Of a stretch of 64,000 bases of DNA, positions 1 to 64,000 are shown one piece after another (position 1 is the first letter of the stretch; every line of letters starts with the position of its first letter). The DNA is taken from positions 4,360 through 68,359 of the forward strand of contig DATIIB010000007.1 of NCBI GenBank assembly GCA_035480055.1, given 5' to 3'. Source of the DNA: Candidatus Saccharimonadales bacterium. Lineage in GTDB: Bacteria; Patescibacteriota; Saccharimonadia; Saccharimonadales; DASZAF01. The notes under the pieces are model-generated. The model worked only from the letters and a program-made list of their open reading frames with translations. It searched no databases and had not been told where the DNA came from. Made by a program: the position numbers and the translations under genes.

Positions 1-658
1 CGCTTCTTCGTTGCCACTGACATGTGGCGCAAAACCGCCTTCATCACCAACGGTTGTTCCGTAATTACGGGCAACCAACTCTTTTTTGAGAGCCATAAAG
101 ACCTCCACGCCAATGCGCATGCGGTCGTCAAATGTTTTGCCACCTTTGGGGACGATCATAAATTCTTGAATGTCGGTGCTGCCAGCAGCGTGTTTTCCAC
201 CGTTAATTAGGTTCATCAGCGGCATAGGAAGAGTGAAGGTGGTGTTGTCGATCAACGAGCCAATGTAGCGGAAAAGTGGTTGGCCCTTGCTCTTTGCTGC
301 TGCGTGCGCGGCGGCCAGAGAGACTGCCAAAATGGCATTCGCACCGAGATTGCTCTTGTTTTCAGTACCATCCAGTTCGATCATGATGCGATCCAATTCG
401 AATTGGCTATACGCGTCTTGACCAATCAGCGCTGGGGCGATTTTTTCAGCCACATTGCGAACCGCCTGGCTGACGCCTTTGCCGCCGAGCGCCTCACCGC
501 CATCACGAAGTTCGAGCGCTTCGCCGCTGCCAGTGCTGGCGCCCGATGGAACTGCTGCGCGACCGAGTGTGCCGTCTTCAAGGATAACATCGGCTTCAAC
601 GGTGGGCATGCCGCGTGAGTCAATAATTCTGCGAGGGATGATTTGAGTGATTTTCATA
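1..658 (-). CDS. eno: Enolase (phosphopyruvate hydratase), N-terminal ~219 codons; the C-terminal part lies beyond the left edge
   Basis: Absent from the supplied ORF track because it is open to the window edge. Reverse-strand translation from the ATG (complement of 656-658) reads [54 protein letters not shown]...[30 protein letters not shown]...[13 protein letters not shown]...FMIVP...GDEGGFAP. These are textbook enolase N-terminal and barrel motifs. Confidence 0.93.
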
Positions 659-681
659 ACGTATTATATTGTGCTCCTTTT
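655..681 (-). repeat. Arm B of a 27-nt inverted repeat that includes the eno start codon (AAAGGAGCACAATATAATACGTTATGA)
   Basis: The reverse complement of 655-681 matches 867-893 at 26 of 27 positions. It contains AAGGAG, a TATAAT hexamer and the ATG. Confidence 0.8.
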
Positions 682-866
682 ACCTAAATTAGCAAGACTC
701 TGGGATGATGCGGGTAGACAACTTGGGGCCACAGCCCGGCCGGTAACAGCGGAGAAGCAGACGTCGCGTCATCCCGCGCAGGCAAAATGTCCACTTTCAT
801 TTTGCCGGGTCTGCAAGCCGCTGTTACCGAGCGGAGCGTCATGCTAAAAGCTTGCCAAAACGTAGG

Positions 867-893
867 AAAGGAGCACATTATAATACGTTATGA
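867..893 (+). repeat. Arm A of the same 27-nt inverted repeat, including the gpmA start codon (AAAGGAGCACATTATAATACGTTATGA)
   Basis: Direct reading. TATAAT at 879-884 ends 5 nt before ATG 890. AAGGAG lies 17 nt upstream of the ATG, which is too far for a normal SD. Confidence 0.8.
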
Positions 894-1528
894 CAAAAGG
901 CAAACTTCTCTTTATCCGACACGGCGAGTCGGAACTCAACGCCAAAGGCATCTGGACCGGCCAAACCGATACTGGCCTCACTGATAAAGGTCGTGCCGAT
1001 GCCGCACTAATGGGCGAAGCCATCAAGGATGTGCCACTGCACCACGCGTTTACCTCTGGCCTCAAACGCACGCACCAAACGCTGGAGCATGTCTTGCAGG
1101 GCCACGGCAACACCTCGCTGAGTCGAAGCCAGCACGCCGAACTCAACGAGCGCGACTACGGCACGCTCACCGGCAAAGACAAATGGCAGGTTAAGGACGA
1201 GATCGGCGAAGAAGCCTTCAATGGTATTCGCCGCGGCTGGAATTACCCAGTGCCAGGTGGCGAAACGCTCCAAGACGTTCACGACCGGGCTGTGCCATTC
1301 TACTTGGCGCAAATTTTGCCTCGCTTGCAGCAAGACGAGCATTTGGTTGTGGTGGCGCACGGTAATACTATTCGGGCGCTTATGAAACACATTGAAGGAA
1401 TCCACGAAGACGACATCGCCAATGTCGAAATGCCTTTTGGTACGATTCTATTGTATGAAGTCGACTCCCACGGTTTGGCTCTCAACAAAGAGATACGCAC
1501 CGTGGAGGTAGCACCGAGTAAAGCCTAG
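890..1528 (+). CDS. gpmA: Histidine-phosphatase family phosphoglycerate mutase (2,3-BPG-dependent type)
   Basis: 212 aa. LLFIRHGESELNAKGIWTGQTD..LTDKG carries the RHGE catalytic motif, and VVVAHGNTIRAL is the second His motif. It is divergent from eno. Confidence 0.85.
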   Translation: MTKGKLLFIRHGESELNAKGIWTGQTDTGLTDKGRADAALMGEAIKDVPLHHAFTSGLKRTHQTLEHVLQGHGNTSLSRSQHAELNERDYGTLTGKDKWQVKDEIGEEAFNGIRRGWNYPVPGGETLQDVHDRAVPFYLAQILPRLQQDEHLVVVAHGNTIRALMKHIEGIHEDDIANVEMPFGTILLYEVDSHGLALNKEIRTVEVAPSKA

Positions 1529-2058
1529 GCTAGCGCCTGCAAAATCGCCTCATTAAACGCAGGGATATCGTCGGGTTTGCGGCTGGTAATCATATTGCCA
1601 TCCACCACCACCTCTTGGTCGGTCCAGGTACCGCCAGCGTTGCGAATGTCATCTTGCAATGTCTCGTACGAGGTTAGCTTGCGGCCCTTTACCAACCCGC
1701 TCGAAACCAGCAGCCATGGTCCATGACAAATCGCCGCCACAGGTTTGCCGGCCGCGTCCATTGCTTTGACAAATTCTCGTGATCCTTCGCTCATGCGAAG
1801 CTTGTCAGCGTTTACGACTCCTCCGGGAATAACGACCGCGTCGTACTCATCCGCCGCAATCTCTTCCACCGAAAGATCAGCCGTAAAAGTATCGCCTCTC
1901 TCAACATGATGTAATCCTTGGAGATCTTCTCCGTTCGCAGTTACAATGTCCACCTCAGCGCCAGCTGCCTCCAGCGCTTCCTTAGGGCCAGTCAGCTCAA
2001 CTTGCTCAAAATAATTATGAACCAGGACCGCTATTTTTTTACCTGTAAGTGTCTGCAT
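1525..2058 (-). CDS. DJ-1/PfpI family protein (intracellular protease/deglycase type)
   Basis: 177 aa from ATG 2058, with SD AAGGAGGG just upstream; the track ORF runs on to 2160. It has the nucleophile-elbow AAICHGPWLL plus VIPGG and a PfpI-like C-terminus. Confidence 0.85.
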   Translation of the reverse strand: MQTLTGKKIAVLVHNYFEQVELTGPKEALEAAGAEVDIVTANGEDLQGLHHVERGDTFTADLSVEEIAADEYDAVVIPGGVVNADKLRMSEGSREFVKAMDAAGKPVAAICHGPWLLVSSGLVKGRKLTSYETLQDDIRNAGGTWTDQEVVVDGNMITSRKPDDIPAFNEAILQALA

Positions 2059-2145
2059 AGTACCCTCCTTCTTAACTATTATACGCGGCCGACGCAACGG
2101 ATGTGTTGGTTGCAGCAACTTTGTAAACCGCGTAGCATACAAGAT

Positions 2146-3660
2146 ATGAACAAAACACAAAAATTGGTGCTTGTTGTGGCGATTTTGGCTTCATTTGTAG
2201 CCTTTTTGGATGGCGCGGTGGTGAATGTCGCGCTGCCGGTTATCCAGAAGGAGCTTGGCGGTGGATTGGCTGGCCAGCAATGGGTTGTTGATGGATATTT
2301 ACTCACGCTTGGTTCTTTTATTCTGATCGCTGGGTCGCTGTCTGATCTGTTTGGCCGTTTGAAAGTACTGCGCTATGGGTTGATTGGCTTTACGGTGGCC
2401 TCGCTGCTTTGTGCGATTGCGCCAAATATTGGCGTCCTGATCGCGGCGAGATTACTACAAGGTGCGGCTGGTGCGATGTTAGTGCCAAGTTCGCTGGCAC
2501 TGATTGCCGACCGTATTCCCAAAGCTCAGTTTTCCAAAGCTGTCGGCAGTTGGACGGCGTGGACCGGCATTTCGTTTCTTATTGGACCGCTGCTCGGCGG
2601 CTTTTTTGTGGATGTGCTGAATTGGCGGCTGGTTTTTGCCATCAACCTGCTGCCATTTGTGATTACGCTGTGGCTCATGCAGCGGCTCAGTGGTGACCGC
2701 AAGCCTGATGTTGATGCGCATGTCGATGCATTTGGCGCTGCGCTCTGCACGGTGGGACTCGCTGGACTGGTTATTGCGTTGATCGAGCAGGCGCATCTCG
2801 GATGGGGCAATGTGCAGGTCTGGTTGCCATTCATAATTGGCTGTGTCGCCTCAACATTATTTATCTGGCACGAAGCACGGACGGCACATCCGATGCTGCC
2901 GCTCAAACTCTTCACTCACCGCAACTTTGCGGCAGGCAATATTGCCACCTTTGCTATTTACGCCGGGCTGTCGGCAGTGGGCTTTGTGCTGGTTATCTTT
3001 TTGCAACAAGTCGCCGGATATGGAGCTACAGTCAGCGGCATGAGTTTGATTCCTGTCACGCTGATAATGTTCTTTGGCTCCCCGCGCATTGGGGCGCTCT
3101 CCGAGCGGTTTGGTCCGCGATGGTTTATGACAGCTGGGCCGCTCTGCGCCGCGGTGGGCCTGGCGTTGATTGCCGTGAGCGTTCACGCAGCAACCAATTA
3201 CTTCACACAGATTCTACCTGGTGTGTTACTCTTTGCGCTCGGACTCGTTACCACGGTCACTCCGCTGACTGCGGCGATCATTGGCGATGTCAGTCCGCAA
3301 CAATCTGGTATTGCCTCAGCGGTAAATAACGCCGTAGCCCGAATCGCTGGGCTCATTGCGATTGCCATAGTAGGTGCGTTGCTGGCCGCGCAGTTTAGTA
3401 GCGCAGTTGCCCAAAAAACTTCAGATACGTCACCGGCACTTGCCCAGAGCCTGAATAGCGCCAAAAGTCACACTCTTCAAGTCACTACACCTGATAATTT
3501 AAACGACTCTGATCGCACTGCCGCGCAGACTATCTTGCGGCAAGCCAGCGTGAGCAGCTTCCGGGCGGGCATGCTGCTCACCGGCGGACTCGTGGCAGTT
3601 GGCGGCGTGGTATCGGCGATTGGCATTCGTAACTCCAAAAGGCGTATACTGCCAACATGA
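2146..3660 (+). CDS. MFS transporter, DHA2 (EmrB/QacA-like, 14-TM) type
   Basis: 504 aa from ATG 2146. The first 76 codons of the track ORF overlap the divergent PfpI gene and look non-coding. Motifs: FVAFLDGAVVNVALPVIQKELGG, LSDLFGR, and many TM segments. Confidence 0.85.
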   Translation: MNKTQKLVLVVAILASFVAFLDGAVVNVALPVIQKELGGGLAGQQWVVDGYLLTLGSFILIAGSLSDLFGRLKVLRYGLIGFTVASLLCAIAPNIGVLIAARLLQGAAGAMLVPSSLALIADRIPKAQFSKAVGSWTAWTGISFLIGPLLGGFFVDVLNWRLVFAINLLPFVITLWLMQRLSGDRKPDVDAHVDAFGAALCTVGLAGLVIALIEQAHLGWGNVQVWLPFIIGCVASTLFIWHEARTAHPMLPLKLFTHRNFAAGNIATFAIYAGLSAVGFVLVIFLQQVAGYGATVSGMSLIPVTLIMFFGSPRIGALSERFGPRWFMTAGPLCAAVGLALIAVSVHAATNYFTQILPGVLLFALGLVTTVTPLTAAIIGDVSPQQSGIASAVNNAVARIAGLIAIAIVGALLAAQFSSAVAQKTSDTSPALAQSLNSAKSHTLQVTTPDNLNDSDRTAAQTILRQASVSSFRAGMLLTGGLVAVGGVVSAIGIRNSKRRILPT

Positions 3661-4040
3661 AAACCAACGATTGCATATTCTGCTTAGAAACCAGCGAGCC
3701 CCGGGGCCAGCTCCTCCATAAAGACGATTTGTGGTTTGCCGTCAGCTCGATTGACCCGACTTTAAAGGCCGGTGCGCTGATAATTACTCGCCGTCACATC
3801 CAAACTCCCTTTGAAATTTCGAGCGAAGAATGGTCTCGTTTGCACGAAATAATTCCCAAAGTTAAGGAGTTTCTGGACGATACCTTCCAGCCCGACGGCT
3901 ACAACATGGGATGGAACATTACCCCTGTTGCAGGCCAACAAGTTGCCCATGCCCACCTGCACCTTTTTGGCCGCTACAAACACGAACCATTGGCCGGCAA
4001 AGGCATCCGTTCTGCCTTCCGCGAAGCTGCTCAAAAATAA
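3657..4040 (+). CDS. HIT-family hydrolase
   Basis: 127 aa. It carries the histidine-triad motif HAHLHLFGRY and has an ATGA start/stop overlap with the MFS gene. Confidence 0.85.
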   Translation: MKTNDCIFCLETSEPRGQLLHKDDLWFAVSSIDPTLKAGALIITRRHIQTPFEISSEEWSRLHEIIPKVKEFLDDTFQPDGYNMGWNITPVAGQQVAHAHLHLFGRYKHEPLAGKGIRSAFREAAQK

Positions 4041-4047
4041 TCATCTG

Positions 4048-4076
4048 TTGTATCCACCCCAACATACGCTTATAAT
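4048..4076 (+). promoter_or_regulatory. Sigma70-like promoter for the RRM gene (TTGTAT-17-TATAAT), implying an ~80-nt 5' UTR
   Basis: -35 TTGTAT at 4048-4053, a 17-nt spacer, and -10 TATAAT at 4071-4076. The gene starts at 4164. Confidence 0.45.
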
Positions 4077-4163
4077 AGCAAGTGGGATCTCTTCCAATGT
4101 GCATTCTGAATGTACGCTGGGAGGCGAGATGGTCGTCCCGATAAGTAAAAAGGTTTTAGGTAT

Positions 4164-4448
4164 ATGTCATTCAAACTCTACGTTGGCGGACTTCCCTACA
4201 GCACCACAGATGATGATCTGCGCAACCACTTTGCCCAATACGGCACAGTTGCAAGCGCACGCGTAATCACTGACCGCGACACTGGTCGCTCAAAAGGCTT
4301 CGGCTTTGTTGAGATGGACAGTGAAGAAGAAGGTCAGAACGCGATCAAAAATCTGGACGGTACTGACATGGGCGGTCGCACGATTGTGGTCAACCAAGCT
4401 CGTCCTATGGAAGAGCGACCACGACGCAACGATTTTCGTCGCTCATAG
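4164..4448 (+). CDS. RRM-type RNA-binding protein
   Basis: 94 aa. RNP2 is LYVGGL and RNP1 is KGFGFVEM, followed by an Arg-rich tail. Confidence 0.9.
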   Translation: MSFKLYVGGLPYSTTDDDLRNHFAQYGTVASARVITDRDTGRSKGFGFVEMDSEEEGQNAIKNLDGTDMGGRTIVVNQARPMEERPRRNDFRRS

Positions 4449-4467
4449 TTTCTTACTAGATGCAAAT

Positions 4468-4497
4468 AAAAACTCTCGGATAACACCGAGAGTTTTT
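4468..4497. terminator. Bidirectional intrinsic terminator between convergent genes
   Basis: A 12-bp stem (AAAACTCTCGG.../...CCGAGAGTTTT) with a 6-nt loop. An A-run lies on one side and a T-run on the other. Confidence 0.8.
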
Positions 4498-4513
4498 ATT
4501 TGCAAAAGACTTG

Positions 4514-5803
4514 CTACTGGCTCACCTTGAACCACTGCGAGTTGTCCACAAAGGCGTGAATGCCAGAACCTGCCGAGACCGCAATCTGCAGCGAAGCTTT
4601 TTTGACATTAATCGAGCTGGGCTTGTAGGCAAGGTTGATGTCCTCCACGAACGTCGACCGTTCACCGCTTTTATACTGGCCAGAGATCCAGTTGCCGCTT
4701 TGATCGTATTCATCGATGTAAAAGGTGACTTCACCGCTGGTTAATTTGTCCACATTCAGGAAGTTTTTGAGCATATAGCTGGCGGTCGAATCAACGTCCA
4801 ACTTTGGTCCAAAAAGATGGACGCTTTTTCCAGTTGCTGCTGTTAGTTCGATCGCATTGGTTGGGCTGGGGTAGCTGCCATTGTTGGCGGTATTTTTGAT
4901 CACTTGTTGCGGGGCATCGGTCGTCCAGCCGTCGGCGATACCATTATCAAAACTATTATTCGGCATCATATTTACCGTGCTAGCCACCGTGCCGGCCGAC
5001 ACATTAACCACTGGCAAATTTTGCGCTTGCACGTAGGCGGCGATTTGCTTGAGGTTAGCGGTGCTGTACTCATAATCGTCTGGGTTAGCACTCGGGTTGG
5101 CCTTGATGTCGTGAAGAACCAAGATGAGCCAAGCATTATTTTGTTTGGCTTGGTCGATATACGTTTTGACTTGAGCGACCGTCACGCCAGCTTGCACCTG
5201 TTTGACATACAGCAAATAGTCATTGTACGGCCAGAGATTGTTACTCTCGGTGTCCCAAAACGGGCGATGCGAGGCATAGTATTTGGAAATACCAGCCAAC
5301 ACTGCATTGTTGTAGTCGCCATAGGGCGTGGCAAACGAGGTTGGATTGAAGCCATGCTGCTGCAACGTCGCTTTGCTATTGACCAGTTCATTCGTAAGAC
5401 GTGTGGCATTGACCTGCGTGAGCTCAGGGTGAGTGACGCTATGTGAGCCAATCTCCCAGTGGTAGGTGTTTTGCAGTTGCGTGACCTGTGGCCAGGTCAT
5501 ATACTTGGCACCTGGGTTGGCAGGACACGTACCTGTAGTCCCCACGCAGCCGCTAATCACATAATCTGTGCCGGTAAAGCCATATTGCGCAAGCGCAGGC
5601 GCGGCGTTTTGTACCGCAGTGGTTAACCCGTCATCAAAGGTAAAGGAGACTTTGGCCGTAGGTGTCGGATTCATAACTGCGGCCTTTGCTGGTGTTGCAC
5701 CTCCAATAGCGAGACCGCCAGCAGCCACTACCATACAGAGGCACGCTGCGATTCTCAGGCGTATCGCCTGCATAGTGAGATTAGTAGTAAAAGGTAAGGC
5801 CAT
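4514..5803 (-). CDS. Secreted/anchored polysaccharide deacetylase (CE4/NodB) with a C-terminal carbohydrate-binding-like domain
   Basis: 429 aa from ATG 5803, with AAGGGGA upstream. N-terminal hydrophobic anchor IAACLCMVVAAGGLAIGG; NodB motifs VSFTFDDG and GSHSVTHPEL; the C-terminal ~140 aa are beta-rich. Confidence 0.85.
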   Translation of the reverse strand: MALPFTTNLTMQAIRLRIAACLCMVVAAGGLAIGGATPAKAAVMNPTPTAKVSFTFDDGLTTAVQNAAPALAQYGFTGTDYVISGCVGTTGTCPANPGAKYMTWPQVTQLQNTYHWEIGSHSVTHPELTQVNATRLTNELVNSKATLQQHGFNPTSFATPYGDYNNAVLAGISKYYASHRPFWDTESNNLWPYNDYLLYVKQVQAGVTVAQVKTYIDQAKQNNAWLILVLHDIKANPSANPDDYEYSTANLKQIAAYVQAQNLPVVNVSAGTVASTVNMMPNNSFDNGIADGWTTDAPQQVIKNTANNGSYPSPTNAIELTAATGKSVHLFGPKLDVDSTASYMLKNFLNVDKLTSGEVTFYIDEYDQSGNWISGQYKSGERSTFVEDINLAYKPSSINVKKASLQIAVSAGSGIHAFVDNSQWFKVSQ

Positions 5804-5816
5804 ATGTTCCCCTTTG

Positions 5817-7616
5817 TTATTGATGCAATATTTTTTGGATCTGTGCATACCCAGGACGTGGCGCTAAGTCGCTCCCAAACAACCCATCTTTGCCAAATTG
5901 GATAGCGCCAGCATCATCTTTCCAGACATCATAGCGGTCTGCGAGAGTCCAGGTTCGCCAGGCAATACAGTTTGGCTCAGTAATGCAGGCGTTGAATACC
6001 GCTGCGTACTGCGCACCTTGAACCGCATCGCCCTCGTCGTTATAAACATCCATTTCGGAGATTTGAGTTTTAAACCCTAAGGCGCCAAGCTGGGTAATGT
6101 GGCGCTTCAGGACCACGGGATCGATCTTGTCACCGGCTTCATATACATGTGCCTGAAATCCAACGCCAAGATGGTCTATCGGCACGCCACAGGCAATGAG
6201 CTGCGCTTTCAGAGTGGTCATGAGCTGCACAAATGTGTCCCAGCGCTCACCGTCAAACTCCAGACCATACTCGTTAATAAAGAGCTGCGCATCAGGGTTA
6301 GCCTGGTAGGCAGCGCGGAAAGCTTTGGCAATATAGTCTTCGCCCATTGCCTGATACCATTTGTGGTTGCGCAGGATATTCCCTTGGCTTGGATCAAAAG
6401 TATCAAAGTCGGCCAGCGGCTCGTTTACCACATCCCATGACCCTACTTTGTTGCCAAAATGTTGCATCACGGTTGTAATGTGTTGCTCCATCAGCTGCGC
6501 AACGTGCTGTTTATCAGCGGCAGTTGCCACCGGTAACGCCGTCAACCAGTGGGGATTTGCTTCGCCAAACACCAAAGCGTGCCCGTGAACTGCAATGCCA
6601 TTTTGCTCGGCCAGGTGCACCAAAAGATCGGCCTGCTGAAAGTAATAATGGCCTTCCTGTGGTTGCAAAAACTGCATCTTCATGGCGTTTTCGGGTGTCC
6701 AACTTCCTACCTGATTACTATCCAAAGCTAACGCCGCATATGCCGGATCGGTGGTCACAGTTGTGGGCGCCATTGCCGCACCGACCGTAAAATCTGCGCG
6801 CTTTTTGTGAGCCAAATACTGTAATCCATCTGGATCATGGGCCGGCGCCGTCAGATCACTGGTGGCGACCATCTTGACCGTACCGCCTTGCTGAGCTTCG
6901 GCAGTAAGGCCGCTCAGCAGCCAACTATCCTGGGCGCTATCGACACCAAACCACAGCCGATTGCTGGCAAGAATATCTTTACTGTCCAGCGTTCCAAGTT
7001 GCGTCCCGCCAGCACTCAGCTGCAGCATTTCACCTTGACGAGTAAGAGTGAGCGCTTGCTGCGAAGCATTTGGTAAAGCAAACGTCTGCGTCGCTGCAGC
7101 GGTTTGACTCGTGCCATCCCAGGTAGTAGCAATAAGCTGGGTGCGGGTGACTGCCAGGCGGACGCTCTTTCGTTCCATCCTAAACTCATCAGCGATAATC
7201 GGCACTTCTCCGTATAATTGCAGCGATGCTGGTTTGTCCGTTACATCTTTTAGCGTCGCTGTGAGCGCAAAGTCGCCGGTCTCCTCAAGGTGCATGCCGA
7301 GATTAATCGGCGGATTAGGCTGGCCGCCCGAACCATCTTGCTCAACAATCGAAAGGTCAGTTTTGGCAACACGAAGCCCCTCTGCCGTGGAACTTACTCC
7401 TGGCACAAAGCGCCAATCGGCCGCGGCCAGCAACGATACTTTATGCGGAACATTTGTATTTTCACCATCTCCCATGCCTGGCTGCTCCCATACGGTTTTG
7501 CTGGCACAGCCTACAAGGAGACCCAGACCTAAGAGCCCAAGCACACCAAAACTAAGAAACCTTCTTGGCCTAATGACTTGATGCCATCTTGCCCATACAC
7601 TTTTCATGCAAACCAT
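5817..7616 (-). CDS. GH10 family glycoside hydrolase (endo-1,4-beta-xylanase-like) lipoprotein with an N-terminal extra domain
   Basis: 599 aa. Lipobox LLGLGLLVGC; GH10 signatures WDVVNEP, FINEYG and TQISEMDV. The ~260-aa N-terminal domain is not recognised. The start could be 7616 or 7607. Confidence 0.85.
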   Translation of the reverse strand: MVCMKSVWARWHQVIRPRRFLSFGVLGLLGLGLLVGCASKTVWEQPGMGDGENTNVPHKVSLLAAADWRFVPGVSSTAEGLRVAKTDLSIVEQDGSGGQPNPPINLGMHLEETGDFALTATLKDVTDKPASLQLYGEVPIIADEFRMERKSVRLAVTRTQLIATTWDGTSQTAAATQTFALPNASQQALTLTRQGEMLQLSAGGTQLGTLDSKDILASNRLWFGVDSAQDSWLLSGLTAEAQQGGTVKMVATSDLTAPAHDPDGLQYLAHKKRADFTVGAAMAPTTVTTDPAYAALALDSNQVGSWTPENAMKMQFLQPQEGHYYFQQADLLVHLAEQNGIAVHGHALVFGEANPHWLTALPVATAADKQHVAQLMEQHITTVMQHFGNKVGSWDVVNEPLADFDTFDPSQGNILRNHKWYQAMGEDYIAKAFRAAYQANPDAQLFINEYGLEFDGERWDTFVQLMTTLKAQLIACGVPIDHLGVGFQAHVYEAGDKIDPVVLKRHITQLGALGFKTQISEMDVYNDEGDAVQGAQYAAVFNACITEPNCIAWRTWTLADRYDVWKDDAGAIQFGKDGLFGSDLAPRPGYAQIQKILHQ

Positions 7617-7742
7617 CCCGTATTTAGCTTAAGGTTACACCTACAACAAAATTTATACAACATATTCCTTGGTTTACGCGCTATTTACCTCTGTTAAATT
7701 AAAAATATCTGTAACCTTACCATTGCATATCATGATTTATCT

Positions 7743-7760
7743 ACAACAATAAATTGTTGT
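7743..7760. promoter_or_regulatory. Perfect 8-2-8 palindrome ACAACAAT-AA-ATTGTTGT in the GH10/GT2 divergent intergenic region (possible operator)
   Basis: Direct reading. Additional ACAACA/TGTTGT copies lie at ~7651-7656 and ~7766-7773. Confidence 0.4.
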
Positions 7761-7845
7761 GAAATGTTGTTGTCTTCGTGATCAAGCAGTGCTACTATTT
7801 GGCGTAAGGGCAAGCATTATAGAGGATAGAGGGGGATGTTTTTTC

Positions 7846-8061
7846 ATGGCAAAACTTCGCGCAGGTGAGGGCGTACTGACGGCGAGCGTGGGTCTTTTCG
7901 CAGCGCCGCTTAACGGACGAGATGCGGGATTCTTTATGTTCGTGGCTTTGGTAAGCATCTTTTGCTGGGTCACGGTCATTATCACCACCATCCTCAGACA
8001 TGGCGCAAAACATATCTACCGAAAAACCAAATCCAAGCGCAATGAAACCGTAGACGTATAG
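7846..8061 (+). CDS. Small single-pass membrane protein preceding the GT2 synthase
   Basis: 71 aa from ATG 7846, with SD GAGGGGGA 9 nt upstream. One TM (FFMFVALVSIFCWVTVIITTIL) is followed by the basic tail RHGAKHIYRKTKSKR. It ends 15 nt before the GT2 start. Confidence 0.55.
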   Translation: MAKLRAGEGVLTASVGLFAAPLNGRDAGFFMFVALVSIFCWVTVIITTILRHGAKHIYRKTKSKRNETVDV

Positions 8062-8076
8062 CTTAAAGGAGAACGT

Positions 8077-9357
8077 ATGGACATTGGGGGAATAATTTTT
8101 TACTTATTTGCGGTCGTCAGCACGGTTTATGTCGTGCATTTGGGCGTCTATCTTACTGGCGCAAACTTTTACGATATTTGGCAGTTTCGGCGTCAACGAA
8201 CCAAGCAGGGTTACCCATCGACAGCAAAGCTTCCGTTGGTGACAGTCGCTATCTCCGCGCATAACGAGGAAAAGGTTATTACTCGTTGCCTTGAGTCAAT
8301 TCGTCATAGCACCTATCCGCATGTTCAGACGCTGGTCGCTGACGATGGCTCCAAAGACGCAACCTATAAAATCGTCAGGCGGTACATTAGGCACCATCCG
8401 CGTCAAAACATTCATCTCGAAGCCATGCCCAAAAATATGGGTAAAGGCCGGGCGCTTAATTTTATTCTGACCCGTTTTGCCAAAGGCGATCTGGTAATGA
8501 CTTTGGATGCCGATTCAATCTTGGCCCCAGACGCGATTGCCAATGCGGTCAGCTATTTTAATGATCCGACGATTGCCGGCGTGGCCGCGAATGTGCAGAT
8601 CATCGAAGAACCAAGCGTGCTTGGAGTGCTCCAAAAGTTTGAGCACATGATTGGCTATCGTTCTAAAAAGACCTATTCGTTGATTAACTGTGAGTTTGTG
8701 ATTGGCGGTGTGGCGTCTACCTACCGGATGGATATTCTGCGCAAGGTTGGATTTTACGACACGGATACCGTGACTGAAGATATCGGCCTTAGCATGAAAA
8801 TTGTCAACCAAGGCAACCGTGCTCATCGAATTGTCTATGCTGTTGATGTGCGCGCAATGACCGAAGGTGTAGATCGCTTTCGCGCCTTGGTCAAACAACG
8901 TTATCGCTGGAAGTACGGCAGCTTACAAAATATCATCAAATACTACCATCTCATCGGAAATAATAATGCTGATTTTACCTTGACGCTTACTTTTTACCGC
9001 ATGCCTATGGCAGTACTGAGTGAGATCGCGTTGCTCGCAGCACCGCTGATTTGGGGGTATACGATATATGTTACTTTATCGCAGCATTCGCTCGCGCTGG
9101 TGATTGGCGCTTATCTGACGATTACGGTATATACCATGATCACCCTTTGGTGGGATGAACACGCCGGGTTCAAAGATCGGCTACGTTTGAGTCTGTTCGT
9201 ACCTGTTGCCTACTTTGTGTTTTATATCATGGATTTTGTGCAGCTGATTGCTATTTTGCGTTGTCTGGCCAAAATGCATCAGTTACTCACGCGTAAAGAT
9301 GTCGGCGGCACATGGGCCTCGCCGCGACGGATTGGACGCGAAGTTCGGGCAGGATAA
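8077..9357 (+). CDS. Processive family-2 glycosyltransferase (PgaC/IcaA/NodC-like beta-glycan synthase)
   Basis: 426 aa with SD AAGGAG. GT-A motifs VTVAISAHNEE, VADDGSKD and TLDADS; processive-synthase Q-x-x-R-W motif QRYRWKYG; TM helices at both ends. Confidence 0.88.
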   Translation: MDIGGIIFYLFAVVSTVYVVHLGVYLTGANFYDIWQFRRQRTKQGYPSTAKLPLVTVAISAHNEEKVITRCLESIRHSTYPHVQTLVADDGSKDATYKIVRRYIRHHPRQNIHLEAMPKNMGKGRALNFILTRFAKGDLVMTLDADSILAPDAIANAVSYFNDPTIAGVAANVQIIEEPSVLGVLQKFEHMIGYRSKKTYSLINCEFVIGGVASTYRMDILRKVGFYDTDTVTEDIGLSMKIVNQGNRAHRIVYAVDVRAMTEGVDRFRALVKQRYRWKYGSLQNIIKYYHLIGNNNADFTLTLTFYRMPMAVLSEIALLAAPLIWGYTIYVTLSQHSLALVIGAYLTITVYTMITLWWDEHAGFKDRLRLSLFVPVAYFVFYIMDFVQLIAILRCLAKMHQLLTRKDVGGTWASPRRIGREVRAG

Positions 9358-9361
9358 TTAT

Positions 9362-11140
9362 ATGGTCAAGAAGAAGCACTCACCTCCCAAAACACCACCT
9401 CGCCGCAAGTTGGTGCGCAGACTTATCAGAAACCCAATCATTGCGATTTTCCCTATCGTCGTGCTGCTATGGTGCGGCTGGCAGTACTATCTGTCGGGCA
9501 GTCGTCATATTAACGCTGCGGCACATAATTTGCTGCCCGGTGGCAATATGCATATCAAGCATGGCAGCAGCCTTCCTGATGGTTGGCAACTCAAAAAAGA
9601 AGGGGCGCTTCAAGCCAGTAGTGCAAGCGTCGAAGGATACGCCCACGGACGAGCGGTCGATGTACATGTCGGTCAGTATCTTAGCGGAGATGTCGCTTTG
9701 GAGACGCCAAAGGTGACGCTATCCCCAAAGACCACCTATCTTTTTAAGGGCTACTACGTGACGACCGGGCCTTTTACATTGCTGGTACGGTATTTCTACC
9801 AAAACGGAACGAGCCGCCTGGAGACAATCCAGCAATATCCCGCTCAAAATGACCCTTGGTCGACCGTGAGCCATGCCTTTACCAGTGGTGGAGATATTAC
9901 GGCGGTGCAGTTTGTATATCGGATGAGTGCAAATGGCGATGTCAAAATTGGCGCGACCTACCTGGCGTCTAAAAATGATCATCTGTACATTGCACCCCAG
10001 CCGAACTTGCCTCAAAATCTTCTGGCCAACAGTAGTTTGGCTGCGCCAGATCCCGACCAAACTGATTCGCCGCAGTATTGGACGCATTATCAAAGCGGCG
10101 CGAATCAAAGTACATTCGCGTACTCGCACGCTCAGCAAGGCTCCTCCCTGCGAAGCGAAGTCCATGACTACAAAGGTGGCGAGGCTAAGTGGCAATTTTA
10201 TCCGCTGACTGTGCAAGCAGGCCAAAGTTTTTGGTTCAGCGTGGATTACCAGAGCACCAGTCCGGTTGAGTTGACGGCAGAGTATGAATTGGCCAATGGT
10301 AATCGTCAGTATGACACCGCCAGGACGCTCGATCCGGCAGGCGACTGGACGCACACTACCGCCCAATTTGAAGTGCCCGCAGGTGCCACAAACATGTTTG
10401 TCTCGTTGGTCCAGCATCACAATGGCACGCTCGCTACCAAGAACTACTATTTAGGAGAAATCACCCGACCTGGCCCACGACGCTTTGCGCATCCACTTGT
10501 GTCGGTGACCTTTGATGATGGCTGGCAATCAAGCTACTACAACGGCGCTCGCCTGCTCGATCAATACGGCTACAAAGGAACCTACTATCTCAATTCCTCG
10601 ACCATTGATACCGGCATTTTTATGAGCAAGCCGCAGCTTCTGGACCTGCAGCGACGCGGGCATCAGTTAGCCGCGCATGGTGACGAGCATGTTGATATGA
10701 CTTCGATCAGTGGACCGCAGATTGATGTGGAACTCAAGCGGACCGCCGAGTATCTGACGCAGCTGCATGTGCAGCACGCCGACTTTGCGACGCCCTATGG
10801 CAAATCAGACGCCGAGGTCCAAGCGTACGCGCGCGCCTACTATCAAAGTCACCGCGGAACCGACGACGGGCTTAATACTAAACAAAACTTTGACCCTTAT
10901 AACCTCAAGGTTGTCTTTATCACCAAAGACACGCCTGCGCAAACTATTAGCGAAGCGCTAGCCAACGCAGCCGAATATAATGGCTGGCTGATTCTGGTCT
11001 ATCATCGGATCGAAGATAAGGTGATCAGCTCCACCACCATCACGCCAGCCACCTTTACCACCCATCTGGAGCTTATCAAAAAAAGTGGCATCCCTGTCGC
11101 GTCAGTCGGGCAAGCGTTTTCAGAGCTTTCGTCTCAATAG
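9362..11140 (+). CDS. Membrane-anchored polysaccharide deacetylase (CE4) with two N-terminal carbohydrate-binding-like domains
   Basis: 593 aa from ATG 9362, 5 nt after the GT2 stop, with AGGA upstream. TM IIAIFPIVVLLWCGW, two ~150-aa beta-sandwich-like segments, then NodB motifs VSVTFDDGW and AAHGDEHVDM. Confidence 0.85.
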   Translation: MVKKKHSPPKTPPRRKLVRRLIRNPIIAIFPIVVLLWCGWQYYLSGSRHINAAAHNLLPGGNMHIKHGSSLPDGWQLKKEGALQASSASVEGYAHGRAVDVHVGQYLSGDVALETPKVTLSPKTTYLFKGYYVTTGPFTLLVRYFYQNGTSRLETIQQYPAQNDPWSTVSHAFTSGGDITAVQFVYRMSANGDVKIGATYLASKNDHLYIAPQPNLPQNLLANSSLAAPDPDQTDSPQYWTHYQSGANQSTFAYSHAQQGSSLRSEVHDYKGGEAKWQFYPLTVQAGQSFWFSVDYQSTSPVELTAEYELANGNRQYDTARTLDPAGDWTHTTAQFEVPAGATNMFVSLVQHHNGTLATKNYYLGEITRPGPRRFAHPLVSVTFDDGWQSSYYNGARLLDQYGYKGTYYLNSSTIDTGIFMSKPQLLDLQRRGHQLAAHGDEHVDMTSISGPQIDVELKRTAEYLTQLHVQHADFATPYGKSDAEVQAYARAYYQSHRGTDDGLNTKQNFDPYNLKVVFITKDTPAQTISEALANAAEYNGWLILVYHRIEDKVISSTTITPATFTTHLELIKKSGIPVASVGQAFSELSSQ

Positions 11141-11776
11141 TTACTGCAGCTCAAAGACCGCCACCGGGCGTGTACAAGTCCCATGCTCGCCCATCTCAAA
11201 CAATCCAAGCTGAGTATAGATACTATGGAACTGCGACAAGGCTGGCAAAGTAGCAAGCTCAACTTGGGTCGTACGAGTCACAAACCGCGTAAAGGTAATG
11301 TGCGGCTTGAAGAGTTCGCCGACTTCGTCGTAGCCGTACGTTTCGAGGTTGTGATGAGCCACGCCGGTAGTTTGCGGGAGCCAGTCAGCCAAGGTATGCC
11401 CTACCGGATCTTTGGTTCGTAGCCCATGCCTCAGCGGATTCAAGCCAGCAATTACTCGTTCCTGCAACGCAATTATCTCCGACGTTTTGTGGTAAAAGAC
11501 CTCAAACATTCCTTCGGTGAAGTTGTGACCATAGTGACTTGCTTGCAGTTGCAGCGGGCGTGTCTGGCGGGCGATTCCTTGCAGGCGCGAGAATGTTTCT
11601 TGCAGTTGACCAGATAGAATGTTCAGCATATACAGCGAAAGGTGCGGGTAGAGATGGTCGGCTTGCAAGGTAAACTCCGTCCCCAATGGTTTCAGTTGGC
11701 GGCTCACCGCAATCGACGCATCGCGCACAGCTGCCGGAGGCAGCAAAACAACATCATAGACAGGAAGTTCGTTCAT
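11141..11776 (-). CDS. 2H phosphoesterase superfamily protein (LigT / cyclic phosphodiesterase-like)
   Basis: 211 aa. It has two H-x-[ST]-x motifs with appropriate spacing: YPHLSLY and KPHITFTR. Confidence 0.6.
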   Translation of the reverse strand: MNELPVYDVVLLPPAAVRDASIAVSRQLKPLGTEFTLQADHLYPHLSLYMLNILSGQLQETFSRLQGIARQTRPLQLQASHYGHNFTEGMFEVFYHKTSEIIALQERVIAGLNPLRHGLRTKDPVGHTLADWLPQTTGVAHHNLETYGYDEVGELFKPHITFTRFVTRTTQVELATLPALSQFHSIYTQLGLFEMGEHGTCTRPVAVFELQ

Positions 11777-11788
11777 GCTTACGGCCGT

Positions 11789-12823
11789 CTACTTTTGAGG
11801 AGGCCGATCTGGTACCGGTGGAAGCTCCGATGCCACCGGCGGAACGACCTTGTGCGGGAGCAACTTGGCAAGCACCAACACTCCCACGCCCAGCACCACT
11901 ACAGCAATGGCGTATTCCAGCCACACCGTGCGCACTTGGTGAGTGAGTAGTTGAATGACCGACGTCACCTTAGCTTGCAGCAATTCGTTTTGTTGCGTCG
12001 CAGCGGTGAGCTTGGCGATCGCTTTGCGAAGCGCAAAGTCGCCAAACCAGGCCAACAAACCGCTACTTATACCGACCGTTACTGCACCAATGCCGACACG
12101 GCGCAGCGCAATCTTTTTGGTCTGATCCAACAGAATAATACCCGCCGCCGCCAACAATGCCGCGATGCCGGTGGCATAAATAGCCAGCACCGCGCTGTGA
12201 TAGGCTGCTGGAACGCCGTGGAACTGCTGAGGGATGGTTTGACCCTGATTATTCTTGAGCGTATCAGCGGTCAGCGTAGGCTGCGACAACGAGCCATTCA
12301 CGTTCAAAATGTCATGCTTCGCTTGAGCCACCGCCGTGGGAATATCAAAACCTGTCGGCACGCAGGTCATCGTAAAGGCATTCAGATCTGTGGGCACTGT
12401 GGTGCAGGTGGGCAACGAAGTGAGACGCTGCTGAACATAATTGGCGATATTGGTCGCCAAATTCTCTCGCGCCCCATTAATATCGATACTAAACTGCGGC
12501 GACGGCGTCTTGCCCTTCAGCCAGTCAAACGTGCCCTCAATAATCTGGTTGGCATCGCTGCGCAACAAAGACGCCGGAAAGGCTTGCTGAATGGCTGATT
12601 GAATCTGTGGTTGCTCAATCGGAATGTTATTGGTTTGATTGCTTTGCTGCGCAAGCACGTCGTGAACCAGCGAATCGTAAATGCCACTTTTGTCTAAGGC
12701 ACCTTCGATGGTATGTGGAGTGGTCAGTACTACCTGAAGGCTCAGCAAAAGGCCGAAGCTAAACAACGTGGCAGAAAAAACTGAATACAGAAGGGTGACT
12801 GCGACTCGGCGCATAAAATGCAT
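11789..12823 (-). CDS. Membrane protein of unknown function
   Basis: 344 aa. An N-terminal TM, a ~200-aa extracytoplasmic region, 3-4 C-terminal TMs and a Pro-rich tail. No family recognised. Confidence 0.6.
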   Translation of the reverse strand: MHFMRRVAVTLLYSVFSATLFSFGLLLSLQVVLTTPHTIEGALDKSGIYDSLVHDVLAQQSNQTNNIPIEQPQIQSAIQQAFPASLLRSDANQIIEGTFDWLKGKTPSPQFSIDINGARENLATNIANYVQQRLTSLPTCTTVPTDLNAFTMTCVPTGFDIPTAVAQAKHDILNVNGSLSQPTLTADTLKNNQGQTIPQQFHGVPAAYHSAVLAIYATGIAALLAAAGIILLDQTKKIALRRVGIGAVTVGISSGLLAWFGDFALRKAIAKLTAATQQNELLQAKVTSVIQLLTHQVRTVWLEYAIAVVVLGVGVLVLAKLLPHKVVPPVASELPPVPDRPPQK

Positions 12824-12844
12824 ACGTATAGTGTACGCTAGATT

Positions 12845-13720
12845 TTACTGTGTCACAATCTGCTTCCACGGCCCGTCAGGGACTTTGGACGCAGGCACTA
12901 ATGACCAATCGGTCGTGTCCACATCTTGGAGATGCAAATAATCATGGACTGCCGGCGATACATCGAGGCCAGCCTTGGCGCCCCACGTATTACGAAAGGC
13001 GCTGTTGCCAAATACATAGTCCACATCGTCTTCGCCAAGCGGCCCCGCGTCTTCCCACTGCGCATAGACGACCTGGCCATTGTGACGGATCATCACCCAG
13101 CTGTTTTTGCACCACGAGCGGTTCGCATCGGTCTGCACGGCAGTAGGGAGACATTTTTGCGCCGACGCTTTGCGTTTGCCCTTGGCATCGAAATCATTAT
13201 ATGGCAAAGCGATGTAGAAAGGATTTTCCTTTGGCTTAAAAGCTGCTGGCCACCAACCATTTCGGGACTGAGGGGTGTCTGCGCCACCAAAGTGCTGTTG
13301 CCATTGGTCGTCCCAAGCGCTCGCGACATTGGTAATGTAATCATTTTCGCTATCGGCCGGTTCGCCAACCCAAAAAAAGGTTGTAGTGATATGCGTATGC
13401 GTCCAGTCGCCAGAGGATGAGTTGCTGCTGGAAGAACCTGCCAAGCCGGTTGGAGTTGATTTGGAATTTGTAAGCGGCGCCATACTCACAAGTGTTGTCA
13501 GTGGGACAGACAGTGGATGTAACAAGCCATACAGAGCTGAGTGCCCCGACCTTGCAGGCGCTAAAGCCTGCGCGCTTAAAGCGACAACGCTCACAACAAT
13601 AATCGCCGCCGCTAGTCCGCTACTCAAAAGACGCCGCCCGCGACTGTAAAAGCGTCGCGGGAGAGGCGTCTTGAGCGAAGGATGCAGGTACTTGGCTTTA
13701 GAGCTGCGGTTGAATCTCAT
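12845..13720 (-). CDS. Secreted protein, possibly with an RlpA/expansin-like double-psi beta-barrel domain
   Basis: The start is uncertain. The track uses GTG 13756; ATG 13720 still overlaps the upstream gene by 23 nt. A signal-like LLSSGLAAAIIVVSVVALSAQALA is followed by TTFFWVGEPA, NPFYIALPYND, and YAQWEDAGPLGEDD..GLDVSPA, which resembles DPBB proteins. Confidence 0.45.
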   Translation of the reverse strand: MRFNRSSKAKYLHPSLKTPLPRRFYSRGRRLLSSGLAAAIIVVSVVALSAQALAPARSGHSALYGLLHPLSVPLTTLVSMAPLTNSKSTPTGLAGSSSSNSSSGDWTHTHITTTFFWVGEPADSENDYITNVASAWDDQWQQHFGGADTPQSRNGWWPAAFKPKENPFYIALPYNDFDAKGKRKASAQKCLPTAVQTDANRSWCKNSWVMIRHNGQVVYAQWEDAGPLGEDDVDYVFGNSAFRNTWGAKAGLDVSPAVHDYLHLQDVDTTDWSLVPASKVPDGPWKQIVTQ

Positions 13721-16001
13721 TAAGCGCCTGGTCAACAGTTTCAACTGTGACACCACTCTGCTTAATGTTGTTCAACTCTGCATCAAGGTTGGCAGGAGTC
13801 ACTGCATAGGTTGGGTCAGCAGCTGCAGGGTCAACTTCGTGGTAAACCAGCACCAACCAGGTCTTGTTGGCGATCGCCTGATTAACCCATGCCTGAACCA
13901 TGGCAGGAGTGGTAGTGTTCTCGACATTCTGTACTTTAATGTTGTAGATGTCGAAGCTGTCTTTACTGTTAAAGCCAACGTCGGTTGAACGGTGCGAGCG
14001 GTAGAACTTCTTGATCTCGGTAATGACACTACTGTTGTAGGCGCCGTATGGAGTGGCGAAGTTGTTGGCCACACCAGGGGTTCCAAACCAGCTGCGGAGT
14101 TGGTTTTGCGAACCGCTCAGCTCAGCGTCGATCTGGGCAACGGTCAAAGTGGTGAGGTCAGGGTGAGTCATAGTGTGTGCTGCGACTTCGTTACCCGCGC
14201 TCTTCCAGGCAGTCATTTCAGCAAGAGTCATGTAGTCTGGGTAGCCATCGATTGTTGGCTGAGTCAGCATGTAACCGGTTGCAACCATGTTGTACTTCTT
14301 GAGTAATGGCAAGCCATTGGTCTCAATAGTCTTCCAGGCATCGTCGAAGGTCAGGCTGACCATGGCACGATTGAACTGCGCAGGAGCATATGGCGCAAAG
14401 CTGAAGTCATCGGTTTGGACAAAGCCAACTTTGGTAAGCGCTTGGAAGATAGTGATACTCTTGGCACCAGCTGGAGCGGTAAACTGTGCCTTGACCTGTG
14501 CCCATGCACTTGGGCTCGCAGAAGCGGTTGCCAGGTAGAAATACTGGACGGTGCCGTCGGTCATGGTGACCTGGGCATCAACTTCGCTATCAACGCTGGA
14601 TTCATACCAGTTGCTGTATTGGTACTGTGCCCCTGGAGTAATGGCAATGTCGTCGAAGTACCATTTGGCGTCACCGTTGGTGTATGCACTCATGGTGGTC
14701 TTGACACTGTGGCTGCCGGTGTGGCCAGTGTTCTCAACAGTTGTGGTGTGAGTGTTAGTACCCCAGCCGTCTGCGCGCCAGTTGGTTGGGAGGCCGCTGG
14801 TCAGTGTTTCAACTGAAGGGTTCAAAACCAGGTTGGTTGCTGGTGGCGTTACTGGAGGAGTCACAACTACGTTATTAACGGTGACAGCTACTTCAGTTGA
14901 AGTGGTACTGAGGTTGGCTTGGTTGGTGGCAACTGCAGTCAGTTTGTGAGCGCCGTTGGTTACTTTGGTGGTGTCCCAGTTATAAGTGTAAGGTGCGGTC
15001 GTGAGGGCGCTGCCGAGATTTACGCCGTCCAGCTTGAACTGTACCGAAGTAATACCTTGCGCGTCGCTCGCAGCAGCGGTAATGGCTTGAGTGCCAGAGA
15101 CAGTTGCGTTATTTGCAGGAGCGCTGAGCTGTACGGTTGGAGGAGTTGGATTGTTCACCGTCACGGTAGCGGCAGTAGAAGTAGTCGTGAGGTTTGCAGC
15201 GTTGGTTGCTACAGCGGTCAAGGTGTGCGTTCCATTGGTGGCCGTTTTGGTGTCCCAAGTGGTGCTGTACGGAGCGGTCGTATCAGCTGCACCGAGGTTG
15301 GTACCATCGAGCTTAAACTGTACCGAAGTGACACCAACTGCATCACTGGCAGTTGCGGTGATTGTTTGCGTACCGCTGACGGTGGCACCAGTAGTTGGAG
15401 CGGTCAGTTGTACGGTTGGCGCAGTTGCGACAGGAGGAACTGGAGTGACAGGAGGAGTCGTAGGAGTACCGGTGCCAAAGCTGTAATCGTCAACAGTCAA
15501 AGAGCCGTTCGCTTGGATGTAGTGGAAAAAAGTCACGCTCTTGGCGCCGGTAGGAGCCTTGAAGCTAAAGCTCGCCTGTTTCCAATCGGTGCTGGCGGCA
15601 AAATCGCCCTGCCATTTGTACTGAGTCTTGCCAGCGGTAGTGGTGATCACTGCATCGATGCTGTTCTTGATACCACTTTTGTACCAGTCGCTAAAGGTGT
15701 AGGTTGTGCCAGGAGTGACAGTGACTGGAGAAAAGTACCACTTTGCGTCTCCGCTGGTGTAGTTGCTCATCTTCACGGTTGCACTGTGGCTGCCGGTGTG
15801 GCCAGTGTTCTCGTACGTGTAGGCAGTAGTGTTAGTACCCCAGTTATCTTTAAGCCAGCCAGTTGGGCTACCGCTCGTTGCGTCTTCAAAAGAAGCGTTG
15901 GCAACCAGGTTAGCGTCAGCGGCAAAAGCTGTGGCGATTGGTGATTGAACCGCTGCGACAACAACCAAGATTGCGCCGATTAATGATAGTACTCGCTTCA
16001 T
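13698..16001 (-). CDS. Large secreted modular polysaccharide deacetylase: CBM-like, two Ig-like domains, CBM-like, then CE4
   Basis: 767 aa with SD AGGAG. Signal peptide ...AVQSPIATAFA. Two paralogous ~150-aa domains share (N)TGHTGSHS...GDAKWYF. There is a tandem Ig-like repeat. C-terminal NodB motifs are VSLTFDDAW and AAHTMTHPDL. Confidence 0.88.
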   Translation of the reverse strand: MKRVLSLIGAILVVVAAVQSPIATAFAADANLVANASFEDATSGSPTGWLKDNWGTNTTAYTYENTGHTGSHSATVKMSNYTSGDAKWYFSPVTVTPGTTYTFSDWYKSGIKNSIDAVITTTAGKTQYKWQGDFAASTDWKQASFSFKAPTGAKSVTFFHYIQANGSLTVDDYSFGTGTPTTPPVTPVPPVATAPTVQLTAPTTGATVSGTQTITATASDAVGVTSVQFKLDGTNLGAADTTAPYSTTWDTKTATNGTHTLTAVATNAANLTTTSTAATVTVNNPTPPTVQLSAPANNATVSGTQAITAAASDAQGITSVQFKLDGVNLGSALTTAPYTYNWDTTKVTNGAHKLTAVATNQANLSTTSTEVAVTVNNVVVTPPVTPPATNLVLNPSVETLTSGLPTNWRADGWGTNTHTTTVENTGHTGSHSVKTTMSAYTNGDAKWYFDDIAITPGAQYQYSNWYESSVDSEVDAQVTMTDGTVQYFYLATASASPSAWAQVKAQFTAPAGAKSITIFQALTKVGFVQTDDFSFAPYAPAQFNRAMVSLTFDDAWKTIETNGLPLLKKYNMVATGYMLTQPTIDGYPDYMTLAEMTAWKSAGNEVAAHTMTHPDLTTLTVAQIDAELSGSQNQLRSWFGTPGVANNFATPYGAYNSSVITEIKKFYRSHRSTDVGFNSKDSFDIYNIKVQNVENTTTPAMVQAWVNQAIANKTWLVLVYHEVDPAAADPTYAVTPANLDAELNNIKQSGVTVETVDQALNEIQPQL
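14871..15422 (-). repeat. Tandem duplication of a ~92-aa Ig-like module inside the CE4 gene
   Basis: aa 194-284 (PTVQLTAPTTGATVSGTQTITATASDAVGVTSVQFKLDG...TVNN) versus aa 288-377 (PTVQLSAPANNATVSGTQAITAAASDAQGITSVQFKLDG...TVNN). A related module occurs in the protein at 21179-22762. Confidence 0.85.
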
Positions 16002-16143
16002 TATGATGTCTCCTACTTAGACTGCTCGTTTGTCTCATCAAACTACTATGTTGCACAAAAGTCAATACTATTCGTAATAGCGCTTAAGGTGTTATGAAGC
16101 ATAAGCGTTGTATTGACTTTAGGGTTAGAATATGAAAATATAG

Positions 16144-16171
16144 TTGACTTTTGTACTATAAAGTATATAAT
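16144..16171 (+). promoter_or_regulatory. Near-consensus sigma70 promoter (TTGACT-16-TATAAT) for the micro-ORF/CE4/GT2 operon
   Basis: TTGACT at 16144-16149 and TATAAT at 16166-16171. A second TTGACT lies at ~16113. Confidence 0.6.
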
Positions 16172-16209
16172 GCGGTTAAGTATCAAAGACCTAACGGGAG
16201 TAAGGCAAC

Positions 16210-16386
16210 ATGTACGAACAAACCGGCGGAATGGGCGGCTTTATCGCTCCAGCAACAACAGCAGTAATCACTCTACCTTTGACAGGTGGTAACCTTCTTG
16301 TGCAAATCGCTATTGCGATCGCAGCTGGTCTGACAGTATGGGGCATCCTCAACGCTCGTCAGCGCAAACTGCAAAAAGCACAGTAG
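16210..16386 (+). CDS. 58-aa micro-protein consisting essentially of an LPXTG-type cell-wall sorting signal
   Basis: Below the track's size cutoff. ATG 16210, GGGAG upstream, TAG at 16384-16386. Translation: MYEQTGGMGGFIAPATTAVITLPLTGGNLLVQIAIAIAAGLTVWGILNARQRKLQKAQ. This reads as LPLTG, then a 21-residue hydrophobic stretch, then an R/K tail. No N-terminal signal peptide. Confidence 0.55.
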   Translation: MYEQTGGMGGFIAPATTAVITLPLTGGNLLVQIAIAIAAGLTVWGILNARQRKLQKAQ

Positions 16387-16409
16387 TTTCCTTTATATAA
16401 GGACACACC

Positions 16410-17372
16410 ATGAAACTGAGTAAAAAAGTGGGCACGGTGGGAACACACTCAGCTCGTGCAAAGCGCACTAAGCCACGCCGTTTTCGACGTGGTTTAGTGA
16501 CAACCTTAGCGGTCCTGGTGAGCTTATTGCCAGTTGGCTCAATGGGCTATCTTGGCTGGGCCGTATATCGGAATGTCTTTCACGATAGCCGTCCGACCGC
16601 TTCTCTTTCGTATGTAAATCGAAGTATAACTGGCCTGACGCCGTTTTCCACTCCCATGGTCAGCGTCACCTTCGACGATGGCTGGGAATCTGCGTACAAA
16701 AATGCAGCCCCAGTGCTGAGTCAGTACAACATCCCGTCGACTTTTTATATCATTACCGATACTTTTAACGACCCGCAGTACTTATCAACTGATCAGATCA
16801 AATCGCTCCTGGCTAGTGGCCACCAGATTGAATCACACACCGTCACGCACCCTAACCTCACCCAGGTCAACGACACGCAGCTAGGTAAAGAACTGAGCAA
16901 TTCCAAGAATACGCTGCAAAAATTAGTTAATGGCCCGGTCACCGACTTCTCTTCTCCGCTTGACGCCTATAACGATCATGTTATTGCCGCGATTAAGGCA
17001 CAGGGGTATCGCTCGCACCGTACGACGGACGCAGATCTTACCCGCGACCCTTACAATCTGAACCTGGCCAGCACCTTTAATCCGTACCGCATTCAAGCCT
17101 ACACAGTGCGCAACACCACAACCACTCAGCAGCTCCAAGATTATCTGGCATACGCCCGCGAAAATAAAGCTTGGGTCGTTCTGGTGTACCACCAGGTAGA
17201 ATCCAGCAAGGTGGAAGTACCCGAGAAAGACCGCTACGCCGTATCGCTTAATGCCTTTAAAGAGCAGATGAAGTTGGTGAATGAGAGCAACATGCGAGTT
17301 GTCACCATGGAGCAAGCGCTTGACGCTATTGCCAAGCAACCTGCGGTACCATCTCAAGGAGACACCAAATGA
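16410..17372 (+). CDS. Membrane-anchored polysaccharide deacetylase (CE4)
   Basis: 320 aa with SD AAGGA. TM LVTTLAVLVSLLPVGSMGYLGWAVY; NodB motifs VSVTFDDGW and ESHTVTHPNL. Confidence 0.88.
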   Translation: MKLSKKVGTVGTHSARAKRTKPRRFRRGLVTTLAVLVSLLPVGSMGYLGWAVYRNVFHDSRPTASLSYVNRSITGLTPFSTPMVSVTFDDGWESAYKNAAPVLSQYNIPSTFYIITDTFNDPQYLSTDQIKSLLASGHQIESHTVTHPNLTQVNDTQLGKELSNSKNTLQKLVNGPVTDFSSPLDAYNDHVIAAIKAQGYRSHRTTDADLTRDPYNLNLASTFNPYRIQAYTVRNTTTTQQLQDYLAYARENKAWVVLVYHQVESSKVEVPEKDRYAVSLNAFKEQMKLVNESNMRVVTMEQALDAIAKQPAVPSQGDTK

Positions 17373-18436
17373 GTAAGCAAAAACCAATGATCGCCTTAAT
17401 TATCTCTGGCTACAACGAAGAAAAAGTGATTGCCCGGACGTTGGAATCAGCCATCACTGCTGGCATGCGCCGCGAAGATATCTATGTGGTGAGCGACAAC
17501 TCCAGCGACCAAACCATGGCTGTCGCGCGCACCTTACTGCCTGACGTCAATGTCATGGAAGTGGAACGGAGCGGTAAAGGCTTGGCTCTGAGTAAAGCTG
17601 CTGCTGCATTTGGTTTGACCGAACGCTATCGTTGGATTCACGTTGCTGACGCCGATGGCGGTTTTGCGCCGAACTACTTCCGCGTACTGCGCCGTGAACT
17701 ACGCGTTAAGAACGCAGCAGCCACCGGCTACATCACCAGCACCAAAAACTCCATGATTGGGCAATACCGAGTGATGGAATACACCGTGGGTATGGAAGTG
17801 GTCCGCCGCTTTCAATCATTTGGCCAAGTGGTCAGCGTGATTCCTGGACCAAGCTCTTGCTTCCGCGCAGATGTGTTTAAAAAGCTCGACTTTGCCAGCG
17901 GCGCTTTAGCCGAAGACTTCTGCGTCACCTTGCAGATTCACCGCCAAAAACTTGGTCCCATTCAATATATCGAAGACGCGGTGGTCTTTACGCAGGACCC
18001 GCAAACCTTCCGCGACTTTACCCGCCAGATTCGTCGGTGGAACATCGGCATCTTGCAAGGTATCAAAATGTACAAGATCGGTTTGCGCCCACAACGCATC
18101 GACGCGTACCTGACGTACCAAGTTATGCAGAACCTGATGATGTTCTTTACCTACGCCATCTGGCTACCCTACCTGGCTTTTAGCCAGCACAACTTTGCCT
18201 TATTCCCGCTGGCCTTTCTGACTGACTTCAGCCTAACGCTGCTTCTTACCACGCTCACAGCCAAACGCGCCAAACGATGGGATATCCTGGAGTCGTTGCC
18301 CAATATTTACGGGCTTCGTTGGGTTGCCCTATGGGTCTTTATGTCAGCCTTCGTAAAGGTGATGATCTTCAATCAGCACCGCGTTGGCCGCAGTAATGGC
18401 ATCTGGCAACCGGTCGCTCGTAAAGCGGTTAGCTAG
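17369..18436 (+). CDS. Family-2 glycosyltransferase (processive synthase-like) with C-terminal TM helices
   Basis: 355 aa, with an ATGA overlap with the CE4 gene. Motifs: IALIISGYNEE, VVSDNSSD, HVADADGG, and Q-x-x-R-W-like RQIRRWNIG. Confidence 0.82.
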   Translation: MSKQKPMIALIISGYNEEKVIARTLESAITAGMRREDIYVVSDNSSDQTMAVARTLLPDVNVMEVERSGKGLALSKAAAAFGLTERYRWIHVADADGGFAPNYFRVLRRELRVKNAAATGYITSTKNSMIGQYRVMEYTVGMEVVRRFQSFGQVVSVIPGPSSCFRADVFKKLDFASGALAEDFCVTLQIHRQKLGPIQYIEDAVVFTQDPQTFRDFTRQIRRWNIGILQGIKMYKIGLRPQRIDAYLTYQVMQNLMMFFTYAIWLPYLAFSQHNFALFPLAFLTDFSLTLLLTTLTAKRAKRWDILESLPNIYGLRWVALWVFMSAFVKVMIFNQHRVGRSNGIWQPVARKAVS

Positions 18437-19499
18437 TTTTCGGCGTTTGGCGTCTTATAGACTTGAGGGCTTTCGGTGTCGCTACACCTACATGGTTTTT
18501 ATTCCCTGAAGATTGCAGCAGATGCACGGGCACAGCAGGCCCTCGGCTTTTCTCTAGCGCAACCCGTACCAATGCCCGCATGGCACGGACTCGTTGGAAT
18601 TTCCAACGGTGTTCAGCTTGCACACGAAGTTCGGCAACAGTTTGGCCGACATCGAGGCGCCGAGAGTTCGGCTCTTCCGATATCAATTCATCCATACCGC
18701 TAAATTCGGTCAGCAAGCGCAACACTTTTTTGGTCAGTTTGTTCATGCTGCGCGCCCGAATCCACCCATTCCCATCTTCGAGAGTGACCGCAATCGCTTC
18801 TTGCAAACGGTGAGTGAGCAACGCTTCTGGCTGCGGCGAGGGCTTTGGAGAGCGTGTCTGAAGCTCTGGTTGCTCGTCACTCGGCGGAATTGGCCACTGT
18901 GGCGGAGCTCCTCTTGGAGGCGGAGGTGTCGAAGCAACTGGCGCGCTTAAAACTGCAGGTGCATTCCGGTGCGCACCGGGAATTGCTACCGTGGGCGCAG
19001 TTCTGCGATACCCATACACCCGCTCTGGGAGTGCTGGCGGTTGAGTCTTGGCGTACACACCATCACGCACCTCGATGGTAACCCCTCTTCCTTTGGTTGT
19101 ATCTTCAATGGAGCGAATTTCACGCCCATTACCAAACAAGGCAGCCATGGCCAAACGCTCCCGAACACCTGGCGACATCTGCCGGAAATATTCGGCATCT
19201 CTGGCCAGCTCCGGATGTGCTTGCTGCACTGTCTCAGGCAGGCGGACATCGGCAATTAACCGGGCAGTCAGCGAGCCTATATTCTCGCTATGTCTTCCAA
19301 TCGGTGCGTCCACAATCTTATATTGAGGATTCGCTCTATCTGCTTGGCTCAATTCGCGAGCCCCAGGATCTCTGGGAATCTGCGTCTCGGGCTGCATGGC
19401 CTGAAAGGCGGCTTGTACTAATAACTGTTGTGTTCGTCGTACGGTCTGCGGCGTCACAGGGACGTCAAATTCAGACCGCCACGGTGCGGTATCAATCAT
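18429..19499 (-). CDS. Hypothetical protein with a central Pro-rich linker
   Basis: 356 aa with SD AAGGAG. It lies downstream of the sortase on the same strand. No signal peptide and no recognisable domain. Confidence 0.55.
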   Translation of the reverse strand: MIDTAPWRSEFDVPVTPQTVRRTQQLLVQAAFQAMQPETQIPRDPGARELSQADRANPQYKIVDAPIGRHSENIGSLTARLIADVRLPETVQQAHPELARDAEYFRQMSPGVRERLAMAALFGNGREIRSIEDTTKGRGVTIEVRDGVYAKTQPPALPERVYGYRRTAPTVAIPGAHRNAPAVLSAPVASTPPPPRGAPPQWPIPPSDEQPELQTRSPKPSPQPEALLTHRLQEAIAVTLEDGNGWIRARSMNKLTKKVLRLLTEFSGMDELISEEPNSRRLDVGQTVAELRVQAEHRWKFQRVRAMRALVRVALEKSRGPAVPVHLLQSSGNKNHVGVATPKALKSIRRQTPKTS

Positions 19500-19589
19500 A
19501 ATTACTCCTTTAAGAATTTAAGGCAGCGAGTGAGAGTATACACCTTCACTACGCATAAGCGCTATGGAATAATTAACAACAAGCGACGA

Positions 19590-20324
19590 TTAGAACAAAT
19601 GCTTCACAGCTTGGAAGGCGTTTTGGCTTCCGCTCGGCAGCGTCATGGCTTTGGGCGTATGCATTTCGGGTGCAACCTGGTTAGCATCCACGGCAGGAGA
19701 AATCTGTTTGGCCTGAATCACCAAACGATTGAGTGAAGTTCCCACAGGAGTACACGTGATAAGCGTCAATGTGGGAGTTGCAGTTTGAGCCAGCACCGAA
19801 GTATCGTTCGGGCGAATCACTTTGCGTGTGGTGACTTCATAAATATATTGTTTGCCTTGGTAGTTGGCGTATAGCTTATCCCCGATTTGCACTTGGTCGA
19901 GCATCATAAACACAAATTTGTACGAGCCAGGCGCCCACGGCGTGTTGCTGGAGTGGCCCAGGATGACCGTATTTCCGCCATTACCTGGTGCAGGCGTTCC
20001 GGCAAAAAGGAGGACGCCGCTTTCGAGTGCTTTTTGCACATCTTTTTCGAGCGGACTGGGCATGTTAGTAACAATCGGCGCGGTCACGCTAATGCGCGGA
20101 ATGATCAGCTCGGGCTGGGTGTATTGCGGTGAAGTTTGCGAGCCTGTGGCAGAAGTCTGTGGCAGCGTTGGAGGTGCGGCCGCCATAACCGGCTTGTGAA
20201 AGGCCAGCATGCTGCGGCCCACAATTAACTGGGCGTTAAAAATGCCAAGCAAGAGCACGGTAGTGGTAATGCCGATAAGGGGTGCACGCCAGGCGCGCCA
20301 TGTGGTAGATCGGGGACGATGCAC
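19590..20324 (-). CDS. Sortase family transpeptidase
   Basis: 244 aa with a GTG start and AAGAGG upstream. N-terminal TM; catalytic His region NTVILGHSSN; active-site TLxTC motif LTLITCTPVG; and a downstream R (SLNRLVI). Confidence 0.85.
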   Translation of the reverse strand: MHRPRSTTWRAWRAPLIGITTTVLLLGIFNAQLIVGRSMLAFHKPVMAAAPPTLPQTSATGSQTSPQYTQPELIIPRISVTAPIVTNMPSPLEKDVQKALESGVLLFAGTPAPGNGGNTVILGHSSNTPWAPGSYKFVFMMLDQVQIGDKLYANYQGKQYIYEVTTRKVIRPNDTSVLAQTATPTLTLITCTPVGTSLNRLVIQAKQISPAVDANQVAPEMHTPKAMTLPSGSQNAFQAVKHLF

Positions 20325-20394
20325 GTGAGCAGACCTCTTTATTTAGCTATTACTATACCATAAAAGCTAATCAAATGCAATGGAATATTCTCAC

Positions 20395-21066
20395 CTACCG
20401 CGTCAGCAAGCCATTGGCGATAAGGCTCACGCCCAAAACCGTACTCACCACAATAACCGTATGGTTGCCGTAGCGCGCCAAAAAACGATTTACTCTTGCC
20501 AAAGCTGCTGCTCGCTGCTTGGCCGGTGCTAACGCATAGATGGCGACCACCAAAAGCTGCAACGCCAAAGCTGCCCCGGCATAGGTCGCAACTGCGGCGA
20601 CCTGGGTAAGGTTAGAGACATTCAACTGACCGATCCGAATCATCGCAAACACAAACACCACATCAAACACCGACTGCACCGCTACCAGTGCCGCACCGAG
20701 CAAACCGAGAGCCCAATTGTCCCACTGTAAACGTTTCGTCATCCACGCCGACGGTCGCACCGATGCATGCCGCGAGCGCACTTGCCAATATATGCCGGCG
20801 GCAACCGCCAGGAGAATCACTCCCCCGACTATTTCCGCAGAGGACAACAACCAGCGGTGAAATTCTTCAAAATGCAGAATGCGCCTACCAAGTCCATGTG
20901 CGCACAATACTCCCATCACCAGCAGCGACACAAAACTCCCGCCAAGAAAAGCAAAGCTGCGTGTATACGGTCGCGGCTGAGTCAACAAAATGGGCATGAT
21001 CCCAATCCCGACCGGATCGATCGCCGAGAGGCCGAGTATGACCATGGCTGCAAAAAGCGTTAACAT
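20395..21066 (-). CDS. Multi-pass membrane protein (family not recognised)
   Basis: 223 aa from ATG 21066; the track ORF's first 79 codons look non-coding. About six hydrophobic segments. Confidence 0.6.
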   Translation of the reverse strand: MLTLFAAMVILGLSAIDPVGIGIMPILLTQPRPYTRSFAFLGGSFVSLLVMGVLCAHGLGRRILHFEEFHRWLLSSAEIVGGVILLAVAAGIYWQVRSRHASVRPSAWMTKRLQWDNWALGLLGAALVAVQSVFDVVFVFAMIRIGQLNVSNLTQVAAVATYAGAALALQLLVVAIYALAPAKQRAAALARVNRFLARYGNHTVIVVSTVLGVSLIANGLLTR

Positions 21067-21123
21067 GGCTTCTATTATGCAATACCTTCGCCTAATTTCC
21101 TCATTACTTTCGGTTGACACCCG

Positions 21124-21132
21124 TGCTATAGT
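21124..21132 (+). promoter_or_regulatory. Possible extended -10 element (TGCTATAGT) for the gene at 21179
   Basis: Direct reading. It lies 47 nt upstream of the ATG. No clear -35. Confidence 0.3.
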
Positions 21133-21178
21133 TAAGCCAAAGTAAGCACAAGCTTCACTAAAATTTGGAGAGATCGCC

Positions 21179-22762
21179 ATGCTCAAACTGCACGCATTTA
21201 GACGAAAGTTTAGTCTCTTACATATCTCCATCAGCACCGCACTCCTTTTGAGCGGTGCTCTTTTCTTATTTACCCCCAAAGCGGTTGCGGCTGGGTGTGC
21301 CATGCCAAGTACCGATTACGGTTCTGCCACCACCACGGTGACCGTTGGCAGTACCGGCACGTACAACATCTGGAGCTTACTGAATACTGCGAATAGCGCC
21401 AACAATTCCTACCTTCTGGATATCGACGGAGCAAGCTGTACGCCAGTAGGCGGCACCAGCCTCACCGCCAATACCTGGACATGGGTGGATTACCAAAATG
21501 GCTCAACGACAAATAAAGCGACTGTCACGCTTTCTGCAGGACAGCACACCCTCAAGTTAATCGGCAATGCTGCTAATGTGAAGGTTGGACGAATTCTCTT
21601 CCTGAGCGACACTTGCACACCAACTGGCCTTGGCGATAACTGTTTGGCAACAGCTGACCAAACGCCGCCAACAGTGTCACTCACCAGCCCAACCAATAAC
21701 GCCACAGTCACTAACTCAACGCCTATTACGGTCACTGCCGCTGATGCGGTAGGCGTGACTAAAGTAGAACTCTCTATCGACGGCGTACTGCAAACCACGC
21801 TGACCGCTTCGCCATATACCTACGCTTGGGACACCACCAGTCTGGCCAACGGAGCACACAGTATTAGCGCCAAGGCTTACGATGCTGCGGGCAACAGCAG
21901 CACGGACACGGTTCAGGTGACTGTCCAAAACGGCGATACCCAAGCACCGACCACGCCGACAAACCTCACCGCAACCGCCCCAGCCTACAACAAAGTGTCA
22001 CTTAAGTGGACGGCAAGTACCGATAACATTGGGATCGCCAACTACCGCATTGTGCGAAACGGCACGCTAATCGCACAAGTTAGCGGCACCACCTACACCG
22101 ACGCAACTGTCACTGCCAAAACTGCGTACAGCTACCAACTCCAAGCTGTTGATGCAGCTGGCAATGTCTCTGGACTCTCCGCTACCGCCAGCGTTACCAC
22201 CCCGAGCGTTCCAGACACTCAAGCACCGTCAGCTCCAACCAACCTCAGCGCGACGGCAGTCAGTGCGTCGCAAATCAACGTCAGCTGGACAGCCAGCACC
22301 GATAACACCGGCGTCACTGGCTACGATGTCTACCGCTCCAACGGCGGCAGCGCGACCAAGATCGCTACCGTCACCACCACAAGCCTTGGCGATTCAGCAC
22401 TTTCGGCAAACACCGCCTACACCTATTACGTCATCGCCCGCGATGCGGCTGGCAACTCCAGCGCACCTTCATCCACGGCGCAAGCGACAACGCAGGCGAC
22501 GCCACCAACCAACAACACCGGCGTCCTCCAAGGCCGCGTGACCAATACCTCAGGCACAGCGCTGAAAGCTACCATCAGGGTTACCCTGAATGGCACGACG
22601 CACAACTACGGCACAGATTCACAAGGCAATTACCTCATTGGTCAGCTGCCTGCCGGAACCTACCGAGTTCACTACAGCGCCCGCGGCTACACCGCCCAAA
22701 CCTATCAATTGGTTATTACGGCCAGCACCACAACCACTAAAAATGTGCAACTTACAAAGTAG
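21179..22762 (+). CDS. Secreted modular protein: N-terminal domain, Ig-like domain, two FN3 domains, carboxypeptidase-regulatory-like domain
   Basis: 527 aa with SD GGAGAG. Signal peptide ...LFLFTPKAVAAG. An Ig-like module resembles those at 14871-15422. Two FN3 domains carry WTASTDN(I/T)G(I/V)..Y. C-terminus: GVLQGRVTN..G..L.....V......Y.T.TDS.GNY.I..L..G.Y. Confidence 0.75.
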   Translation: MLKLHAFRRKFSLLHISISTALLLSGALFLFTPKAVAAGCAMPSTDYGSATTTVTVGSTGTYNIWSLLNTANSANNSYLLDIDGASCTPVGGTSLTANTWTWVDYQNGSTTNKATVTLSAGQHTLKLIGNAANVKVGRILFLSDTCTPTGLGDNCLATADQTPPTVSLTSPTNNATVTNSTPITVTAADAVGVTKVELSIDGVLQTTLTASPYTYAWDTTSLANGAHSISAKAYDAAGNSSTDTVQVTVQNGDTQAPTTPTNLTATAPAYNKVSLKWTASTDNIGIANYRIVRNGTLIAQVSGTTYTDATVTAKTAYSYQLQAVDAAGNVSGLSATASVTTPSVPDTQAPSAPTNLSATAVSASQINVSWTASTDNTGVTGYDVYRSNGGSATKIATVTTTSLGDSALSANTAYTYYVIARDAAGNSSAPSSTAQATTQATPPTNNTGVLQGRVTNTSGTALKATIRVTLNGTTHNYGTDSQGNYLIGQLPAGTYRVHYSARGYTAQTYQLVITASTTTTKNVQLTK

Positions 22763-22777
22763 GCGAAAGGAATAATT

Positions 22778-23182
22778 ATGGAAAAGATTGCCAAGCGAAA
22801 AATGTTGCAATGGGCGATTGGTGCCGCGGTTGTCATCGTGGCTGTCAGCGGCGTGTACTTTGGCTTTCGAGCTCACAACCAAGCCGCAACCAAAAAGGAG
22901 CAGACCGTCGTGCAACAGACGGCACGCGTTTCCATAAGTAGCGCCGGCTTTATGCCTGGCACTATCAAGATACGTCAAGGTCAAATGGTCACCTGGACCA
23001 ACCAAGACACTCGGCCACACCAAATCGCCAGCGACATCGGCAATAGCCCGACCTCGTTTGGCAGCGACTCGCCACTTGCTCGCACCGAAACCTTTGCCAC
23101 CGTCTTTGACACCAAGGGAATGTTCACCTATCACGATCAACTTAATCCACTTAACTCAAAAGCGACAGTGATCGTTGAGTAG
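22778..23182 (+). CDS. Membrane-anchored cupredoxin-like small protein
   Basis: 134 aa. An N-terminal TM is followed by GTIKIRQGQMVTWTNQDTRPHQI...GMFTYHDQLNP, which is the cupredoxin/EfeO-like beta-sandwich pattern. A complete Cu-ligand set is not evident. Confidence 0.5.
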   Translation: MEKIAKRKMLQWAIGAAVVIVAVSGVYFGFRAHNQAATKKEQTVVQQTARVSISSAGFMPGTIKIRQGQMVTWTNQDTRPHQIASDIGNSPTSFGSDSPLARTETFATVFDTKGMFTYHDQLNPLNSKATVIVE

Positions 23183-23183
23183 T

Positions 23184-24269
23184 ATGAAGAAAGGCACTCA
23201 AAAAATGGAACAATCTGCTCACACATCACTTGCCAAGCCCCGAGGCAACTCCCGATATAACCTCATCGTTTCCCTACTGGTGGGCGCGGCGGTTGCTGGG
23301 GCAGGGTTATACCTGTTGGTCTCACGAGCCGCAGGACCTTTCGTAACCGTTAACGCGGCGCAGCTAACACCAAGTGGCTCGGCCAGTATTGTGACCGATC
23401 CAACCGTCGGCAGCGCGCTGGCCTTTGGCTCGGGCAGCGTCGGGACGGCAACCTGCACCTATCCAAATCCCGACTGTACCGGCATTCCTGCCACCACTGT
23501 CGTCAGCAAAACAGTCCAAGGTGACTTTAACGCAACCACAGCTGGGCAAGTCATCGACGGTTGGCACATTACCGGCAACCTCAACATTCAAGCAAGCAAC
23601 GTGACCGTTAAAAATAGCCAGATCGACGGCACCATTGATAACGAAACCGGCCCAACTCATTACGGCCCATTCACCGTCGCCGATACCACCATCGGCCCCG
23701 CAAGTGGTTGCGTCAGCCTGCCAGGCATCGGCGAATCGAATTACACCGCTACTCGAGTTCTTATTCGCGGCCACGATGACGGCTTCCGCATGTCAGGCAA
23801 CGACGTGACGGTGACTGATTCGTACGCTCACCTCTGCTGGAATCCACCATCAATTGCGCCACCAGACGGCAGTCACTCCGACGGCTTCCAAAACTACTGC
23901 AAAGATAGTAGCGGTGGCAGTAGCGTATGCATCAATCTGACTTTCAACCACAACACCATCGATGAACACGATATTGCAGGCAACTCGGCTGTAAATGCCG
24001 GATCCAATGCCGACGGCTCCAAGTTCGGCACAGTTACCATGAATGATAACCTCTTCTGGGGCGGCGGCTACACAGTCGTAACCCAATGGGGCAGCGGGCC
24101 AATCTGGACAATTCACAACAACCGTTTTGTCGACAAGGGCTGGCAATACGCACCTGTTGACGCTGAAGGAACCTGCGCGAACCAAGATTGGGCTGGCAAC
24201 TCCATTGTGACCGTCGACGCCAAATACAACATCACCTCTACCGTGCGCGCCCAAGGTTGCATCCAATAG
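23184..24269 (+). CDS. Anchored protein with a Cys-rich PbH1/beta-helix-like domain; paralog of the C-terminus of 48085-50478
   Basis: 361 aa from ATG 23184; the track uses TTG 23175. TM LIVSLLVGAAVAGAGLYLLV. It is colinear with the other protein over ~270 aa, for example IRGHDDGFRMSGNDVTVTDSYAHLCWNPP...DGSHSDGFQNYC...EGTCANQDWAGNS, and both end in CIQ. Confidence 0.7.
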   Translation: MKKGTQKMEQSAHTSLAKPRGNSRYNLIVSLLVGAAVAGAGLYLLVSRAAGPFVTVNAAQLTPSGSASIVTDPTVGSALAFGSGSVGTATCTYPNPDCTGIPATTVVSKTVQGDFNATTAGQVIDGWHITGNLNIQASNVTVKNSQIDGTIDNETGPTHYGPFTVADTTIGPASGCVSLPGIGESNYTATRVLIRGHDDGFRMSGNDVTVTDSYAHLCWNPPSIAPPDGSHSDGFQNYCKDSSGGSSVCINLTFNHNTIDEHDIAGNSAVNAGSNADGSKFGTVTMNDNLFWGGGYTVVTQWGSGPIWTIHNNRFVDKGWQYAPVDAEGTCANQDWAGNSIVTVDAKYNITSTVRAQGCIQ

Positions 24270-24330
24270 TTACCGTACCAAGGTATTGTCCTGGCGAGAG
24301 ACAGCAAAACCGACTACAATAAGCTTAAGC

Positions 24331-26673
24331 ATGGAAATAGATTCATCCGTTTTTGCCAAGTACTTACGCGCCGCCAATTACCTCACCGCAGCGCAGATCT
24401 TTCTGCAAGATAACTTCTTGCTTGAGCGCGAACTGCGGCCCGAAGACATTAAGCCGCGGTTGCTAGGGCACTGGGGTTCAGGACCAGGGGTGAATTATGC
24501 CTACGCGCACTTAAGTTACCTTGCCAAGACCAAAGACCAAGACATGATGTTTGTGCTGGGTCCAGGGCATGCCTTTCCGGCATTGCAGGCCAACCTATTT
24601 TTGGAAGGAACACTTGGAACATTCTACCCTGAAGCAGCTCAGACACTCGAAGGCATCAGCTACATCTGTCGCCAGTTCAGCTGGCCGTATGGCTTTCCGA
24701 GTCACAGCAATCCGGGCACTCCGGGCGTAATCTTGGAAGGCGGCGAGCTGGGCTACTCTTTGGCAACCGCATATGGAGCCGCACTTGATAATCCAGACCT
24801 GTTGGTGGCATGTTTGGTTGGCGATGGCGAAGCCGAAACCGGCCCTACCGCTGGCGCATGGCATCTCAACAAGTTAGTTAATCCACGAACCAATGGTGCC
24901 GTGCTCCCGATCCTTCATCTTAACGGCTACAAAATTTCTGCCCCAACCGTGTTTGGGCGCATGAGCAATTACGAACTCATGGCGCTCTTTAGCGGCTACG
25001 GCTATCACCCGCGGATCGTCGACGCCACAGTGACCGATGATCCGCAAGCAGCTATGGCCGAAGCGATGGACTGGGCGTATGACCTTATTCAAGAAATTCG
25101 CACGAGCCAGAGCCAAACCGCGCCACTCATGCCCATGATCATCATGCGAACCCTCAAAGGCTGGACCGGCGTTAAGGAGCTGGCTGGGCAAAAGATTGAG
25201 GGCAACTGCCTATCGCACCAAGTGGTCTTGACCGAAGCCAAAACCAATCCCGAGCAGTTGCAACTCCTGGACCAATGGCTGCGCTCCTACAATTTTAACG
25301 AACTCTTTTCCATTCAAAATGGCTTTGGCGAACTCACTCAAGATATCTTCCCCGACGACCCAGCCCGCCGTATTGGCGCCAGCCCCCATGCTCGTGGCGG
25401 CAGCGAAGTGCTCAAGCCCCTCGTTCTGCCTACTGCCGAAGAGTTTGCAGAAGACGCCACCATTCCGGGAACTATCGGCTCCAGCAGCATGCGCCGCGCG
25501 GGGCTATTTCTGAGTAAGGCATTCGAACTCAACCAAGACACCAAAAACTTCCGGATGATGTCGCCGGACGAAACCTATTCCAATAAGCTTGATGCCGTCT
25601 TTACCCAAACCAGCCGCGCCTGGCAATGGCCGTTGGAAGAATGGGACAAAGATATGTCGCCAGATGGGCGCGTAATGGAGATGCTCAGTGAGCACAATCT
25701 GCAAGGTCTGGCTCAAGGCTACACCTTGACCGGCCGGCACTCGGTGTTCGCCAGTTACGAAGCATTTATTCAGGTGATTGTCAGCATGATGGACCAATAT
25801 GCCAAATTCCTCAATCAATCTTTGCAGGTGAAGTGGCGCGGCGATATTCCATCGCTCAACTACATCCTTACTTCATCTGGCTGGCGACAGGACCACAATG
25901 GTTTTAGCCACCAAAACCCTGGTTTTATCGATGATGCCTTACGGCGCCAAGGCGACTTTGTGGATGTCTACTTTCCGCCAGATGGCAACTCCACTTTGGC
26001 CGTGCTGGAGCATATGTTGGGGTCGGTGAATCATATTAACATCTTGGTGGCTGGCAAAACACTCGAGCCGCGTTGGCTCACACCAGCCGCTGCCCGAGAC
26101 GCGCTGGTGTCTGGAATCACCACCTGGGATTTTGCAAGTGATGATGATCCAGATGTGGTGCTGGCAGGTGTGGGTGATTATCCCACCAAAGAAGCCATGG
26201 CCGCGCTTGATTTGGCAAAGAAGGCCTGGCCAGACCTCCGGCTACGAATGGTGAATATTTCTTCGCTGACCAGTTGCGGACTTGGACAAGGCGGCACCTG
26301 TGTCACGCAAGATGGTTTTAACCAACACTTCACCACCGACAAGCCAATTATCTGCAACTTCCATGGGTACCCCGAAACGCTCAAAGCTATCTTTTTTAAC
26401 TACATTGATTCGCCTACTCGTTGCGGCATTCACGGCTATATTGAAAGTGGCTCGACCACCACGCCATTTGATATGCATGTGCGCAACAAAACCAGCCGCT
26501 TCCACTTAGCGATCGAGATCTTTGAACGAGCGGCTGCCCAGGGCCGCGTACCCCAAGCTGACGCGGAGCGAATAATGGCGCAGTTCCAACAAAAGATCGA
26601 TGACAACACCGCATACATTAAGATTCACGGCGTGGATATGCCAGAGATAGACGCATGGCAGTGGCACCGCTAA
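24331..26673 (+). CDS. xfp: Xylulose-5-phosphate/fructose-6-phosphate phosphoketolase
   Basis: 780 aa from ATG 24331. Motifs: YLRAANYLTAAQIFL, LLGHWGSGPG, EGGELGYSL, VGDGEAETG, SSGWRQDHNGFSHQNPG. Confidence 0.93.
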   Translation: MEIDSSVFAKYLRAANYLTAAQIFLQDNFLLERELRPEDIKPRLLGHWGSGPGVNYAYAHLSYLAKTKDQDMMFVLGPGHAFPALQANLFLEGTLGTFYPEAAQTLEGISYICRQFSWPYGFPSHSNPGTPGVILEGGELGYSLATAYGAALDNPDLLVACLVGDGEAETGPTAGAWHLNKLVNPRTNGAVLPILHLNGYKISAPTVFGRMSNYELMALFSGYGYHPRIVDATVTDDPQAAMAEAMDWAYDLIQEIRTSQSQTAPLMPMIIMRTLKGWTGVKELAGQKIEGNCLSHQVVLTEAKTNPEQLQLLDQWLRSYNFNELFSIQNGFGELTQDIFPDDPARRIGASPHARGGSEVLKPLVLPTAEEFAEDATIPGTIGSSSMRRAGLFLSKAFELNQDTKNFRMMSPDETYSNKLDAVFTQTSRAWQWPLEEWDKDMSPDGRVMEMLSEHNLQGLAQGYTLTGRHSVFASYEAFIQVIVSMMDQYAKFLNQSLQVKWRGDIPSLNYILTSSGWRQDHNGFSHQNPGFIDDALRRQGDFVDVYFPPDGNSTLAVLEHMLGSVNHINILVAGKTLEPRWLTPAAARDALVSGITTWDFASDDDPDVVLAGVGDYPTKEAMAALDLAKKAWPDLRLRMVNISSLTSCGLGQGGTCVTQDGFNQHFTTDKPIICNFHGYPETLKAIFFNYIDSPTRCGIHGYIESGSTTTPFDMHVRNKTSRFHLAIEIFERAAAQGRVPQADAERIMAQFQQKIDDNTAYIKIHGVDMPEIDAWQWHR

Positions 26674-27839
26674 TTCTGATCGCTAATCCAGGTAGCGCGA
26701 GCCGTAAGTACGCCCTGTTTCGGGCCAAAAAAATCGTGGCCGAGCTTCATTTTGAATATCGCGACGAGCGCGTTATCTGCACCCTTACCCATAACGGAAG
26801 TCGCGTAGAACTCCCAGTGGAACTACCCACACTCAAAGATGCGACCAGTCATGTAGTGCAGTTTTTTAAGGATCAGCATATCCTTACCGATGAAACGCCG
26901 ATTGGCGCAATCGGTTTGCGGGTGGTAGCACCGGGCGCGTTCTTTTTGCAACATCGACAGCTGGACGAAGCCGCCATTTCGCAGCTGGAAGCACTGGAGG
27001 CACGCGCGCCGCTGCACATCAAAGCTACCTTGACTGAGTTGCGGTTGCTGCGACGGCATTTTCCTCATACGCCAATCTTTGGACTTTCCGACAGCGCGTT
27101 TCACCACACCAAACCAGATTACGCTTGGAACTACGGCATTACTTTGGCAGACGCTGACCAATTTGATATTAAACGCTTTGGCTACCACGGCCTTTCGGTC
27201 GGCGCCGCGGTCGAGAGTTTGCGCAAAGCACACAAGCTGGCACCCAAAACGGTTGTCTGCCACATGGGTAGCGGCATCAGTGTCACCGCGGTGCACGAAG
27301 GTCAAAGCCACGACACCACCATGGGATATTCCCCGCTCGAAGGACCGCTCATGGCCACCCGTAGCGGCAGCGTTGATTACAGCGCTATTCAGGCACTCAA
27401 AGAAGCTCGCGGTTTTAGCACCAGCGAACTCGAAACCTATCTCAATGCGCAAAGCGGCCTCCTTGGTCTGGGCGGCTCATCTGATGTACGCGAACTTTTG
27501 CAACGCGAAGCACATGGCGACCACTACGCCGCACTTGCCTTAAAAACATTTGTCTATTCAATCCAAAAAGCCATCGGCCAGATGAGCGCCGCGCTAGGCG
27601 GCATGGATCTGTTGGTGCTTACTGGCACCATTGGCGAACGTTCGGCGCCGATTCGTCAGCGGCTCGTAGCTGGGCTGGGCTATCTGGATTTTTTTGTTGA
27701 AACTAAAGCCAATCACCATTGTACCGACCCCCAAGAAGCCACAATAATCAGTCGCCTGGCTCACTCCCGTCCGGTATACGTCGTGCCAACCAACGAAGCC
27801 ACCGAGATGGCTCGTCATCTACAAGAGCTGCTTAAGTAA
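26655..27839 (+). CDS. ackA: Acetate kinase
   Basis: 394 aa, with a 19-nt overlap with xfp. Motifs: LILIANPGSASRKYALF, FGYHGLS, CHMGSGISVTA, GGSSDVRE, LVLTGTIGERS. Confidence 0.9.
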   Translation: MAVAPLILIANPGSASRKYALFRAKKIVAELHFEYRDERVICTLTHNGSRVELPVELPTLKDATSHVVQFFKDQHILTDETPIGAIGLRVVAPGAFFLQHRQLDEAAISQLEALEARAPLHIKATLTELRLLRRHFPHTPIFGLSDSAFHHTKPDYAWNYGITLADADQFDIKRFGYHGLSVGAAVESLRKAHKLAPKTVVCHMGSGISVTAVHEGQSHDTTMGYSPLEGPLMATRSGSVDYSAIQALKEARGFSTSELETYLNAQSGLLGLGGSSDVRELLQREAHGDHYAALALKTFVYSIQKAIGQMSAALGGMDLLVLTGTIGERSAPIRQRLVAGLGYLDFFVETKANHHCTDPQEATIISRLAHSRPVYVVPTNEATEMARHLQELLK

Positions 27840-27883
27840 GTTACTCCGCAACGGTAAAGAGTCGATCAACCAGCGCATAGATT

Positions 27884-28912
27884 TTACGCCGCAGCCTGCA
27901 CCTCGACTGGCGCCAGATCTTTGCTGCCAGCCTGGCCGCCATCCACCGTCTTGATCGTATCGCCAACTTTAACCTTCACTTGATAGCCGTCGCTAGGGTC
28001 ATGAACGAAAAACAGTTTGGTGCCATCTCGACTCCAACTTGGATCGCCCGCATCACCGGGAAGACTTTGCGGATGTGTCACTTGCACCAGCTGATCGGTC
28101 TGAAGATTGAGCGTAAAAAGCGTATCAGGCCCATCGGGCTGCCCAGGTGCTTTGGCAATGAAGGTCAGGCGTTTGCCGTCCGGATTCATGGCCGGATACC
28201 AACCCCGAACGATATCGTGTTGTGGCCCATGTATGAGCGGCGTCGCCGTTTTGGTCACAATGTCTAGCTTATACAGCTGCACATTTTTGCCTGTTCCCGA
28301 AGTAATAATCAGATGCGTCAGATCACCTGGCATGGGTTCTGGCTTCCATTCTTCGGTGTCGTGCATGGCCGGCGTCAGGTTGTGCGAATCGCTCCCGTCG
28401 AGATTCATCCTGGCAATATCGCCTTTACCATCATCCTTGTCAGTTTTGTAGATAATTTTAAGCCCGGTTGGGGTTTGCATAAAAACCGGATCGTAATTAT
28501 CAGCGACATTAGGATTCAGAATGTGCGAAGGATGCGCCGGATTCTTTAGATCAAGCATGGCGATTTGTGGCGGCTGGCCTTGGCATTCCTGATAATATAC
28601 CAGCTCGCTGTTGTCGGGCGACACCTCAGGATTGTTCTCATCGCACGAACTGTGCGTTAAGTTTTGCAGCGCGCCAGTTGCCAAATCTTCCTCGTATAGG
28701 TCAAAGTTGCCCGAGCGATTAGAGGCGAAGATGATCGCCTCGGGTGGACGAATGGGCGTGAGTGCACTGGCGCTGGGCGGCGAGTCTGAAGATGGAATTA
28801 CTGCCCGCTCGTGACTCGTCGCTGAACAAGCTGCAACTGCCGCCAACGAACCTATCGCCACGAAGCATTTGGCTATCCTTACGTACTCACTGCCGGGCGT
28901 GACGGTTTCCAT
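27884..28912 (-). CDS. TolB-like beta-propeller lipoprotein (PD40/WD40-like repeats)
   Basis: 342 aa. Lipobox SLAAVAAC; PD40-type repeats IIFASNRSGNFDLYEEDL, SPDNSELVY and WSRDGTKLFFV. Confidence 0.7.
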   Translation of the reverse strand: METVTPGSEYVRIAKCFVAIGSLAAVAACSATSHERAVIPSSDSPPSASALTPIRPPEAIIFASNRSGNFDLYEEDLATGALQNLTHSSCDENNPEVSPDNSELVYYQECQGQPPQIAMLDLKNPAHPSHILNPNVADNYDPVFMQTPTGLKIIYKTDKDDGKGDIARMNLDGSDSHNLTPAMHDTEEWKPEPMPGDLTHLIITSGTGKNVQLYKLDIVTKTATPLIHGPQHDIVRGWYPAMNPDGKRLTFIAKAPGQPDGPDTLFTLNLQTDQLVQVTHPQSLPGDAGDPSWSRDGTKLFFVHDPSDGYQVKVKVGDTIKTVDGGQAGSKDLAPVEVQAAA

Positions 28913-30783
28913 TGTCTGATTGTAGCAGACGGCACGGCTTGCGTTCGCGGACGGCCACCCACCACATTAACCACTGGAATGACCATTGAACTTCGAGCGG
29001 TGTGCGCAAACAAGAATGCAGCCACCGTCTCTTTTACCTCTTGCTTGAATTGGTCTGAGGCCTGCCGCTTAAACTGCTTCGCAACCAAAGATCGTAGCTC
29101 GCTGCGGAGCGCGCTCATTAAAGCTTCGTTGTCGCGTACCGTGATAAACCCGCGGCTAATGATATCTGGACTGGTCAGCAATTGGCCGGAGCGCTTGTCA
29201 ATGGTCAGCACCACGGTCACGATTCCTTCTTGGCTCAGCAGCAACCGGTCTTTCACCACGATTCCCGCAACAGTCCCTCCATTTTGATCCACCAGCACGC
29301 TGCCATGTGGCACATGACCAACGCGTTGCCATCGCTCGGCGGAAAGGGAGATGCTCTCGCCATTTGCCGCTTGGATAATTTGCGCCGGCTTCCAGCCTTC
29401 TTGCATGGCGATTTCGCCGTGATACTTGCGGTTCAGTGCTCCACCATAGATGGGTACAAAGAACTTGGGCCGCAGTAATTGCAGAAGTTCGCGATGTTCC
29501 TCGCGGCGAGCGTGGCCACCCACATGCAGTGGACCGCAGCCATCAACTTGATGGCTCGGATTGCGATAGAGCGTCACGCCTTTGGCCGCAAGATCATTGC
29601 CCAGTATTTGGTAGCGGACTCCATTGCCGGGAATGGGATTAGAGCTAATCACCACAGTGTCGCCAGACCGCAGGGTAATGAGTTTATGCTCCCCATCTGA
29701 CATGCGTTGGAGCGCAGAGCCGGGCTCACCTTGGCCGCCAGTACAGATAACCAACACTTGTGTATCCGGAATGTTTGGCATCTCGCGGAGTGGCAGTACT
29801 GTGTCTTTGGGAATCTTAAGAATACCTTGGCGCACCGCGATCTCAGCGTAATTCATCATGCTGCGTCCTTCTAGGGCGACGCGTCGGCCGGCAGCTGCGG
29901 CAGCATTAATGATCATCTGTATACGGTTCATGTTGCTGGAAAAGATCGAGATAAAGACTCGGCCATTGGCTGCGCCGATCACATCGTGAAAGCTTTGCTG
30001 CAGAGTGTGCTCGGTGAGTTGGCGCCCGGGAATATCGGCGTAGGTGCTTTCGCTGAGCAAAGCCAGCACGCCTTCGTCGCCAAGGTGCCGTAGCCTGGCA
30101 ATATCGGTTGGCATGTGGTCTAGCGGTTCAGGATCAAGCCGAAAGTCACCGCTATTGATGATCCTGCCAACCGGCGTGTCCACCACAATACAACTTGATT
30201 CTGGCACCGAATGCGTTACTCGCACCAGCTCAATAGTAAACGCTCCAAGCGGAAGCCGCTCATGCGTGTCCATGTTCATGGGCATCAGTTGCGGCGCAAA
30301 GTCCAGGCCGGTATCCGCTGCGGCATCGGCAAACGATTTTTCGACCACACCAAGCGTAAAGGGCGTGCCAAAAATCGGCGCAGGGTATTGCGGCACAGTA
30401 TGTCGCAGCCCGCCCAGGTGGTCCAGATGCCCATGGCTAATGACATATCCGCGAATTTTATGTTTAATACTTTCCAGATACGTTACGTCGTTAACCGCAT
30501 AATTAATGCCTGGCAAATCAACCGAAAGGTCGTTGCCACAGTCCAAAATCAGCGCATCATTTTGCCATTCAATCACCTGCATATTCTTTTCGCCAACCGC
30601 ATCCTGGCCACCCAAAAAAGTAATTTTGAGCGACCCAGGCAAAAGCGGCGATTGTCTTTTTGGCGCAGTCACTGCGTGGTGATTCACCTGGCGATTCGCT
30701 CTATCGAGCGTTCGTTGCTGCGAACGGGCCGCGGCAAAGCGAGCCCTATGCGGCCCAGAGGGAGTTTTAGTATGTTGGTTCAT
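28879..30783 (-). CDS. rnj: Ribonuclease J (metallo-beta-lactamase/beta-CASP)
   Basis: 634 aa. Motifs: VISHGHLDHLGG (HxHxDH), the beta-CASP region, and GHARREEH near motif C. There is a ~70-aa basic N-terminal extension. Confidence 0.88.
   Translation of the reverse strand: MNQHTKTPSGPHRARFAAARSQQRTLDRANRQVNHHAVTAPKRQSPLLPGSLKITFLGGQDAVGEKNMQVIEWQNDALILDCGNDLSVDLPGINYAVNDVTYLESIKHKIRGYVISHGHLDHLGGLRHTVPQYPAPIFGTPFTLGVVEKSFADAAADTGLDFAPQLMPMNMDTHERLPLGAFTIELVRVTHSVPESSCIVVDTPVGRIINSGDFRLDPEPLDHMPTDIARLRHLGDEGVLALLSESTYADIPGRQLTEHTLQQSFHDVIGAANGRVFISIFSSNMNRIQMIINAAAAAGRRVALEGRSMMNYAEIAVRQGILKIPKDTVLPLREMPNIPDTQVLVICTGGQGEPGSALQRMSDGEHKLITLRSGDTVVISSNPIPGNGVRYQILGNDLAAKGVTLYRNPSHQVDGCGPLHVGGHARREEHRELLQLLRPKFFVPIYGGALNRKYHGEIAMQEGWKPAQIIQAANGESISLSAERWQRVGHVPHGSVLVDQNGGTVAGIVVKDRLLLSQEGIVTVVLTIDKRSGQLLTSPDIISRGFITVRDNEALMSALRSELRSLVAKQFKRQASDQFKQEVKETVAAFLFAHTARSSMVIPVVNVVGGRPRTQAVPSATIRQWKPSRPAVST
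28919..28929 (-). promoter_or_regulatory. Extended -10 promoter element TCTGCTACAAT placed 6 nt upstream of ATG 28912 (leaderless-type)
   Basis: The reverse complement of 28919-28929 is TCTGCTACAAT. The identical 11-mer occurs at 41599-41609 and 51947-51957, always on the coding strand of the downstream gene. Confidence 0.5.
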
Positions 30784-31038
30784 AAGTTGTTCCTTTTGTT
30801 ATTTTTTCGAATGTAAAAGTTGCCACGTAAAAACGCGGAGCTTAAAAGTAAGTACTCAAACAAGGTTTGGGTGTTGCCTTCCAGAGGGAAAACAAAGTTT
30901 AGTTTTTAAAAAGAAGTTTTAAGCTACATGGATGATACCAAATAAATACGCTTATGTCAAGAAGCACGTACTTTTTTGGCAGCGACAAAGAGCTATAGCC
31001 CCCTAGACACCCTATTTTCACAATGATACATTACTAAA

Positions 31039-33246
31039 ATGTTATATGACTATGGTGACACAACCACGGATAGTGGTCTGCCTCAAGAGCGGTTTGAAAG
31101 CCCTAGGGACGCATCCGACACCAATGCTTTACAGCCATCTGAAGACAAAGAACAGGCCGAGGTGGAAGGTCGTATTGCGGCAAATTCCCTCCCAATTACA
31201 GCAGTAGTCGAAGATGGGGACGCCTTCGATGTGACAGCAACCGAGAAAGCAAAACAGCCAGCTTTTACTCCACCCCTTAAGGGTGCCGTACCTTTAATAG
31301 TAGAGATCCCGAAAGGTACACCCACACAGACCGAACAATCTGCCCAGGAGCCAGATCCTGAACTCACTCCCCTAGCAGACAAAGAAGTTGCACGTCGCTT
31401 CCTACCAAAGAGACATGCTGGTAAATCTCCCCAGGAAAATCAAGAACCTGCAGAGATTCAAGAAGATTCAGCCGAAACACCTCCTCCAGCGAGTGGTGCT
31501 GGCGAAGGCGGGGATGGCGGTAAAGAACCACCTCCGCCACTTTCTGGTTCGGGAGAGGAGGAAGAACCTGGGGAAAAAGCCGGCAAAGAAAAGCTAGTGC
31601 TCAAACAGCAAGGCGTCAGCGAGGCGGCGACACAGAGTAGACTCGGCCTCGAATTCCAAAAAAGCCGCTCAGCCAAGGATGAGGCAATTATTACTGGGCT
31701 GAAGGCAAAAGGAGCCAGCTTTGCGCAGGCGGCGGCATACAGTCGAGATACAAGAGAAAACCTTGCGAGAGTGACGAAACTATATGTTGAGCTTAAACCT
31801 ATAACCAAAGTTGTCACCAACACTCAGGGAATCGAGGAGAGACCAGGACGCACCGCAGCCAGTGTCGAAGCCTACGTGAGTGCCGAGAAACCTGAGCCTC
31901 GTGAGTTAGTGAAAATGGTGGATACCTTTGCAGACCAGTTGCTAAGGGGAGTTGCGACCCAAGACTTCGATATTGTAGACGTCATCATTGGCTCACATGC
32001 CTTTGAACAAGCAAGCAAAGCTATTTTCGCTACAGTAGCTTCAAACCATCCAGAGGAAGAGGCGGAGATAGAGACGGTTCGCCAAGCTTTAGTAGACCAG
32101 ATTACCTTCCGCCTCATGGATCAGGTGCCCTTTGAGCAAACGGTCCGACTCTTCCCGTGGGAGATTGAAGAGGTTGCCAAAGCCTCCCTTGGAAGCGACG
32201 CTGAATTCAGCGAGCGCACCATCGGTCGTATTTCAAGAAGCATGTTCGACCATGTGATTGTCACAAACTTAGCCGCCTTTAACGAACATATGGAAAGTAA
32301 AGAGGCATCGCGCAGGCTTCCCTCACTAACCCGCCAGCTTACTGCCGGATTAGCAGCAAGACAAGAGGAAGGAGGCCAGATGCCAACTCTGGTAGTAAAA
32401 GGTTCGGATATTGGCTTCCCCGCAGGCGTAGATATTATTATGGGTCATCCAGACGTATACGGCGAGCCGCGACCCGAAAATGAGAAAGTGATAGCAGACT
32501 TTTATATTGTAGAGTCGCGCGAAATACATCAGCTTCCAATCATGGAATGGGATGAGGCCGGGTTTAGAGTGATCTTTGGCGAAGAAGAAAAAGCTACAAT
32601 GCCACTCCGTCTTTTCGCAGACGGGAAGGTTGACTACGGCTGGCCACTATTAGGAGCTCCTCATCGACCTATCGATCCTATTTTTAGAGCGCTCAATGCA
32701 CAGGGTGCTCTGGACTACACCGTGTGCATACTCGCGGCGCTAGCCACAGACGCCACCGCGCCGCCCGAGGTCATAGAAATCGGAGGCGGACAGAGTGTTC
32801 CAAGGATTATCAGCGACGCCACCGCCGAAGGCCGTAGTGGCGGTGAGCTACTGGATATCATGGCTACCACGGTTATCCCTCAACGCATAGCAATAGTGCA
32901 CAACCGAGAGCATAGTGAAGATAGTGCCGGAACCGGTACGCCAAAGCGCTGGCATACTGCAAAGGCCCACGCCAGGATTCTCCGCGAAGGCTACAGGCGA
33001 AGTCAAGATAACTTGAACAAATACCTACGTGACCTTGAAACTAAACGCATTCAACCTTTACGCCCAGAGGATGACATGGCTATTCGCGAAGGAAGAAAGT
33101 CGTATGTGCCGCCTTCAGAGCGTGGCGATAAAAGCCGGGGAAGCGTGGTTTCCAGGCGGGCCAGACTTGGCGAAGGCGCAACTCGACAAATAACCGATCT
33201 AGGCCTCCCAGGGTCAGGCGATAGCGACCAATCATCCAGTGAGTAG
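31039..33246 (+). CDS. Large acidic hypothetical protein (ORFan-like)
   Basis: 735 aa with no signal peptide. The ~190-aa disordered acidic/Pro-rich N-terminus contains PPPASGAGEGGDGGKEPPPP, followed by a folded-looking ~500 aa. No family recognised. Confidence 0.6.
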   Translation: MLYDYGDTTTDSGLPQERFESPRDASDTNALQPSEDKEQAEVEGRIAANSLPITAVVEDGDAFDVTATEKAKQPAFTPPLKGAVPLIVEIPKGTPTQTEQSAQEPDPELTPLADKEVARRFLPKRHAGKSPQENQEPAEIQEDSAETPPPASGAGEGGDGGKEPPPPLSGSGEEEEPGEKAGKEKLVLKQQGVSEAATQSRLGLEFQKSRSAKDEAIITGLKAKGASFAQAAAYSRDTRENLARVTKLYVELKPITKVVTNTQGIEERPGRTAASVEAYVSAEKPEPRELVKMVDTFADQLLRGVATQDFDIVDVIIGSHAFEQASKAIFATVASNHPEEEAEIETVRQALVDQITFRLMDQVPFEQTVRLFPWEIEEVAKASLGSDAEFSERTIGRISRSMFDHVIVTNLAAFNEHMESKEASRRLPSLTRQLTAGLAARQEEGGQMPTLVVKGSDIGFPAGVDIIMGHPDVYGEPRPENEKVIADFYIVESREIHQLPIMEWDEAGFRVIFGEEEKATMPLRLFADGKVDYGWPLLGAPHRPIDPIFRALNAQGALDYTVCILAALATDATAPPEVIEIGGGQSVPRIISDATAEGRSGGELLDIMATTVIPQRIAIVHNREHSEDSAGTGTPKRWHTAKAHARILREGYRRSQDNLNKYLRDLETKRIQPLRPEDDMAIREGRKSYVPPSERGDKSRGSVVSRRARLGEGATRQITDLGLPGSGDSDQSSSE

Positions 33247-33253
33247 CTCAGAT

Positions 33254-33838
33254 CTAGTCTTCTGACCACACTTTCCTGGTCTCGCCAAGTTGCGTAATAC
33301 GCTCCTCCAGTTCCTGCCAGTCACGGACGCGCGTCACTCGTTCGGGAAGCTCATGAGTGTGATTGTAAGGTGTGTCGAGCAAGAAAAGATGCGGCACAAG
33401 AGGCACCAATTCGCCAAGCTGCGTCACGTCATCGTCCACATACACCTGAAAGCCATGCTCCAGGACGCGGCTTTTATCGCCGCCAGGACCAACGCTCACC
33501 AACGTATCCGGTGCTAACCAGCGCTCCTGAAGCCATTGGCGCGCAAACTGCACTCCTGCGGGTTGAATTCGAGTCACCAAAAAGACTTCGTATTGCTTCA
33601 TGAGTTTAGCCAGCCGCACCTGCCCAGCCAATGTGACAGGAGGGGATGCCAACATCTCTGACGTGCCCTACACTATATCCTGCAGTTTTTCATAAAGCTC
33701 AACCGGCATGGCGCTGTCGAGCGCTCTGAGTACGGCGTTTTCGATACGTAAGTCTATGCCAAAATATTTTTTGGCTACCCGCGTTTTGCTGTGTGCGTTG
33801 TTGATCACAACACCGTTAAGGTCAAATCCGATTCGCAT
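33254..33838 (-). pseudogene. HAD-superfamily hydrolase-like gene (NT5C/nucleotidase-like size) interrupted by one in-frame TAG
   Basis: ATG 33838 with strong SD GAGGAG. Translation reads MRIGFDLNGVV...PVELYEKLQDIV, TAG at 33668-33670, then the same frame continues GTSEMLASPP...EVFLVTR...GDKS...YVDDD... to 33254. The HAD motif I is degenerate (DLNGV). Confidence 0.5.
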
Positions 33839-33902
33839 ACTCACTCCTCTATATAGTCCCTATGATACCAAAATATGGTCTTATAATTTTGCGAGATATC
33901 GA

Positions 33903-33929
33903 TTGCTATTGCGCTTATTGTTGTATAAT
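33903..33929 (+). promoter_or_regulatory. Possible promoter for 33956 (TTGCTA-15-TATAAT)
   Basis: TTGCTA at 33903-33908 and TATAAT at 33924-33929. The spacer is short at 15 nt. SD AAGGAG follows. Confidence 0.35.
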
Positions 33930-33955
33930 AAAAGCAACATAAGGAGTACGAGGAG

Positions 33956-35863
33956 ATGACCCGTTTACCAAGCCCAGGCGCTGATAGTGGTACGTGGGGG
34001 AATATCCTCAATGACTACTTATCTCAATCACACAATAGCGACGGTTCGCTTAAATCCAGCGCAGTCACCGCCGCTGGCGCTTACGCCAAACCCGGCACGG
34101 GTATTCCCGCAAGCGACCTCGATACTGCTTCGCAAACCAACCTCACCTTAGCAAGCAGCTCAGTACAGTCTGTTAATACCAAGCTTCCCGTTACCGGGAA
34201 TGTTACCCTCGCAGCGACAGACGTCGGAGCTGTGCCGCTCACCACACCAACCGTACCGTCGGCTGTGGGTCTATTATGGAGTGACGAATTTACCGAATCC
34301 AGCATGTCCTACGCCACCGACACCGGCGGCGGAACCTGGCGCACCAAGCCTCACGAAGCGGGCGGTACATTAACCAATGGCTACACAGACTTCGCTGGTT
34401 CATCCTGGAACGTAAGCGCAGCTGACGCCACCACATACGGCGTGGTTACCATTGCCAGTTCGGTAATGACCATCAAAGCCAAACGCAACCCTGGCCTCCC
34501 CGGCGTGTCCAACACCTGGATCGGGGCGCAGCTTTCCACCAATCACCTTATACCAAACCTCACTTGGCGCTATGGTTACTTTGAATGGCGCATGAAATTG
34601 CCCAATCCTTCTCGAGGTATGTTCCCGGCGCTGTGGTTGTTTAACAATGATATTACTCGCTCCAGCGCAACAGCTGGCGCCGAAATTGACGTGATAGAAA
34701 TTTTTGGGAAGTCCTCAGGCAGTCCGTGGAACGCCGGCGTGCACTACAACAACGGTGGCTTGCAAGGAAGCGGCATCAAAAACGAACCAGTCGTGACCGC
34801 AAGCGATGATATTACGGGCTGGCATCGCTATGGGGTCGACTGGCAATCCGACCATATCACCTTTTATAAGGATGGCGCAGTAGTTGGCAATGTGTCCCCC
34901 GAGGGAGTGGTGTGGTTCCAAACGGCGAATCTTGGGATTCGTATGGACTATGTGATGGATCCGACTTTTGTGGGCGCAAGCGACCAATCTACGGTCAGCG
35001 ATCCGGCACCTGGAGTTACGCCGCAAATGGATGTCGACTATGTGCGCGTGTATTCTGCGTACCCGACAGGCATGGCCACTGGATCGGCCGACCCTTTGGC
35101 TACTTTGTCGCCAAGCACCACGTCCTCGCCGTCGCGAGTGCAAATCGCGCCCCTCGTTTCGGGCGAACCGGTTACCGCCGCTCCAATCAATGCGCTTATT
35201 GGCAACGACGTCGAGCACAACTCTCGCATCGTAACCCTTGAATCCAACACGCGGGTACAAACCGACGCTACCCAACAGATCCGCAAAATGTACGCCGCAA
35301 CTTCCGGCAGCCCAACCGTAGGCATTGACGAGCTCTACAACGCAGGTGGCAACCTTAAGTACCAACTGTCACCAGATGGCAACGGCCGCTTTGACGGCAC
35401 CGCGCTGAATGATCCCATCAGCAGCAATGGCTCTGGTGTCTTTGTGGGCCAAAAAGATGGCAACCGACGCGTAATAATGGTGAACGGCAACGCCGGCCAA
35501 GATGTACAACTCGACAACAACAACGGTACCTTCCGCTTAATTCAAAATACCGGCAGCCGGTTTGAAGTCAACACCAACCAGGCGACCTTTAAGGTTGGGC
35601 GTGTTATCTCTACCTCCACCGTCACGACAGCTCAAACGCTCTCATTAGGCAAGGAAATGATCTTCGCCAACTCTGCCTCGCCAATGACCCTGACGTTACC
35701 TTCTGCCGTGACGAGTGGGGCTGGCGCGAGCTTTTTAATTAAGAATCTTGGCGCTGGCACAGTGACCGTTGCTTCGGTTGCTGGCACTGTAGAGACCACC
35801 AGCATTGCGACAACCGTTGTAGTCCGCTATGTCAGCGACGGCACAAATTGGTGGTCGGTGTAG
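33956..35863 (+). CDS. Tail-fibre-like N-terminal module fused to a GH16 glucanase domain and a C-terminal beta-rich domain
   Basis: 635 aa. The N-terminus MTRLPSPGADSGTWGNILNDYL..SDGSLK is shared with 35886-37073. GH16 motifs: GAEIDVIEIFG (ExDxxE) and WHRYGVDWQSDHITFYKDG. Confidence 0.8.
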   Translation: MTRLPSPGADSGTWGNILNDYLSQSHNSDGSLKSSAVTAAGAYAKPGTGIPASDLDTASQTNLTLASSSVQSVNTKLPVTGNVTLAATDVGAVPLTTPTVPSAVGLLWSDEFTESSMSYATDTGGGTWRTKPHEAGGTLTNGYTDFAGSSWNVSAADATTYGVVTIASSVMTIKAKRNPGLPGVSNTWIGAQLSTNHLIPNLTWRYGYFEWRMKLPNPSRGMFPALWLFNNDITRSSATAGAEIDVIEIFGKSSGSPWNAGVHYNNGGLQGSGIKNEPVVTASDDITGWHRYGVDWQSDHITFYKDGAVVGNVSPEGVVWFQTANLGIRMDYVMDPTFVGASDQSTVSDPAPGVTPQMDVDYVRVYSAYPTGMATGSADPLATLSPSTTSSPSRVQIAPLVSGEPVTAAPINALIGNDVEHNSRIVTLESNTRVQTDATQQIRKMYAATSGSPTVGIDELYNAGGNLKYQLSPDGNGRFDGTALNDPISSNGSGVFVGQKDGNRRVIMVNGNAGQDVQLDNNNGTFRLIQNTGSRFEVNTNQATFKVGRVISTSTVTTAQTLSLGKEMIFANSASPMTLTLPSAVTSGAGASFLIKNLGAGTVTVASVAGTVETTSIATTVVVRYVSDGTNWWSV

Positions 35864-35885
35864 GGCCGATCACCTGGGCGAATAC

Positions 35886-37073
35886 TTACTGAATTTGGAA
35901 CTGCACTGCAGCGACGTTGTTGTTCTCGACATTAGGCGTCACGCCAGTGAGACTCGAGAGCGCACCTGTTATCCCCGTATATTGATAGCCGACGATGCTC
36001 GGGAATTGATAAAACGAGTTCCAACCAACAAACTGCGCGGCGTGCGCATAAGCTTGCAGAATCGGTGCTGTCGAGTTAGTACCTTGCCACACTGCGCCGA
36101 GCCAAATGCGATCTGGCGCCACCACTTGGTTGATGCTCACCGTCTTGACCCCCGTTGTATCTCCGGCCACCGTCCCAGCATCCAGGAGCACATTGCCCGC
36201 CAGTCCAGCACCATCGCTCGAGAAAATACCCAATCGAATCGTTGAACCCGCAGTACCAGCCGTCTTCACGTTGCAGCCAATACTCGAGAGCGTTACCTGC
36301 TTTTGGCAATCAAAAGGAAACACCCACAAAAGCTGGTAGGTCATCGTCCGGTTTCCGCCTCCTCCATCCATTGGATACCACCAGGTGGAACGAAGTGGGA
36401 CCGGTGTGGGAAGCTGCCCAAAAGCTGCCGCGTCAGTTGCAGCGGTTCCGTTGGCCAGCCCTGTGATCTTCTTGCTGTTCATGGCTACATTTGCAGCCGT
36501 AGGGTTAGCGGTCGCGATGCTGGAGAGATCGCTTGTACTGGCGAGCGCCCCAACTTGAGCTGCCGTATAGTCGCCGCTCTGGGCAATAACCGCTCCGGTG
36601 CGAGTAAACACACTTGTCACCGGCGCACTCGGCGCAGAGCTCCACTGAGCTGCGGTGCTAGTAGTGGCGATAATAATCTTGCCATTGCTGGGCGTACCGC
36701 TGATCGTCACGCCGTTGATCTTCGCAACGCCAGGATTGGGATATGTTCCCGAAAGATCTCCGCCGGCAGCCGCCCCAGATTGTAGCGAATTGTCTGCAGC
36801 AGAAAGTGAGGTCTGCACAGCGGAGGATAGATCAGTCTTTGGTATACCACCAGCTGGTTTGGTGTATTTACTGGCTACTGAATCAATAGTGGTTTGGGTG
36901 GCACTATCAAGGTCGCTCTCCGGAATCCCGCCGCTCGGCTTGGAGTATCCGCCAGCTGTCGTGATCGCACTGCTTTGTAATGTGCCATCTGCGTTATGGC
37001 TCACCTGAAGAAAGTCGTTGAGGATATTCCCCCACGTACCATTATCTTGACCAGGCGTAGGCAGGCGCGCCAT
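35886..37073 (-). CDS. Phage tail-fibre-like protein
   Basis: 395 aa. N-terminus MARLPTPGQDNGTWGNILNDFL..ADGTLQ; repeated KP.GGIP..DL units; NSKKITGLANGTAATDAAAFGQL is the tail-fibre type motif. No signal peptide. Confidence 0.65.
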   Translation of the reverse strand: MARLPTPGQDNGTWGNILNDFLQVSHNADGTLQSSAITTAGGYSKPSGGIPESDLDSATQTTIDSVASKYTKPAGGIPKTDLSSAVQTSLSAADNSLQSGAAAGGDLSGTYPNPGVAKINGVTISGTPSNGKIIIATTSTAAQWSSAPSAPVTSVFTRTGAVIAQSGDYTAAQVGALASTSDLSSIATANPTAANVAMNSKKITGLANGTAATDAAAFGQLPTPVPLRSTWWYPMDGGGGNRTMTYQLLWVFPFDCQKQVTLSSIGCNVKTAGTAGSTIRLGIFSSDGAGLAGNVLLDAGTVAGDTTGVKTVSINQVVAPDRIWLGAVWQGTNSTAPILQAYAHAAQFVGWNSFYQFPSIVGYQYTGITGALSSLTGVTPNVENNNVAAVQFQIQ

Positions 37074-37139
37074 GTTGTATATAATTCCTATGCTTACTCA
37101 CTCAATAATAGCAAGGTACAAGCAAAAGGAAAGGTTTGG

Positions 37140-39371
37140 TTATTCGAAACGTGCTGAATCTGACTGCGTCAACTTGTTGAGAAGTGGCAAAGTCAGACTC
37201 ACCACCAACACTGAAATAATGAGACCCATAAGCATGGTCAGATAGTATTCCACACTCAGCGGCTTAAGCTGGGTACCATTACCGTTGCTGGAGGCAATAA
37301 CTTTTATCATCAAGGCACCCGTTCCATAGCCCGCCACCCCCGACAGCACTGACACTATGAGGAGAGGGACCGCAGACTCAATCAATATGACTTTGCTAAG
37401 GCCAGTCATGGACATTCCAGAGAGCCGCAACAAAGAGAAGGGCCGCTTTCTTTCAACCAAACTGCCACCAACAGACACCGACAAGCTACAGGCGGCCACA
37501 AACAATGTCAGCGCAATCCCTGCATACACCATCCGTTGCAATAGGATGATCGTTGATGAGCGGGTTTGCAGCGCCTCGCCGTACGTTTGAGGTATGGAAG
37601 TCGCTCCTCCGTTATTGATAATAATCGTGCGAACATGTTCTATTTCATCTTGCGACGACGCAGAAACCAGAAGTGCTTGCAGATGTGCAGCAGCATTCGC
37701 TACCAAAGGTTCGGCTGAAGTTGCTTGTATCAGATCACTCGTCATGTGGTCGCCAACTACATGTGTCGCTATGGTAGCCTGCTGCGCACCAGCTGGACAG
37801 TGGGAGAATTCGTTAAATGCTGCAAGCGCGGCACAGGAAATAACGCCCCGGGCGGCGTCCACCTTCACTTCCGATTTATTACCAGGAGCACTGGCCGCGG
37901 GTTGTGTGGCATAAATGGGGTACACATTGGAGCCAACAACAGCTTCAAGCTTATTGATCAGCTGCGTACTCGCAGGCGAATCAAGGCCAGCGGTCGATGT
38001 GTTATGAAACGTCGCAACCACCGTATCGGTCAGCTTTCCTTTTTTGAGGCTTCCCTGGTTGCCCAGAATCGCAGGTGCCAACGTTGAAAACATTGTTCCA
38101 ATAAACACAGCCAGGACTAATCCGCTCACTGATCGAAAAGCTGCTTTTGGATCATAGGCGAGCCTGCGAGCTGCAAGCAGAGACGATGCTCCGCGCGCAA
38201 CGCGGGCCATACCCCTTGCGCCCACCATTGTCAGCCAAGAGCCAGCCAATATGAGTCCCGTCAGCATCAGCACGAATCCCCCAAGAAGAGGAACCAAGAT
38301 AAGCGCGCCCGTGTTTTTATGCGCGCCCCAAACGAGCGTTGCCGTAAAGATGATGAGCCCGATGAGGAATGGAATCGCTCTCCATGCCTTTGGAGGTTTG
38401 GGCATCGCTTTTCGACTGACGCCGAGCGGTGAGATTTGGACTCGCCGCAATGAAGCTGCTGCTGTCACCACAGATGCAATCGGCACACCGATCATCACCG
38501 CAAGATACCCGAATAGCGTTGGCGTCAAATCACTCACAAAAAATGGTGCACCAGTAAACGGAAACTGCGCGACAAGCGGTCGTAAGGCGATAAATACAAA
38601 GAGGCCAACAATAACCCCCGCCAGTGACGCGACCAGCGAATCAACTGAGGCTATGACCGTAATCTGACCCGGCGTTGCGCCAATCAGCCTCAAAGCAGCA
38701 AACCTTTCTTCGCGTCGACTTGCGGACAAGCGCGTGGCAGTACTCACCAAGATGAGCATAGGAAACAGCAGTCCAACCGCACCTACACCAAGGACAATCT
38801 GCAGGAATTGCGTCACGGTGTGCTGCTGTGGGCTCGTCGCGATCTTGCTCACCGCTTGAACGTGTGACATTGTCTCCATTTGCGCAGGAGTATGGCCAAC
38901 GTAAGCCACGAGCGCTTTTGGATCTGACAAGGCGCTGTCGCTAATGATCCCCGCGCGCGTAGCCGGGAATCTTTCGCCAAGCTGGGCTTTGGGTTTGGCA
39001 TCAATGAGTTTTGCGAGTTCTGGTGAGGCATAATATTCGTCTGCCAAAGGAAGTTGCGAAATACCCGGCGGCATCGGTGCTTTATTCCCCAGAGCAGCCA
39101 TATCAGCTCTTTCGAGTTGTTGATTATTGTAATAGTCCTGTCGGAACAGCCATAACAAGGTATGCTGCGTATCGGAAGTCCCGCCGCTCGTTTCGCTACG
39201 AGTACATTCCCAGCAAGGACGGTTTTGCACCATTCGCAGCCCATGAAAACCTGCGAGGGTAAACAAAACCATCGACGAGCCGAGCGCAACCGCAACCGTC
39301 ATCAGCAGAAGTCGCGTAATTGCCTCTTTGCCACCTTTTATAGCAAGCCGAAAACCAAGTCGCGCTATCAT
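37140..39371 (-). CDS. ABC transporter permease, FtsX/MacB-like (two FtsX domains)
   Basis: 743 aa. There are 8-10 TM segments in two blocks separated by a large extracytoplasmic domain. It has a 4-nt overlap with the upstream ATPase gene. Confidence 0.8.
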   Translation of the reverse strand: MIARLGFRLAIKGGKEAITRLLLMTVAVALGSSMVLFTLAGFHGLRMVQNRPCWECTRSETSGGTSDTQHTLLWLFRQDYYNNQQLERADMAALGNKAPMPPGISQLPLADEYYASPELAKLIDAKPKAQLGERFPATRAGIISDSALSDPKALVAYVGHTPAQMETMSHVQAVSKIATSPQQHTVTQFLQIVLGVGAVGLLFPMLILVSTATRLSASRREERFAALRLIGATPGQITVIASVDSLVASLAGVIVGLFVFIALRPLVAQFPFTGAPFFVSDLTPTLFGYLAVMIGVPIASVVTAAASLRRVQISPLGVSRKAMPKPPKAWRAIPFLIGLIIFTATLVWGAHKNTGALILVPLLGGFVLMLTGLILAGSWLTMVGARGMARVARGASSLLAARRLAYDPKAAFRSVSGLVLAVFIGTMFSTLAPAILGNQGSLKKGKLTDTVVATFHNTSTAGLDSPASTQLINKLEAVVGSNVYPIYATQPAASAPGNKSEVKVDAARGVISCAALAAFNEFSHCPAGAQQATIATHVVGDHMTSDLIQATSAEPLVANAAAHLQALLVSASSQDEIEHVRTIIINNGGATSIPQTYGEALQTRSSTIILLQRMVYAGIALTLFVAACSLSVSVGGSLVERKRPFSLLRLSGMSMTGLSKVILIESAVPLLIVSVLSGVAGYGTGALMIKVIASSNGNGTQLKPLSVEYYLTMLMGLIISVLVVSLTLPLLNKLTQSDSARFE

Positions 39372-40063
39372 CGCGAGATAACCCTCTTGAGTTGAGTTGT
39401 TACTTTGCCGTCTCTTACCACTATTTCGCGGTCAGCCGTTGCCGCAACTTTTGGTTCGTGCGTCACAATAATTACAGTCGTGCCTTCTTGTTTGGCAATA
39501 TCGACCATCAAATCCATAACCTTCTCGCTTGTCAGTGAATCAAGCGAACCGGTTGGTTCATCAGCAAAAAGAACTTTAGGTTTTATCACCAGCGCGCGAG
39601 CAATTGCGACACGCTGCGCCTGACCTCCCGAAAGCTCACCCGATCTTCGCTTCTCGAGACCTTGAAGGCCTAACCGTTGGAGCCACTCTTTTGCCTGTAC
39701 ATAAGCTCCGTCTCGTTTGTTGCCATTCAGTAGAAGCGGCAAAGCGACATTATCTTCGGCAGTCAGCTCAGGCACCAGCTGGCCAAACTGGAACACAAAT
39801 CCGTAGTCTATCCTGCGTAGTTTGGTCCGAAGGTTTTCGTCCATCTTGTTCAAGCGGTGGCCGTCATAACTCACGTCTCCGGTGTCAGGCAAAAAAATGC
39901 CTGCCAGACAGTGCAGCAACGTTGATTTTCCCGAGCCACTTGGGCCCATAATCGCGAGAATCTCACCTCGCTTCACCGAGACGTTCGCACCCTGCAGTGC
40001 AGGCGTGAGACCAAAACTTTTATGGACATCTTCGGCCTGCAAAATATAATCAGTATTATTCAC
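39368..40063 (-). CDS. ABC transporter ATP-binding protein (MacB/LolD-like)
   Basis: 231 aa. Walker A GPSGSGKST, signature LSGGQAQRVAIARAL, Walker B VLFADEPTGSLD. Confidence 0.92.
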   Translation of the reverse strand: MNNTDYILQAEDVHKSFGLTPALQGANVSVKRGEILAIMGPSGSGKSTLLHCLAGIFLPDTGDVSYDGHRLNKMDENLRTKLRRIDYGFVFQFGQLVPELTAEDNVALPLLLNGNKRDGAYVQAKEWLQRLGLQGLEKRRSGELSGGQAQRVAIARALVIKPKVLFADEPTGSLDSLTSEKVMDLMVDIAKQEGTTVIIVTHEPKVAATADREIVVRDGKVTTQLKRVISR

Positions 40064-40583
40064 CTCGTACCTCCTGTCTTAGTTGACTCAACCTTGCTGC
40101 GGTCATATCAATCCAACGAATATCAGCCTCCAGATGATACAGCGCATAGTCTGCCTGCAAAACCTTGGCAATATCGCCGCTCCGTCGCTCCTTTGTGAGC
40201 TCACGCATCTTTTCGATATGTGCCGCGCGCTGCGCATCAAGAAAAATATCCGGATCTTTATCAAGCGATATGGCCGTCACCACTTTCACAAAAAAAGTTG
40301 TCTGCGAATGCGTCTTAAACTTCTCTGGTAACGTCAGCCATTCCTCCAGGTCTTTTCGCCCTTTATCCGTAATCTTATACAGTTTCCGCTCGGGACCTGA
40401 CTCTTGCTGAATCGATTCTTCCGTGGTCTTGCCATCCCTTTTTAACCGGGAAAGCGTGGCATATACCTGGCCAAAAGCGAGTGGTTTATTGTGTCCAAAG
40501 AGTAAATCATAGCTTCTTTTCAAATCATAGCCGTAGCTGGATTGTCTTTCTACAATGCCAAGGAGTGCGTACGAAGTTGTCAT
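40056..40583 (-). CDS. PadR-family transcriptional regulator
   Basis: 175 aa from ATG 40583. The winged helix is YALLGIVERQSSYGYDLKRS...GQVYATLSRLKRDGK. It overlaps the ABC ATPase start by 8 nt. Confidence 0.85.
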   Translation of the reverse strand: MTTSYALLGIVERQSSYGYDLKRSYDLLFGHNKPLAFGQVYATLSRLKRDGKTTEESIQQESGPERKLYKITDKGRKDLEEWLTLPEKFKTHSQTTFFVKVVTAISLDKDPDIFLDAQRAAHIEKMRELTKERRSGDIAKVLQADYALYHLEADIRWIDMTAARLSQLRQEVRGE

Positions 40584-40625
40584 GCATTCGACTATACACT
40601 GAGTGTATAGTCCGTGTAAATAACT

Positions 40626-41186
40626 TTGTTGCATTGCAATATACATGCTACATTCAAGATATGCCCGAGGAACAATCGCAGCAATCTACAGAAAAATTGG
40701 AACCCAGCCTTACGCCTGAGGCAATTCAAGGAATCGAAAGATAGTACCCCTGCTGACCAGCCGCCGCCGATAGTTCCCGAGGCTGCATACCAGCAAATTG
40801 TTGCTGCAGCCCACGCCGCGGGAATCACTGTGCTGGCGGGCGACGACGTCATTGTACCTCAAATAGATCGACAGCATTCCATAGCACGCACACTCTATAT
40901 CGGCGGTTCTGCAGAGCAAGCCGAGGCAGTTAAATCAGCACACGAAAAGGGCGACGAACGTGCGCTTGGTTTGGCGCTCGGCTATCCAGAGACCGCAGTA
41001 GAAGCATACATGGATAGTACCGTTATACCGATGTCAAATGTCTCAACTGATCCAAAAGATCTCGCTTTTAGGCGATTCTTACTCTCGCCAGGCCATGCCG
41101 CAGAGGAACTCCAGACAGTCAGAAGGTGGACGGCTGCGGTTGCGCAGACCAGTCCCGATCTTTATGCGGAAGTCATGCGGACCTAA
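40626..41186 (+). CDS. Hypothetical protein (start uncertain; possible frameshift near 40740)
   Basis: The track start is TTG 40626. A better-looking ATG at 40661 (MPEEQSQQSTEKLEPSLTPEAIQGIER) is in another frame that stops at 40744. The downstream part (…AAHAAGITVLAGDD…LGLALGYPETAVEAYM…) looks coding. Confidence 0.4.
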   Translation: MLHCNIHATFKICPRNNRSNLQKNWNPALRLRQFKESKDSTPADQPPPIVPEAAYQQIVAAAHAAGITVLAGDDVIVPQIDRQHSIARTLYIGGSAEQAEAVKSAHEKGDERALGLALGYPETAVEAYMDSTVIPMSNVSTDPKDLAFRRFLLSPGHAAEELQTVRRWTAAVAQTSPDLYAEVMRT

Positions 41187-41190
41187 TCAT

Positions 41191-41592
41191 CTAGAGAGTA
41201 CTCGAACTCTTGAACTTTCGCCAACCACCCTTGCGGTTATCGGCGACGACGGTTTGAATCAGGTTCTTAAAAGCTTGCTCATTTAATTCTGCATCTTGGT
41301 AGATCTGGATCGAACGTGCCGTAGCATTACCCTGGCCTTGATTGATAAGGCCTTCAGGGTCGGGCGCAATCGGATCGTAAATAAAAACATTAACGTGATC
41401 TTTGGTAGCCTGAAAAGCACACACATTGCCGTGCTGTACAAAATACGGACGGTCTCTCCGCTTGATCACTTCTTCTATCTCTGGCTCGGCTTCGTGAATC
41501 AGCGCACGGACTTTGCGACAGACCTCCTGTTGCCAGGTGGGTAATGAACCGATAAACGTGTCAACTTGTGGATTTAGTCTGTGAGTTGTCAT
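41191..41592 (-). CDS. DUF1801 (YdhG-like) domain protein
   Basis: 133 aa from ATG 41592. WQQEVCRKVRALIHEAEPEIEEVIKRRDRPYFVQHGNVCAFQATKDHVNVFI is the typical DUF1801 pattern. Confidence 0.65.
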   Translation of the reverse strand: MTTHRLNPQVDTFIGSLPTWQQEVCRKVRALIHEAEPEIEEVIKRRDRPYFVQHGNVCAFQATKDHVNVFIYDPIAPDPEGLINQGQGNATARSIQIYQDAELNEQAFKNLIQTVVADNRKGGWRKFKSSSTL

Positions 41593-41598
41593 AGTTTG

Positions 41599-41609
41599 AT
41601 TGTAGCAGA
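41599..41609 (-). promoter_or_regulatory. Extended -10 element TCTGCTACAAT 6 nt upstream of ATG 41592 (leaderless-type)
   Basis: The reverse complement of 41599-41609 is TCTGCTACAAT. No SD lies between it and the ATG. Confidence 0.5.
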
Positions 41610-41687
41610 GATGTCTGTCATAGGCCGTACGCTGCATGGCAGCTTGTGGCATGTTCCAAATTATACACCCGGGGTACAATCTTTATC

Positions 41688-42380
41688 ATGACCACCGAAC
41701 TTTGGGACGCTGCCTACGCGCAAGGCTTCGACCGAGACACTCCACCTGCAGAGCTGGTGACGGCCAAGCTAGTTCCTGTGATAAAAGCGCTTATTGAAGA
41801 TGGCACGCTGCAAGACGCGGCCTGCCTAGACATAGGCACCGGCGCGGGCAAAAATCTCCCTCCATTACTAGAGGTTGGTTTTACCCGCATTGATGCCGTC
41901 GATATATCGAGAGCGGGTTTGCGGATGGCTGCAGCTCGCCTTAAAGGCATTCCCGGAGAACAATCGGTACGATTTTGGCAAGGCGACTTCGTCCACGACT
42001 TTGCGGCAGCCGTTCCGCCAGCTGCTCAGTATGCTGCTGCGCTTGCTATCCATACCTTTCACGCCAACCGCGAAGCAACACACCAAGGAATCCGGCAAGC
42101 CACGCAGTACGTAATGCCCGGCGGCGTCTTTGCGCTATGCACCGCTGCTGCCCTTCGCAAGGGAATCCTCGCAGAAGGCAACGTGCAGGTCTGGCCTGAT
42201 GGAGGATATACCACCTACGCCGACAACGGACTACCAGTGCATGCGCTGGCTGAAACCGAGCTACGAGAGCTGTTAGAACCGGAGATGCAGCTTGTATCAG
42301 GCCTCGGCTACAGGGAAGCCACGATCAATGAAGGGCGCACGGTGGCGGAATGGGCGACAATTTGGCAGGCTCTCGCATGA
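41688..42380 (+). CDS. Class I SAM-dependent methyltransferase
   Basis: 230 aa from ATG 41688. Motif I is CLDIGTGAGKN, with an acidic residue after beta-2 (AVDIS). Confidence 0.75.
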   Translation: MTTELWDAAYAQGFDRDTPPAELVTAKLVPVIKALIEDGTLQDAACLDIGTGAGKNLPPLLEVGFTRIDAVDISRAGLRMAAARLKGIPGEQSVRFWQGDFVHDFAAAVPPAAQYAAALAIHTFHANREATHQGIRQATQYVMPGGVFALCTAAALRKGILAEGNVQVWPDGGYTTYADNGLPVHALAETELRELLEPEMQLVSGLGYREATINEGRTVAEWATIWQALA

Positions 42381-42432
42381 TTAGTTAGCTACAAGGCGTT
42401 CTAGCTTAGCGTAACTAATCTCACTCCAATTC

Positions 42433-42903
42433 CTACGACCCAAGCTCCTCCCTCAGAAGGGGCAAAAGATCAGCTGGAATATTCAGATCGTCAAGTTGCG
42501 CTACTGTAAACCATCCAATATCTGACGATTCGCTATCGTCATGCTGCACAGGAAGGGTCGCTTGCACCTCAACACGATACATGCAATCAACATGATAATG
42601 CTCTTTGCCGCCATGGCTAAGGTGAACTTCAATTATGCGCATTGGCAATGGCACTTCTACCCGATTCTCATCATACCGCGTGGGCTCTGGAAAATACGAT
42701 GCGACATCTAGCCCTGTCTCTTCTTTCGTTTCGCGGATCGCTGCTTCAAAAGGATTTTCGTCAGATTCCACATGGCCACCTGGAGGCATCCACAACTTAT
42801 GCTTTCGGCTTTGCAACAATAGCGCTTGCCTTGGGTGACTGGCGGTGATTATCAGCATCATTGCCGTAAATTCTTTGGGTAAAAGTGGTGAGGTCATGTG
42901 CAT
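42433..42903 (-). CDS. Nudix hydrolase
   Basis: 156 aa. The Nudix box is GGHVESDENPFEAAIRETKEETGL. Confidence 0.85.
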   Translation of the reverse strand: MHMTSPLLPKEFTAMMLIITASHPRQALLLQSRKHKLWMPPGGHVESDENPFEAAIRETKEETGLDVASYFPEPTRYDENRVEVPLPMRIIEVHLSHGGKEHYHVDCMYRVEVQATLPVQHDDSESSDIGWFTVAQLDDLNIPADLLPLLREELGS

Positions 42904-42937
42904 CTATCCTTATTTCTACCCACTTTAGCACATATAG

Positions 42938-43306
42938 CTAGCGACTCAGCTCTTGCAGCGCCCAAGTATTGCCGGTCGGATCGCTAAAGTAAGCATACTT
43001 TACGCCACCGCCCATATCGAGCATATCGCTCACCTCAATGCCTTTTGCGATGAGCTGTTTTCGAGCCGCATCTATATCATCAACAACCAGATGTATGTTC
43101 TTCACCGGCGTCGATTCCTCGGTACCCATGCCAGTGCCAATGGCAATCGAACACGCAGAACCGGGAGGGGTTAGTTGGATGACGTGAATGCCATTACCTG
43201 GCTCAACGTCGTGATCAACATGGAAGCCAACTTTATTGGCGTAAAAGTCTTTGCTCTCTGCGAGGTTTTTTGAGGGAAGTAGAATGAGTTCTATTTTCAT
43301 ATCCAT
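42938..43306 (-). CDS. VOC/glyoxalase-bleomycin resistance family protein
   Basis: 122 aa with the typical small VOC pattern: LPSKNLAESKDFY..VGF...; HLVVDDIDAARKQL...G; FSDPTGNTWALQE. Confidence 0.75.
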   Translation of the reverse strand: MDMKIELILLPSKNLAESKDFYANKVGFHVDHDVEPGNGIHVIQLTPPGSACSIAIGTGMGTEESTPVKNIHLVVDDIDAARKQLIAKGIEVSDMLDMGGGVKYAYFSDPTGNTWALQELSR

Positions 43307-43327
43307 AATTAGTATTCCTTATTACGG

Positions 43328-43795
43328 CTACACAATGGCCGCTAGTTTATCGAGCGATTGGTGCATGCCTGCATACGAGAAGACAGACATCATGCTTGGC
43401 TTCCAGCCTTTTTCAGTTATTACAAGTTCTGTCATGCCATTCACTTCTTTAAACTCAACTGTCGTTAAGATGTCTTCGGGAAAGTCGGCCGGTAATTTGT
43501 CGGCCGGAAGGCGGTTCCCGTCGGCATCCGACAGTCCTTGCGTAAAAACTAATTTCTTCATAGGAGTAATCTCTTTATACTCGCCAGAAGTAAAACTCTC
43601 TTCGCCACCCTGATACTCTGGCGCTTGCATTGCAAACACGTACTGGCCGCCCTGACGGAGATCGAGGCGTGCTGAAGGTGAAGTATAATCCGCTGGGCCC
43701 CACCACTTAGTTACTTCCTGAGGATCTGTCCACATTTTCCAAACGGTCGCGACTGGCGCGTTAATTATTCGAGTGATGATGACGTCATTTGTCAT
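43328..43795 (-). CDS. SRPBCC/AHSA1-family protein
   Basis: 155 aa from ATG 43795, overlapping the ArsR gene end by 11 nt. RIINAPVATVWKMWTDPQEVTKWWGP is the Aha1/START-like signature. Pairing with ArsR is a common arrangement. Confidence 0.75.
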   Translation of the reverse strand: MTNDVIITRIINAPVATVWKMWTDPQEVTKWWGPADYTSPSARLDLRQGGQYVFAMQAPEYQGGEESFTSGEYKEITPMKKLVFTQGLSDADGNRLPADKLPADFPEDILTTVEFKEVNGMTELVITEKGWKPSMMSVFSYAGMHQSLDKLAAIV

Positions 43796-44129
43796 GGTTT
43801 TTCTCCTCTTTATTTTGTTGTGCGATATATACTTCCATGGCATCAATGCGAGCATTCCATTGGCTGGTACGCTCTTGCAGCCACTGCTGAGCCTCGGTGA
43901 TTTTATCAGTGTCCAAACTATACACGCGTTGCTGCCCGCGCTTGGTGACGTGCGCAAGGCCAGATTCACGTAGCACTTTTAAGTGCTGAGAAATAGCCGA
44001 GGGCGTGCTGTTGAACATCTTGCTAATTTCACTTGCGGCCAGCTCACCACGTTTTGCGAGCATATCTACAATACTGAGCCGAGTTGGCTCGGCAAGTGCC
44101 GCAAATATGATGCTGTCTGATGCGTCCAT
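43785..44129 (-). CDS. ArsR/SmtB-family transcriptional regulator
   Basis: 114 aa. The wHTH reads FAALAEPTRLSIVDMLAKRGELAASEISKMFNSTPSAISQHLKVLRESGL. Confidence 0.88.
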   Translation of the reverse strand: MDASDSIIFAALAEPTRLSIVDMLAKRGELAASEISKMFNSTPSAISQHLKVLRESGLAHVTKRGQQRVYSLDTDKITEAQQWLQERTSQWNARIDAMEVYIAQQNKEEKNHDK

Positions 44130-44147
44130 ACCAAAATAGTAAAGTAG

Positions 44148-44163
44148 TGACTTATTTAAGTCA
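44148..44163. promoter_or_regulatory. Perfect 7-2-7 inverted repeat TGACTTA-TT-TAAGTCA, 19 nt upstream of the ArsR start (putative autoregulatory operator)
   Basis: Direct reading. The flanks extend the dyad imperfectly (AAGTAG.../...ATACTT). Confidence 0.55.
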
Positions 44164-44183
44164 ATACTTAAATAATAGAGTTA

Positions 44184-44522
44184 CTACTTTGGTTCCAAAC
44201 TCTCAGCATATGAAATGCCTAACTCCACCCACGAAAGTAATTCGCTGTCGTTGGTAACATCCTCAGTAGAAACTCGCAACCAGCCGGCCATATTGCGGCC
44301 GCGCATTGTCATAATGGTAGCTTTGGTCGAAGCCAACAACGCATCTGTTTGCGCTGGGTCTACCCGCACCAGTAGTCCACCTTGGCCGCTTGCGGCAATC
44401 GCCATATTGCCGTGAACCAAAAAGGCTAAGCCACCAAACATCTTCTTTTCTGACACGGCAGCCGCTGCTTGTGCTGGTATAAGTTTTCGAATGCGCTTCG
44501 CGAGTGATTCGTCGTATGCCAT
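44184..44522 (-). CDS. TfoX N-terminal domain protein
   Basis: 112 aa from ATG 44522. Motifs: LAKRIRKL......EKKMFGGLAFLVHGNM. Confidence 0.7.
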   Translation of the reverse strand: MAYDESLAKRIRKLIPAQAAAAVSEKKMFGGLAFLVHGNMAIAASGQGGLLVRVDPAQTDALLASTKATIMTMRGRNMAGWLRVSTEDVTNDSELLSWVELGISYAESLEPK

Positions 44523-44602
44523 ACCTACAGCATAGCAATGCGCGGGCATTTAATACATCACACAATATGCTGCACTTGTTATTCTGCTTATTGTAGTGTC
44601 TA

Positions 44603-46906
44603 ATGAATATAGATCCCATGCGTATTACCCAAGAGAAACGTAAGGTAGCCAAAAAGGCTCGCACACATTCTCCGCTAACTAGCCGAGTTTCCGCTACATT
44701 CCGTTGGCCTCAGTTGCTTGCGATGATAGTCGCGGTGGTAGCTATCGGACAGATTACAATACAGGTCTTTGCGGCAAGCCCCGCAGCCTACAACCAGCTT
44801 ACAGATTACGTAGACCCGTTCATTGGCACCAATGCGTCACCGCTTTCCACCTATGGTATCGGGTTTGACACAGGCGACGTTTTTCCGGGTGCGGTTGCAC
44901 CCTCTGGCATGCTCGCTTGGTCACCAGACACATCTCCGACGAAACTTCCTGGCGGGTATAATTACCCCGATAGCACTATTAAAGGCTTTAGCCTCACGCA
45001 TTTCTCTGGACGCGGATGCAACTATGCCGAGGATGTACCGATCATGCCCGTACCGCAGGCGGTGTCAGCCAGTCCAACGACTCAAGCATATACCTCATCG
45101 TTTTCACATGCCAATGAGTCAGCGCGACCGGGCTATTACCAGGTAAAGCTCGATTCGGGTATTACCACCAAGCTCGCAACCACTACACGAACCGGTATCG
45201 GCCAGTTTACCTTCCCAGCCGAGGCTAGTTCGAGTTTTATTATTAACTCTGGTGGCAGTGTCAACGGCGCGAGTGCGGCTACGGCTACTATTGACGCAGC
45301 GAGCCAACAAGTGACTGGCTCAGTAACGACCACCGTGGGTTGCGGAACCGGCAAGTACACGCTCTATTATGTCACGCAATTTAGCCGACCGCTCCAGAGT
45401 TATGGCACATGGACAGGCAGTACATTGCAGCCGGGTGGCACCACAGGCTCCGATGCGCAAACCGGAGCATATGTGAGCTTCGACACCTCAAGTGACCAAG
45501 CCGTCACCGTAAAGACAGCCATCTCCTATGTGAGCGTGGCAAATGCACAGGCCAATCTGGCGGCAGAACAAACTGGGTGGGACTTCGCAGGCGTTGCGGC
45601 AGCTACGAATACCGCATGGAATACCATCTTAGGCCGCATACAAGTTGGCGGCGGAACAGACAGCGACCGCAAAGTATTTTACACCGCAATATACCACTCC
45701 TTCATCGATCCAAGCGTGTTTAGCGATGTCAACGGCCAGTATATCGGTTTTGACAACCAGGTTCACACCACAGCGGCAGGCCGAACGTTTTACAGCAATA
45801 TTCCGCTATGGGACCAATATCGGACGAATGTACCCCTGCGGGCGCTGCTCATGCCAGCTGAGACCAGTGATATTATTCAGTCGCTCATCGACGACGCGCA
45901 TCAAGGTGGCGGCGGATTGCCCCGTTGGGTACAAGCCAACCGCAACAGCGCTGGGATGATTGCCGATTCTCCAGATCCATATATCGCCAGCGCCTACGCT
46001 TGGGGCGCGCGCAACTTTGATACAGCCGAGGCACTCAAACTGATGGATGCCGGCGCCTCCAAAACTGGCGTGACATCAGACGGTCATGTGGTACGCGAGA
46101 ATTTGAGTGACTGGCTGAGCAAACATTACGTGCCGAATAATGTCTCACTCACGTTAGAATATGCCATCGACGATTGGTCAATCTCGCAGTTTGCCGGCTT
46201 GCTCGGCAACACCACCATGGCCAGCACCTACAAGACACGATCACAGTATTGGCATAACACTTTTAATACCAAAACGCTGTACGCCGAGCCACGCTCATCG
46301 ACCGGCACATATCCCACGACGTATGATCACGCCAAGCGGCAAGACCCATTTGCTGAAGGTAACTCCGCGCAATATACCTTGATGGTGCCGTTTGACTATA
46401 CAGGGCTCGCCAAAGCATTGGGTGGCTCAAGCACGGTTAAAACGCGGCTGGATAACTTCTTTACCAGTCTGGACGCTGGTCCCAATTCGGCACACGAATG
46501 GATTGGCAACGAGCATAGCCTATGGTCGCCGTATCTCTATAGCTATGCCGGAGCAATGGCCTCGACACAAAAGACGGTCCGCAACATTGAACTTACCACG
46601 TTCAGCACCGCCCCTGGCGGTCTGCCAGGCAACGATGATGCTGGCGCTACTTCATCTTGGTATATATTTTCGGCAATGGGACTTTTTCCAAAAACGCCAG
46701 GACAGGCCGGATTCTCCTTGGCAAGTCCCCTGTTTACCGATGTAGTAGTGACGCCGGAGAGCGGCGCAGGCTTTCATGTCACCGCGCCGACCGCGAGCGA
46801 CAGCACGCCGGTGCTCCCCAATGTCACAGTAGACGGCACGGCCTTTACCGGGAACTGGATCACTATGGATCAGTTGGCAGGCAAGACGATCAACTGGAGT
46901 AATTAG
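44603..46906 (+). CDS. GH92 family alpha-mannosidase-like glycoside hydrolase (membrane-anchored/secreted)
   Basis: 767 aa. Motifs: YVDPFIGT, GDVFPGAVAPSGMLAWSPDT, GFSLTHFSGRGC, GNEHSLWSPYLYSYAG, LPGNDDAGATSSWYIFSAMGLFP. Confidence 0.88.
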   Translation: MNIDPMRITQEKRKVAKKARTHSPLTSRVSATFRWPQLLAMIVAVVAIGQITIQVFAASPAAYNQLTDYVDPFIGTNASPLSTYGIGFDTGDVFPGAVAPSGMLAWSPDTSPTKLPGGYNYPDSTIKGFSLTHFSGRGCNYAEDVPIMPVPQAVSASPTTQAYTSSFSHANESARPGYYQVKLDSGITTKLATTTRTGIGQFTFPAEASSSFIINSGGSVNGASAATATIDAASQQVTGSVTTTVGCGTGKYTLYYVTQFSRPLQSYGTWTGSTLQPGGTTGSDAQTGAYVSFDTSSDQAVTVKTAISYVSVANAQANLAAEQTGWDFAGVAAATNTAWNTILGRIQVGGGTDSDRKVFYTAIYHSFIDPSVFSDVNGQYIGFDNQVHTTAAGRTFYSNIPLWDQYRTNVPLRALLMPAETSDIIQSLIDDAHQGGGGLPRWVQANRNSAGMIADSPDPYIASAYAWGARNFDTAEALKLMDAGASKTGVTSDGHVVRENLSDWLSKHYVPNNVSLTLEYAIDDWSISQFAGLLGNTTMASTYKTRSQYWHNTFNTKTLYAEPRSSTGTYPTTYDHAKRQDPFAEGNSAQYTLMVPFDYTGLAKALGGSSTVKTRLDNFFTSLDAGPNSAHEWIGNEHSLWSPYLYSYAGAMASTQKTVRNIELTTFSTAPGGLPGNDDAGATSSWYIFSAMGLFPKTPGQAGFSLASPLFTDVVVTPESGAGFHVTAPTASDSTPVLPNVTVDGTAFTGNWITMDQLAGKTINWSN

Positions 46907-46913
46907 TCTACGT

Positions 46914-47480
46914 ATGCGCACATACCTTTTACTTCTCCGTGGCGTTAACGTCGGCGGCAAAAACAAAATCTCAATGGCCGAGCTAAAAAGGTGCCTTGAA
47001 GCCCTTGGATTTTCCGGCGTGACGACCTACATCGCCAGCGGCAATGTCATTGTGCAATCCGACAAACAGCCCAACGAAATAAAAGCTATTGTTGAAGCAG
47101 CTCTGCCCAAGACATTCAAACTTGATAGCGCGCTGATCAAAGTGCTGGTACTCACGCGCAAACAGCTCTCGGACGTTATCGCGCACAAACCACAGGGCTT
47201 TGGCGACCAACCAGACAAGTACCACAGCGACGCTATTTTTCTCATGGACATCACCGTGGCTGACGCGATGACGGCGTTTAATCCTCGTGAAGGTGTGGAT
47301 ACAGTGTGGCCAGGAAGCGGTGTTATTTACTCGCAGCGGCTCAGTGCGTTGCGGACAAAAAGCCGACTAAACCAAGCGATGGCTTCACCTTTCTACAAGT
47401 CAATGACCATCCGCAATTGGAATACAACTGTCAAATTGCTTGAGCTGTTACATGCAGTAGCCGCTGCAAAAGAGGAGTAG
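46914..47480 (+). CDS. DUF1697 family protein
   Basis: 188 aa. MRTYLLLLRGVNVGGKNKISMAELKRCLEALGF..V.TYIASGNVI is the characteristic N-terminus. Confidence 0.8.
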   Translation: MRTYLLLLRGVNVGGKNKISMAELKRCLEALGFSGVTTYIASGNVIVQSDKQPNEIKAIVEAALPKTFKLDSALIKVLVLTRKQLSDVIAHKPQGFGDQPDKYHSDAIFLMDITVADAMTAFNPREGVDTVWPGSGVIYSQRLSALRTKSRLNQAMASPFYKSMTIRNWNTTVKLLELLHAVAAAKEE

Positions 47481-47502
47481 AATATGACTAAGAAAGGCGG
47501 GT

Positions 47503-48042
47503 ATGAAACAGAAAATTGTAATAGCATGTGGGATTGGTATTGTTGTTATAGCCGCGGTTGTCGGAGCGTACTGGCTGGGCCATTCCCAAGCAAAGACTAG
47601 TACTCCGCCGGGTACTACGGCTAGTAATGTGCATCTTATCGACTATACAGACAATGACGGTGCGGAATCCACGGTTGCTCTTAGTGGCGCAATTGGTGAC
47701 TTTGGCAATGCAATACGTTCTGACGATCACGGTGCGGTAATGACGCTGAACTTGTCGCATGGAACTTTCCAACTTGATATTACCGATCTTGCGAAACGTT
47801 TCACCACGGTTGTCGGTACGACTGCCTTTAACCGCGCAACATGTTCAGGGAACGTGAGTGTAGCTGGCCCAGCTTCTATCGTCGCGAACTCTGGCACTGG
47901 TGCGTACAAAGGAGTTAGCGGCAGCTTTTTGCTCACCATGAATCTCGATGAAACAGTCACCAAGCAACAGAACTGCGATGCCCACAGTAAAATGCTCGGG
48001 CAGATTATTGTAAGCAGTGGATGGGGAAAGGTCTCGCTATAG
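47503..48042 (+). CDS. N-terminally anchored hypothetical protein
   Basis: 179 aa. TM IVIACGIGIVVIAAVVGAYWL, then a beta-rich ectodomain with two Cys. No family recognised. Confidence 0.55.
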   Translation: MKQKIVIACGIGIVVIAAVVGAYWLGHSQAKTSTPPGTTASNVHLIDYTDNDGAESTVALSGAIGDFGNAIRSDDHGAVMTLNLSHGTFQLDITDLAKRFTTVVGTTAFNRATCSGNVSVAGPASIVANSGTGAYKGVSGSFLLTMNLDETVTKQQNCDAHSKMLGQIIVSSGWGKVSL

Positions 48043-48084
48043 CAGATGCCACGGACCGGACTACTCTGAGTAGTCTACCGCTAA

Positions 48085-50478
48085 CTATTGAATGCAAGCC
48101 AGCGGACTCACTGTAGAAGTGACATTATAGAGCGAGTCGATGGTTACTAGGGAGTTGCCGGTCCAGTTTTGGTTCGCGCAGGTACCTTCTGCAGTCACGG
48201 CGGCATACTGCCAGCTATTGTTGACAATACGATTGTCGCGGAAAATCCAAGCCGCACCGCCGCGATACTCAGAGTAGATGGTATAGCCGCCGCCTCGCAA
48301 AAGGTTGTCGGTAACGGTGATGTTTGAGATACCAGCACCGTCTGAGTTTGAGCCAAGGTAGACAGTACGAGCGTCTCCATGGGCATTATTTACAGTTTGC
48401 GCGTCGATGGTGTTGTGGCTAAGTACTAAGTTTGAACAAATACCTCCACAATAATTCTGGATGCCATCTGAGTGACTGCCATCAGGTTGTGATGCAGATG
48501 GTGGGTTCCAGCATAAGTTGGCGTATGAATCGGTAATAGTGACGTTGCTGCCGCCCATTCGGAAGCCGTCATCGTGGCCGCGAACCTGCACACGCGTTGC
48601 GGTAAAGTCGGATTCGCCAATCCCAGGGAAGCCAATACAGCCAGTTGCGGGACCTACCGTGGTGTCAGTTATGGTGAACGAGTAATGCGCTGCGCCGTGT
48701 TCATTGTCGACCGACCCATCAATCTGACTATTTTTGATAACCACATTGTTAGCCCAGATAATAAGGTCGCCGGTAATGTGACGCGCATCAATTACCTCGC
48801 CGTCGGTAGTGGCCGTGTAGTCGCCGGTGACGGTCGCTGGCTGAATTGTGGAGGGCATGCCGGTACAGCTGGCATTCGGATATGCGGGAAGTGCGCAGCT
48901 GTTGGTGCTAACCGCTGGCGTGGTCACGGCTGTGGCTGCCGATTGTGCAGACTCATTGCCTGCCACGTCGTAGGCCGAGACGGTATAGCTATAGGTAGTG
49001 TTCGCGGACACCGTGGTGTCTTGGTAAGTTGGCGCAGTGGTGAGAGCGATTTGGACGCCATCGCGGTAGACTTTGTACCCAGCAACGCTCACATTATCGG
49101 TTGCGGCGTTCCACGAAACGGTTACTTTGGATGACGACACTGCCTGCACTGTCACGTTAGTAGGAACGGTTGGAGTCGCGCTATCAGCTAAAGTCGTTGC
49201 AACCAGGCTAGCTGATTGTGCTGATTCGTTGCCACCAGCGTCGTAGGCGGAAACTGCGTAGGTGTAACTCGTGTTGGGGGTAAGGTTCTGATCAGTAAAA
49301 GTGGTAGTCGCGCTGGTGCCGACCATAGTGCCATTCCGATAGATTTTATAACCTGCCACACCAGTGTTGTCGGTCGCCGGACTCCACGAGAGGCCAACTT
49401 GCGTTTCGGTGGCACTCGTACTCGCCAGGTCGGTCGGGACGCTCGGCGCCTGGGCGTCTGCGGGAGCCAGCGTGGTTGCTTGGAAACTATTGGTATAAGC
49501 GCTGGCATTGCCGGCTGCATCAACCGCCTTGAGACGGTAGCTGTAGGTAGTTGCTGCGCTGAGTCCTGTGTCGTTATAGCTAGGGCTCGTGACTGTTGCA
49601 AGAGGCACAAAAGCGGTACAACCTGCACCCAGACAGCGTTCAATCTGGTATCCAGTCACACCGACATTATCAGTAGAAGCGGTCCAGCTCAGATTAATCT
49701 GCGAACTAGAGACAGCATTTGCCGTGGCATTGGTAGGCGAAGTTGGCGCAGTGGTATCAACACCAGAATCAGGCCGAAAAGCGATAAGCTGCAATGTCCA
49801 GCCGCCGTTACTATTTGTCGCCGTCGCATTATACGAACCAGGGGCTGCCGCTACTCTGTCCATAGTACGATTACCTGAAGTCGTCAGGCGACCGGTGTAG
49901 GCAGAACTAATCGACTTTACCGACCCTACCGAACCGCTGGCTGCAAATAGCAAATCGTTAGCAGTAGCGGTGGTAAGCGAGCCACTGTTCATGGCGGTAC
50001 CCGAACCTGTAGTCCCAACCGTACTTTCAAGTGGGTTTGTCTTGCTCATACCTGCATATTCATGTGTCTGCACGATCGCATACGCATTGATGTTAGTCGC
50101 AAAGGTCGCTTTTACCGTATTGGTGCCACCCAAGATATTCTTGGCATAAAAAGCTTGCGAACTACCCCCGCCCCACGATGTTTTAGCAGTTGCTGCAGCA
50201 TAGGTGTTGCCCAAACTGTCAGAAAGGTTCACTGCATCGGTATTGTTCCAAAGTACGTAGACAACAATCAGGTCGCCTGCGGTGTTGGCGCTCGCAAATG
50301 TGACACTGTTACTATTCCCCGAGCTAATTTCATTCGCCTTGGCTTGTTTGAAGCTCGGTGACGCTGCCGCACTCGGGTGCGCAAAGAGACTCACCGAGAG
50401 CAACACCGCGACAAGCGTGATTCCCGTTAGACCGACTAATATTCGAGCACGTCTGAAGGGAATCTGTAGTATGTTCAT
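48085..50478 (-). CDS. Large secreted protein: N-terminal beta-sandwich-like domain, three FN3 domains, C-terminal Cys-rich beta-helix-like domain
   Basis: 797 aa. Signal/anchor LTGITLVAVLLSVSLFAHPSAAA. Three FN3 domains carry (L/V)SW.(A/P)(S/A)TDN.GV(T/A)GY. The C-terminal 270 aa (48088-48897) are paralogous to 23184-24269. Confidence 0.8.
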   Translation of the reverse strand: MNILQIPFRRARILVGLTGITLVAVLLSVSLFAHPSAAASPSFKQAKANEISSGNSNSVTFASANTAGDLIVVYVLWNNTDAVNLSDSLGNTYAAATAKTSWGGGSSQAFYAKNILGGTNTVKATFATNINAYAIVQTHEYAGMSKTNPLESTVGTTGSGTAMNSGSLTTATANDLLFAASGSVGSVKSISSAYTGRLTTSGNRTMDRVAAAPGSYNATATNSNGGWTLQLIAFRPDSGVDTTAPTSPTNATANAVSSSQINLSWTASTDNVGVTGYQIERCLGAGCTAFVPLATVTSPSYNDTGLSAATTYSYRLKAVDAAGNASAYTNSFQATTLAPADAQAPSVPTDLASTSATETQVGLSWSPATDNTGVAGYKIYRNGTMVGTSATTTFTDQNLTPNTSYTYAVSAYDAGGNESAQSASLVATTLADSATPTVPTNVTVQAVSSSKVTVSWNAATDNVSVAGYKVYRDGVQIALTTAPTYQDTTVSANTTYSYTVSAYDVAGNESAQSAATAVTTPAVSTNSCALPAYPNASCTGMPSTIQPATVTGDYTATTDGEVIDARHITGDLIIWANNVVIKNSQIDGSVDNEHGAAHYSFTITDTTVGPATGCIGFPGIGESDFTATRVQVRGHDDGFRMGGSNVTITDSYANLCWNPPSASQPDGSHSDGIQNYCGGICSNLVLSHNTIDAQTVNNAHGDARTVYLGSNSDGAGISNITVTDNLLRGGGYTIYSEYRGGAAWIFRDNRIVNNSWQYAAVTAEGTCANQNWTGNSLVTIDSLYNVTSTVSPLACIQ

Positions 50479-50572
50479 GTATGTATTAAAGCGGGTTTGG
50501 CAGGGTTGTCAACTTAATGGCGCAATTACACAACAATAGTAAATAAGCTACATCTGAAGACGATCCGCAGCT

Positions 50573-50608
50573 AAAAGCAAAGCCGAAGCACAGCGGCTTG
50601 GGCTTTGC
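50573..50608 (-). terminator. Intrinsic terminator after the FG-GAP/M15 gene
   Basis: On the minus strand, GCAAAGCC...GGCTTTGC forms the outer stem with an inner AAGC/GCTT pairing, followed by TTTT. Confidence 0.6.
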
Positions 50609-50625
50609 TCGATTATGTGCCCTCG

Positions 50626-51918
50626 CTAATTGGTACCGCGAGGTACATCTACATGCAGGTGGTTGCAGGCATCCTGACTAAATTCCGTGATACCGCTTGG
50701 CAACGAGGCCGTGCCTCCTGGGCAATAGAGCTGGCCAAAGCGTGAGCCACTTGGCAGATCATACTTCATACTATCAATGGCTGACATTGACCACTTGTCG
50801 CGACCAGTCAGCGGATTATGACCATCGATCCAATTCAAATCAAACGCATCCCCATAGTAATGCTGGCTTCCGTTAGTATGCCCCGTGCCATTACCTGTAA
50901 GGGCAGAGATAGCCATCGTGTGTGTATAGCTAAAATGAATGAGCGGCCGTAACAAAGCCGAGCTAAGGCTGTAGTTTTGGCCAAGATAATTCACCGCTGG
51001 TTGTCCATCAGCAGTCTGTTCGAGGTCCTCGGTAACTGCCCGAGCACTTTTATCTATGGTGGGGTTGGCCAGAATCTGTTTGGCAAGTGTTTGCACCGGC
51101 ACATGGCTGTAGACGGTAAATTCTTGACGGCCATTGCCATCGGTATCAATCGCCATGGGATATTCGTCTAGGCCCGCTCCCTGATAGTCAAAGCCCCAGT
51201 AACTGCCATCATCTCTACGGATTGTCATACGGCCGTTACGATACACGGCCAGTTCTTGTCTACCATCACCATTGGTGTCGATAACGAAAGGCAAATCATT
51301 AGCGGTCGCGCCTGCAAAGGTCACGCCCCACAAGCTGCCATCGGCACGCATAAAGGTAAAACGTCCCGCTTTGTAGACGCCAAATTCCTGCACGCCGTCG
51401 CCGTCAGTATCAACAGCAAGTGGTAGTTCTTGGCTTCCTGCTCCCGGAAAGGTCACTCCGCCATATGAACCGTCGTCATTAAGCCAGGTAAACCGGCCAT
51501 GGTAATACACCACGAATTGCTGTCTGCGGTCGCCATGCCCTCGAAAGTTCATCGCCAGCGGCACCTCACCATATCCACCGCCAATAAAGTTGAACCCCCA
51601 ATACGATCCATCGTCTTTGCGAATTGTCATACGACCGTTATAGTAAACCGCCAGTTCTTGTTTGCCATCACCATTGGTGTCGATCGCAAACGGTATTTCG
51701 CCATAACCAGCTCCCGCAAAGGTCACGCCCCAATACGATCCATCGTCGCGCAAAAAGGTAAATCTGCCGCCCGTACCGGCCTGGGCGATATCTCCAGTAA
51801 GCATACTCGCAATGGTCGCTACAACCATTACATAAAAACATGCTGCCGCGATTCTCATGCGTGGCAAACGTGTGCGAAATTCAACGATTGCTTTTGTATG
51901 TACTGCTAATGATCGCAT
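50626..51918 (-). CDS. Secreted protein with six FG-GAP/VCBS-like repeats and a C-terminal LAS (M15-type) zinc peptidase-like domain
   Basis: 430 aa from ATG 51918, with SD GAGGGGTGG; the track uses GTG 51924. Six ~36-aa repeats read GR(F/M)T(F/I).(R/K)DDGSYWG..F.G.G....P.(A/V)(I/V)DT(N/D)GDG.QE..VY. The C-terminus has SQHYYGDAFD (SxHxxGxAxD) and NHLHVDV. Confidence 0.7.
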   Translation of the reverse strand: MRSLAVHTKAIVEFRTRLPRMRIAAACFYVMVVATIASMLTGDIAQAGTGGRFTFLRDDGSYWGVTFAGAGYGEIPFAIDTNGDGKQELAVYYNGRMTIRKDDGSYWGFNFIGGGYGEVPLAMNFRGHGDRRQQFVVYYHGRFTWLNDDGSYGGVTFPGAGSQELPLAVDTDGDGVQEFGVYKAGRFTFMRADGSLWGVTFAGATANDLPFVIDTNGDGRQELAVYRNGRMTIRRDDGSYWGFDYQGAGLDEYPMAIDTDGNGRQEFTVYSHVPVQTLAKQILANPTIDKSARAVTEDLEQTADGQPAVNYLGQNYSLSSALLRPLIHFSYTHTMAISALTGNGTGHTNGSQHYYGDAFDLNWIDGHNPLTGRDKWSMSAIDSMKYDLPSGSRFGQLYCPGGTASLPSGITEFSQDACNHLHVDVPRGTN

Positions 51919-51946
51919 TCCCACCCCTCATTTATGTTGTCCCTTA

Positions 51947-51957
51947 ATTGTAGCAGA
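51947..51957 (-). promoter_or_regulatory. Extended -10 element TCTGCTACAAT upstream of the FG-GAP/M15 gene (here with a ~20-nt leader and an SD)
   Basis: The reverse complement of 51947-51957 is TCTGCTACAAT. This is the third copy of the 11-mer. Confidence 0.5.
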
Positions 51958-52090
51958 CTGTTGTAATTATCTCCCAGTTTCCGTGACGTTGCTATTTTTG
52001 CTCAATCTCCCGGCACAGCATTATAATTGAGCTATAGTAAAGGATAAGAATGGCTAAAAATAAAACAGAAAAAATGGAAAACCCCATTGA

Positions 52091-52591
52091 ATGTTACAAG
52101 TAAAATCATTGCCTAGAATATTACTAGCCGTCTACTTGCTATTCCTCCTGTGGCTCATTTTGTTTAAAACTTCGGTTGATGTGTCGTCGGTTTTGTTGGG
52201 GTATCAATCAAGAAGTCTTAACCTCCTCCCATTTGCAGGCTTTTCGAGGGGCACTGTAAGAGAGATGTTCGATAATCTCGTCGTGTTTATTCCTCTCGGT
52301 TTGCTTTTAGATATTAATTTTCGGCAAATTACCTTTTGGCGAAAGCTGGGCTTTGTCCTCTCCTTAAGTCTGGTTGCCGAGGTGACACAGTATATCCTCG
52401 CGATCGGCACAACAGACATTACCGATGTGATTATGAATACTTTTGGAGGGCTGCTTGGGCTCGGGCTCTACCATTTCAGTAGTAAATGGATTGATACGAG
52501 AAAACTGAATTGGTTTATAGGCATTACACTCACGATTTTGCTCGTGCTGTTTCTTATACTTCGTTTCTTTGTCCTTAGGGTGAGGTATTAG
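52091..52591 (+). CDS. VanZ-family membrane protein
   Basis: 166 aa, four TMs. Motifs: NLLPF, NLVVFIPLGLLL, TDITDVIMNTFGGLLGLGLY. AT-rich codon usage. Confidence 0.8.
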   Translation: MLQVKSLPRILLAVYLLFLLWLILFKTSVDVSSVLLGYQSRSLNLLPFAGFSRGTVREMFDNLVVFIPLGLLLDINFRQITFWRKLGFVLSLSLVAEVTQYILAIGTTDITDVIMNTFGGLLGLGLYHFSSKWIDTRKLNWFIGITLTILLVLFLILRFFVLRVRY

Positions 52592-52852
52592 ACTTCAAGT
52601 TGAAGACTATTGTTCATCATTACCTCGATTTGTCCTCAAGTCTTAACTGATTGAGGATAAATCATGGCTGGTCACGTAACCAAAAATTGGAACACCGTTT
52701 ATCAGAGTTGGATCGCCCATGTTTACAGCTGTGAGGATTGGAATGGCTAAGAGAATTGTATGAGGGAAGGTACTGGAGTAATTGTGCCCTTTCCGTCAAC
52801 GGATTGAAAATGTGTGGCAAAGAGAAACACTTTAAATTTGGTAATTTTACGA

Positions 52853-52881
52853 TTGACATTTAGATATGCCATGTGTATCCT
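52853..52881 (+). promoter_or_regulatory. Possible promoter of the six-gene nucleotide operon (TTGACA-17-TATCCT)
   Basis: Consensus -35 TTGACA at 52853-52858, a 17-nt spacer, and a weak -10 TATCCT at 52876-52881. The ATG at 52913 follows. Confidence 0.35.
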
Positions 52882-52912
52882 TGGCTTACCAAGTAATTCG
52901 GATGCAAAGTTA

Positions 52913-54202
52913 ATGGCCAAAAAATTTATCATAGGCGCCGGCATCTCAGGATTAATTTACGCGTTCTATAATCGGGACTTTCAGGTCTTGTCACCCGACA
53001 TAGGAGGCAAGCTCAAGCACAGCTATCTCTCATCCACCATTCTTTTACATGACACCGCGGAAACGCGGCGTTTTATTAGTGATTTAGGAATCGAATTAAA
53101 GGCTGTTCCGCATCTCATGAAGTACCATTACAAAGGCAAATTGCACGAGAATATTCCGGCAAGCCTTAAAGAGATGATGGTTGCCAAAAAGCTCACTAGC
53201 TGGCGCGATTTAAATACCCTCAACTTTGATGTAGAGGTCCACAATGTCCCTGATAATACGCTTTCAACAAATGATATTTATATTCCGGTTTTCAAGGTTT
53301 CCACCGCCCAGCTCATCAAACTATTGGCCAAACACACCACTTTTATGAAAGATCGCGTTATTCGTATCACTGCCGATGAGATCGTAACCGAGAAGAAACG
53401 ATTAGAGTACGACGAACTCATCTCCACTATCCCCGCGCCAGTTTTCTGGAAACTCTATGGCGAACCAAAAAAACTCCAATACCTCCCGGAGACTTTCATA
53501 GTCAGTAAAACAGCGCCCGTGCAAGAAAATAAGGTCCCATGGGACCTTATTTATTTTTTAGACAAAGAAACACCCTTCACGCGAGTAAATAAACATAAGG
53601 GCGGCCAATATTTATACGAGATAACTGGAGCAATGTCCGAGAAAGAGGTTCGGAAACATCTTCCCGATTTAGACATCCAGTACTGCTATACCGACCCATA
53701 CGGCCTGCTTATGACAGACCTGAATAACATTCCGCCCCCAAAGGTTCGGTTTGTAGGGCGATTCGCTACGTGGCGACATTCCTATAAAGTACAGGATGCA
53801 ATCCGGGATTCACTGGCACGGTATGACTTCCTCTCGATGTGGAACAAACAAAAAGAGTTTAACGCTCACTTCTTTGATTACAACAAACTGACTGTTGATG
53901 AGCAGCAACGCCTGGCTAAAGACTTTATTTTGCATATTCTGGATGAAACGCATGAAATGCTGAATGAAGCTAATTGGAAGATGAATGCCTACCAGTATAA
54001 GGCGATTGATCGCGGTAAATTACGAGAGGAGTGGATCGATATTTTCAAATACTGGCTTGGCATTGGGCAAGTATGGGGCTTTACGATTGAAGATATTTTT
54101 AATGAATTCTGGCGCAAGTCCGCCATTGTAGATGAGCGATACCGGGAATATATCAATGCTAACTCTAATCTGGTAAGCAGCAGAAATAACGAAGGAGACT
54201 AA
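52913..54202 (+). CDS. Fusion protein: UDP-galactopyranose-mutase-like FAD/NAD-binding domain plus a C-terminal all-alpha NTP pyrophosphohydrolase (dimeric dUTPase/MazG-like)
   Basis: 429 aa from ATG 52913; the track ORF starts at 52814. The N-domain aligns by eye with E. coli Glf: FIIGAGISGL (GxGxxG), DIGG, LISTIPAPVFWKLYG, PFTRVNKHK (Glf has PYTRIIEHK), and VRFVGRFATWRHSYKVQDAI (Glf has GGRLAEYKYYDMHQVI). The C-domain has FILHILDETHEMLNEANWK and REEWIDIFKYWL (ExxE/EExxD metal-binding helices) followed by FWRKSAIVDERY. Confidence 0.7.
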   Translation: MAKKFIIGAGISGLIYAFYNRDFQVLSPDIGGKLKHSYLSSTILLHDTAETRRFISDLGIELKAVPHLMKYHYKGKLHENIPASLKEMMVAKKLTSWRDLNTLNFDVEVHNVPDNTLSTNDIYIPVFKVSTAQLIKLLAKHTTFMKDRVIRITADEIVTEKKRLEYDELISTIPAPVFWKLYGEPKKLQYLPETFIVSKTAPVQENKVPWDLIYFLDKETPFTRVNKHKGGQYLYEITGAMSEKEVRKHLPDLDIQYCYTDPYGLLMTDLNNIPPPKVRFVGRFATWRHSYKVQDAIRDSLARYDFLSMWNKQKEFNAHFFDYNKLTVDEQQRLAKDFILHILDETHEMLNEANWKMNAYQYKAIDRGKLREEWIDIFKYWLGIGQVWGFTIEDIFNEFWRKSAIVDERYREYINANSNLVSSRNNEGD

Positions 54203-54203
54203 A

Positions 54204-55121
54204 GTGCCTCACTCACAAAATATTGCTCGAAAAGAAAAACCAGCCACCGTGCTCAAGGGCCAAAAACCAAAGACGACGTTTAAAGATGCTTTTGACAGCA
54301 TCGAGGTTGACCTGATATACCACCCCAGTGAGCAGATCGATTTGGTTGCGTATGGTTTTCAAAAGGCAACGTGGGCTGACCGGCCTTATGTACCTGGCAA
54401 AGACGAAAAGGTTGATGCTAAGTTGCTGGCTTCGCTCAAAATTGAAGCCATGGAGGGTAACGGTCTGCCACTCTCACTTGAGCTGTACGATTTTGTATTT
54501 GCAGTTAGCGGTATTAGCCGAATTATCACCCACCAGATTGTGCGAACACGCGTCGGAGCCACCTACTCTCAGCAATGTTCGGGCGACAAAGACTGGCGTC
54601 ACCATGACGCGGTGATGCCGCGCAGCGCGGCTCAGCAACCAGCGTTATACGAAGCATTTAAACAAAATGTACTTAATGCCAAACAGCTCTACGCCGACAT
54701 GCTCGATACCATGGAAGTGCCGATTCTTGATGCGCGTAAAATACTCCCCCACTGTCTAGAGACCTTTATCTACGTCAAATTTAATCTGGCAACACTGGTA
54801 ACTTTCATTAAGAAAAGGGATTGCGTCCAGACTCAAGAACCGGAGATGGTCTTAATAGCCAGACAAATGCGTACTGCCATTCTGGCCAAGTTCCCGCAGC
54901 TCGAAGGCTTATTACAAAATGAATGCAAGCGGCACAACTGTTTTTATACCAGGTCGGACCGCTTAGTTGGAACCTCAATGTTCTTGCCCGATAAAGATCA
55001 CGATTTTGAATACAACAAGGATAATTTTATTTATCCCAAAACTGTTCATGAAATGGTTTACGACTTGCCGCCCGTTCCCGCTGAACACTATATAGGTACG
55101 AAAAAGGCATCTGCCAAATGA
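54204..55121 (+). CDS. thyX: ThyX-family (flavin-dependent thymidylate synthase fold) protein with a divergent active-site signature
   Basis: 305 aa. GTG start 1 nt after the upstream TAA, with SD GAAGGAG. ThyX-fold landmarks: FVFAVSGISRIITHQIVRTRVGATYSQQCSGD (canonical is F.F...S R....Q..RHR..S....S.RY) and ARKILPHCLETFIYVKFNLATLVTFIKKRDCVQTQEPE (canonical is AR..LP....T.......N...L..F...R....AQ.E). Confidence 0.75.
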   Translation: MPHSQNIARKEKPATVLKGQKPKTTFKDAFDSIEVDLIYHPSEQIDLVAYGFQKATWADRPYVPGKDEKVDAKLLASLKIEAMEGNGLPLSLELYDFVFAVSGISRIITHQIVRTRVGATYSQQCSGDKDWRHHDAVMPRSAAQQPALYEAFKQNVLNAKQLYADMLDTMEVPILDARKILPHCLETFIYVKFNLATLVTFIKKRDCVQTQEPEMVLIARQMRTAILAKFPQLEGLLQNECKRHNCFYTRSDRLVGTSMFLPDKDHDFEYNKDNFIYPKTVHEMVYDLPPVPAEHYIGTKKASAK

Positions 55122-55549
55122 TCAATATCCTTGGCTTTGAGGGGCCAGACAAAGTAGGCAAAAGTAAACTAATCCGGGCACTAAATCGGGCAACAGACTA
55201 TCAGCACCTATGTATCGATCGTTTCTTGGGTTCGGCTATGGTCTACGATGCGATCTCCGAGCGTCGGGAGCGTGAAGCTGTCATCCTCGCAGCCGAAGAA
55301 GAGTTAGCCCATCTAGCCTGCGCCAAAGTAGTGAGCGTCTTAGTGAGCTGCGAGCGGGCAGTATTGCTCGACCGTATTTATCGAGAAGATGAAGAGCCAG
55401 AGGCTCGAGCCGCCAAATTGGACGAGATGATCGCCAATTACGACCACTACAGGCGAGTAACGCGTCTTCCGCTTATCGAGGTAGATACTACCCACGCTAC
55501 AGTTGATGGATCTGTTCAGGAAATAATTGGAAAATTAGCAACCATATGA
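55118..55549 (+). CDS. Short thymidylate-kinase-like P-loop (d)NMP kinase
   Basis: 143 aa with an ATGA overlap. The P-loop is ILGFEGPDKVGKS (Tmk has FEGxDGxGK[ST]). IDRFLGSAMVYD matches the Tmk DRY..S..AYQ motif. It is shorter than a typical Tmk, and the LID region looks reduced. Confidence 0.6.
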   Translation: MINILGFEGPDKVGKSKLIRALNRATDYQHLCIDRFLGSAMVYDAISERREREAVILAAEEELAHLACAKVVSVLVSCERAVLLDRIYREDEEPEARAAKLDEMIANYDHYRRVTRLPLIEVDTTHATVDGSVQEIIGKLATI

Positions 55550-56094
55550 CGCACAACACCATCGTTACCACGGTCACGGCTCTCGCCGAGCAAATTAAAA
55601 AAGAAGGTCACGAGCTTAACGGCACTAAGGAATTATTAGCCGTATCCCCTCTTCCATTGGTGGTATCAGAAATGGATTTGATAGCCGAGGAGAATGAAGT
55701 CCGACGGTACTATGAAAAGCTTGGCATTAACAATCAAGCCATACGTAGCCTGGAGCATAATTTGTATGAGTTTATTTATCGAGGTCTTCGCCAAGCCGTA
55801 GAGCAAACCCTTTATTTTGATAAAACTCAGGACTATAGCTCACGACGCTTTGTCTTTTCTACGACGGATTGTATCTCTCATGTACAGATTCTATTCCGTC
55901 CAGAAACAACGATTCTGGCAATGCACATTCGTAGTACCGATGTGGTTAAATTGCTGCCTTGGGATATGCTCTTTGCCTGCAAATTATTGGAAAGAATCTT
56001 ATTGGAGTCAGAATTTCCGCTGACCAAAAAGAAAGAGGTGCATCTCTTTATCGCTTCGGCTCATTACTATCTCAAGCCAAAGGTGATGTATTAG
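55546..56094 (+). CDS. Truncated ThyA/dCMP-hydroxymethylase-fold (pyrimidine C5 transferase-like) protein
   Basis: 182 aa with an ATGA overlap. It is colinear with the ThyA core: SSRRFVFS (ThyA SRRIIVS), DCISHVQI (PCHAFFQF, catalytic Cys then Q at +5), IRSTDVVKLLPWDM (QRSCDVFLGLPFNI) and SAHYY (DTHLY). The ~60-aa folate-binding insert of ThyA is missing. Confidence 0.6.
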   Translation: MTHNTIVTTVTALAEQIKKEGHELNGTKELLAVSPLPLVVSEMDLIAEENEVRRYYEKLGINNQAIRSLEHNLYEFIYRGLRQAVEQTLYFDKTQDYSSRRFVFSTTDCISHVQILFRPETTILAMHIRSTDVVKLLPWDMLFACKLLERILLESEFPLTKKKEVHLFIASAHYYLKPKVMY

Positions 56095-56097
56095 GCT

Positions 56098-56694
56098 ATG
56101 CGATTTGAAGCTCTCTCTGCGCTCAATGATGAGATTCGTCAAACTGAGACGTGTAAGGATGGACGGCCCGTTGTCATCAACGCCCTTCGGCCCACGCAGC
56201 GCTATTTGATAATTAGCTTGGACCCGTCGGCCGAGACCAACAAAGATCGTGATTTATTAGTGAAGCACTCTGGGTTTGAAGAACGTGTACTTGCGTTATT
56301 TGAGCATGGCGATGATGAACCAGTAAGCGTCGCCGAGGTGCGTACGCATTACGCCCAAAGTAAGCAGCGGTTCGTAGATACATTTTATTGGACGCATTAT
56401 TCTAAATGTCACCATGAGGGTAACCCCGGGGACTATTGGGCCAAGAAATACTTGCAGAGAGAGATTGAGCTAGCTGAACCTGAATTAATTATCGCTTTTG
56501 GCAGCCGAGTAACCAATTTCCTTCTAGGCGGTGGGACATTCAAACAACGCGTGAATCAGTTACTGTCAACGCCCGAAGGAATTCCCCTTATTGCCTCGCT
56601 GCACCCTTCACGAGATTGGAATATGCGGCGGCGTCACGAGTATGCTTTTAAGGAGACCTGGCGACTCATTCGCCAGCAAACTAACTACATATAG
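56098..56694 (+). CDS. Uracil-DNA glycosylase superfamily protein (unclassified family)
   Basis: 198 aa. The motif A equivalent is YLIISLDPSAE (family 1 has LGQDPYH; family 4 has GEAPG). WTHYSKC sits in a mid strand. The motif B equivalent is IASLHPSRDW (HPS). Confidence 0.6.
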   Translation: MRFEALSALNDEIRQTETCKDGRPVVINALRPTQRYLIISLDPSAETNKDRDLLVKHSGFEERVLALFEHGDDEPVSVAEVRTHYAQSKQRFVDTFYWTHYSKCHHEGNPGDYWAKKYLQREIELAEPELIIAFGSRVTNFLLGGGTFKQRVNQLLSTPEGIPLIASLHPSRDWNMRRRHEYAFKETWRLIRQQTNYI

Positions 56695-56704
56695 AAGGGT
56701 TATC

Positions 56705-57148
56705 ATGCAACAAATAGTTTCTACTGTCGCGATTGTCTATTGTCAGGGTAAATTTTTGCTGGTTCGTCGAGCTTTGGACGACGACATCTTCCCTGGCAAA
56801 TGGCAAAGCGCGGGCGGTAAAGTTGAGCCTGGGGAAACCATTGAGGAAGCCGTGCAGCGTGAACTTTTGGAGGAGACAGGGGTAGCAATTGGGAGCGAGC
56901 TGCGCTTCGTAATGAGTTACGCCTGGCAAAAGTCTCCCAGCGAGTCAACTCGACTGGGAATTATTCTCCTTGCCGCATTGCCGGGTAAGAATAAGGACGT
57001 CTCAATTACCTTAGATGCTGAGCTGTGCGAATACGGCTGGTTTACTTTAGCGGAAGCAGCCAAGCTGGACACTATTGGCCGCGAAAGCTCGACAGGCACC
57101 TTTGCCCAGTTGCAAAAAGCCAGTCAGCTACTCTCGGTTGAGCACTAG
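56705..57148 (+). CDS. Nudix hydrolase (MutT-like)
   Basis: 147 aa from ATG 56705. The Nudix box is GGKVEPGETIEEAVQRELLEETGV. Confidence 0.85.
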   Translation: MQQIVSTVAIVYCQGKFLLVRRALDDDIFPGKWQSAGGKVEPGETIEEAVQRELLEETGVAIGSELRFVMSYAWQKSPSESTRLGIILLAALPGKNKDVSITLDAELCEYGWFTLAEAAKLDTIGRESSTGTFAQLQKASQLLSVEH

Positions 57149-57604
57149 TTGCCGCAAGGCGGCGGCGGAGATGGATTTGATAACCACAAAATCACCATAC
57201 ATATCCGTTACTTCGCCCTGCTCGACTCTTTTGGTGACGCCACTGGCATGAATAGCGGTAGTTGCAGTTACGGCAATGCCTGCATGCGTTCGCCCGTTAG
57301 CTGAGTAATACAAGCACACGTCACCGGGTTCGGCTGGTACCGCAACAGCAAAAGCTTCTAGCTGTTTGGTGTGCCGTAAATCTTGGGGCCAATCGGCAGT
57401 TGCCAGACCCATAACAATTGCAAAGCTTGCAATTGTGAGGCCACTACAATCAAAGCCGCTTTCGGGGTCCATACCTCTTTCCATGCAGGCATCTACAGTG
57501 ACGCGGCCGCCATCGCAAAGATTTTGGGGTTTAAAATGGTGCTCAAACGGTGCCCCTACCTGCTGTTGCGCACTGGCGATGATACGCTCTCCCAGTCTGC
57601 TCAT
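57128..57604 (-). CDS. NlpC/P60 (C40) family hydrolase without an obvious signal peptide
   Basis: 158 aa. The catalytic Cys motif is GFDCSGLTIASF and the His lies in GRTHAGIAV. Its 3' end overlaps the convergent Nudix gene by 21 nt. Confidence 0.75.
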   Translation of the reverse strand: MSRLGERIIASAQQQVGAPFEHHFKPQNLCDGGRVTVDACMERGMDPESGFDCSGLTIASFAIVMGLATADWPQDLRHTKQLEAFAVAVPAEPGDVCLYYSANGRTHAGIAVTATTAIHASGVTKRVEQGEVTDMYGDFVVIKSISAAALRQLVLNRE

Positions 57605-57722
57605 TATTGTGTACCTCGAAAGACTGTCAATGTTTCTTCGTCAACCAACATACCCATTTTGCCAGTTATTATAACAAACAAATGGCTGGCTATGTCTAAC
57701 AGATAGGAGGCACTAAAACAAT

Positions 57723-57751
57723 AAAAGTGCTCCGAGATTTGGGGCACTTTT
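57723..57751 (-). terminator. Intrinsic terminator downstream of tRNA-Gln
   Basis: An 11-bp stem (AAAAGTGCTCC/GGGGCACTTTT, with one G.U) and a 7-nt loop. On the minus strand it is followed by TTTTATTGTTTT. Confidence 0.7.
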
Positions 57752-57768
57752 ATATCTGTATAATATCT

Positions 57769-57843
57769 TGGCTGGCGAGGAAGGATTCGAACCTTCGATC
57801 TCCTGCTCCAGAGGCAGGCGCCTTACCGCTTGGCCACTCGCCA
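57769..57843 (-). tRNA. tRNA-Gln: tRNA-Gln (anticodon CTG)
   Basis: Minus-strand read: TGGCGAG TG GCC AAGCGGTAA GGC G CCTGC CTCTGGA GCAGG AGATC GAAGG TTCGAAT CCTTC CTCGCCA G CCA. It has a 7-bp acceptor stem, a 5-bp anticodon stem with loop CT-CTG-GA, and the T-loop TTCGAAT. CCA is encoded. The D-arm is the same as in E. coli tRNA-Gln. Confidence 0.92.
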
Positions 57844-57879
57844 GTACGAGAGGTATTATACCGCGAGAAGGTGAATTTT

Positions 57880-58185
57880 TCAATCTGTCAGCAGCTCGCG
57901 GGTTTGAGGATCGAGGCCGCGCCGTGGCCACACCATTTTGGCCACAACCTTATTTTTGCGAGCATGGCGGCCAAGAATGTAATTGGTCGTGGCGGCGTGG
58001 TTATCACCCTTTAGGTGAATCTCGCCCTCTTGTACGTGCATTCGTTTTACCACCGGACGGCCTTCAGCCTGAGCGAGCACAATGTCGCCATGCTGATACG
58101 TGCGCGATTTTACAAACAGGCACACTTGACCCGGCCGCAAGGTGGGCAGCATGCTCTGCCCTACAACTCGTCGGAGGTAGATCAT
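57880..58185 (-). CDS. sodX: Ni-SOD maturation protease (S26 signal-peptidase-like, SodX)
   Basis: 101 aa. VVGQSMLPTLRPGQ is the S26 Ser motif, and VVKRM carries the candidate Lys. It starts 2 nt after the sodN stop. Confidence 0.75.
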   Translation of the reverse strand: MIYLRRVVGQSMLPTLRPGQVCLFVKSRTYQHGDIVLAQAEGRPVVKRMHVQEGEIHLKGDNHAATTNYILGRHARKNKVVAKMVWPRRGLDPQTRELLTD

Positions 58186-58186
58186 T

Positions 58187-58579
58187 TTAAGCTTGCTTGG
58201 TCTGCTTAAAAATGTCAGCGATTTCGTCGATCATCTCGAGTAGTTTTTCGGCGATTGCTGGATCTGTGTGATGTTTGGCTTCGCCAGCTTGCTTGGTCGC
58301 CTTCCAAAAGAGGTCATGAAGGTTTGGGAACTTCTCGAGGTGCTCAGGCTTAAAGTAATCGGTCCAGAGTACCCACAAATGTCGCTTTGCCAGTTCGGCG
58401 CGCTCTTCTTTAATGATAAGCGCTCGGGTGCGGAACTCTTGGTCCTCGTTTTCTTGATACTTTTGCATAATTTTTAGCACTGACTCGGCTTCGATGCGAG
58501 CTTGTGCGGGATCATAGACACCACAAGGCAGATCACAGTGGGCGTAGACCGGTTTGATAAGTTTTTTAAGAATGTGCAT
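58187..58579 (-). CDS. sodN: Nickel-containing superoxide dismutase precursor
   Basis: 130 aa. A 13-aa leader (MHILKKLIKPVYA) is followed by the Ni-hook HCDLPCGVYDP and a four-helix-bundle-like remainder. Confidence 0.9.
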   Translation of the reverse strand: MHILKKLIKPVYAHCDLPCGVYDPAQARIEAESVLKIMQKYQENEDQEFRTRALIIKEERAELAKRHLWVLWTDYFKPEHLEKFPNLHDLFWKATKQAGEAKHHTDPAIAEKLLEMIDEIADIFKQTKQA

Positions 58580-58754
58580 CAGCTTTCCCTCGTTTACTCT
58601 TGTTAGTATAGCAAAGATAGAAAAAAATGCTTGCGCTTACGGTGACGGCGCAGTACTATGAAAACAACCAGTTTTTTAAAATAAAAACACCATAAAACAA
58701 CTGGCAACACCACAACAACGGCGCCAAGCTTATCCATTGACGGTTTGTCGCTTA

Positions 58755-58787
58755 AAAATACCGAGCTCGTGAGGAGCTCGGTATTTT
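58755..58787 (-). terminator. Intrinsic terminator after trmD
   Basis: A perfect 14-bp stem (AAAATACCGAGCTC/GAGCTCGGTATTTT) with a 5-nt loop and T-runs on both strands. Confidence 0.8.
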
Positions 58788-58818
58788 ATGTTGGCCTATG
58801 GGAGTGAGACCTGCCGCC

Positions 58819-59478
58819 CTACTGTTCTGCCTTTTGGCTTTGGGCAGCGCGCCATTTGGCGATTTCTTGGTGGTTGCCGTTTAGTAACACTTCTGGCACC
58901 TGCATTCCTTGGAACTCGGCTGGACGAGTGTATTGGGGAAATTCTAATGTCTCTCCGTCGCTAAAGCTTTCGATCTCAGCACTGGTTTCGCCGCCAAGCA
59001 CGCCAGGGATCAGGCGCACCACGCTGTCGATCACGGCCATGGCTGGGATTTCGCCGCCGGTCAGGACGTAATCACCAATGGATATTTGCCGATCTACCAG
59101 GGAAGTGATGCGTTCGTCATAGCCTTCGTACCGTGCACAGATAAAAATGAGCCCACGCTGATCGATCGCCAGTGCCTCAGCTTTGGCCTGCACCCACCGT
59201 TCGCCGCGTGGCGTCATCAATAGCACTTGCGCGTCGGAATCAACTTCTTTCGCTTTGGCAACTGCAGCAAAAAGCGGTTCGGGCTTCAGCAACATGCCAT
59301 CGCCGCCGCCATAAGGAGCGTCGTCGACTTGGCGGCGAGGGCCCAACCCAAATTCGCGCAGATCAATCTGGCTGAATTGTACAATTCCATGATCCTGTGC
59401 CTTCCATAACATGCTGGAGCCAAAGACTTCCTGAAACATATTTGGAAAAAGCGAAATTACTTGTATCTTTCTGGTCAT
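58819..59478 (-). CDS. trmD: tRNA (guanine37-N1)-methyltransferase
   Basis: 219 aa from ATG 59478. Motifs: IQVISLFPNMF, DLREFG, RQVDDAPYGGGDGMLLKPEP, ICARYEGYDERI, SIGDYVLTGGEIPAMAVIDSVVRLIPGVLG. Confidence 0.92.
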   Translation of the reverse strand: MTRKIQVISLFPNMFQEVFGSSMLWKAQDHGIVQFSQIDLREFGLGPRRQVDDAPYGGGDGMLLKPEPLFAAVAKAKEVDSDAQVLLMTPRGERWVQAKAEALAIDQRGLIFICARYEGYDERITSLVDRQISIGDYVLTGGEIPAMAVIDSVVRLIPGVLGGETSAEIESFSDGETLEFPQYTRPAEFQGMQVPEVLLNGNHQEIAKWRAAQSQKAEQ

Positions 59479-59565
59479 AACTGTGGTCAGTATACCAAGT
59501 TTAGGCCGTAGCCCAAAATATATGTATTGCATGAGTAAGCTTAAGCGTGCACAATATACTCATCC

Positions 59566-59916
59566 ATGGGAGGCGAACAAGCTGCATACAGAATGGCCGC
59601 GCAGGCTCTAGGGAGACATCCATGCTTTATCGCCAGCTGCCAAGTACTCAAAGAAGCGCTTGTTGACGCCCCTACCGCCGCTTTTACAGATGCGCCGGTT
59701 CCACTGCTGCATGTCGAGCCACGAGACGCAGACGAAACCGATGTAGGCCAACCTGAATCGCCGTCGGCAGCTAACACTCTTCTCGATTTCAGCGAACTTC
59801 CTGCCCACACCATCGTTATGCTGGCACTCAACGGGCCGATCGGCGTCCGGTGCAACGGGCCTAACTTCGATGGTCTATGTGGACTTGGCCGAGTCACTTG
59901 CAATCAGTTTACCTAA
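59566..59916 (+). CDS. Hypothetical small acidic protein, antisense-oriented within the rpsP-trmD cluster
   Basis: 116 aa. Its composition is more protein-like than the Ser/Arg-rich 120-aa ORF on the opposite strand. No SD and no recognised domain. A stable hairpin follows 25 nt downstream. Confidence 0.3.
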   Translation: MGGEQAAYRMAAQALGRHPCFIASCQVLKEALVDAPTAAFTDAPVPLLHVEPRDADETDVGQPESPSAANTLLDFSELPAHTIVMLALNGPIGVRCNGPNFDGLCGLGRVTCNQFT

Positions 59917-59940
59917 GCCCCTTACCTAGCCTCTATACGC

Positions 59941-59970
59941 AACAAACCCGGTCGTTAAACCGGGTTTGTT
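59941..59970. other. Stable 11-bp hairpin (AACAAACCCGG/CCGGGTTTGTT, 8-nt loop) without a U-tract
   Basis: Direct reading. It could terminate either the + ORF 59566-59916 or the minus-strand KH gene. Confidence 0.4.
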
Positions 59971-60069
59971 GTCACAAATAAAGCTCTCAACTTTATGTAG
60001 AAGTTGCTCGCAAGAGCTATTTTTATTTTCGTGGTTCGCTTGGCAAATGGCCGGTTGAACTTGGTTTTA

Positions 60070-60465
60070 TTATATACGCAGGTCGTCGAGTTCGGCAAGT
60101 TCTTTTCGAGTCCGATTTACGACATCGTTCTCTTCTTCCACAGGCTCATCTGTTGAGTCATCCACAGGTTTTCCACTGTCATCTGTTGCGCTACTGCTTT
60201 GCGATGAAAAAGCGTGATCGTCATTGTCGACAATCTTCAGGTTATACCTGGCATCATTCTTGGTGCCGAGCGCCCGCAGCAAGGTTCGGATGCTCTGTGC
60301 AGTCGCACCGCGCTTGCCAATGACCCGCCCTAAGTCCTCGGGGTCGACGGTAAGCTCAAGTAACACTCCCTTTTCGTCAATGCGGCGCTCCACAATAACG
60401 GCATCTGGTTTGCTGACGAGGGATTTGACGATATACTCTACGAACTGTTGGTCAATCGTTGACAT
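60070..60465 (-). CDS. KH-domain RNA-binding protein (YlqC/UPF0109) with an acidic C-terminal extension
   Basis: 131 aa. Motifs: FVEYIVKSLVSKPDAVIVERRIDEKGVLLELTVDPEDLGRVIGKRGATAQSIRTLL, including the GxxG loop. Confidence 0.85.
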   Translation of the reverse strand: MSTIDQQFVEYIVKSLVSKPDAVIVERRIDEKGVLLELTVDPEDLGRVIGKRGATAQSIRTLLRALGTKNDARYNLKIVDNDDHAFSSQSSSATDDSGKPVDDSTDEPVEEENDVVNRTRKELAELDDLRI

Positions 60466-60548
60466 GTACTGACTCCCTTATCTCACTTAAACACTGTTTA
60501 TTGTACTGTAAAGCTTAGGCGTAATGCAATCATGATACGTACGGCGCA

Positions 60549-60578
60549 AAAAACGCGGCTTTGGTGGGCCGCGTTTTT
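60549..60578 (-). terminator. Intrinsic terminator immediately after rpsP
   Basis: An 11-bp stem (AAAAACGCGGC/GCCGCGTTTTT) with an 8-nt loop, flanked by A/T runs. Confidence 0.75.
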
Positions 60579-60580
60579 AT

Positions 60581-60970
60581 TTACTCTTCGGTTTTTTCTT
60601 CGGAAGCTGGTTCGCTGGGAGCCGCTGCCTCTTCTACCGCTGCAGGTGCTTCTGCTTTGGGCTGGTTTTTGCGAAGCTTTTCAGGGTTACGAATTTCGCG
60701 TTTTTTGCTCGTTGCCTTGATAATCCAGTTTGGCAGTGCGATCTTTTCGCTTTCTAAAAGACGTACCACTCGAGGTGAGGGCTGCGCACCATTCTTCAAA
60801 AAGGTTTCAACTTTTTCTTTGTCAAAAGCAGTGTGCTTGTCGTGGGGGTTGTAGGTGCCCACATACGCCACAACGCGGCCGCTGCTGGGGTGACGGTGAG
60901 ATTCTTGGACGGCAACTCGATACATAGGCATCTTCTTGCGACCAATTCTTTGCAAACGAATAGCTAACAT
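60581..60970 (-). CDS. rpsP: 30S ribosomal protein S16 with a Lys/Ala/Glu-rich C-terminal tail
   Basis: 129 aa: MLAIRLQRIGRKKMPMYRVAVQESHRHPSSGRVVAYVGTYNP. Confidence 0.93.
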   Translation of the reverse strand: MLAIRLQRIGRKKMPMYRVAVQESHRHPSSGRVVAYVGTYNPHDKHTAFDKEKVETFLKNGAQPSPRVVRLLESEKIALPNWIIKATSKKREIRNPEKLRKNQPKAEAPAAVEEAAAPSEPASEEKTEE

Positions 60971-61015
60971 TTGTTTCTTGATTCCTTACTTACAGTTTCA
61001 CACAAATTTCAACTT

Positions 61016-61044
61016 ATTGTACCGGAGAAAGAGGAGGAAGTCAA
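61016..61044 (-). promoter_or_regulatory. Near-consensus promoter for rpsP (TTGACT-17-TACAAT)
   Basis: On the minus strand, TTGACT is at 61044-61039, followed by a 17-nt spacer and TACAAT at 61021-61016. Confidence 0.6.
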
Positions 61045-61053
61045 TCTGTTTCG

Positions 61054-62937
61054 CTATTCAATATCAGGAATGTCCGCCCTACCATACCAGTCCCGGAGGC
61101 GTCTGACAAATGCTCGAGTTCTATCAGGACCAAAACTATCTTCATAAGCTTTTAAGTACGCTTCGCCTTCGTAAGGAAATGGTTGACCTTCCTCCCACCT
61201 ATCCCCAATTGCAGCAGTACCGATTGGGTGCAAGAATCGACCGGTCACTTCATCTATCGTCAACCTGACGCCCGTTCTTGCCGCGCTAAGTATCGTAAAA
61301 CCTCTGCCAATATCGTAATCAAGTCCCTCGGGCCAGAGTTTTTCACCCGCCATGGCTGCATAGGCTCTCACAAGGTCACTAAAGTGCTCGATGGGAATAA
61401 ACCTCCTCTGCTCCGGTGTCATTTCCTCAAATGGTTCACCTATTACAGGCTCGACGATGAGTGCATCGCGGAGCCCATCTGACGTAGGATCAGAAACATA
61501 CTTTATCACTTGCTTGACGTCCTCTTGCAGTCCATCTACGCCCTTTACCAGCCAGAGGCCACTAAACTCGAGTTGGGTAGACGTAAGTCTAGTATTACGA
61601 TACAGCTCCATCTGCTTTCCACCTTCTGTGTTAAAGACAAGCGCCTCACGCCTTTGGCGTACAAAACCGGGGATGTTCTCTGGACTTATTCCCTTAGTTA
61701 AGGCATCGTCAATGGCGTTCATTTGGGCAATATATCTTTGTGTTTGTTCCATGTCTTCTATGCCCTCACGGATACCAATAAGACCATCTCGCACACGCCC
61801 CATTACGTGCTCATTGTCACCCGTCCGTTCTTGGCATGCCTCTACAAAGCGCCATGCAGTTTGAGGAAGCGCACCATTTGGCCATTCTTGGGCTTGAAAA
61901 AGTGGCGTCAGGATGGCTAATGCATTTCTCTCAGGCGGCTGATTTCCAGCATCCCCATGCAGATAATCGGTAATCACAAAGCCTTTATCAGAGCTGTAGC
62001 CGATTACTCCTTCTCCCGGGCCAACAATCAACCCGCGGGTTGTCATTGCATCAACGGTCTCGAGGAGTTTCCCGTAATGCTCAAGTGGGATACGTTGTGC
62101 AGCTTCTGGATCCTGCGATAGTTCTTCGAGAGTTGTGTCCCAGGTTTTTTCGATAATCACGCCGCCCAAACCATCTTCGCCTTGAGGCTCCACAAAGTCT
62201 ACCATTTGAGCAAGGCCATCAACTTCGCTTCCTGCGATGACGGCTTCAATATAAGCTGTCGGGTCTTGGGACCCACCTTCAGCAGACGAGCTACCCGACT
62301 CGCTCGCATAAGGTATCTTCAAGATGTTGCCATCTTCGGTTTCAAATTGAAGCTGAGTGGGAGTTTGACCCACGTAATCTTCAAATGCCGCCGGATCTAC
62401 TCCATTTAAAAGCGCTGAGTCTATGGTGATTATTTGCATAGCATACGCTTGATGACGCTCCAGTACTTCGCGTATTCTTCGATCTATCTTGGCTTCGTCT
62501 TCCTCATCGCCTTCTTCACCCTCAAGTCCAGCGTTTGGCGGCTCGCCTTCACCGCCGCCTTCACCGCCTGCTTGTGTCTCGGGGCGGTCTGAAGATTCTG
62601 GGGGAGCTACTGAAGCACCAGGTTGTTGGTCTTCAGGGAGCTGTTCGTCGTCACTAGGACCTTCGGTGGCTGCCAAAACAGGAATGGAAGCAGCAGCATG
62701 TTCTACAGCCACCTCGGCAATGCGTGCAGAGGCTGTCGTTGGAGGTTCTTGTGTCTCAGTTGCCGAAAGAACCTCTTCTTCAAGAACTTCTTGTATGGAG
62801 ATTCCTTCCTCTAGGGCTTCAGTAGTATCTGGAGCAGGAGGCTGGGCGGCATAAGTATCTGACGCCTCTGGAGGCGAGGCTCCCTCGCAAGGATCGAAAG
62901 TTGTATCAGCAGGAAGGAAAGATTCGTAGGGGGACAT
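61054..62937 (-). CDS. Large acidic hypothetical protein (ORFan-like)
   Basis: 627 aa with no signal peptide. The ~150-aa acidic/Pro-rich N-terminus contains QAGGEGGGEGEPPNAGLEGEEGDEEDE, followed by a folded-looking region. No family recognised. Confidence 0.6.
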   Translation of the reverse strand: MSPYESFLPADTTFDPCEGASPPEASDTYAAQPPAPDTTEALEEGISIQEVLEEEVLSATETQEPPTTASARIAEVAVEHAAASIPVLAATEGPSDDEQLPEDQQPGASVAPPESSDRPETQAGGEGGGEGEPPNAGLEGEEGDEEDEAKIDRRIREVLERHQAYAMQIITIDSALLNGVDPAAFEDYVGQTPTQLQFETEDGNILKIPYASESGSSSAEGGSQDPTAYIEAVIAGSEVDGLAQMVDFVEPQGEDGLGGVIIEKTWDTTLEELSQDPEAAQRIPLEHYGKLLETVDAMTTRGLIVGPGEGVIGYSSDKGFVITDYLHGDAGNQPPERNALAILTPLFQAQEWPNGALPQTAWRFVEACQERTGDNEHVMGRVRDGLIGIREGIEDMEQTQRYIAQMNAIDDALTKGISPENIPGFVRQRREALVFNTEGGKQMELYRNTRLTSTQLEFSGLWLVKGVDGLQEDVKQVIKYVSDPTSDGLRDALIVEPVIGEPFEEMTPEQRRFIPIEHFSDLVRAYAAMAGEKLWPEGLDYDIGRGFTILSAARTGVRLTIDEVTGRFLHPIGTAAIGDRWEEGQPFPYEGEAYLKAYEDSFGPDRTRAFVRRLRDWYGRADIPDIE

Positions 62938-62959
62938 GGGAGATAAAGCTACTGCAAGG

Positions 62960-64000
62960 TTACGCTCTTATTTTATCGATAAGCGGCGCGAGTCTCTCGC
63001 GTAGCTTTTGCTCACGCTCGGTAGGATTCTCTATCTTAAGGTCGCTTGTAAGGCCAGATATATACTCTACCATCTGGAAGCCAGCAAGATCTTCTGCTGC
63101 GCGTTGAGCTCGCGCGAATACCGTGCGCTCCTGCGCAGCTCGGTCAGCTCCTGTAGCCGCTTCATCTATAGGAGCGAGGCGTGCCACATAACGGCTGAGG
63201 AGGTGTCGATCCAGCAAGGCATTCGCCCGCTGCGTGCCACCACCGCGCATTACTCTTTGCGCGTTTTCCAACAGAGGAACAGCGGCAGGAATCTTTAGGG
63301 CGTTCTCTCGCTCCGTCTCTATATCATCTACCGGAACTAGTCCCAGGGCGTTTCCGACCCGAAGCGCTCGGCTTGGTCTCATAACCACACCCAATTTCTT
63401 TGGCTTCCCATCCTCAGAGGGTTGCTCGGCGGCGGCCTGCACTCGCAAGCCTATCTGCAATGCTACTCTTCTTTCAGTAAGTTCATCGTACTGTGCTTGT
63501 TGCATTAGGAGATGCCAACTCGTTGCTTTCGCTGTATCAAAAGACTCAAGGTTGGTCACTGCGGCATCAAGCTTTGCTTCAAACTGATCTGCAAGTGTCT
63601 TATCATAAAGCCCTGCGATTCCGCTGAGCACTGTAATTCTATCATCCCACTCAGGTCGTACGGCGCTATAGTTGAGTACTGTTGCTCTATAATTTCCCTC
63701 AAGCCGGTCTGCGGGAAAACCGACAAATTCAACAGTCGCGTTGGGGCTACTCTCTCTTAAACCGTACACTACGGCAGCAACCGCATTGTCATTTCCAACT
63801 GCATCTTCAGCAAGGACAGCACGCACTTGGTCAGGACGCCTATAGTCTTTGAGCGCTTGGGTGTAGGCCTGACCGTACGCCTTTTGATCGAATTCATCCC
63901 TAAACGTCGCTTCATCTGCAAAAAGCACAACATCACACCCCTCAAGCTTCTTAGCTATCTCCCGAGCCGACTCTACAGTTGGCTCGCAGAGGACGCTCCG
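62960..64000 (-). CDS. Hypothetical protein, 5'-truncated by the right window edge
   Basis: The track starts it at GTG 63928, but the frame stays open to position 64000 (…RSVLCEPTVESAREIAKKLEGCDVVLFADEATF…). It lies 22 nt upstream of 61054-62937 on the same strand. No family recognised. Confidence 0.55.
   Translation of the reverse strand, partial: RSVLCEPTVESAREIAKKLEGCDVVLFADEATFRDEFDQKAYGQAYTQALKDYRRPDQVRAVLAEDAVGNDNAVAAVVYGLRESSPNATVEFVGFPADRLEGNYRATVLNYSAVRPEWDDRITVLSGIAGLYDKTLADQFEAKLDAAVTNLESFDTAKATSWHLLMQQAQYDELTERRVALQIGLRVQAAAEQPSEDGKPKKLGVVMRPSRALRVGNALGLVPVDDIETERENALKIPAAVPLLENAQRVMRGGGTQRANALLDRHLLSRYVARLAPIDEAATGADRAAQERTVFARAQRAAEDLAGFQMVEYISGLTSDLKIENPTEREQKLRERLAPLIDKIRA

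Follow-up and report, generated by a model that had tools for sequence, protein, structure and literature searches.

The divergent genes for enolase (eno) and 2,3-bisphosphoglycerate-dependent phosphoglycerate mutase (gpmA) of a Saccharibacterium (TM7) start within the two arms of a near-perfect inverted repeat. Judging from the sequence, we consider it likely that these arms represent back-to-back sigma70-type promoters giving leaderless eno and gpmA mRNAs. Both transcripts would probably begin at the AUG or at most three bases from it, having no ribosome-binding site. Leaderless expression is a known mode with an ordinary mechanism, and the eno/gpmA pair is a further example of it. The long identity of the arms is, among the loci compared, specific to the lineage of the window (the whole 64-kb stretch of DNA analysed), which points to a recent copying between the arms.

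The repeat and its two start codons

The gene identities given in the original prediction agree with the protein family searches, in which enolase was recognised by TIGR01060 (1.6e-87) and GpmA by the dPGM models. Each gene is the first in its transcription unit, and the two are separated by an intergenic region of 232 nt. The eno ATG has an in-frame TAA three codons upstream, the next in-frame ATG would remove the conserved IIDSRG N-terminus, and the enolase N-termini of relatives line up at this codon. The gpmA ATG is the first start past a stop, and no other start precedes the catalytic RHGES motif. Both ATGs are thus forced starts because of the upstream stops and the conserved N-terminal motifs (Table 1).

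A repeat search of the window revealed 30-nt arms (651-680 and 867-896) which are 93% complementary (28/30) and lie 186 nt apart, the match over the inner 27 nt being 26/27. This near-identical repeat around both start codons, as originally described, is the longest spaced inverted repeat of the window, and outside the 30 nt the identity falls sharply to about 55% in the flanks. The 27-mer AAAGGAGCACAWTATAATACGTTATGA occurs only twice in 64 kb, also when up to three mismatches are permitted, while 100 shuffled sequences gave no match and none is expected by chance. No third copy was found in the 64 kb with the 27-mer, its 20-mer core or the -35 plus spacer pattern (up to three mismatches). The 27-mer is absent from 167 related loci, the 20-mer core was met among 169 fetched loci only in two same-species contigs, and an exact scan of metagenome contigs for GAGCACAWTATAATACGTTATG gave no matches.

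The arms are identical at all 27 positions in L081 and L082, two independent Logan assemblies representing the same species. Position 878 of the window, which is the only polymorphic base of the gpmA -10 region, represents its sole difference from these assemblies across 4160 and 3750 nt, respectively. Since the independent assemblies carry the same structure, the repeat is not an assembly artefact.

Table 1. Positions of the genes, arms and predicted promoter elements in the window
Feature	Position	Strand	Remarks
eno (enolase), N-terminal 219 codons	1..657	-	gene continues past the window start; TIGR01060, 1.6e-87
eno ATG	657..655	-	read from sequence
Predicted eno transcription start, G660 or A657	657..660	-	from promoter geometry
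eno -10 region CACAATATAAT	663..673	-	CACAAT 673..668 overlaps TATAAT 668..663
eno TATAAT	668..663	-	lineage-specific, perfect; ends 5 nt before ATG
eno CACAAT	673..668	-	hexamer at the conserved position; ends 10 nt before ATG
eno AAGGAG	679..674	-	16 nt to ATG
Left arm AAAGGAGCACAATATAATACGTTATGA	654..680	-	eno promoter spacer, -10 region, start site, start codon
Predicted eno -35, TTGCTA	690..695	-	spacer of 16 nt to CACAAT and of 21 nt to TATAAT
GC-rich, strongly self-complementary core, 155 nt	697..851	.	between the -35 boxes, outside the promoters proper
Predicted gpmA -35, TTGCCA	852..857	+	CTTG invariant in 7 gpmA upstream regions
Right arm AAAGGAGCACATTATAATACGTTATGA	867..893	+	gpmA promoter spacer including AAGGAG 868-873, -10 region, start site, start codon
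gpmA -10 region CACATTATAAT	874..884	+	CACAATATAAT in L081 and L082; CACAWT 874-879, TATAAT 879-884
Predicted gpmA transcription start, G887 or A890	887..890	+	pyrimidine-purine step at -4/-3
gpmA ATG	890-892	+	read from sequence
gpmA, 212 aa	890..1528	+	TIGR01258, 4.9e-46, above its cutoff

According to the proposed layout, each arm would comprise a -35 box TTGCYA, a 16-nt spacer with AAGGAG, a -10 region CACAWTATAAT, a discriminator/start element ACGTT and the ATG, so that the promoter of one arm would drive eno leftward and that of the other gpmA rightward. The equidistant CTTGC(C/T)AA sequences noticed earlier on both sides contain the putative -35 boxes, and TATAAT ends 5 nt from the ATG in either arm, also as described. 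This 5-nt distance is near the lower limit of what is usual. The spacers from TTGCTA and TTGCCA to CACAWT (16 nt) and to CAWTAT (18 nt) are within the 16-18 nt range of sigma70 promoters, and that to TATAAT (21 nt) is outside it; for TTGCCA in the window allele the hexamers are CACATT (16 nt), CATTAT (18 nt) and TATAAT (21 nt). CACAWT agrees with the -10 consensus at 3-4 of the 6 positions. Since each of the two hexamers departs from the ideal promoter geometry or consensus, we retain both CACAWT and TATAAT as candidates.

Because the arm reads as a sigma70-type promoter abutting the ATG, we infer that the first transcribed base would be either the A of the ATG or the G in position -3, and that translation would be leaderless. 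RNA polymerase starting at G -3 would do so 7 nt past CACAAT in a pyrimidine-purine-pyrimidine (CGT) context of conserved geometry, which for eno (G660) would give the 3-nt leader GUU. Alternatively, with the first base of the ATG as the start (A657 in eno), 6 nt past TATAAT, the AUG would be truly leaderless. As the conserved -10 is CACAAT, 10 nt from the ATG, and the perfect TATAAT is lineage-specific, G -3 may be the start site instead of the A. In both variants the leader would have 0-3 nt and no Shine-Dalgarno (SD) sequence, and the ribosome would load on the 5'-terminal AUG by the leaderless route.

An SD scan found no SD at 4-12 nt of ATG 890 or ATG 657, the only AAGGAG lying outside this range. 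Located 16 nt from the ATG on both sides, it is too distant for a normal SD, as had been supposed, since the SD-led genes of the window have AAGGAG or AGGAGG 5-9 nt from the start. The PfpI gene of the window is arranged as TATAAT-N19(AAGGAGG)-ATG. Placed in the promoter spacer, the AAGGAG of the arms would therefore stay untranscribed; upstream of the start site and outside the RNA, it would have no role in ribosome binding.

An accepted signature of bacterial leaderless genes is a Pribnow box placed 6-8 nt before the start (“group C” of GeneMarkS-2, PMC6028130). In the window, 12 of 60 ORFs (20%) have a TAnnnT ending 5-8 nt ahead of the start, versus 5.1% of other ATGs (p = 7.5e-5), under an unbiased rule taking the 5'-most ATG as the start; with curated starts, 13 of 58 have it (p = 9.5e-6). 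Further clear cases are represented by an MFS gene (TTGCAG-17-TAGCAT-7-ATG at 2146), by the genes starting at 28912, 31039, and 12823, and by the divergent pair 41652/41688. For eno and gpmA, the features of leaderless genes occur together: a -10 box 5-10 nt from a true ATG, lack of an SD, the first position in the transcription unit, and conservation.

The original prediction allowed for leaderless transcripts from twin promoters or for a shared cis-regulatory or translational element. The former reading is supported by the forced ATGs, by the lack of an SD, by the -10 box kept in relatives, and by the enrichment of such boxes at the gene starts of the window, which suggests that it probably is correct; the latter is not supported, as AAGGAG would be untranscribed in the promoter spacer and is unconserved, and the 27-mer has no internal dyad and no further copies in the 64 kb, the related loci or the metagenome contigs.

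Relatives and the origin of the arm identity

Divergent eno and gpmA were compared in 15 loci representing 13 Saccharibacteria lineages. On the eno side, a -10-like hexamer ends 6-10 nt from the ATG in all 15 loci; on the gpmA side it does so in all of them except L055, often with a TGn extension. No SD was found upstream of eno or gpmA in the 15 loci. For example, the eno orthologue of L086 is preceded by TTGGCA-17-TACTAT-10-ATG. In at least one relative, the annotated eno apparently begins 11 codons too early, which takes it across its own promoter.

In the clade of the window, 9-10 nt separate the conserved hexamer from the ATG, which predicts a leader of 2-3 nt. The invariant columns of seven gpmA sequences are CTTG (-35), A.A.T (-10, ending 9-10 nt from the ATG in these window-clade sequences), T at -1 and the ATG, and all seven have a pyrimidine-purine step at -4/-3. 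Five eno sequences share G.A..AT, A.GTT and ATGAAAAT, the G at -3 and the TT at -2/-1 being unchanged in all of these orthologues.

The position of AAGGAG is occupied by AAGTGG or AAGTGC on the gpmA side of relatives and by different sequences on their eno side, and TATAAT is missing from relatives at the arm position. In the closest relative (L170, 79% amino acid identity), the gpmA promoter is AAGTGGGCATAATAGGGAACGTT-ATG, having the same geometry and neither AAGGAG nor TATAAT. This comparison concerns the gpmA side only, as the eno arm lies beyond the contig end, and an enolase-based protein search for the eno side of L170 yielded only distant partial proteins with no more than 71% identity. 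Over the 23 nt before the ATG, the arms match each other at 22-23 positions here versus 5-15 in the other lineages, the cross-locus null being 8.1 +/- 3.0.

Since AAGGAG and TATAAT are unconserved, we infer a recent inter-arm copying, not a conserved operator or translational element. The leaderless design would be ancestral in the Saccharibacteria with divergent eno and gpmA, and the 27-30-nt identity would represent a recent copy of one arm onto the other in this lineage, made by inverted duplication, a gene-conversion tract or a template switch. As a result, two consecutive glycolytic enzymes would have a common core promoter and 5' end. By a hand count, the 27-mer is about equally near to the gpmA promoter of L170 (19/27) and to the eno promoter of L086 (18/27), and because of this similarity either the eno or the gpmA arm could have been the donor.

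The same identity could be explained by selection for binding if the 27-mer is, or contains, an operator for a transcription factor that co-regulates the two glycolytic genes and covers the -10 and the start region in either promoter. Perfect identity at spacer positions that promoters seldom constrain could reflect a protein-binding site: it covers spacer and discriminator positions (AAAGGAGCACA, ACGTT) weakly constrained by RNA polymerase and ends abruptly past 30 nt, and AACGTTATGA is common to the eno of four lineages and the gpmA of two. Nevertheless, we regard an operator as unlikely. The 27-mer has no internal dyad, its best candidates pairing at 4/6 and 6/10 positions, and shows no convincing match to the cre/CcpA, Cra, HexR, or CggR consensus strings. 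No regulator gene adjoins the locus, and relatives keep the ordinary promoter elements only. The occurrence of just two copies in 64 kb (up to three mismatches) also argues against an operator, and the xfp-ackA central-metabolism operon of the window has no copy.

The core between the arms

The GC content of the core is 0.58-0.65, and its folding is much stronger than that of shuffled sequences for RNA (z = -5.6 for the plus and -4.3 for the minus strand) and for DNA (z = -5.1). The stems are formed by 736-752/818-834 and 766-789/798-821. When the core was globally aligned to its own reverse complement, the score was 22 versus a null of -8.6 +/- 15; the whole is not significantly palindromic, and its self-complementarity is represented by the local stems only. 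Rfam searches at the gathering threshold and at a permissive E-value gave nothing for the arms or the core, the sole weak match of the latter being BSnc120 (21.8 bits versus a threshold of 114). When the intergenic region was compared by BLAST with the window and with all loci, the core had a single copy and lacked homologues in relatives: it is missing from L170, and unrelated palindromes occupy its position in L088 and L086. A multi-copy MITE or REP element was considered for the core and is unsupported within the available sequence, where the core is single-copy.

The core might be a functional coupling device of a joint leaderless module whose arms would be held identical through continuing gene conversion or selection. 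It could act as a cruciform or supercoil sink, as the platform of an unknown regulator, or as a small RNA, and the palindromes of L088 and L086 would then be its analogues. We find this reading quite improbable.

Another way to account for the locus is to suppose that transcription of both genes starts far upstream, possibly in the opposite arm, giving structured leaders of about 215 nt that overlap in antisense, with AAGGAG as a distant ribosome-binding site or translational enhancer and the core as a regulatory leader. The strong folding of the core in both strands, a promoter-like TTGAGT-16-TATATT at 643-670 of the plus strand, and a perfect minus-strand TATAAT at 882..877 of the window allele are in line with such leaders. 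They are very unlikely for several reasons: AAGGAG is unconserved and lies 16 nt from the ATG versus 5-9 nt for the SDs of the window, and the AT-rich 16 nt between them show, as judged by eye, no stable hairpin by which they could be brought together. Moreover, the core is absent from the closest relative, is swapped for unrelated palindromes in others and belongs to no Rfam family, and the intergenic regions of several relatives, just 33-100 nt, are too short for leaders of this kind.

Finally, a phase-variable inverton, or a recombination substrate flipping the 186-bp core, is hardly credible, although a 27-30-bp inverted repeat around a short intergenic segment is a recognised inverton geometry and this one is the longest of the window: the outward-facing promoters sit inside the arms, and therefore inversion would swap only two near-equivalent -35 boxes and switch nothing, while a single orientation was found in 3/3 assemblies, a scan of 54 window proteins revealed no recombinase, and the targets would be essential glycolytic genes of a reduced genome.

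Known systems and significance for Saccharibacteria

The proposed leaderless promoters of eno and gpmA resemble the leaderless genes of Actinobacteria and Deinococcus-Thermus (M. tuberculosis, D. deserti) in having the -10 near the ATG, no SD, and the first position in the transcription unit. As in those systems, such genes represent a sizeable minority, being about 20% of the starts in the window. The differences are the phylum, Saccharibacteria/Patescibacteria, and a predicted leader of 2-3 nt instead of 0 nt. Looking through the literature for leaderless genes or transcripts of Saccharibacteria, CPR, or Patescibacteria, we found nothing specific (a TM7x RNA-seq study of transcription starts was outside this search).

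Divergent back-to-back sigma70 promoters share with the eno/gpmA pair the location in one intergenic region, where the outward-facing -35 and -10 boxes by themselves make up short inverted repeats; unlike the usual pairs, the identity here extends over 27-30 nt, including the spacer, the discriminator, the start codon, and the next base, which greatly exceeds the likeness due to common consensus elements (5-15/23 in the other lineages). In the bidirectional (pseudo-symmetrical) bacterial promoters, one symmetrical -10 region fires both ways (PMC10268837, PMC12825309). The likeness consists in sequence symmetry leading to divergent transcription, and in the window allele the 8 bp ATTATAAT form a palindrome with TATAAT on both strands. 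However, the eno and gpmA promoters are separate sites about 211 bp apart and have no common -10 region.

Quasipalindrome correction by template switch, as well as short-tract gene conversion, turns imperfect inverted repeats into perfect ones. A near-perfect arm of 27-30 nt followed by the sharp drop of identity fits the outcome of such processes, although the arms, 186 nt apart, are farther from each other than in classic quasipalindrome hotspots, and this mechanism is a candidate one. We suggest that the perfect twin promoter is a clear natural example of divergent genes with homogenised promoters, the mechanism of which is not new.

Saccharibacteria possess reduced genomes and small ribosomes, and to our knowledge there are almost no transcription start data for them. 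The presented analysis provides sequence-level evidence that in these members of the CPR/Patescibacteria a fair share of the genes, core glycolysis included, is expressed in a leaderless or near-leaderless manner. This pattern bears on the annotation of gene starts in Saccharibacteria genomes and on the choice of promoters for the emerging genetic systems of the phylum.

The inverted repeat and the start codons of eno and gpmA

A repeat search of the window returned two arms of 30 nt (651-680 and 867-896), 93% complementary and 186 nt apart, which form its longest spaced inverted repeat. The 27-mer AAAGGAGCACAWTATAATACGTTATGA within them occurs exactly twice in the 64 kb, at 654-680 (-) and 867-893 (+), even at up to three mismatches, and has 0 occurrences across 100 shuffles. 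The original prediction of a 27-nt inverted repeat (26/27 match) embedding both start codons is confirmed in its layout and positions. The sole mismatch lies at position 878, which is T in the window and A in L081 and L082. These two Logan assemblies are independent and come from the same species; they agree with the window at every other base compared (4160 and 3750 nt), and their arms match at 27 of 27 positions. Since the same structure is present in both assemblies, the repeat is real and not an assembly artefact. The T at 878 creates the 8-bp palindrome ATTATAAT, in which a perfect TATAAT is readable on both strands.

The minus-strand gene encodes enolase (TIGR01060, 1.6e-87) and the plus-strand gene a phosphoglycerate mutase of the dPGM type. 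The nearest genomes to the window belong to Candidatus Saccharibacteria/Saccharimonadales, and the best public matches to GpmA are only 75-79% identical. Both start codons are forced. For gpmA, no other start precedes the catalytic RHGES motif, and the ATG is the first to follow a stop. For eno, an in-frame TAA stands three codons before the ATG, and this ATG lines up with the N-termini of orthologous enolases. No Shine-Dalgarno (SD) sequence was found 4-12 nt before either ATG. SD-using genes of the same window carry AAGGAG or AGGAGG at 5-9 nt, and the neighbouring PfpI gene reads TATAAT-N19-ATG, its N19 containing AAGGAGG. The organism therefore possesses ordinary sigma70-like promoters and ordinary SD sequences, which eno and gpmA do not use.

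Features of the eno-gpmA region and of the rest of the window (W, A or T; position 878 on the gpmA side)
Feature	Position	Strand	Layout or remark
eno ATG	657..655	-	read from sequence
gpmA ATG	890-892	+	read from sequence
Predicted -35 box			TTGCTA (eno), TTGCCA (gpmA)
-10 candidate CACAWT			16-nt spacer; ends 10 nt before ATG
-10 candidate CAWTAT			18-nt spacer; from consensus scan
-10 candidate TATAAT			perfect hexamer; 21 nt from -35 box; ends 5 nt before ATG in both arms
MFS (EmrB-type) transporter gene	ATG 2146		TTGCAG-17-TAGCAT-7-ATG
Further clear leaderless-type gene starts	12823, 28912, 31039
Sortase gene	19593-20324		after envelope/glycan cluster
Big_7/fn3 protein gene	21179-22759
Divergent pair	41637-41700		ATGs 41652 (-) and 41688 (+)
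tRNA-Gln(CTG)	57769-57843	-
Nickel superoxide dismutase gene	58190-58579		Sod_Ni, 7.4e-46

Predicted promoter anatomy and its conservation

We consider it likely, judging from sequence, that the arms are twin promoters whose mRNAs have a 3-nt leader or none. In the coding direction each side shows the same order: a -35 box, a 16-nt spacer whose last bases are AAAGGAG, the overlapping hexamers CACAWT and TATAAT, ACGTT and ATG. The similarity previously noticed further upstream, CTTGC(C/T)AA at equal distance from the ATG, is present on the eno and gpmA sides and is read as the -35 box. Transcription normally begins about 7 nt past the -10 hexamer, at a purine after a pyrimidine (see also PMC12641261), so that CACAWT would direct it to G887 (gpmA) and G660 (eno), in the context C-G-T and with a 3-nt leader GUU, and TATAAT to A890 (gpmA) and A657 (eno), in the context T-A and with zero leader. 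Upstream of either predicted start, AAGGAG would be absent from the RNA; separated from the ATG by 16 nt in both arms, it was rightly held to be too distant for a normal SD and is probably a bystander in the promoter spacer.

A GpmA protein search fetched 169 related loci. In 24 loci (the window and L081/L082 included) eno and gpmA diverge; 15 of these 24, representing 13 lineages besides the window's species and having intergenic regions of 33-164 nt, were analysed in detail. A -10-like hexamer ends 6-10 nt before the ATG of eno in 15/15 loci and of gpmA in all but L055 (the AATAAT of L088 was identified by eye), and no SD was found between hexamer and ATG across the 15. The hexamers often have a TGn extension, for example in L136 (TGtTATACT-6-ATG and TGcTAAAAT-7-ATG) and L169 (TGcTAAAAT-6-ATG and TGtTAATAT-6-ATG); L056 has TATTAT-6-ATG and TATAAT-7-ATG. 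Where gpmA lies away from eno (most Nanosynbacter genomes), it is located within an operon, preceded by a normal GGAGG at 5-8 nt.

Within the window's clade, the invariant gpmA columns (seven sequences) are CTTG (-35), A.A.T (-10, ending 9-10 nt before ATG), T at -1 and ATG, and a pyrimidine-purine step occupies -4/-3 in 7/7 with varying bases (CG in six, TA in L086). The invariant eno columns (five sequences) are G.A..AT, A.GTT and ATGAAAAT. The invariant upstream columns appear to be the footprint of a promoter placed for a transcript start 0-3 nt before AUG.

The eno gene calls in L086 (2900-2933) and L087 (2967-2979) begin 11 and 4 codons before the enolase-aligned ATG; they are probably mis-called owing to the missing SD, the L086 extension crossing the predicted promoter. 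In L085 (340-1652), as in L083 and L084, two tandem His_Phos_1 (phosphoglycerate-mutase-like) genes stand beside eno. The eno-proximal copy of L085 (about 40% identity to the window GpmA) has TATAGT-6-ATG, and the distal copy, 76% identical and 20 nt further on, has GGGA or GGAG 6 nt before ATG.

Possible origin of the arm identity and other readings

The long identity of the arms is not conserved among lineages: in the 23 nt before ATG they match at 22-23 positions in the window's species vs 5-15 in others, with a cross-locus null of 8.1 +/- 3.0. In L170, the closest relative, the gpmA promoter (TTGCAT-16-CATAAT-AGGGAACGTT-ATG) has the window's geometry and shares AACGTTATGACAAAAGG, AAGTGGG replacing AAGGAG and TATAAT being absent; in other relatives AAGGAG is replaced by AAGTGC or AAGTGG. 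Beyond the 30-nt arm, identity drops abruptly to about 55%, with indels. On the simplest reading, one core promoter would have been copied recently over its counterpart, possibly through inverted duplication, short-tract gene conversion or template switching. This event may be layered on two promoters already similar, the ancestral eno and gpmA promoters matching at about 16/27 positions by hand count, mainly via AACGTTATGA. Copying from the eno arm to the gpmA arm and the reverse are about equally compatible with the sequences.

The identity of the spacer positions between arms would also suit an operator of a transcription factor common to both genes. Such an operator is possible but lacks support: the 27-mer is not conserved in relatives, has no internal dyad and has no further copy in the rest of the window, the fetched loci or a metagenome collection; no regulator gene adjoins eno or gpmA, and there is no likeness to the CcpA, Cra, HexR and CggR consensus sites. 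With AAGGAG itself replaced in relatives, the shared cis-regulatory or translational element proposed originally is not supported.

The 155-nt core between the -35 boxes (697-851) has a GC content of 0.58-0.65 vs 0.30-0.38 in the arms and folds strongly relative to shuffled sequence (RNA z = -5.6 and -4.3; DNA z = -5.1). It matched no Rfam family, is single-copy in the window and fetched loci, and is absent from L170. This fold, a weak site resembling a promoter on the plus strand (643-670) and the minus-strand TATAAT produced by the window allele at 878 hint at long structured leaders overlapping in antisense, with AAGGAG as a distant SD. Against such leaders, AAGGAG lies 16 nt from the ATG, neither it nor the core is conserved, and relatives have very short intergenic regions. 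Unrelated palindromes occupy the equivalent place in L088 (385-490, z = -6.3) and L086 (2925-2975, z = -3.0), with no Rfam match or further copies found; like the core, they could be neutral insertions, protein-binding platforms or supercoil-sensitive elements between divergent promoters.

An invertible switch fits only the geometry of the arms: the promoters lie within them and face outward, therefore inversion would change nothing, 3/3 assemblies have the same orientation, and no recombinase was found among the window-encoded proteins.

Leaderless-type layout across the window

When, as an unbiased rule, the start of 60 long ORFs in the window is set at the 5'-most ATG, TAnnnT ends 5-8 nt upstream of 12 starts (20%) vs 5.1% of 1942 other ATGs (Fisher p = 7.5e-5); with curated starts the pattern occurs at 13/58 (p = 9.5e-6). 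The accepted mark of a leaderless bacterial gene is a Pribnow box located 6-8 nt from its start codon (GeneMarkS-2 "group C", PMC6028130). With this enrichment, the forced ATGs lacking an SD and the conserved -10 geometry, the original proposal of leaderless twin promoters appears largely right, the starts being predicted.

The PfpI gene (-), with a classic leadered promoter, lies 88 nt from the divergent MFS gene of leaderless layout (2058-2146); both expression styles therefore occur side by side. In the divergent pair at 41637-41700, a DUF1801 gene (TATAAT-7-ATG, minus strand) faces away from an unannotated gene (TACAAT-7-ATG), and their promoters must overlap back to back since the leaderless-looking starts are only 36 nt apart. 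A second central-carbon module, the phosphoketolase (XFP) and acetate kinase operon (24331-27836), has TACAAT ending 10 nt before ATG and is without the 27-mer. Elsewhere, a perfect 19-bp hairpin (TGCAAATAAAAACTCTCGG / CCGAGAGTTTTTATTTGCA, 6-nt loop) between convergent genes at 4461-4504 is probably a bidirectional terminator, and a dense cell-envelope/glycan cluster (4517-19499) holds four polysaccharide deacetylases, two GT2 glycosyltransferases, a GH10 xylanase-like protein and a Big_7/CBM surface protein.

The mechanism of leaderless twin promoters is already known; modestly new are its occurrence in Saccharibacteria and the perfect duplication that two genes for successive glycolytic steps share. 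As a consequence, the enzymes of the consecutive steps 3-phosphoglycerate -> 2-phosphoglycerate -> phosphoenolpyruvate would receive the same core promoter and 5' end.

Follow-up and report, generated by a model that had tools for sequence, protein, structure and literature searches.

Synthase-dependent polysaccharide systems can include small accessory membrane proteins: IcaD and PgaD have two transmembrane (TM) helices each. In the NodABC route, NodB creates an amine on the NodC product and NodA acylates that amine. The synthase PgaC requires the small membrane protein PgaD (PMC8461298). The usual acceptor of sortases is lipid II (PMC1569441), and in Actinomyces oris, GspA, an LPXTG protein bearing glycopolymers, is anchored by SrtA (PMC6381275).

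We have analysed a 64,000-nt stretch of DNA of a Saccharimonadales bacterium (the window), in which the part from 4.5 to 20.3 kb is probably a cell-envelope glycan island with two ancient paralogous modules. Each module combines a family-2 synthase (GT2), at least one extracytoplasmic CE4 deacetylase and a tiny single-pass peptide; module 1 comprises pep1, GT2_1, CE4_1, CE4_0 and a GH10 glycoside hydrolase, and module 2 comprises pep2, CE4_2, GT2_2, a sortase, p303 and CE4_3. The initial annotation had described a three-gene operon in each, and an ORF check on the sequence found all six ORFs at the expected coordinates, on the + strand: pep1 (71 aa; 7846..8061), GT2_1 (426 aa; 8077..9357) and CE4_1 (592 aa; 9362..11140) in operon 1; pep2 (58 aa; 16210..16386), CE4_2 (320 aa; 16410..17372) and GT2_2 (355 aa; 17369..18436) in operon 2. 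The genes are tightly packed, with intergenic gaps of 15, 4 and 23 nt over both operons and a 4-nt overlap (ATGA) between CE4_2 and GT2_2, and their starts are preceded by purine-rich sequences resembling ribosome-binding sites. Operon 2 is preceded by a sigma-70-like promoter on the + strand (TTGACT-16 nt-TATAAT; 16144..16171), a consensus match at 11 of 12 positions and the top site in the 16.5 kb scanned; there is a terminator-like hairpin at 18412-18430.

Pfam confirms the GT2 domains of both synthases. The QRYRW and QIRRW motifs noted before lie at residue 274 of GT2_1 and residue 220 of GT2_2, accompanied by DAD144 and TED233 in the former and by DAD94 and AED181 in the latter; D, DxD, (T/A)ED and QxxRW are invariant in the two GT2 alignments (54 and 58 homologues). 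GT2_1, to which an NCBI protein from a Candidatus Saccharimonadales MAG is 100% identical, is membrane-embedded: a single TM helix precedes its GT-A domain, and further TM helices follow at the C-terminus. GT2_2 is a minimal membrane synthase: it lacks the N-terminal TM helix, and its GT-A domain and interface helices are accompanied by no more than three C-terminal TM helices, a number that, going by the model, probably does not suffice for a channel of its own. The N-terminal extensions of its homologues are hydrophilic. When the AF2 models (pLDDT 86.5 for GT2_1 and 88.5 for GT2_2) were compared with the PDB using Foldseek, the top full-length matches of both were hyaluronan synthases (TM-score on the query 0.71-0.73 for GT2_1 and 0.74-0.79 for GT2_2), then chitin synthases and BcsA. 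Another strong structural match (TM-score 0.55-0.66) is PcManGT, a mannosyltransferase of Pyrobaculum whose structure has been solved; we take this enzyme to be non-processive, with a minimal fold of the cellulose-synthase kind, and it is the top match of GT2_1 by E-value. Both GT2s are thus modelled with the fold, and carry the invariant motifs, of membrane-embedded processive synthases, each paired with CE4s whose motifs are intact, as had been proposed.

The further suggestion of a PNAG-type synthase stands in part. Of the NCBIfam families, PgaC/IcaA fits both GT2s best, and GT2_1 aligns with this model end to end (E=1.9e-42), but with 146 and 67 bits the two enzymes fall far below its cut-off of 422 bits. 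Moreover, the hydrolases found beside related loci are GH10, GH46 and GH6, all families known to act on beta-1,4 substrates, which leans away from beta-1,6 PNAG. GT2_1 and GT2_2 share 27% identity, against 50-62% between each and its own orthologues; the modules are therefore old paralogues, in agreement with the earlier view that no recent duplication is involved.

Both peptides consist, as annotated, of one hydrophobic helix with a K/R-rich tail. Their assignment as IcaD/PgaD-type proteins is not borne out: pep1 and pep2 have a single TM helix where IcaD and PgaD have two, and neither matches any model in Pfam or NCBIfam (including any IcaD/PgaD models therein). They appear instead to belong to a family of LPXTG sortase substrates. 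In pep2, 21 residues precede LPLTG (residues 22-26; nt 16273-16287), after which come one TM helix and a basic tail, RQRKLQK; topology prediction puts LPLTG on the outer membrane face. Classical sortase substrates carry a signal peptide, whereas pep2 and the other peptides of the family lack one. The standard form of the family, as deduced from the sequences, opens with some 17-21 residues in which Gly, Ala, Val and Thr are abundant and which in most cases begin with Met-Tyr; LPXTG, one TM helix and a basic tail follow. The family-B HMM matches pep2 with E=1.6e-26, and all 20 aligned peptides share the L, P, T and G of the motif. The NCBIfam model LPXTG_anchor does not match pep2 at E<=0.01, and one pep2 homologue barely passes it (16.1 bits; cut-off 15.9). 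We regard pep2 and its family as putative sortase substrates of a minimal LPXTG type, whose modules also encode a sortase.

In pep1, LPXTG is absent and APLNG occupies the equivalent position, while the miniLPXTG peptides share its TM helix and R..AK..Y tail; helix and tail are also what is conserved in the type C peptides, to which pep1 belongs (family-C HMM, E=1.4e-21) and which have lost LPXTG. HMM A detects members of B and C, and HMM C detects members of A, with E-values (9e-6 to 0.04) that are modest for a comparison of hydrophobic peptides; the reciprocal A-C matches rank ahead of all of some 10,000 decoy frames. We interpret pep1 as a likely LPXTG-less derivative of the miniLPXTG family.

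A census of public data found at least 443 members of roughly 57 aa (median 57 aa), bearing generic names only; among the best 120 of these, LPNTG occurs in 116 and the Met-Tyr start in 113. Over 23 loci, LPNTG is encoded with five Leu, two Pro, three Thr and three Gly codons, so the motif is held by synonymous codons, and variability in the peptide genes is highest at third codon positions. Both small ORFs are real, conserved and under selection at the protein level. For the two database peptides whose loci were sampled, the gene order was CE4, peptide, sortase, GT2 in both. Among the papers searched, none ties these ~57-aa peptides to glycan synthases, and they seem to form a large, so far undescribed family of minimal sortase substrates.

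The initial annotation did not mention the LPLTG of pep2, the sortase (19590..20324, - strand) or the conserved partners p303 and CE4_3. The sortase consists of a TM anchor, oriented N-in, and a catalytic domain that lies outside the membrane and bears the motifs GHS123 and TLITC187; it scores 91 bits with Pfam PF04203 and 64.8 bits with TIGR01076 (cut-off 39.35), below the cut-offs of classes A-F. Its anchor and that of CE4_2 are both predicted to be N-in, with the domains outside. In the window, one unrelated gene (18429-19499) separates the sortase from operon 2; in all type-B loci whose sequence extends far enough, a sortase orthologue with GHS and TLITC motifs adjoins the operon.

Of 35 assessable GT2_1-family loci, all from different species, 31 encode a related peptide upstream of the GT2, as do all nine other GT2_2-family (type-B) loci having upstream sequence; hence the arrangement is far beyond chance, and the small ORFs are conserved. 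The GT2_1-family loci divide into 21 species with the type A order (miniLPNTG peptide, sortase, GT2), 10 with a type-C peptide followed by the GT2, and four with neither arrangement. Eight of the nine other type-B loci have LPNTG or LPATG, so that LPXTG is present in 9 of 10 with the window included. The pep1 type, LPXTG-less and with no sortase in the operon, occurs in the window and in 10 other loci; homologues lie directly 5' of the GT2 in L002-L009, L011, L012 and L046, the last from Geodermatophilus (Actinobacteria), which holds the same operon. The LPXTG-less form thus seems to occur in operons that no longer include the sortase gene.

Each of the four CE4s begins with an anchor or signal, and the Asp-Asp, His-x3-His and His motifs are intact in all of them. 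CE4_0 (4514..5848, - strand), signal/TM-anchored with a C-terminal beta-sandwich (CBM-like) domain, matches PF01522 (E=1.6e-19; TFDDG, HSVTH, LILVLH) and is of the kind adjoining nearly every GT2_1-family locus, with orthologues (41-61% identity) no more than 6 kb from the GT2 at about 30 of 36 loci. The two CBM-like domains claimed for the TM-anchored CE4_1 were found: CBM_4_9 at residues 73-185 and a region similar to the CBM_4_9 of CE4_3 at 219-381, with PF01522 at 378-492; orthologues are located directly 3' of the GT2 in L002, L003, L005-L008, L011, L012 and L046. CE4_2 (PF01522, E=2.6e-27; TFDDG, HTVTH, VVLVYH) has a TM helix at residues 28-46 preceded by a basic N-tail, and in all type-B loci its gene is flanked by those of the peptide and the GT2. 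The secreted CE4_3 (767 aa; 13698..16001, - strand) consists, by Pfam, of CBM_4_9, two Big_7, CBM_4_9 and the CE4 domain; its orthologues (44-62% identity; L038, L042, L044, L045, L048-L050) always occur within a type-B module. TM-anchored p303 (12845..13756, - strand), of unassigned fold and with no credible sequence match in Pfam, NCBIfam or the PDB, is likewise conserved in type-B modules: in L038, L042, L044, L048, L049 and L050, orthologues (38-61% identity) adjoin either the sortase or the large CE4, and the conserved C-terminal domain (about residues 120-302 of p303 itself) contains most of the 81 invariant columns. The GH10 gene (5817..7616, - strand; PF00331, E=9.6e-68), divergent from operon 1, encodes an N-terminal hydrophobic anchor with a lipobox-like LVGC; 10 of 36 species loci have a GH10 no more than 6 kb from the GT2.

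The explanation we favour, and consider fairly probable, is that these paralogous modules of synthase, CE4 and sortase-substrate-family peptide couple polymer and wall. The peptides might instead be purely IcaD/PgaD-like subunits activating PNAG-type synthases, with LPXTG and the nearby sortase incidental. Their genes head both operons, helix and tail survive where LPXTG is lost, GT2_2 with its three TM helices might need partner helices, and the best NCBIfam family of both GT2s is one in which PgaC is known to depend on PgaD; the invariant, synonymously encoded motif, the sortase in the module at 21 type-A and all type-B loci, the single TM helix and the lack of any sequence match nevertheless make this unlikely, although the peptide helix is a possible synthase subunit. 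GH10, CE4 and CBM4_9 together are also the typical set of a xylan degrader: acetyl-xylan esterases are part of CE4, GH10 is the chief family of xylanases, and xylan and glucans are ligands of CBM4_9. Genes for GH16, GH92, a phosphoketolase and an acetate kinase are present in the window too, and PcManGT leads the GT2_1 matches by E-value; the locus could thus be a generic cell-surface neighbourhood of catabolic enzymes with non-processive GT2s of the PcManGT or lipid-carrier type. This we hold to be very improbable, given the single tight same-strand operon of peptide, GT2, CE4, CE4 and GH10 in Geodermatophilus, the operon-internal CE4 of every type-B locus, the higher TM-scores with hyaluronan synthases and the invariant QxxRW and (T/A)ED; moreover, synthase-dependent systems usually have a cognate hydrolase (BcsZ, PslG, the C-terminal domain of PgaB).

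Two other readings concern what the sortase does. The peptide could be glycosylated or prime the chain, for instance at Tyr2 or in the Thr-rich stretch, and the sortase would join this glycopeptide to peptidoglycan, leaving the polymer wall-bound. The Met-Tyr start, the Thr/Gly/Ala/Val-rich N-part, lipid II as normal acceptor, the GspA precedent and murA-/murB-like genes adjoining the module in L049, L050 and L053 are in keeping with this; yet the modules yielded neither an LCP enzyme nor an O-glycosyltransferase, the catalytic domain of the GT2 lies in the cytoplasm while the peptide N-part is predicted outside, Tyr2 is missing from members in L048, L049 and L032, and, to our knowledge, synthases of the cellulose/chitin/hyaluronan/PNAG-synthase fold do not use peptide primers, so we rate this reading, too, as improbable. 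Alternatively, in an extracellular counterpart of NodABC, the CE4 would expose glucosamine amines and the sortase, taking these as its nucleophile, would N-acylate the glycan with the hydrophobic peptide of 21-25 residues. Peptide, sortase, GT2 and CE4 do travel together, with the type-B CE4 gene between those of peptide and GT2, and CE4, sortase and LPXTG are predicted on the same outer membrane face; a 2008 study by Samantaray and colleagues is said to have found some amino sugars accepted by sortase A in vitro, and the enzyme linking T9SS cargo is sortase-like. In PMC7468200, that cargo is described as joined by an amide bond to a linking sugar that bears an amino group. The 2-amine of GlcN is, however, a hindered nucleophile, and type-C modules keep their CE4s without sortase or LPXTG, so that deacetylation has a role of its own. 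We also know of no natural sortase that uses a sugar amine, and find this reading quite unlikely.

Returning to the coupling of polymer and wall, we infer a working of the modules from their observed gene content, motifs, folds, synteny and peptide family relationship. The synthase would polymerise and extrude a beta-linked HexNAc chain, probably of GlcNAc, from which the CE4s would remove part of the N-acetyl groups outside the membrane. The peptide would insert N-out/C-in, its conserved TM helix remaining at the synthase. In module 2, the sortase would cut pep2 after Thr25 and transfer the 25-residue N-part to an envelope amine, for which a peptidoglycan stem peptide and CE4-freed glucosamine are the candidates; with either acceptor, polymer and wall would be coupled. 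The miniLPXTG peptide family may therefore point to an uncharacterised route coupling surface polysaccharide to the cell wall.

All six genes that the initial annotation had assigned to two parallel exopolysaccharide operons were found in their places in an open reading frame (ORF) listing of the window. The first operon comprises pep1 (7846-8061), the family-2 membrane glycan synthase GT2_1 (8077-9357) and the deacetylase CE4_1 (9362-11140); the second consists of pep2 (16210-16386), CE4_2 (16410-17372) and GT2_2 (17369-18436), where pep1 and pep2 are tiny single-pass peptides. The GT2 and CE4 domains of both operons were borne out by Pfam and NCBIfam. Inside either operon, successive genes are spaced by 4-23 nt or overlap by 4 nt, and their starts are preceded by purine-rich sequences resembling ribosome-binding sites. 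The best sigma-70-like site in the scanned region (TTGACT-16 nt-TATAAT; 16144-16171) lies ahead of pep2, and a terminator-like hairpin (18412-18430) coincides with the end of GT2_2. An Rfam search of the whole window yielded a tRNA-Gln as its sole element, and hence no riboswitch upstream of operon 1 or operon 2.

The two synthases had been taken for long-diverged genes, and they are indeed old paralogues: their mutual identity is 27% versus 50-62% with their own orthologues, which occur in many Saccharimonadia. A 100% identity between GT2_1 and an NCBI protein of a Candidatus Saccharimonadales MAG assigns the window to Saccharibacteria (TM7, Patescibacteria). The QRYRW and QIRRW motifs read from the sequence are present and invariant in the family alignments. 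The complete motif sets are DAD144, TED233 and QRYRW274 in GT2_1 (invariant residues: D144/D146, T233-E234-D235 and Q274-R275-x-R277-W278) and DAD94, AED181 and QIRRW220 in GT2_2 (D94/D96, E182-D183 and Q220-x-x-R223-W224). The AlphaFold models of both proteins are confident (pLDDT 86.5 for GT2_1 and 88.5 for GT2_2). In Foldseek searches of the PDB, the best full-length matches of both were the hyaluronan synthases of Chlorella virus and Xenopus, with TM-scores on the query of 0.71-0.79 (GT2_2 against 8sne: 0.79, E = 4.6e-15; GT2_1 against 7sp9 and 7sp6: 0.73, E about 1e-15), followed by chitin synthases and the bacterial cellulose synthase BcsA. The modelled fold of both is that of a processive synthase, with a GT-A domain, interface helices and a transmembrane (TM) bundle that can be superposed on solved synthases. 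A strong structural match to both was also obtained with PcManGT, the solved mannosyltransferase of Pyrobaculum, which is a non-processive enzyme. The GT2_2 model lacks a TM helix at the N-terminus and has just three at the C-terminal end; by itself, so small a number would probably not suffice for a channel. A wrongly assigned GT2_2 start, hiding an N-terminal TM helix, was ruled out: longer homologues extend N-terminally with hydrophilic, basic sequence.

For both synthases, the top NCBIfam model is PgaC/IcaA (TIGR03937, an equivalog), which aligns end to end with GT2_1 (E = 1.9e-42). The second-best match of GT2_1 is to an XrtG-associated GT2 (108.6 bits); weak matches link GT2_1 to the NodC model and CE4_2 to the NodB model. 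The PNAG side of the earlier PNAG/chitin-like identification stood in part: the ranking and the catalytic motifs speak for it, while scores of 145.7 bits (GT2_1) and 66.9 bits (GT2_2) against a cut-off of 422.3 speak against it and, by this measure, place both proteins outside the PgaC/IcaA equivalog.

The two modules hold four CE4 proteins: CE4_1 and CE4_2 in the operons, CE4_0 accompanying the first and CE4_3 the second. With pairwise identities of about 30-37%, they make up a single CE4 subfamily, and they score 65-96 bits with PF01522 (cut-off 23.1). The motifs for metal binding and catalysis, TFDD(G/A), H(S/T/G)xxH and (L/V)(Y/L)H, are intact in all four, and all have an N-terminal anchor or signal sequence; for these reasons, they are probably active outside the membrane. 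Pfam and NCBIfam recognise CBM_4_9 in CE4_1, and CBM_4_9 together with Big_7 in CE4_3.

We read the DNA 5′ of the synthase gene in 36 loci of different species that carry a relative of GT2_1 (loci fetched from related genomes are designated by L and a number). In 21 of these loci, a peptide of 51-62 aa, a sortase of ~200 aa and the GT2 are encoded directly one after the other (type A); the peptides combine MY(E/G/Q)G..., VVLPNTG(G/S)N, a TM helix and R..AK.A.KA. Ten others (L002-L009, L011 and L012) resemble operon 1 of the window in having a single-pass peptide of 54-86 aa directly 5′ of the GT2 (type C; consensus F.A..S...W......R). Four have neither peptide nor sortase, and one more ends at a contig edge. 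Relatives of GT2_2 were collected by individual homologue look-ups, used instead of a metagenome scan with GT2_2 as the single query, which gave three loci only. All nine further distinct loci obtained in this way have their genes in the order peptide, CE4, GT2 and, next to the operon, a sortase gene (type B), and most of them also encode a homologue of p303, a protein of the second module, and a large Big_7/CBM CE4.

The peptide of the second operon, pep2, has 21 residues followed by LPLTG (residues 22-26; nt 16273-16287), a TM helix and the basic tail RQRKLQK. In the nine related type-B loci, the motif is LPNTG in seven, LPATG in one and degenerate in L045. Its relatives carry LPXTG and have a sortase gene next to the operon; by its sequence, pep2 is a minimal sortase substrate. 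The L042 homologue scores 16.1 bits with the cell-wall sorting signal model TIGR01167 (cut-off 15.9), and pep2 itself gave no match to this model at E<=0.01. No signal peptide was found in the peptides, whose 10-51 residues (median 17) before the motif contain neither a charged n-region nor a separate hydrophobic core. The counterpart in the first operon, pep1, has APLNG and no LPXTG, so it does not have the sorting-signal motif.

With a profile of 20 peptides, the family amounts to at least 443 database proteins, a lower bound since 8,000 candidates were scored. Among the best 120 of these, 116 have LPNTG and 113 start with Met-Tyr, and the median length is 57 aa. Their names in the source databases (NCBI, JGI) are "hypothetical protein" or generic LPXTG anchor protein. 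Both of the two database peptides sampled for a check from the peptide side are encoded in the order CE4, peptide, sortase, GT2. Over 23 loci, LPNTG is written with five Leu, two Pro, three Thr and three Gly codons, and differences are most frequent at third codon positions (0.60 versus 0.36 and 0.33); this synonymous variation indicates selection on the protein. Together with the operon from Geodermatophilus described below, the codon pattern upholds the earlier view of the small ORFs as real, conserved genes. Conservation of the cassette is robustly observed; its function we infer. Mini-pilins, polymerised by the sortase via Lys, were considered and rejected as a general account, many family members having no Lys.

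The sortase of the second module (19590-20324) scores 91.4 bits with PF04203 and 64.8 with TIGR01076 (cut-off 39.35), and has the catalytic motifs GHS123 and TLITC187 as well as the Arg-containing region. With the models for classes A-F, it stays below the cut-offs (at best 69 bits versus 160); by profile, it fits the general sortase model and none of these classes. Between GT2_2 and the sortase gene lies a 356-aa Pro-rich ORF (18429-19499, -), which matches no family; it looks like a lineage-specific insertion into the module, as tblastn found no counterpart among the fetched loci. The sortase is neighboured by a membrane protein of the SfLAP family (Sap, sulfolipid-1-addressing protein; 20395-21303, -) and a surface protein with Big_7, fn3 and CarboxypepD_reg domains (21179-22762, +), both of them additional envelope genes at the edge of the island.

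The relation of pep1 to these sortase-linked peptides was approached by synteny and family HMMs, because sequence search is too insensitive for the pep1 family: among 1.84 billion representatives, phmmer returned, besides pep1, a single true homologue of 74 aa at 60% identity and three spurious TM matches, and tblastn revealed no relative outside its own genome. The family HMMs were run on the stop-to-stop frames of all loci, about 10,000 in number. Below its own members, the type-A HMM ranked pep2-type peptides (E = 7e-7 to 8e-5), then pep1 (E = 0.003) and other type-C peptides, all ahead of the first decoy (E = 0.098); reciprocally, the type-C HMM placed type-A peptides (E = 9e-6 to 0.04) ahead of its first decoy. 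Types A and C have in common the TM helix and an R..AK..Y tail, and the APLNG of pep1 occupies the position of LPNTG. On this evidence, with E-values that are modest between hydrophobic peptides, pep1 probably descends from the sortase-linked family as a form without LPXTG, its type probably being retained in operons without their former sortase gene. In L007 (5771-11663), a type-C module (peptide, GT2, CE4_1) is directly followed by a type-A one (LPNTG peptide, sortase, GT2); types A and C can thus occur together, and neither simply stands in for the other.

A type-C operon also occurs outside Saccharibacteria. In Geodermatophilus sp. (L046/L047, 5762-12645; 71% G+C), a 74-aa peptide, GT2, CE4, CE4 and GH10 are encoded on the same strand; the synthase is 59-60% identical to GT2_1 and the peptide shares the GRDA...S...W...R pattern. 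This operon is an independent line of evidence for the small ORF being a gene, and it points to horizontal transfer across phyla, between Actinobacteria and the Saccharibacteria that likely live on them as epibionts. Structure prediction of a pep1-GT2_1 read-through (7846-9357) was rejected as an approach: pep1 is predicted to have a cytoplasmic C-terminus and GT2_1 an outside N-terminus, and the 6-residue link would force a false topology.

Another recurrent neighbour is p303 (12845-13756, -), a TM-anchored protein that in type-B modules is found together with the large CE4 and the sortase (orthologues: L038 5256-5807, L042 6874-7425, L044 7310-7858, L048 834-1733 and L049 458-1372). Of the 81 invariant columns, most fall in its conserved C-terminal domain (residues about 120-302), several Trp and two Cys among them. 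Searching with a four-sequence profile gave no PDB match at E<=10, and neither Pfam nor NCBIfam gave a credible one. As two GH46 genes hold its place in L045, p303 may be glycan-cleaving; a double-psi beta-barrel or a glycanase-like fold would be our guess. The ORFs between the two modules, encoding a 211-aa protein (11141-11776, -) and a 344-aa membrane protein with three TM helices (11789-12823, -), were both absent from the related loci; in the former, two H-x-T/S-like motifs noticed by eye suggest a 2H-phosphoesterase. In several genomes, genes for MurA-like (HTH-fused, EPSP-synthase-family), MurB-like and Glycos_transf_4 (MraY/WecA-like) proteins adjoin the modules; such genes of cell-wall-precursor type are found in L049 (6882-8405, 10838-11098), L050 (9845-11308), L052 (8191-10180) and L053 (7207-8745, 10146-10183), and fit a cell-wall context. 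Elsewhere in the window, the G+C content falls to 0.42-0.46 at 52001-56000, from about 0.52 in the remainder; this section may be a foreign insert.

The adjoining hydrolases bear on the nature of the polymer. GH10 adjoins related modules in at least ten loci and lies within the operon in Geodermatophilus. Beside type-B modules, we observed two GH46 genes (L045, 6930-8731), a GH6 gene (L051, 6395-7417), a GH97 gene (L041, 6957-8885) and a gene for a glyoxal-oxidase (GlxA-like) protein with CBM-like repeats (L044, 1-1703). GH10, GH46 and GH6 are families of beta-1,4-acting enzymes, GH46 being the chitosanase family, and we take the GH6 and GlxA-like neighbours to recall the cslA-glxA-cslZ locus of Streptomyces. 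While the HMM ranking alone leans towards PgaC/IcaA, the adjoining hydrolases lean elsewhere; because beta-1,4 hydrolase families adjoin, a partly deacetylated, chitin- or chitosan-like beta-1,4 chain would be at least as likely as beta-1,6 PNAG. Some of these genes may instead be purely catabolic, since GH10, CE4 and CBM4_9 make up a classic xylan-degrading set and the window holds further catabolic genes, GH16 (33956-35863), GH92 (44603-46906) and those for phosphoketolase (XFP) and, following it, acetate kinase (24286-27839, +), which together with GH10 suggest a sugar-scavenging, fermentative lifestyle. The same-strand operon of Geodermatophilus and the presence of a CE4 inside every type-B operon nevertheless argue for coupling to the synthase.

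The cassette can be set against several known systems. It shares with PgaABCD of E. coli and IcaADBC of Staphylococcus a membrane GT2 with D, DxD, TED and QxxRW, an extracytoplasmic CE4 and an operon-encoded small membrane protein; it differs from them by having no PgaA porin, c-di-GMP element or GH153 domain, by the LPXTG sortase signal of the peptides and by the adjoining GH10, GH46 and GH6. The kinship of the peptides with IcaD/PgaD, suggested earlier, failed: they match no Pfam or NCBIfam model at E<=0.01 and have one hydrophobic helix each, whereas IcaD and PgaD have two TM helices. As in classical sorting, a hydrophobic helix and then a basic tail come after LPxTG, and the substrate gene stands beside that of its sortase; unlike classical substrates, the peptides consist of hardly more than the sorting signal, preceded by 17-21 residues, and have no signal peptide, their TM helix is conserved in sequence, and they are tied to a glycan synthase and deacetylases. 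By analogy, the nearest concept is the link of PEP-CTERM/exosortase (EpsH) to exopolysaccharide loci, in which CE4 deacetylases and glycosyltransferases occur together with a C-terminal sorting signal, made of a motif, a TM helix and a basic cluster, and the enzyme that processes it (PMC1569441, Haft et al. 2006). Here, a true sortase (PF04203) takes the place of the multi-pass exosortase, LPXTG that of PEP, and peptides of ~57 aa that of proteins as substrates; the host is a monoderm-like Patescibacterium. GspA of Actinomyces oris is a glycopolymer-carrying LPXTG substrate anchored by the housekeeping sortase (PMC6381275); unlike the mini-peptides, it is Sec-exported, migrates as a monomer at the 25-kDa marker and is glycosylated by an LCP enzyme, and no LCP gene was detected within the modules. 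SafA, a single-pass protein of 52 aa with a genetic link to a sortase (PMC9282373), has an FPW motif, absent from the mini-peptides, has no LPXTG and shields the sortase from signal peptidase. In the literature searched on sortase/LPXTG in Saccharibacteria/Patescibacteria, or with GT2 and CE4, no description of the cassette was found; the novel CPR pilus of a 2026 preprint has no relation to it.

The predicted topology brings CE4, sortase and the LPXTG motif together on the outer face of the membrane. The synthase would extrude a HexNAc polymer that the CE4s partly deacetylate, while the peptide would insert N-out, placing its conserved helix next to the synthase; the sortase would then cut after Thr25 and hand the N-terminal part to an amine. 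With peptidoglycan, the canonical acceptor, the peptide would serve as glycan carrier or bridge, with the glycosylated GspA as precedent (PMC6381275). The other candidate acceptor is the glucosamine freed by CE4, by a logic that parallels NodC, NodB and NodA. NodC is a GT2 chitooligosaccharide synthase, NodB (a CE4) frees an amine and NodA acylates it, all steps being cytoplasmic and the acyl group a fatty acid; formally, a sortase is likewise an acyl (peptidyl) transferase to amines, though here CE4 and sortase are extracytoplasmic and the donor would be a peptide. In T9SS, a sortase-like enzyme forms an amide bond with an amino group. A linking sugar serves to attach the cargo of that system (PMC7468200). 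It is possible, if on balance unlikely, that the product is, by a previously undescribed route, a peptide-decorated glycan, the sortase transferring the hydrophobic N-part of 21-25 residues to CE4-freed glucosamine amines, or a peptide-anchored one, bridged by the peptide to peptidoglycan. The amine-transfer version would be an extracellular, ribosomal-peptide analogue of NodABC acylation. Either product would mean a role for sortase in polysaccharide biogenesis, not in protein display. The peptide helix may still serve the synthase as PgaD serves PgaC (PMC8461298), with which the conserved TM helix and the three-helix GT2_2 are compatible by analogy. Such a role would explain the persistence of type C without LPXTG; it leaves the invariant LPXTG and the sortase unexplained.

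Very small ORFs that sequence search misses can thus be recovered through synteny. Because Saccharibacteria live attached to other bacteria, surface chemistry is central to their lifestyle. The cassette is widespread and conserved, with at least 443 peptides and an occurrence in most sampled Saccharimonadia genomes, and it genetically ties a sortase and a near-bare sorting signal to a chitin/PNAG-type synthase and deacetylases. Its LPXTG-less form in Geodermatophilus may make part of the system experimentally accessible, if the strain is culturable. Should the sortase work on the glycan or on its behalf, the attachment or modification of polysaccharides would be added to what sortases are known to do, and the cassette would be a monoderm counterpart of the link between PEP-CTERM/exosortase and exopolysaccharide.

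What the first reader, a model, noticed from the sequence alone, without database searches (positions are those of the whole stretch)
16210..16386. Unannotated 58-aa ORF that is essentially a bare LPXTG sorting signal, behind a near-consensus promoter and 3 kb from a sortase gene
MYEQTGGMGGFIAPATTAVITLPLTGGNLLVQIAIAIAAGLTVWGILNARQRKLQKAQ contains LPLTG, a 21-residue hydrophobic segment and an Arg/Lys tail. That is the tripartite cell-wall sorting signal. It has only ~20 residues of cargo and no Sec signal peptide.

A short N-terminal tail can be translocated without a signal peptide (N-out, C-in). The protein could therefore be a minimal sortase substrate, with a ~25-aa peptide ending up linked to the wall or to a lipid or glycan acceptor. 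Alternatively it could be a small regulatory subunit of the downstream CE4/GT2 glycan machinery whose LPLTG is coincidental.

It is the first ORF of the operon driven by TTGACT-16-TATAAT. It is the only LPXTG-like motif I found in the window. Its size of under 60 aa means routine annotation would miss it.
Basis: partly seen in the sequence, partly recalled or inferred. Interest (0 to 1): 0.75.

Follow-up and report, generated by a model that had tools for sequence, protein, structure and literature searches.

The report
Stand-alone LPXTG micro-protein with dedicated sortase
A 58-residue protein that is almost entirely a sortase sorting signal turns out to belong to a large, conserved family in Saccharibacteria, always encoded at the head of a polysaccharide-synthase operon next to its own sortase, which points to an undescribed use of sortase in these ultrasmall bacteria.

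Summary
The ORF at 16210-16386 is real and the motif is not chance. It is the first gene of a three-gene operon (micro-ORF, CE4 deacetylase, processive GT2 synthase) in a Saccharimonadales (CPR) genome.

At least 279 protein clusters of 49-60 aa form the family. L, P, T and G of LPxTG are 96-100% conserved and x varies. The motif sits at a fixed distance from a conserved TM helix (A..G[LM]xxWG), which is followed by a K/R tail.

dN/dS is 0.04-0.25. Shine-Dalgarno sites and strong promoters are conserved.

Six of six micro-ORF-anchored look-ups and 32 of 34 assessable GT2-anchored loci show micro-ORF, (CE4), GT2, then a convergent sortase with an intact His/Cys/Arg triad. In about 450 kb of related DNA the micro-ORFs are the only sorting-signal carriers.

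In one duplicated module the sortase has lost its His and Cys, and its micro-ORF has lost L and T of the motif.

Best reading (about 0.55): a signal-peptide-less, N-out/C-in micro-substrate of a dedicated sortase. Cleavage, the acceptor and the biological role are untested.

Main rival: an uncleaved membrane subunit of the synthase/sortase complex.

The ORF is not unannotated. NCBI calls it a hypothetical protein, and IMG labels some relatives LPXTG proteins. I found no paper describing the family.

The parts
16144..16171 (+). Sigma-70-type promoter, TTGACT-16-TATAAT
   Evidence: 11 of 12 matches. Of 34 homologous loci, 30 have a promoter scoring at least 10/12 within 200 nt upstream of the micro-ORF, and six are perfect consensus (no shuffle control was run for the loci).
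16196..16205 (+). Shine-Dalgarno region (GGGAG, then TAAGG), 9 or 4 nt before the ATG
   Evidence: Sequence. GGAG, GAGG or AGGAG lies 5-10 nt upstream of the start in nearly all 34 homologous loci.
16210..16386 (+). Micro-ORF, 58 aa: N-tail (residues 1-21), LPLTG (22-26), TM helix (27-48), K/R tail (49-58)
16273..16287 (+). Codons for LPLTG. Cleavage between T25 and G26 is inferred.
   Evidence: Motif conservation. Only the LPNTG relatives reach the TIGR01167 cut-off. Cleavage was not tested.
16288..16353 (+). Transmembrane helix with the family-specific conserved residues A34, G40, W44 and G45
   Evidence: these residues are invariant in 50 sequences; helix with pLDDT above 90; a fixed 13 residues lie between the motif G and G[LM]xxWG in 124 of 130 members.
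16410..17372 (+). Membrane-anchored CE4 polysaccharide deacetylase (N-terminal TM, TFDDG and HTVTH motifs)
   Evidence: PF01522, E = 2.6e-27. Sequence. It is syntenic in most loci but absent between the micro-ORF and GT2 in L018, L022, L024 and L032.
17369..18436 (+). Processive membrane GT2 synthase (DAD, ED and QxxRW motifs; three C-terminal TM helices)
   Evidence: The AlphaFold2 model has pLDDT 81. Its best structural matches are hyaluronan synthase (TM-score on query 0.76-0.78), chitin synthases and cellulose synthase.
18412..18439 (+). Terminator-like hairpin plus T-run at the end of GT2
   Evidence: This is a consensus match only.
19590..20324 (-). Sortase with an N-terminal TM anchor and the catalytic residues H124, C191 (TLITC) and R200
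   Evidence: It is nearest class C/D but below every class cut-off. The triad is conserved in 32 of 33 aligned sortases. The gene is convergent and lies directly after GT2 in most loci.
12845..13756 (-). p303: a TM-anchored protein of unknown family, a frequent companion of the cluster
   Evidence: 43-61% identical homologues in many loci. It also lies between CE4 and GT2 in Arthrobacter loci.
13698..16001 (-). Secreted CBM4_9 / Big_7 / CE4 protein of 767 aa, divergent from the micro-ORF and a frequent companion

Best explanation
The micro-ORF encodes a genuine, highly expressed 58-aa membrane protein of a Saccharibacteria-wide family. It consists of a short uncharged Ala/Thr/Gly/Val-rich N-tail followed directly by a complete LPxTG sorting signal.

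The proposed pathway has four steps, all inferred:
1. The protein inserts N-out/C-in without a signal peptide. Its short tail, near-absence of N-terminal charge and K/R-rich C-tail resemble YidC-type substrates such as Pf3 coat protein.
2. This places LPLTG at the outer face of the membrane.
3. The adjacent membrane-anchored sortase cleaves between T25 and G26.
4. The sortase transfers the roughly 25-residue N-terminal peptide to an amine acceptor in the envelope. The acceptor could be peptidoglycan precursor, as in the classical reaction, or the de-N-acetylated GlcNAc-type polymer made by the co-encoded GT2 synthase and CE4 deacetylase.

What is shown: the gene is real and under purifying selection; the motif is conserved in the pattern a sortase requires; the gene is syntenic with GT2 and a catalytically intact sortase.

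What is inferred: insertion topology, cleavage, the acceptor and the biological role.
For: **The protein is real**
- dN/dS is 0.04-0.25 in the closest pairs. Nucleotide identity by codon position is 0.59, 0.68 and 0.38.
- SD, ATG and the 'MY' start are conserved.
- Strong promoters are conserved.
- At least 279 clusters of 49-60 aa belong to the family.

**The motif behaves as a sortase site**
- L, P, T and G are 96-100% conserved while x takes N, D, S, L, V, K, Q, E or T.
- Spacing to the TM helix is fixed, and a K/R tail is always present.
- Four of 8 relatives reach the TIGR01167 LPXTG_anchor cut-off.

**The sortase is dedicated**
- A sortase lies within 6 kb in 32 of 34 assessable GT2-anchored loci, nearly always convergent and directly after GT2. 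The same order holds in 6 of 6 micro-ORF-anchored look-ups.
- H, C and R are conserved in 32 of 33 aligned sortases.
- The micro-ORFs are the only sorting-signal carriers in the 64-kb window and in about 35 Saccharibacteria loci.
- More distant GT2 loci have neither a micro-ORF nor a sortase.

**Co-degeneration**
- In the tandem second module L009, the sortase has H to Y and C to G, and its micro-ORF reads APGVG instead of LPNTG.

**Topology**
- The N-tail has a median of 21 aa and at most 1 K/R. The C-tail has a mean of 1.9 K/R.
- AlphaFold2 gives a single helix at 27-57 and a disordered tail, not a hairpin.
Against: - There is no signal peptide, so export of the N-tail is assumed, not shown.
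- The TM helix carries invariant A34, G40, W44 and G45. Ordinary sorting signals are not this conserved, which suggests a specific helix-helix partner.
- The L009 module keeps intact ORFs for a dead sortase and an uncleavable micro-protein. This hints at a cleavage-independent role, or at decay. It is a single case, and two metagenome scans found no further examples.
- The 'cargo' has no domain, so the benefit of anchoring it is unknown.
- The window's own protein (LPLTG) does not reach any LPXTG HMM threshold.
- The sortase fits no defined class, so its motif preference is unknown.
- Synteny counts are not phylogenetically independent.
- There are no expression or proteomic data.
Confidence: 0.55

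Rival explanations
1. Uncleaved membrane subunit. The micro-protein is a small integral partner of the GT2 synthase, CE4 and sortase assembly. It would be functionally comparable to IcaD/PgaD for PNAG synthases, or to SafA for actinobacterial sortase. Its LPxTG would serve as a docking or pseudo-substrate element that tethers sortase to the synthase, rather than being turned over.
For: - A34, G40, W44 and G45 in the TM helix are invariant.
- The tightest linkage is to GT2. In L018, L022, L024 and L032 the micro-ORF directly precedes GT2 with no CE4 between them.
- The GT2 has only three C-terminal TM helices and lacks the N-terminal TM helices of the hyaluronan synthase it most resembles. A helix supplied in trans is therefore plausible (inference).
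- The L009 module retains a motif-less micro-protein and a dead sortase as intact ORFs.
- There is a precedent for a 52-aa TM partner of sortase, SafA (PMC9282373).
Against: - A pure subunit role does not explain why exactly L, P, T and G are fixed while x is free.
- It does not explain why the sortase catalytic triad is kept in 32 of 33 aligned sortases.
- It does not explain why motif and catalytic residues are lost together.
- There is no sequence similarity to IcaD, PgaD or SafA families at E up to 10.
- SafA has the opposite topology and different motifs.
Confidence: 0.27
2. Sortase-released peptide. The sortase acts mainly as a protease, with water as the nucleophile, and liberates the roughly 25-residue N-terminal peptide as a soluble extracellular signal or effector.
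For: It rests on the same motif, sortase and topology evidence as the best explanation. The strong promoter is consistent with a stoichiometric product.
Against: - The N-tail is low-complexity (75% A/T/G/V) and variable in length, 14-27 aa. That is unlike a specific signalling peptide.
- From general knowledge, sortase hydrolysis is normally a slow side reaction.
- The conserved linkage to a glycan synthase is not explained.
Confidence: 0.07
3. Chance ORF or chance motif: a non-functional small ORF, or a coding ORF whose LPLTG is coincidental.
For: The window's own protein fails the LPXTG HMM thresholds, and its first homology search returned only itself.
Against: - Family-wide conservation, purifying selection and conserved translation signals.
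- No sorting-signal-like tail in 200 shuffles of the window.
Confidence: 0.01

Closest known systems
Classical LPXTG cell-wall sorting signal of Gram-positive surface proteins (TIGR01167 / PF00746), processed by sortase
   Same: It has the same tripartite layout: LPxTG, a roughly 20-residue hydrophobic helix and a K/R tail. The stretch before the motif is low-complexity and rich in Gly, Thr and Ala, like a wall-spanning region. A sortase with an intact His/Cys/Arg triad is encoded nearby. Several relatives pass the TIGR01167 cut-off.
   Different: There is no Sec signal peptide and no passenger domain. The whole protein is 49-60 aa. The TM helix has invariant family-specific residues. The gene heads a processive GT2 synthase operon. 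The window's own protein does not reach the HMM thresholds.
NCBIfam NF058583 'LAXTG_small_WW', LAXTG motif-containing small protein (54-position model)
   Same: The concept is the same: a roughly 54-aa protein defined by a sortase-type motif.
   Different: It is not homologous at family level. The best relative scores 12.8 bits against a cut-off of 65, and the window protein has no hit. The motif here is LPxTG, not LAxTG. I could not read anything about that family's context or function.
SafA, the 52-aa sortase-associated TM protein of Actinobacteria (PMC9282373)
   Same: It is a micro-protein with a single TM helix, genetically linked to a sortase. It shows that such small ORFs can be essential to sortase biology.
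   Different: SafA is N-in/C-out and has PGP and FPW motifs with no LPXTG. It lies immediately downstream of srtA and protects sortase from signal peptidase; it is a partner, not a substrate. There is no sequence similarity.
IcaD / PgaD small membrane subunits of PNAG synthases (icaADBC, pgaABCD)
   Same: The gene set is comparable: a small membrane protein, a GT2 processive synthase and a CE4 deacetylase in one operon. The GT2 gives weak PgaC/IcaA-type hits.
   Different: From general knowledge, IcaD and PgaD have two TM helices, no LPXTG and no associated sortase. No similarity was detected. The gene order also differs.
PEP-CTERM / exosortase systems linked to exopolysaccharide loci
   Same: A C-terminal sorting signal (motif, TM helix, basic tail) and its processing enzyme are embedded in a glycosyltransferase and deacetylase locus. 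The GT2 and CE4 give weak hits to XrtG/XrtP-associated GT and XrtA-system deacetylase models.
   Different: The enzyme is different (sortase, not exosortase) and so is the motif. The resemblance is by analogy only.
Pf3 coat protein (44 aa; N-out/C-in insertion without a signal peptide, YidC-dependent)
   Same: Size and layout match: a short, weakly charged N-tail, one TM helix and a basic C-tail (using the Pf3 sequence recalled from memory).
   Different: It is unrelated in sequence and function, and is used here only as a precedent for the insertion step.

Membership tests
LPXTG cell-wall sorting signal (TIGR01167 / PF00746) | LPXTG pentapeptide near the C-terminus | tested here: met
   LPLTG is at residues 22-26. 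Across the family, L, P, T and G are 96-100% conserved.
LPXTG cell-wall sorting signal (TIGR01167 / PF00746) | Hydrophobic segment followed by a positively charged tail | tested here: met
   AlphaFold2 predicts a helix at 27-57. The mean Kyte-Doolittle hydrophobicity of the TM segment is 2.0, and every member has at least 1 K/R in the C-tail.
LPXTG cell-wall sorting signal (TIGR01167 / PF00746) | HMM score at or above the curated cut-off | tested here: inconclusive
   The window protein has no hit. Four of 8 relatives reach TIGR01167 (15.9-19.6 bits against a cut-off of 15.9). One of 7 relatives reaches PF00746.
LPXTG cell-wall sorting signal (TIGR01167 / PF00746) | Precursor carries an N-terminal Sec signal peptide and a passenger domain | tested here: not met
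   Only about 21 residues precede the motif. They are disordered and uncharged, and there is no cleavable signal or domain.
LPXTG cell-wall sorting signal (TIGR01167 / PF00746) | Cleavage between T and G, and transpeptidation by sortase | not testable with these tools
   The evidence is indirect only: an adjacent sortase with an intact triad, and co-loss of motif and catalytic residues in L009.
NF058583 LAXTG motif-containing small protein | HMM score of at least 65 bits | tested here: not met
   The best relative scores 12.8 bits. The window protein has no hit at E up to 1.
SafA (sortase-associated factor) | [quoted passage not shown] | tested here: not met
   The sequence has no PGP or FPW. 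The charge bias predicts the opposite topology. The gene lies upstream of CE4/GT2 and convergent to the sortase.
IcaD / PgaD synthase subunits | Sequence membership in the PgaD or IcaD families | tested here: not met
   No Pfam or NCBIfam hit to such families at E up to 10. There is one TM helix rather than two.
Sortase (PF04203 / TIGR01076), for the neighbouring enzyme | Sortase domain with catalytic His, Cys (TLxTC) and Arg | tested here: met
   PF04203 at E = 4.7e-26 and TIGR01076 at 64.8 bits against a cut-off of 39.35. H124, C191 and R200 are present.
Sortase classes A-F | Score above a class-specific NCBIfam cut-off | tested here: not met
   Class C scores 69.4 against 160, class D 66.2 against 165, class E 43.9 against 160 and class F 34 against 166. 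The nearest solved structures are class C sortases.
Processive membrane GT2 synthases (HAS, CHS, BcsA, NodC, PgaC type), for the co-operonic GT2 | D, DxD, ED and QxxRW motifs plus a membrane-embedded C-terminal helical domain | tested here: met
   D94-A95-D96, E182-D183 and Q220..R223-W224 are invariant. The AlphaFold2 model matches hyaluronan synthase at TM-score 0.76-0.78 on the query.

The most novel reading that the evidence does not exclude
The micro-protein is a peptide adaptor that lets a sortase couple a synthase-made polysaccharide covalently to the cell envelope. In one version, the sortase resolves its LPxT acyl-enzyme on free GlcN amines that the CE4 deacetylase creates on the GT2 polymer. 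In the other, the N-tail is first joined to the polymer and is then anchored to peptidoglycan through its LPxT end. Either route would be a sortase-dependent polysaccharide attachment or decoration pathway, so far seen only in Saccharibacteria.
Probability: 0.15. Interest if true: 0.9.

Novelty: new variant of a known kind. Interest (0 to 1): 0.7.

Why it matters
Sortase substrates are understood as Sec-exported proteins with a passenger domain. A conserved family that is only the sorting signal does not fit that picture. It has no signal peptide and no cargo, has its own sortase, and is invariably tied to a processive GlcNAc-type polysaccharide synthase.

This implies that sortase does something other than protein display in these organisms. 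The possibilities are peptide capping of the wall, peptide-glycan coupling, or control of a synthase.

Saccharibacteria live attached to host bacteria, and their envelope chemistry is almost unknown. The system is small and well defined: one 58-aa peptide, one sortase and one synthase. It could be reconstituted in vitro directly, and it might yield a new sortase specificity or acceptor for protein engineering.

Tried and rejected
- **Chance or non-coding ORF.** Rejected on conservation, dN/dS and shuffles.
- **Remnant of a larger LPXTG protein.** Rejected. All of the 120 best listed hits (of at least 279 family clusters) are 46-92 aa, mostly 49-60 aa, and in the loci examined each ORF has its own SD and ATG and usually a strong promoter.
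- **Helical-hairpin topology, with the N-tail as a weak first TM helix or uncleaved signal.** Considered because half the members carry one K/R at positions 3-5 and the tail is mildly hydrophobic (mean Kyte-Doolittle 0.93). AlphaFold2 gives no second helix. It is not excluded, and LPxTG would still face outward.
- **Lysine-mediated pilus-like polymerisation by a class-C-like sortase.** Rejected as a general mechanism. A Lys in the N-tail is absent in about half the members, including the window's protein, and no DP[WFY] lid motif is visible in the sortase sequence.
- **Micro-ORFs in more distant GT2 loci.** None found in actinobacterial, other CPR or archaeal loci L038-L052.
- **Further dead-sortase / degenerate-motif pairs.** Two metagenome scans found nothing.
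- **Literature.** Searches for Saccharibacteria or Patescibacteria with sortase or LPXTG, and for small or signal-less LPXTG proteins, found no description of this family.
- **Structure prediction.** It was repeated with database sequences.
- **** was an empty script.

Full report
**1. Observation**

The ORF at 16210-16386 (+) is present and translates to MYEQTGGMGGFIAPATTAVITLPLTGGNLLVQIAIAIAAGLTVWGILNARQRKLQKAQ. An in-frame TAA two codons upstream fixes the start, and a GGGAG/TAAGG purine tract precedes it.

The promoter TTGACT-16-TATAAT lies at 16144-16171, matching 11 of 12 positions. The next gene starts 23 nt after the stop. It is a membrane-anchored CE4 polysaccharide deacetylase (16410-17372).

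A GT2 (17369-18436) overlaps the CE4 gene by 4 nt and ends in a terminator-like hairpin. A sortase gene lies at 19590-20324 on the minus strand.

No ORF tail with LPxTG, a hydrophobic stretch and a K/R tail arose in 200 codon-block shuffles of the window. The only other LPxTG pentapeptides in the window are internal to two large ORFs and are not sorting signals.

The ORF is not unannotated. The identical protein is in NCBI as a hypothetical protein of a Candidatus Saccharimonadales MAG. This also identifies the source as a member of the Saccharibacteria (CPR/Patescibacteria).

**2. The ORF belongs to a large, conserved family**

A word-indexed search found only the protein itself, but three other approaches found many relatives:
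- An exhaustive HMMER search found 17 relatives.
- tblastn against 52 loci fetched with the neighbouring GT2 found a homologue in every assessable Saccharibacteria locus. It sits about 1.0-1.2 kb upstream of GT2, or about 0.2-0.5 kb upstream where no CE4 intervenes.
- A profile of 41 members then recovered at least 279 clusters at 90% identity. Nearly all are 49-60 aa, and IMG labels several 'LPXTG-motif cell wall-anchored protein'.

In 46 aligned members, L is 46/46, P 45/46, T 44/46 and G 46/46. The x position is N in 35 and otherwise S, L, V, K, D, Q or T. Of 131 small proteins examined from the database searches, 130 carry L-P-x-[T/A]-G, and the window's LPLTG is a rare variant, 2 of 130.

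This pattern, four fixed positions and one free, is what a sortase recognition site requires. It is not what a structural turn would be expected to show.

The motif lies a fixed 13 residues before a conserved G[LM]xxWG in 124 of 130 members. A34, G40, W44 and G45 (window numbering) are invariant in 50 sequences. The N-terminus is 'MY' in 38 of 46.

**3. It is a translated gene under selection**

- The closest pairs give dN/dS of 0.04-0.25.
- Mean pairwise nucleotide identity is 0.59, 0.68 and 0.38 at codon positions 1, 2 and 3.
- A GGAG- or GAGG-type Shine-Dalgarno sequence lies 5-10 nt before the start in nearly all loci.
- Of 34 loci, 30 have a sigma-70-like promoter scoring at least 10/12 within 200 nt upstream, and six are perfect consensus. 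No shuffle control was run for this count.

**4. Genomic context**

The order micro-ORF, CE4, GT2, then a convergent sortase recurs widely.
- A sortase lies within 6 kb in 32 of 34 assessable GT2-anchored loci, nearly always directly after GT2.
- The same order holds in six of six look-ups anchored on the micro-protein itself. This removes the ascertainment bias of GT2-based retrieval.
- In four loci (L018, L022, L024, L032) there is no CE4 between the micro-ORF and GT2. The invariant core is therefore micro-ORF, GT2 and sortase.
- In the window, an extra 356-aa ORF of no known family sits between GT2 and the sortase.
- Frequent companions are a TM-anchored protein of unknown family (p303, 12845-13756) and a large secreted CBM4_9/Big_7/CE4 protein (13698-16001).
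- More distant GT2 loci (Actinobacteria, other CPR, an archaeon) have neither a micro-ORF nor a sortase.

The GT2 has the D, DxD, ED and QxxRW motifs of processive synthases. Its AlphaFold2 model (pLDDT 81) best matches hyaluronan synthase (TM-score 0.76-0.78 on the query), followed by chitin and cellulose synthases.

Neighbouring GH18, GH46 and CBM5_12/LysM genes in some loci suggest a chitin/chitosan- or PNAG-like polymer. That is an inference.

**5. The sortase**

The sortase has an N-terminal TM anchor and the residues H124, C191 (in TLITC) and R200. The triad is conserved in 32 of 33 aligned sortases. It passes the general sortase models but no class-specific cut-off, and its nearest solved relatives are class C enzymes.

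Across the 64-kb window and about 35 Saccharibacteria loci (about 450 kb), the micro-ORFs are the only ORFs with a C-terminal sorting signal. The nearby sortase therefore has no other local candidate substrate.

**6. A natural experiment**

On one contig the module is tandemly duplicated (loci L009 and L008). The L008 copy is normal. In the L009 copy:
- The sortase reads GYSS and TGTP where all the others read GHSS and TCTP, so the catalytic His and Cys are lost.
- Its micro-ORF reads APGVG where the others read LPNTG, so L and T are lost.
- The micro-ORF still has its SD, a GTG-Tyr start and the GLGVWG helix motif.

Loss of the motif together with loss of the catalytic residues is the strongest in-silico link between the two. 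It is a single case, and two metagenome scans found no further examples. Both genes persist as intact ORFs, which also hints at a cleavage-independent role.

**7. Topology**

The stretch before the motif has a median of 21 residues. It is 75% A/T/G/V and never has more than one K/R (mean 0.5). The 5-6-residue C-tail always has at least one K/R (mean 1.9).

By the positive-inside rule this favours N-out/C-in. AlphaFold2 predicts one helix at 27-57 (pLDDT above 90) and a disordered stretch at 1-26, with no hairpin.

Short, weakly charged N-tails can cross the membrane without a signal peptide, as Pf3 coat protein does (established knowledge). This step is inferred here. In either topology LPxTG lies at the outer membrane face, where the sortase and CE4 catalytic domains are also predicted to be.

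**8. Interpretation**

Best supported (about 0.55): a dedicated sortase and micro-substrate pair. The protein is in effect a wall-spanning-type spacer plus a sorting signal. Sortase would cleave LPLT|G and transfer the roughly 25-residue peptide to an envelope amine. The acceptor and the purpose are unknown.

Because the pair is locked to a processive GlcNAc-type synthase, and usually to a deacetylase that generates free amines, coupling of peptide to polymer or of polymer to wall is an attractive possibility. It is unproven (about 0.15).

Main rival (about 0.27): an uncleaved small subunit of the synthase/sortase membrane complex. The unusually conserved TM helix, the GT2's small TM domain and the L009 module support it. 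It does not by itself explain the sortase-type conservation pattern.

The two are not mutually exclusive. A released signalling peptide (about 0.07) and chance (about 0.01) are less likely.

**9. Comparison with what is known**

The protein meets the motif, helix and charge criteria of the LPXTG sorting signal. It fails the criteria of a signal peptide and a passenger domain. The window's own sequence does not reach the HMM thresholds, although four of eight relatives do.

- NCBIfam has a model for a 'LAXTG motif-containing small protein' (NF058583). It is conceptually the closest, but this family is not a member: 12.8 bits against a cut-off of 65.
- SafA, a 52-aa sortase partner in Actinobacteria, differs in topology, motifs and gene position.
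- IcaD/PgaD and the PEP-CTERM/exosortase systems are analogies only.

No paper in the searchable library describes this family.

**10. Verdict**

I rate it a new variant of a known kind, with interest 0.7.

Noticed in passing
window 12845-13756 (-); also L042-L045 and L050 at about 5090-5775: p303 is a TM-anchored protein with a roughly 200-aa extracytoplasmic domain and no Pfam or NCBIfam family. It accompanies the cluster in many Saccharibacteria loci. It also sits between CE4 and GT2 in Arthrobacter loci (34-38% identity). It may be an uncharacterised partner of CE4/GT2 glycan systems across phyla.
   Followed up: partly
window 18429-19499 (-): A 356-aa Pro/Arg-rich ORF with no family hit lies between GT2 and the sortase in this genome only. 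In most other loci the sortase follows GT2 directly.
   Followed up: no
L009 4886-7828 and L008 (both on DATLCF010000001.1): The micro-ORF/CE4/GT2/sortase module is tandemly duplicated. The L009 copy has a catalytically dead sortase (H to Y, C to G) and a micro-ORF with APGVG in place of LPNTG, yet all ORFs are intact.
   Followed up: yes
L054-L064: Several micro-ORF loci also carry GH18, GH46 (chitosanase), a large GT2 with CBM5_12 or LysM, MurB, and a roughly 507-aa HTH-EPSP_synthase (MurA-like) fusion. These point to a chitin/chitosan-like or peptidoglycan-related glycan theme.
   Followed up: no
L015, L016, L020, L025, L026, L028, L030: about 100-110 nt upstream of the micro-ORF: In one subgroup the best promoter match lies about 100-110 nt before the ATG, against 38 nt in the window. 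This leaves room for an untranslated leader of unknown function.
   Followed up: no
L008/L009, L022, L028: MAGs labelled Nevskiaceae, Bacillota and Candidatus Limnocylindrales carry this Saccharibacteria-type cluster at 52-58% GT2 identity. Mis-binning or mislabelling of those records is likely.
   Followed up: no
L029 and L033: A divergent subclade has W-A instead of W-G and YFYRL tails. It has no sortase within 6 kb downstream of GT2, although LPNTG or LPTTG is retained.
   Followed up: no
L027 3812-4378 and 7068-7832: This locus has two sortase genes flanking the module. The extra one is short (188 aa) and has a GHRF / YTCTP active-site context.
   Followed up: no
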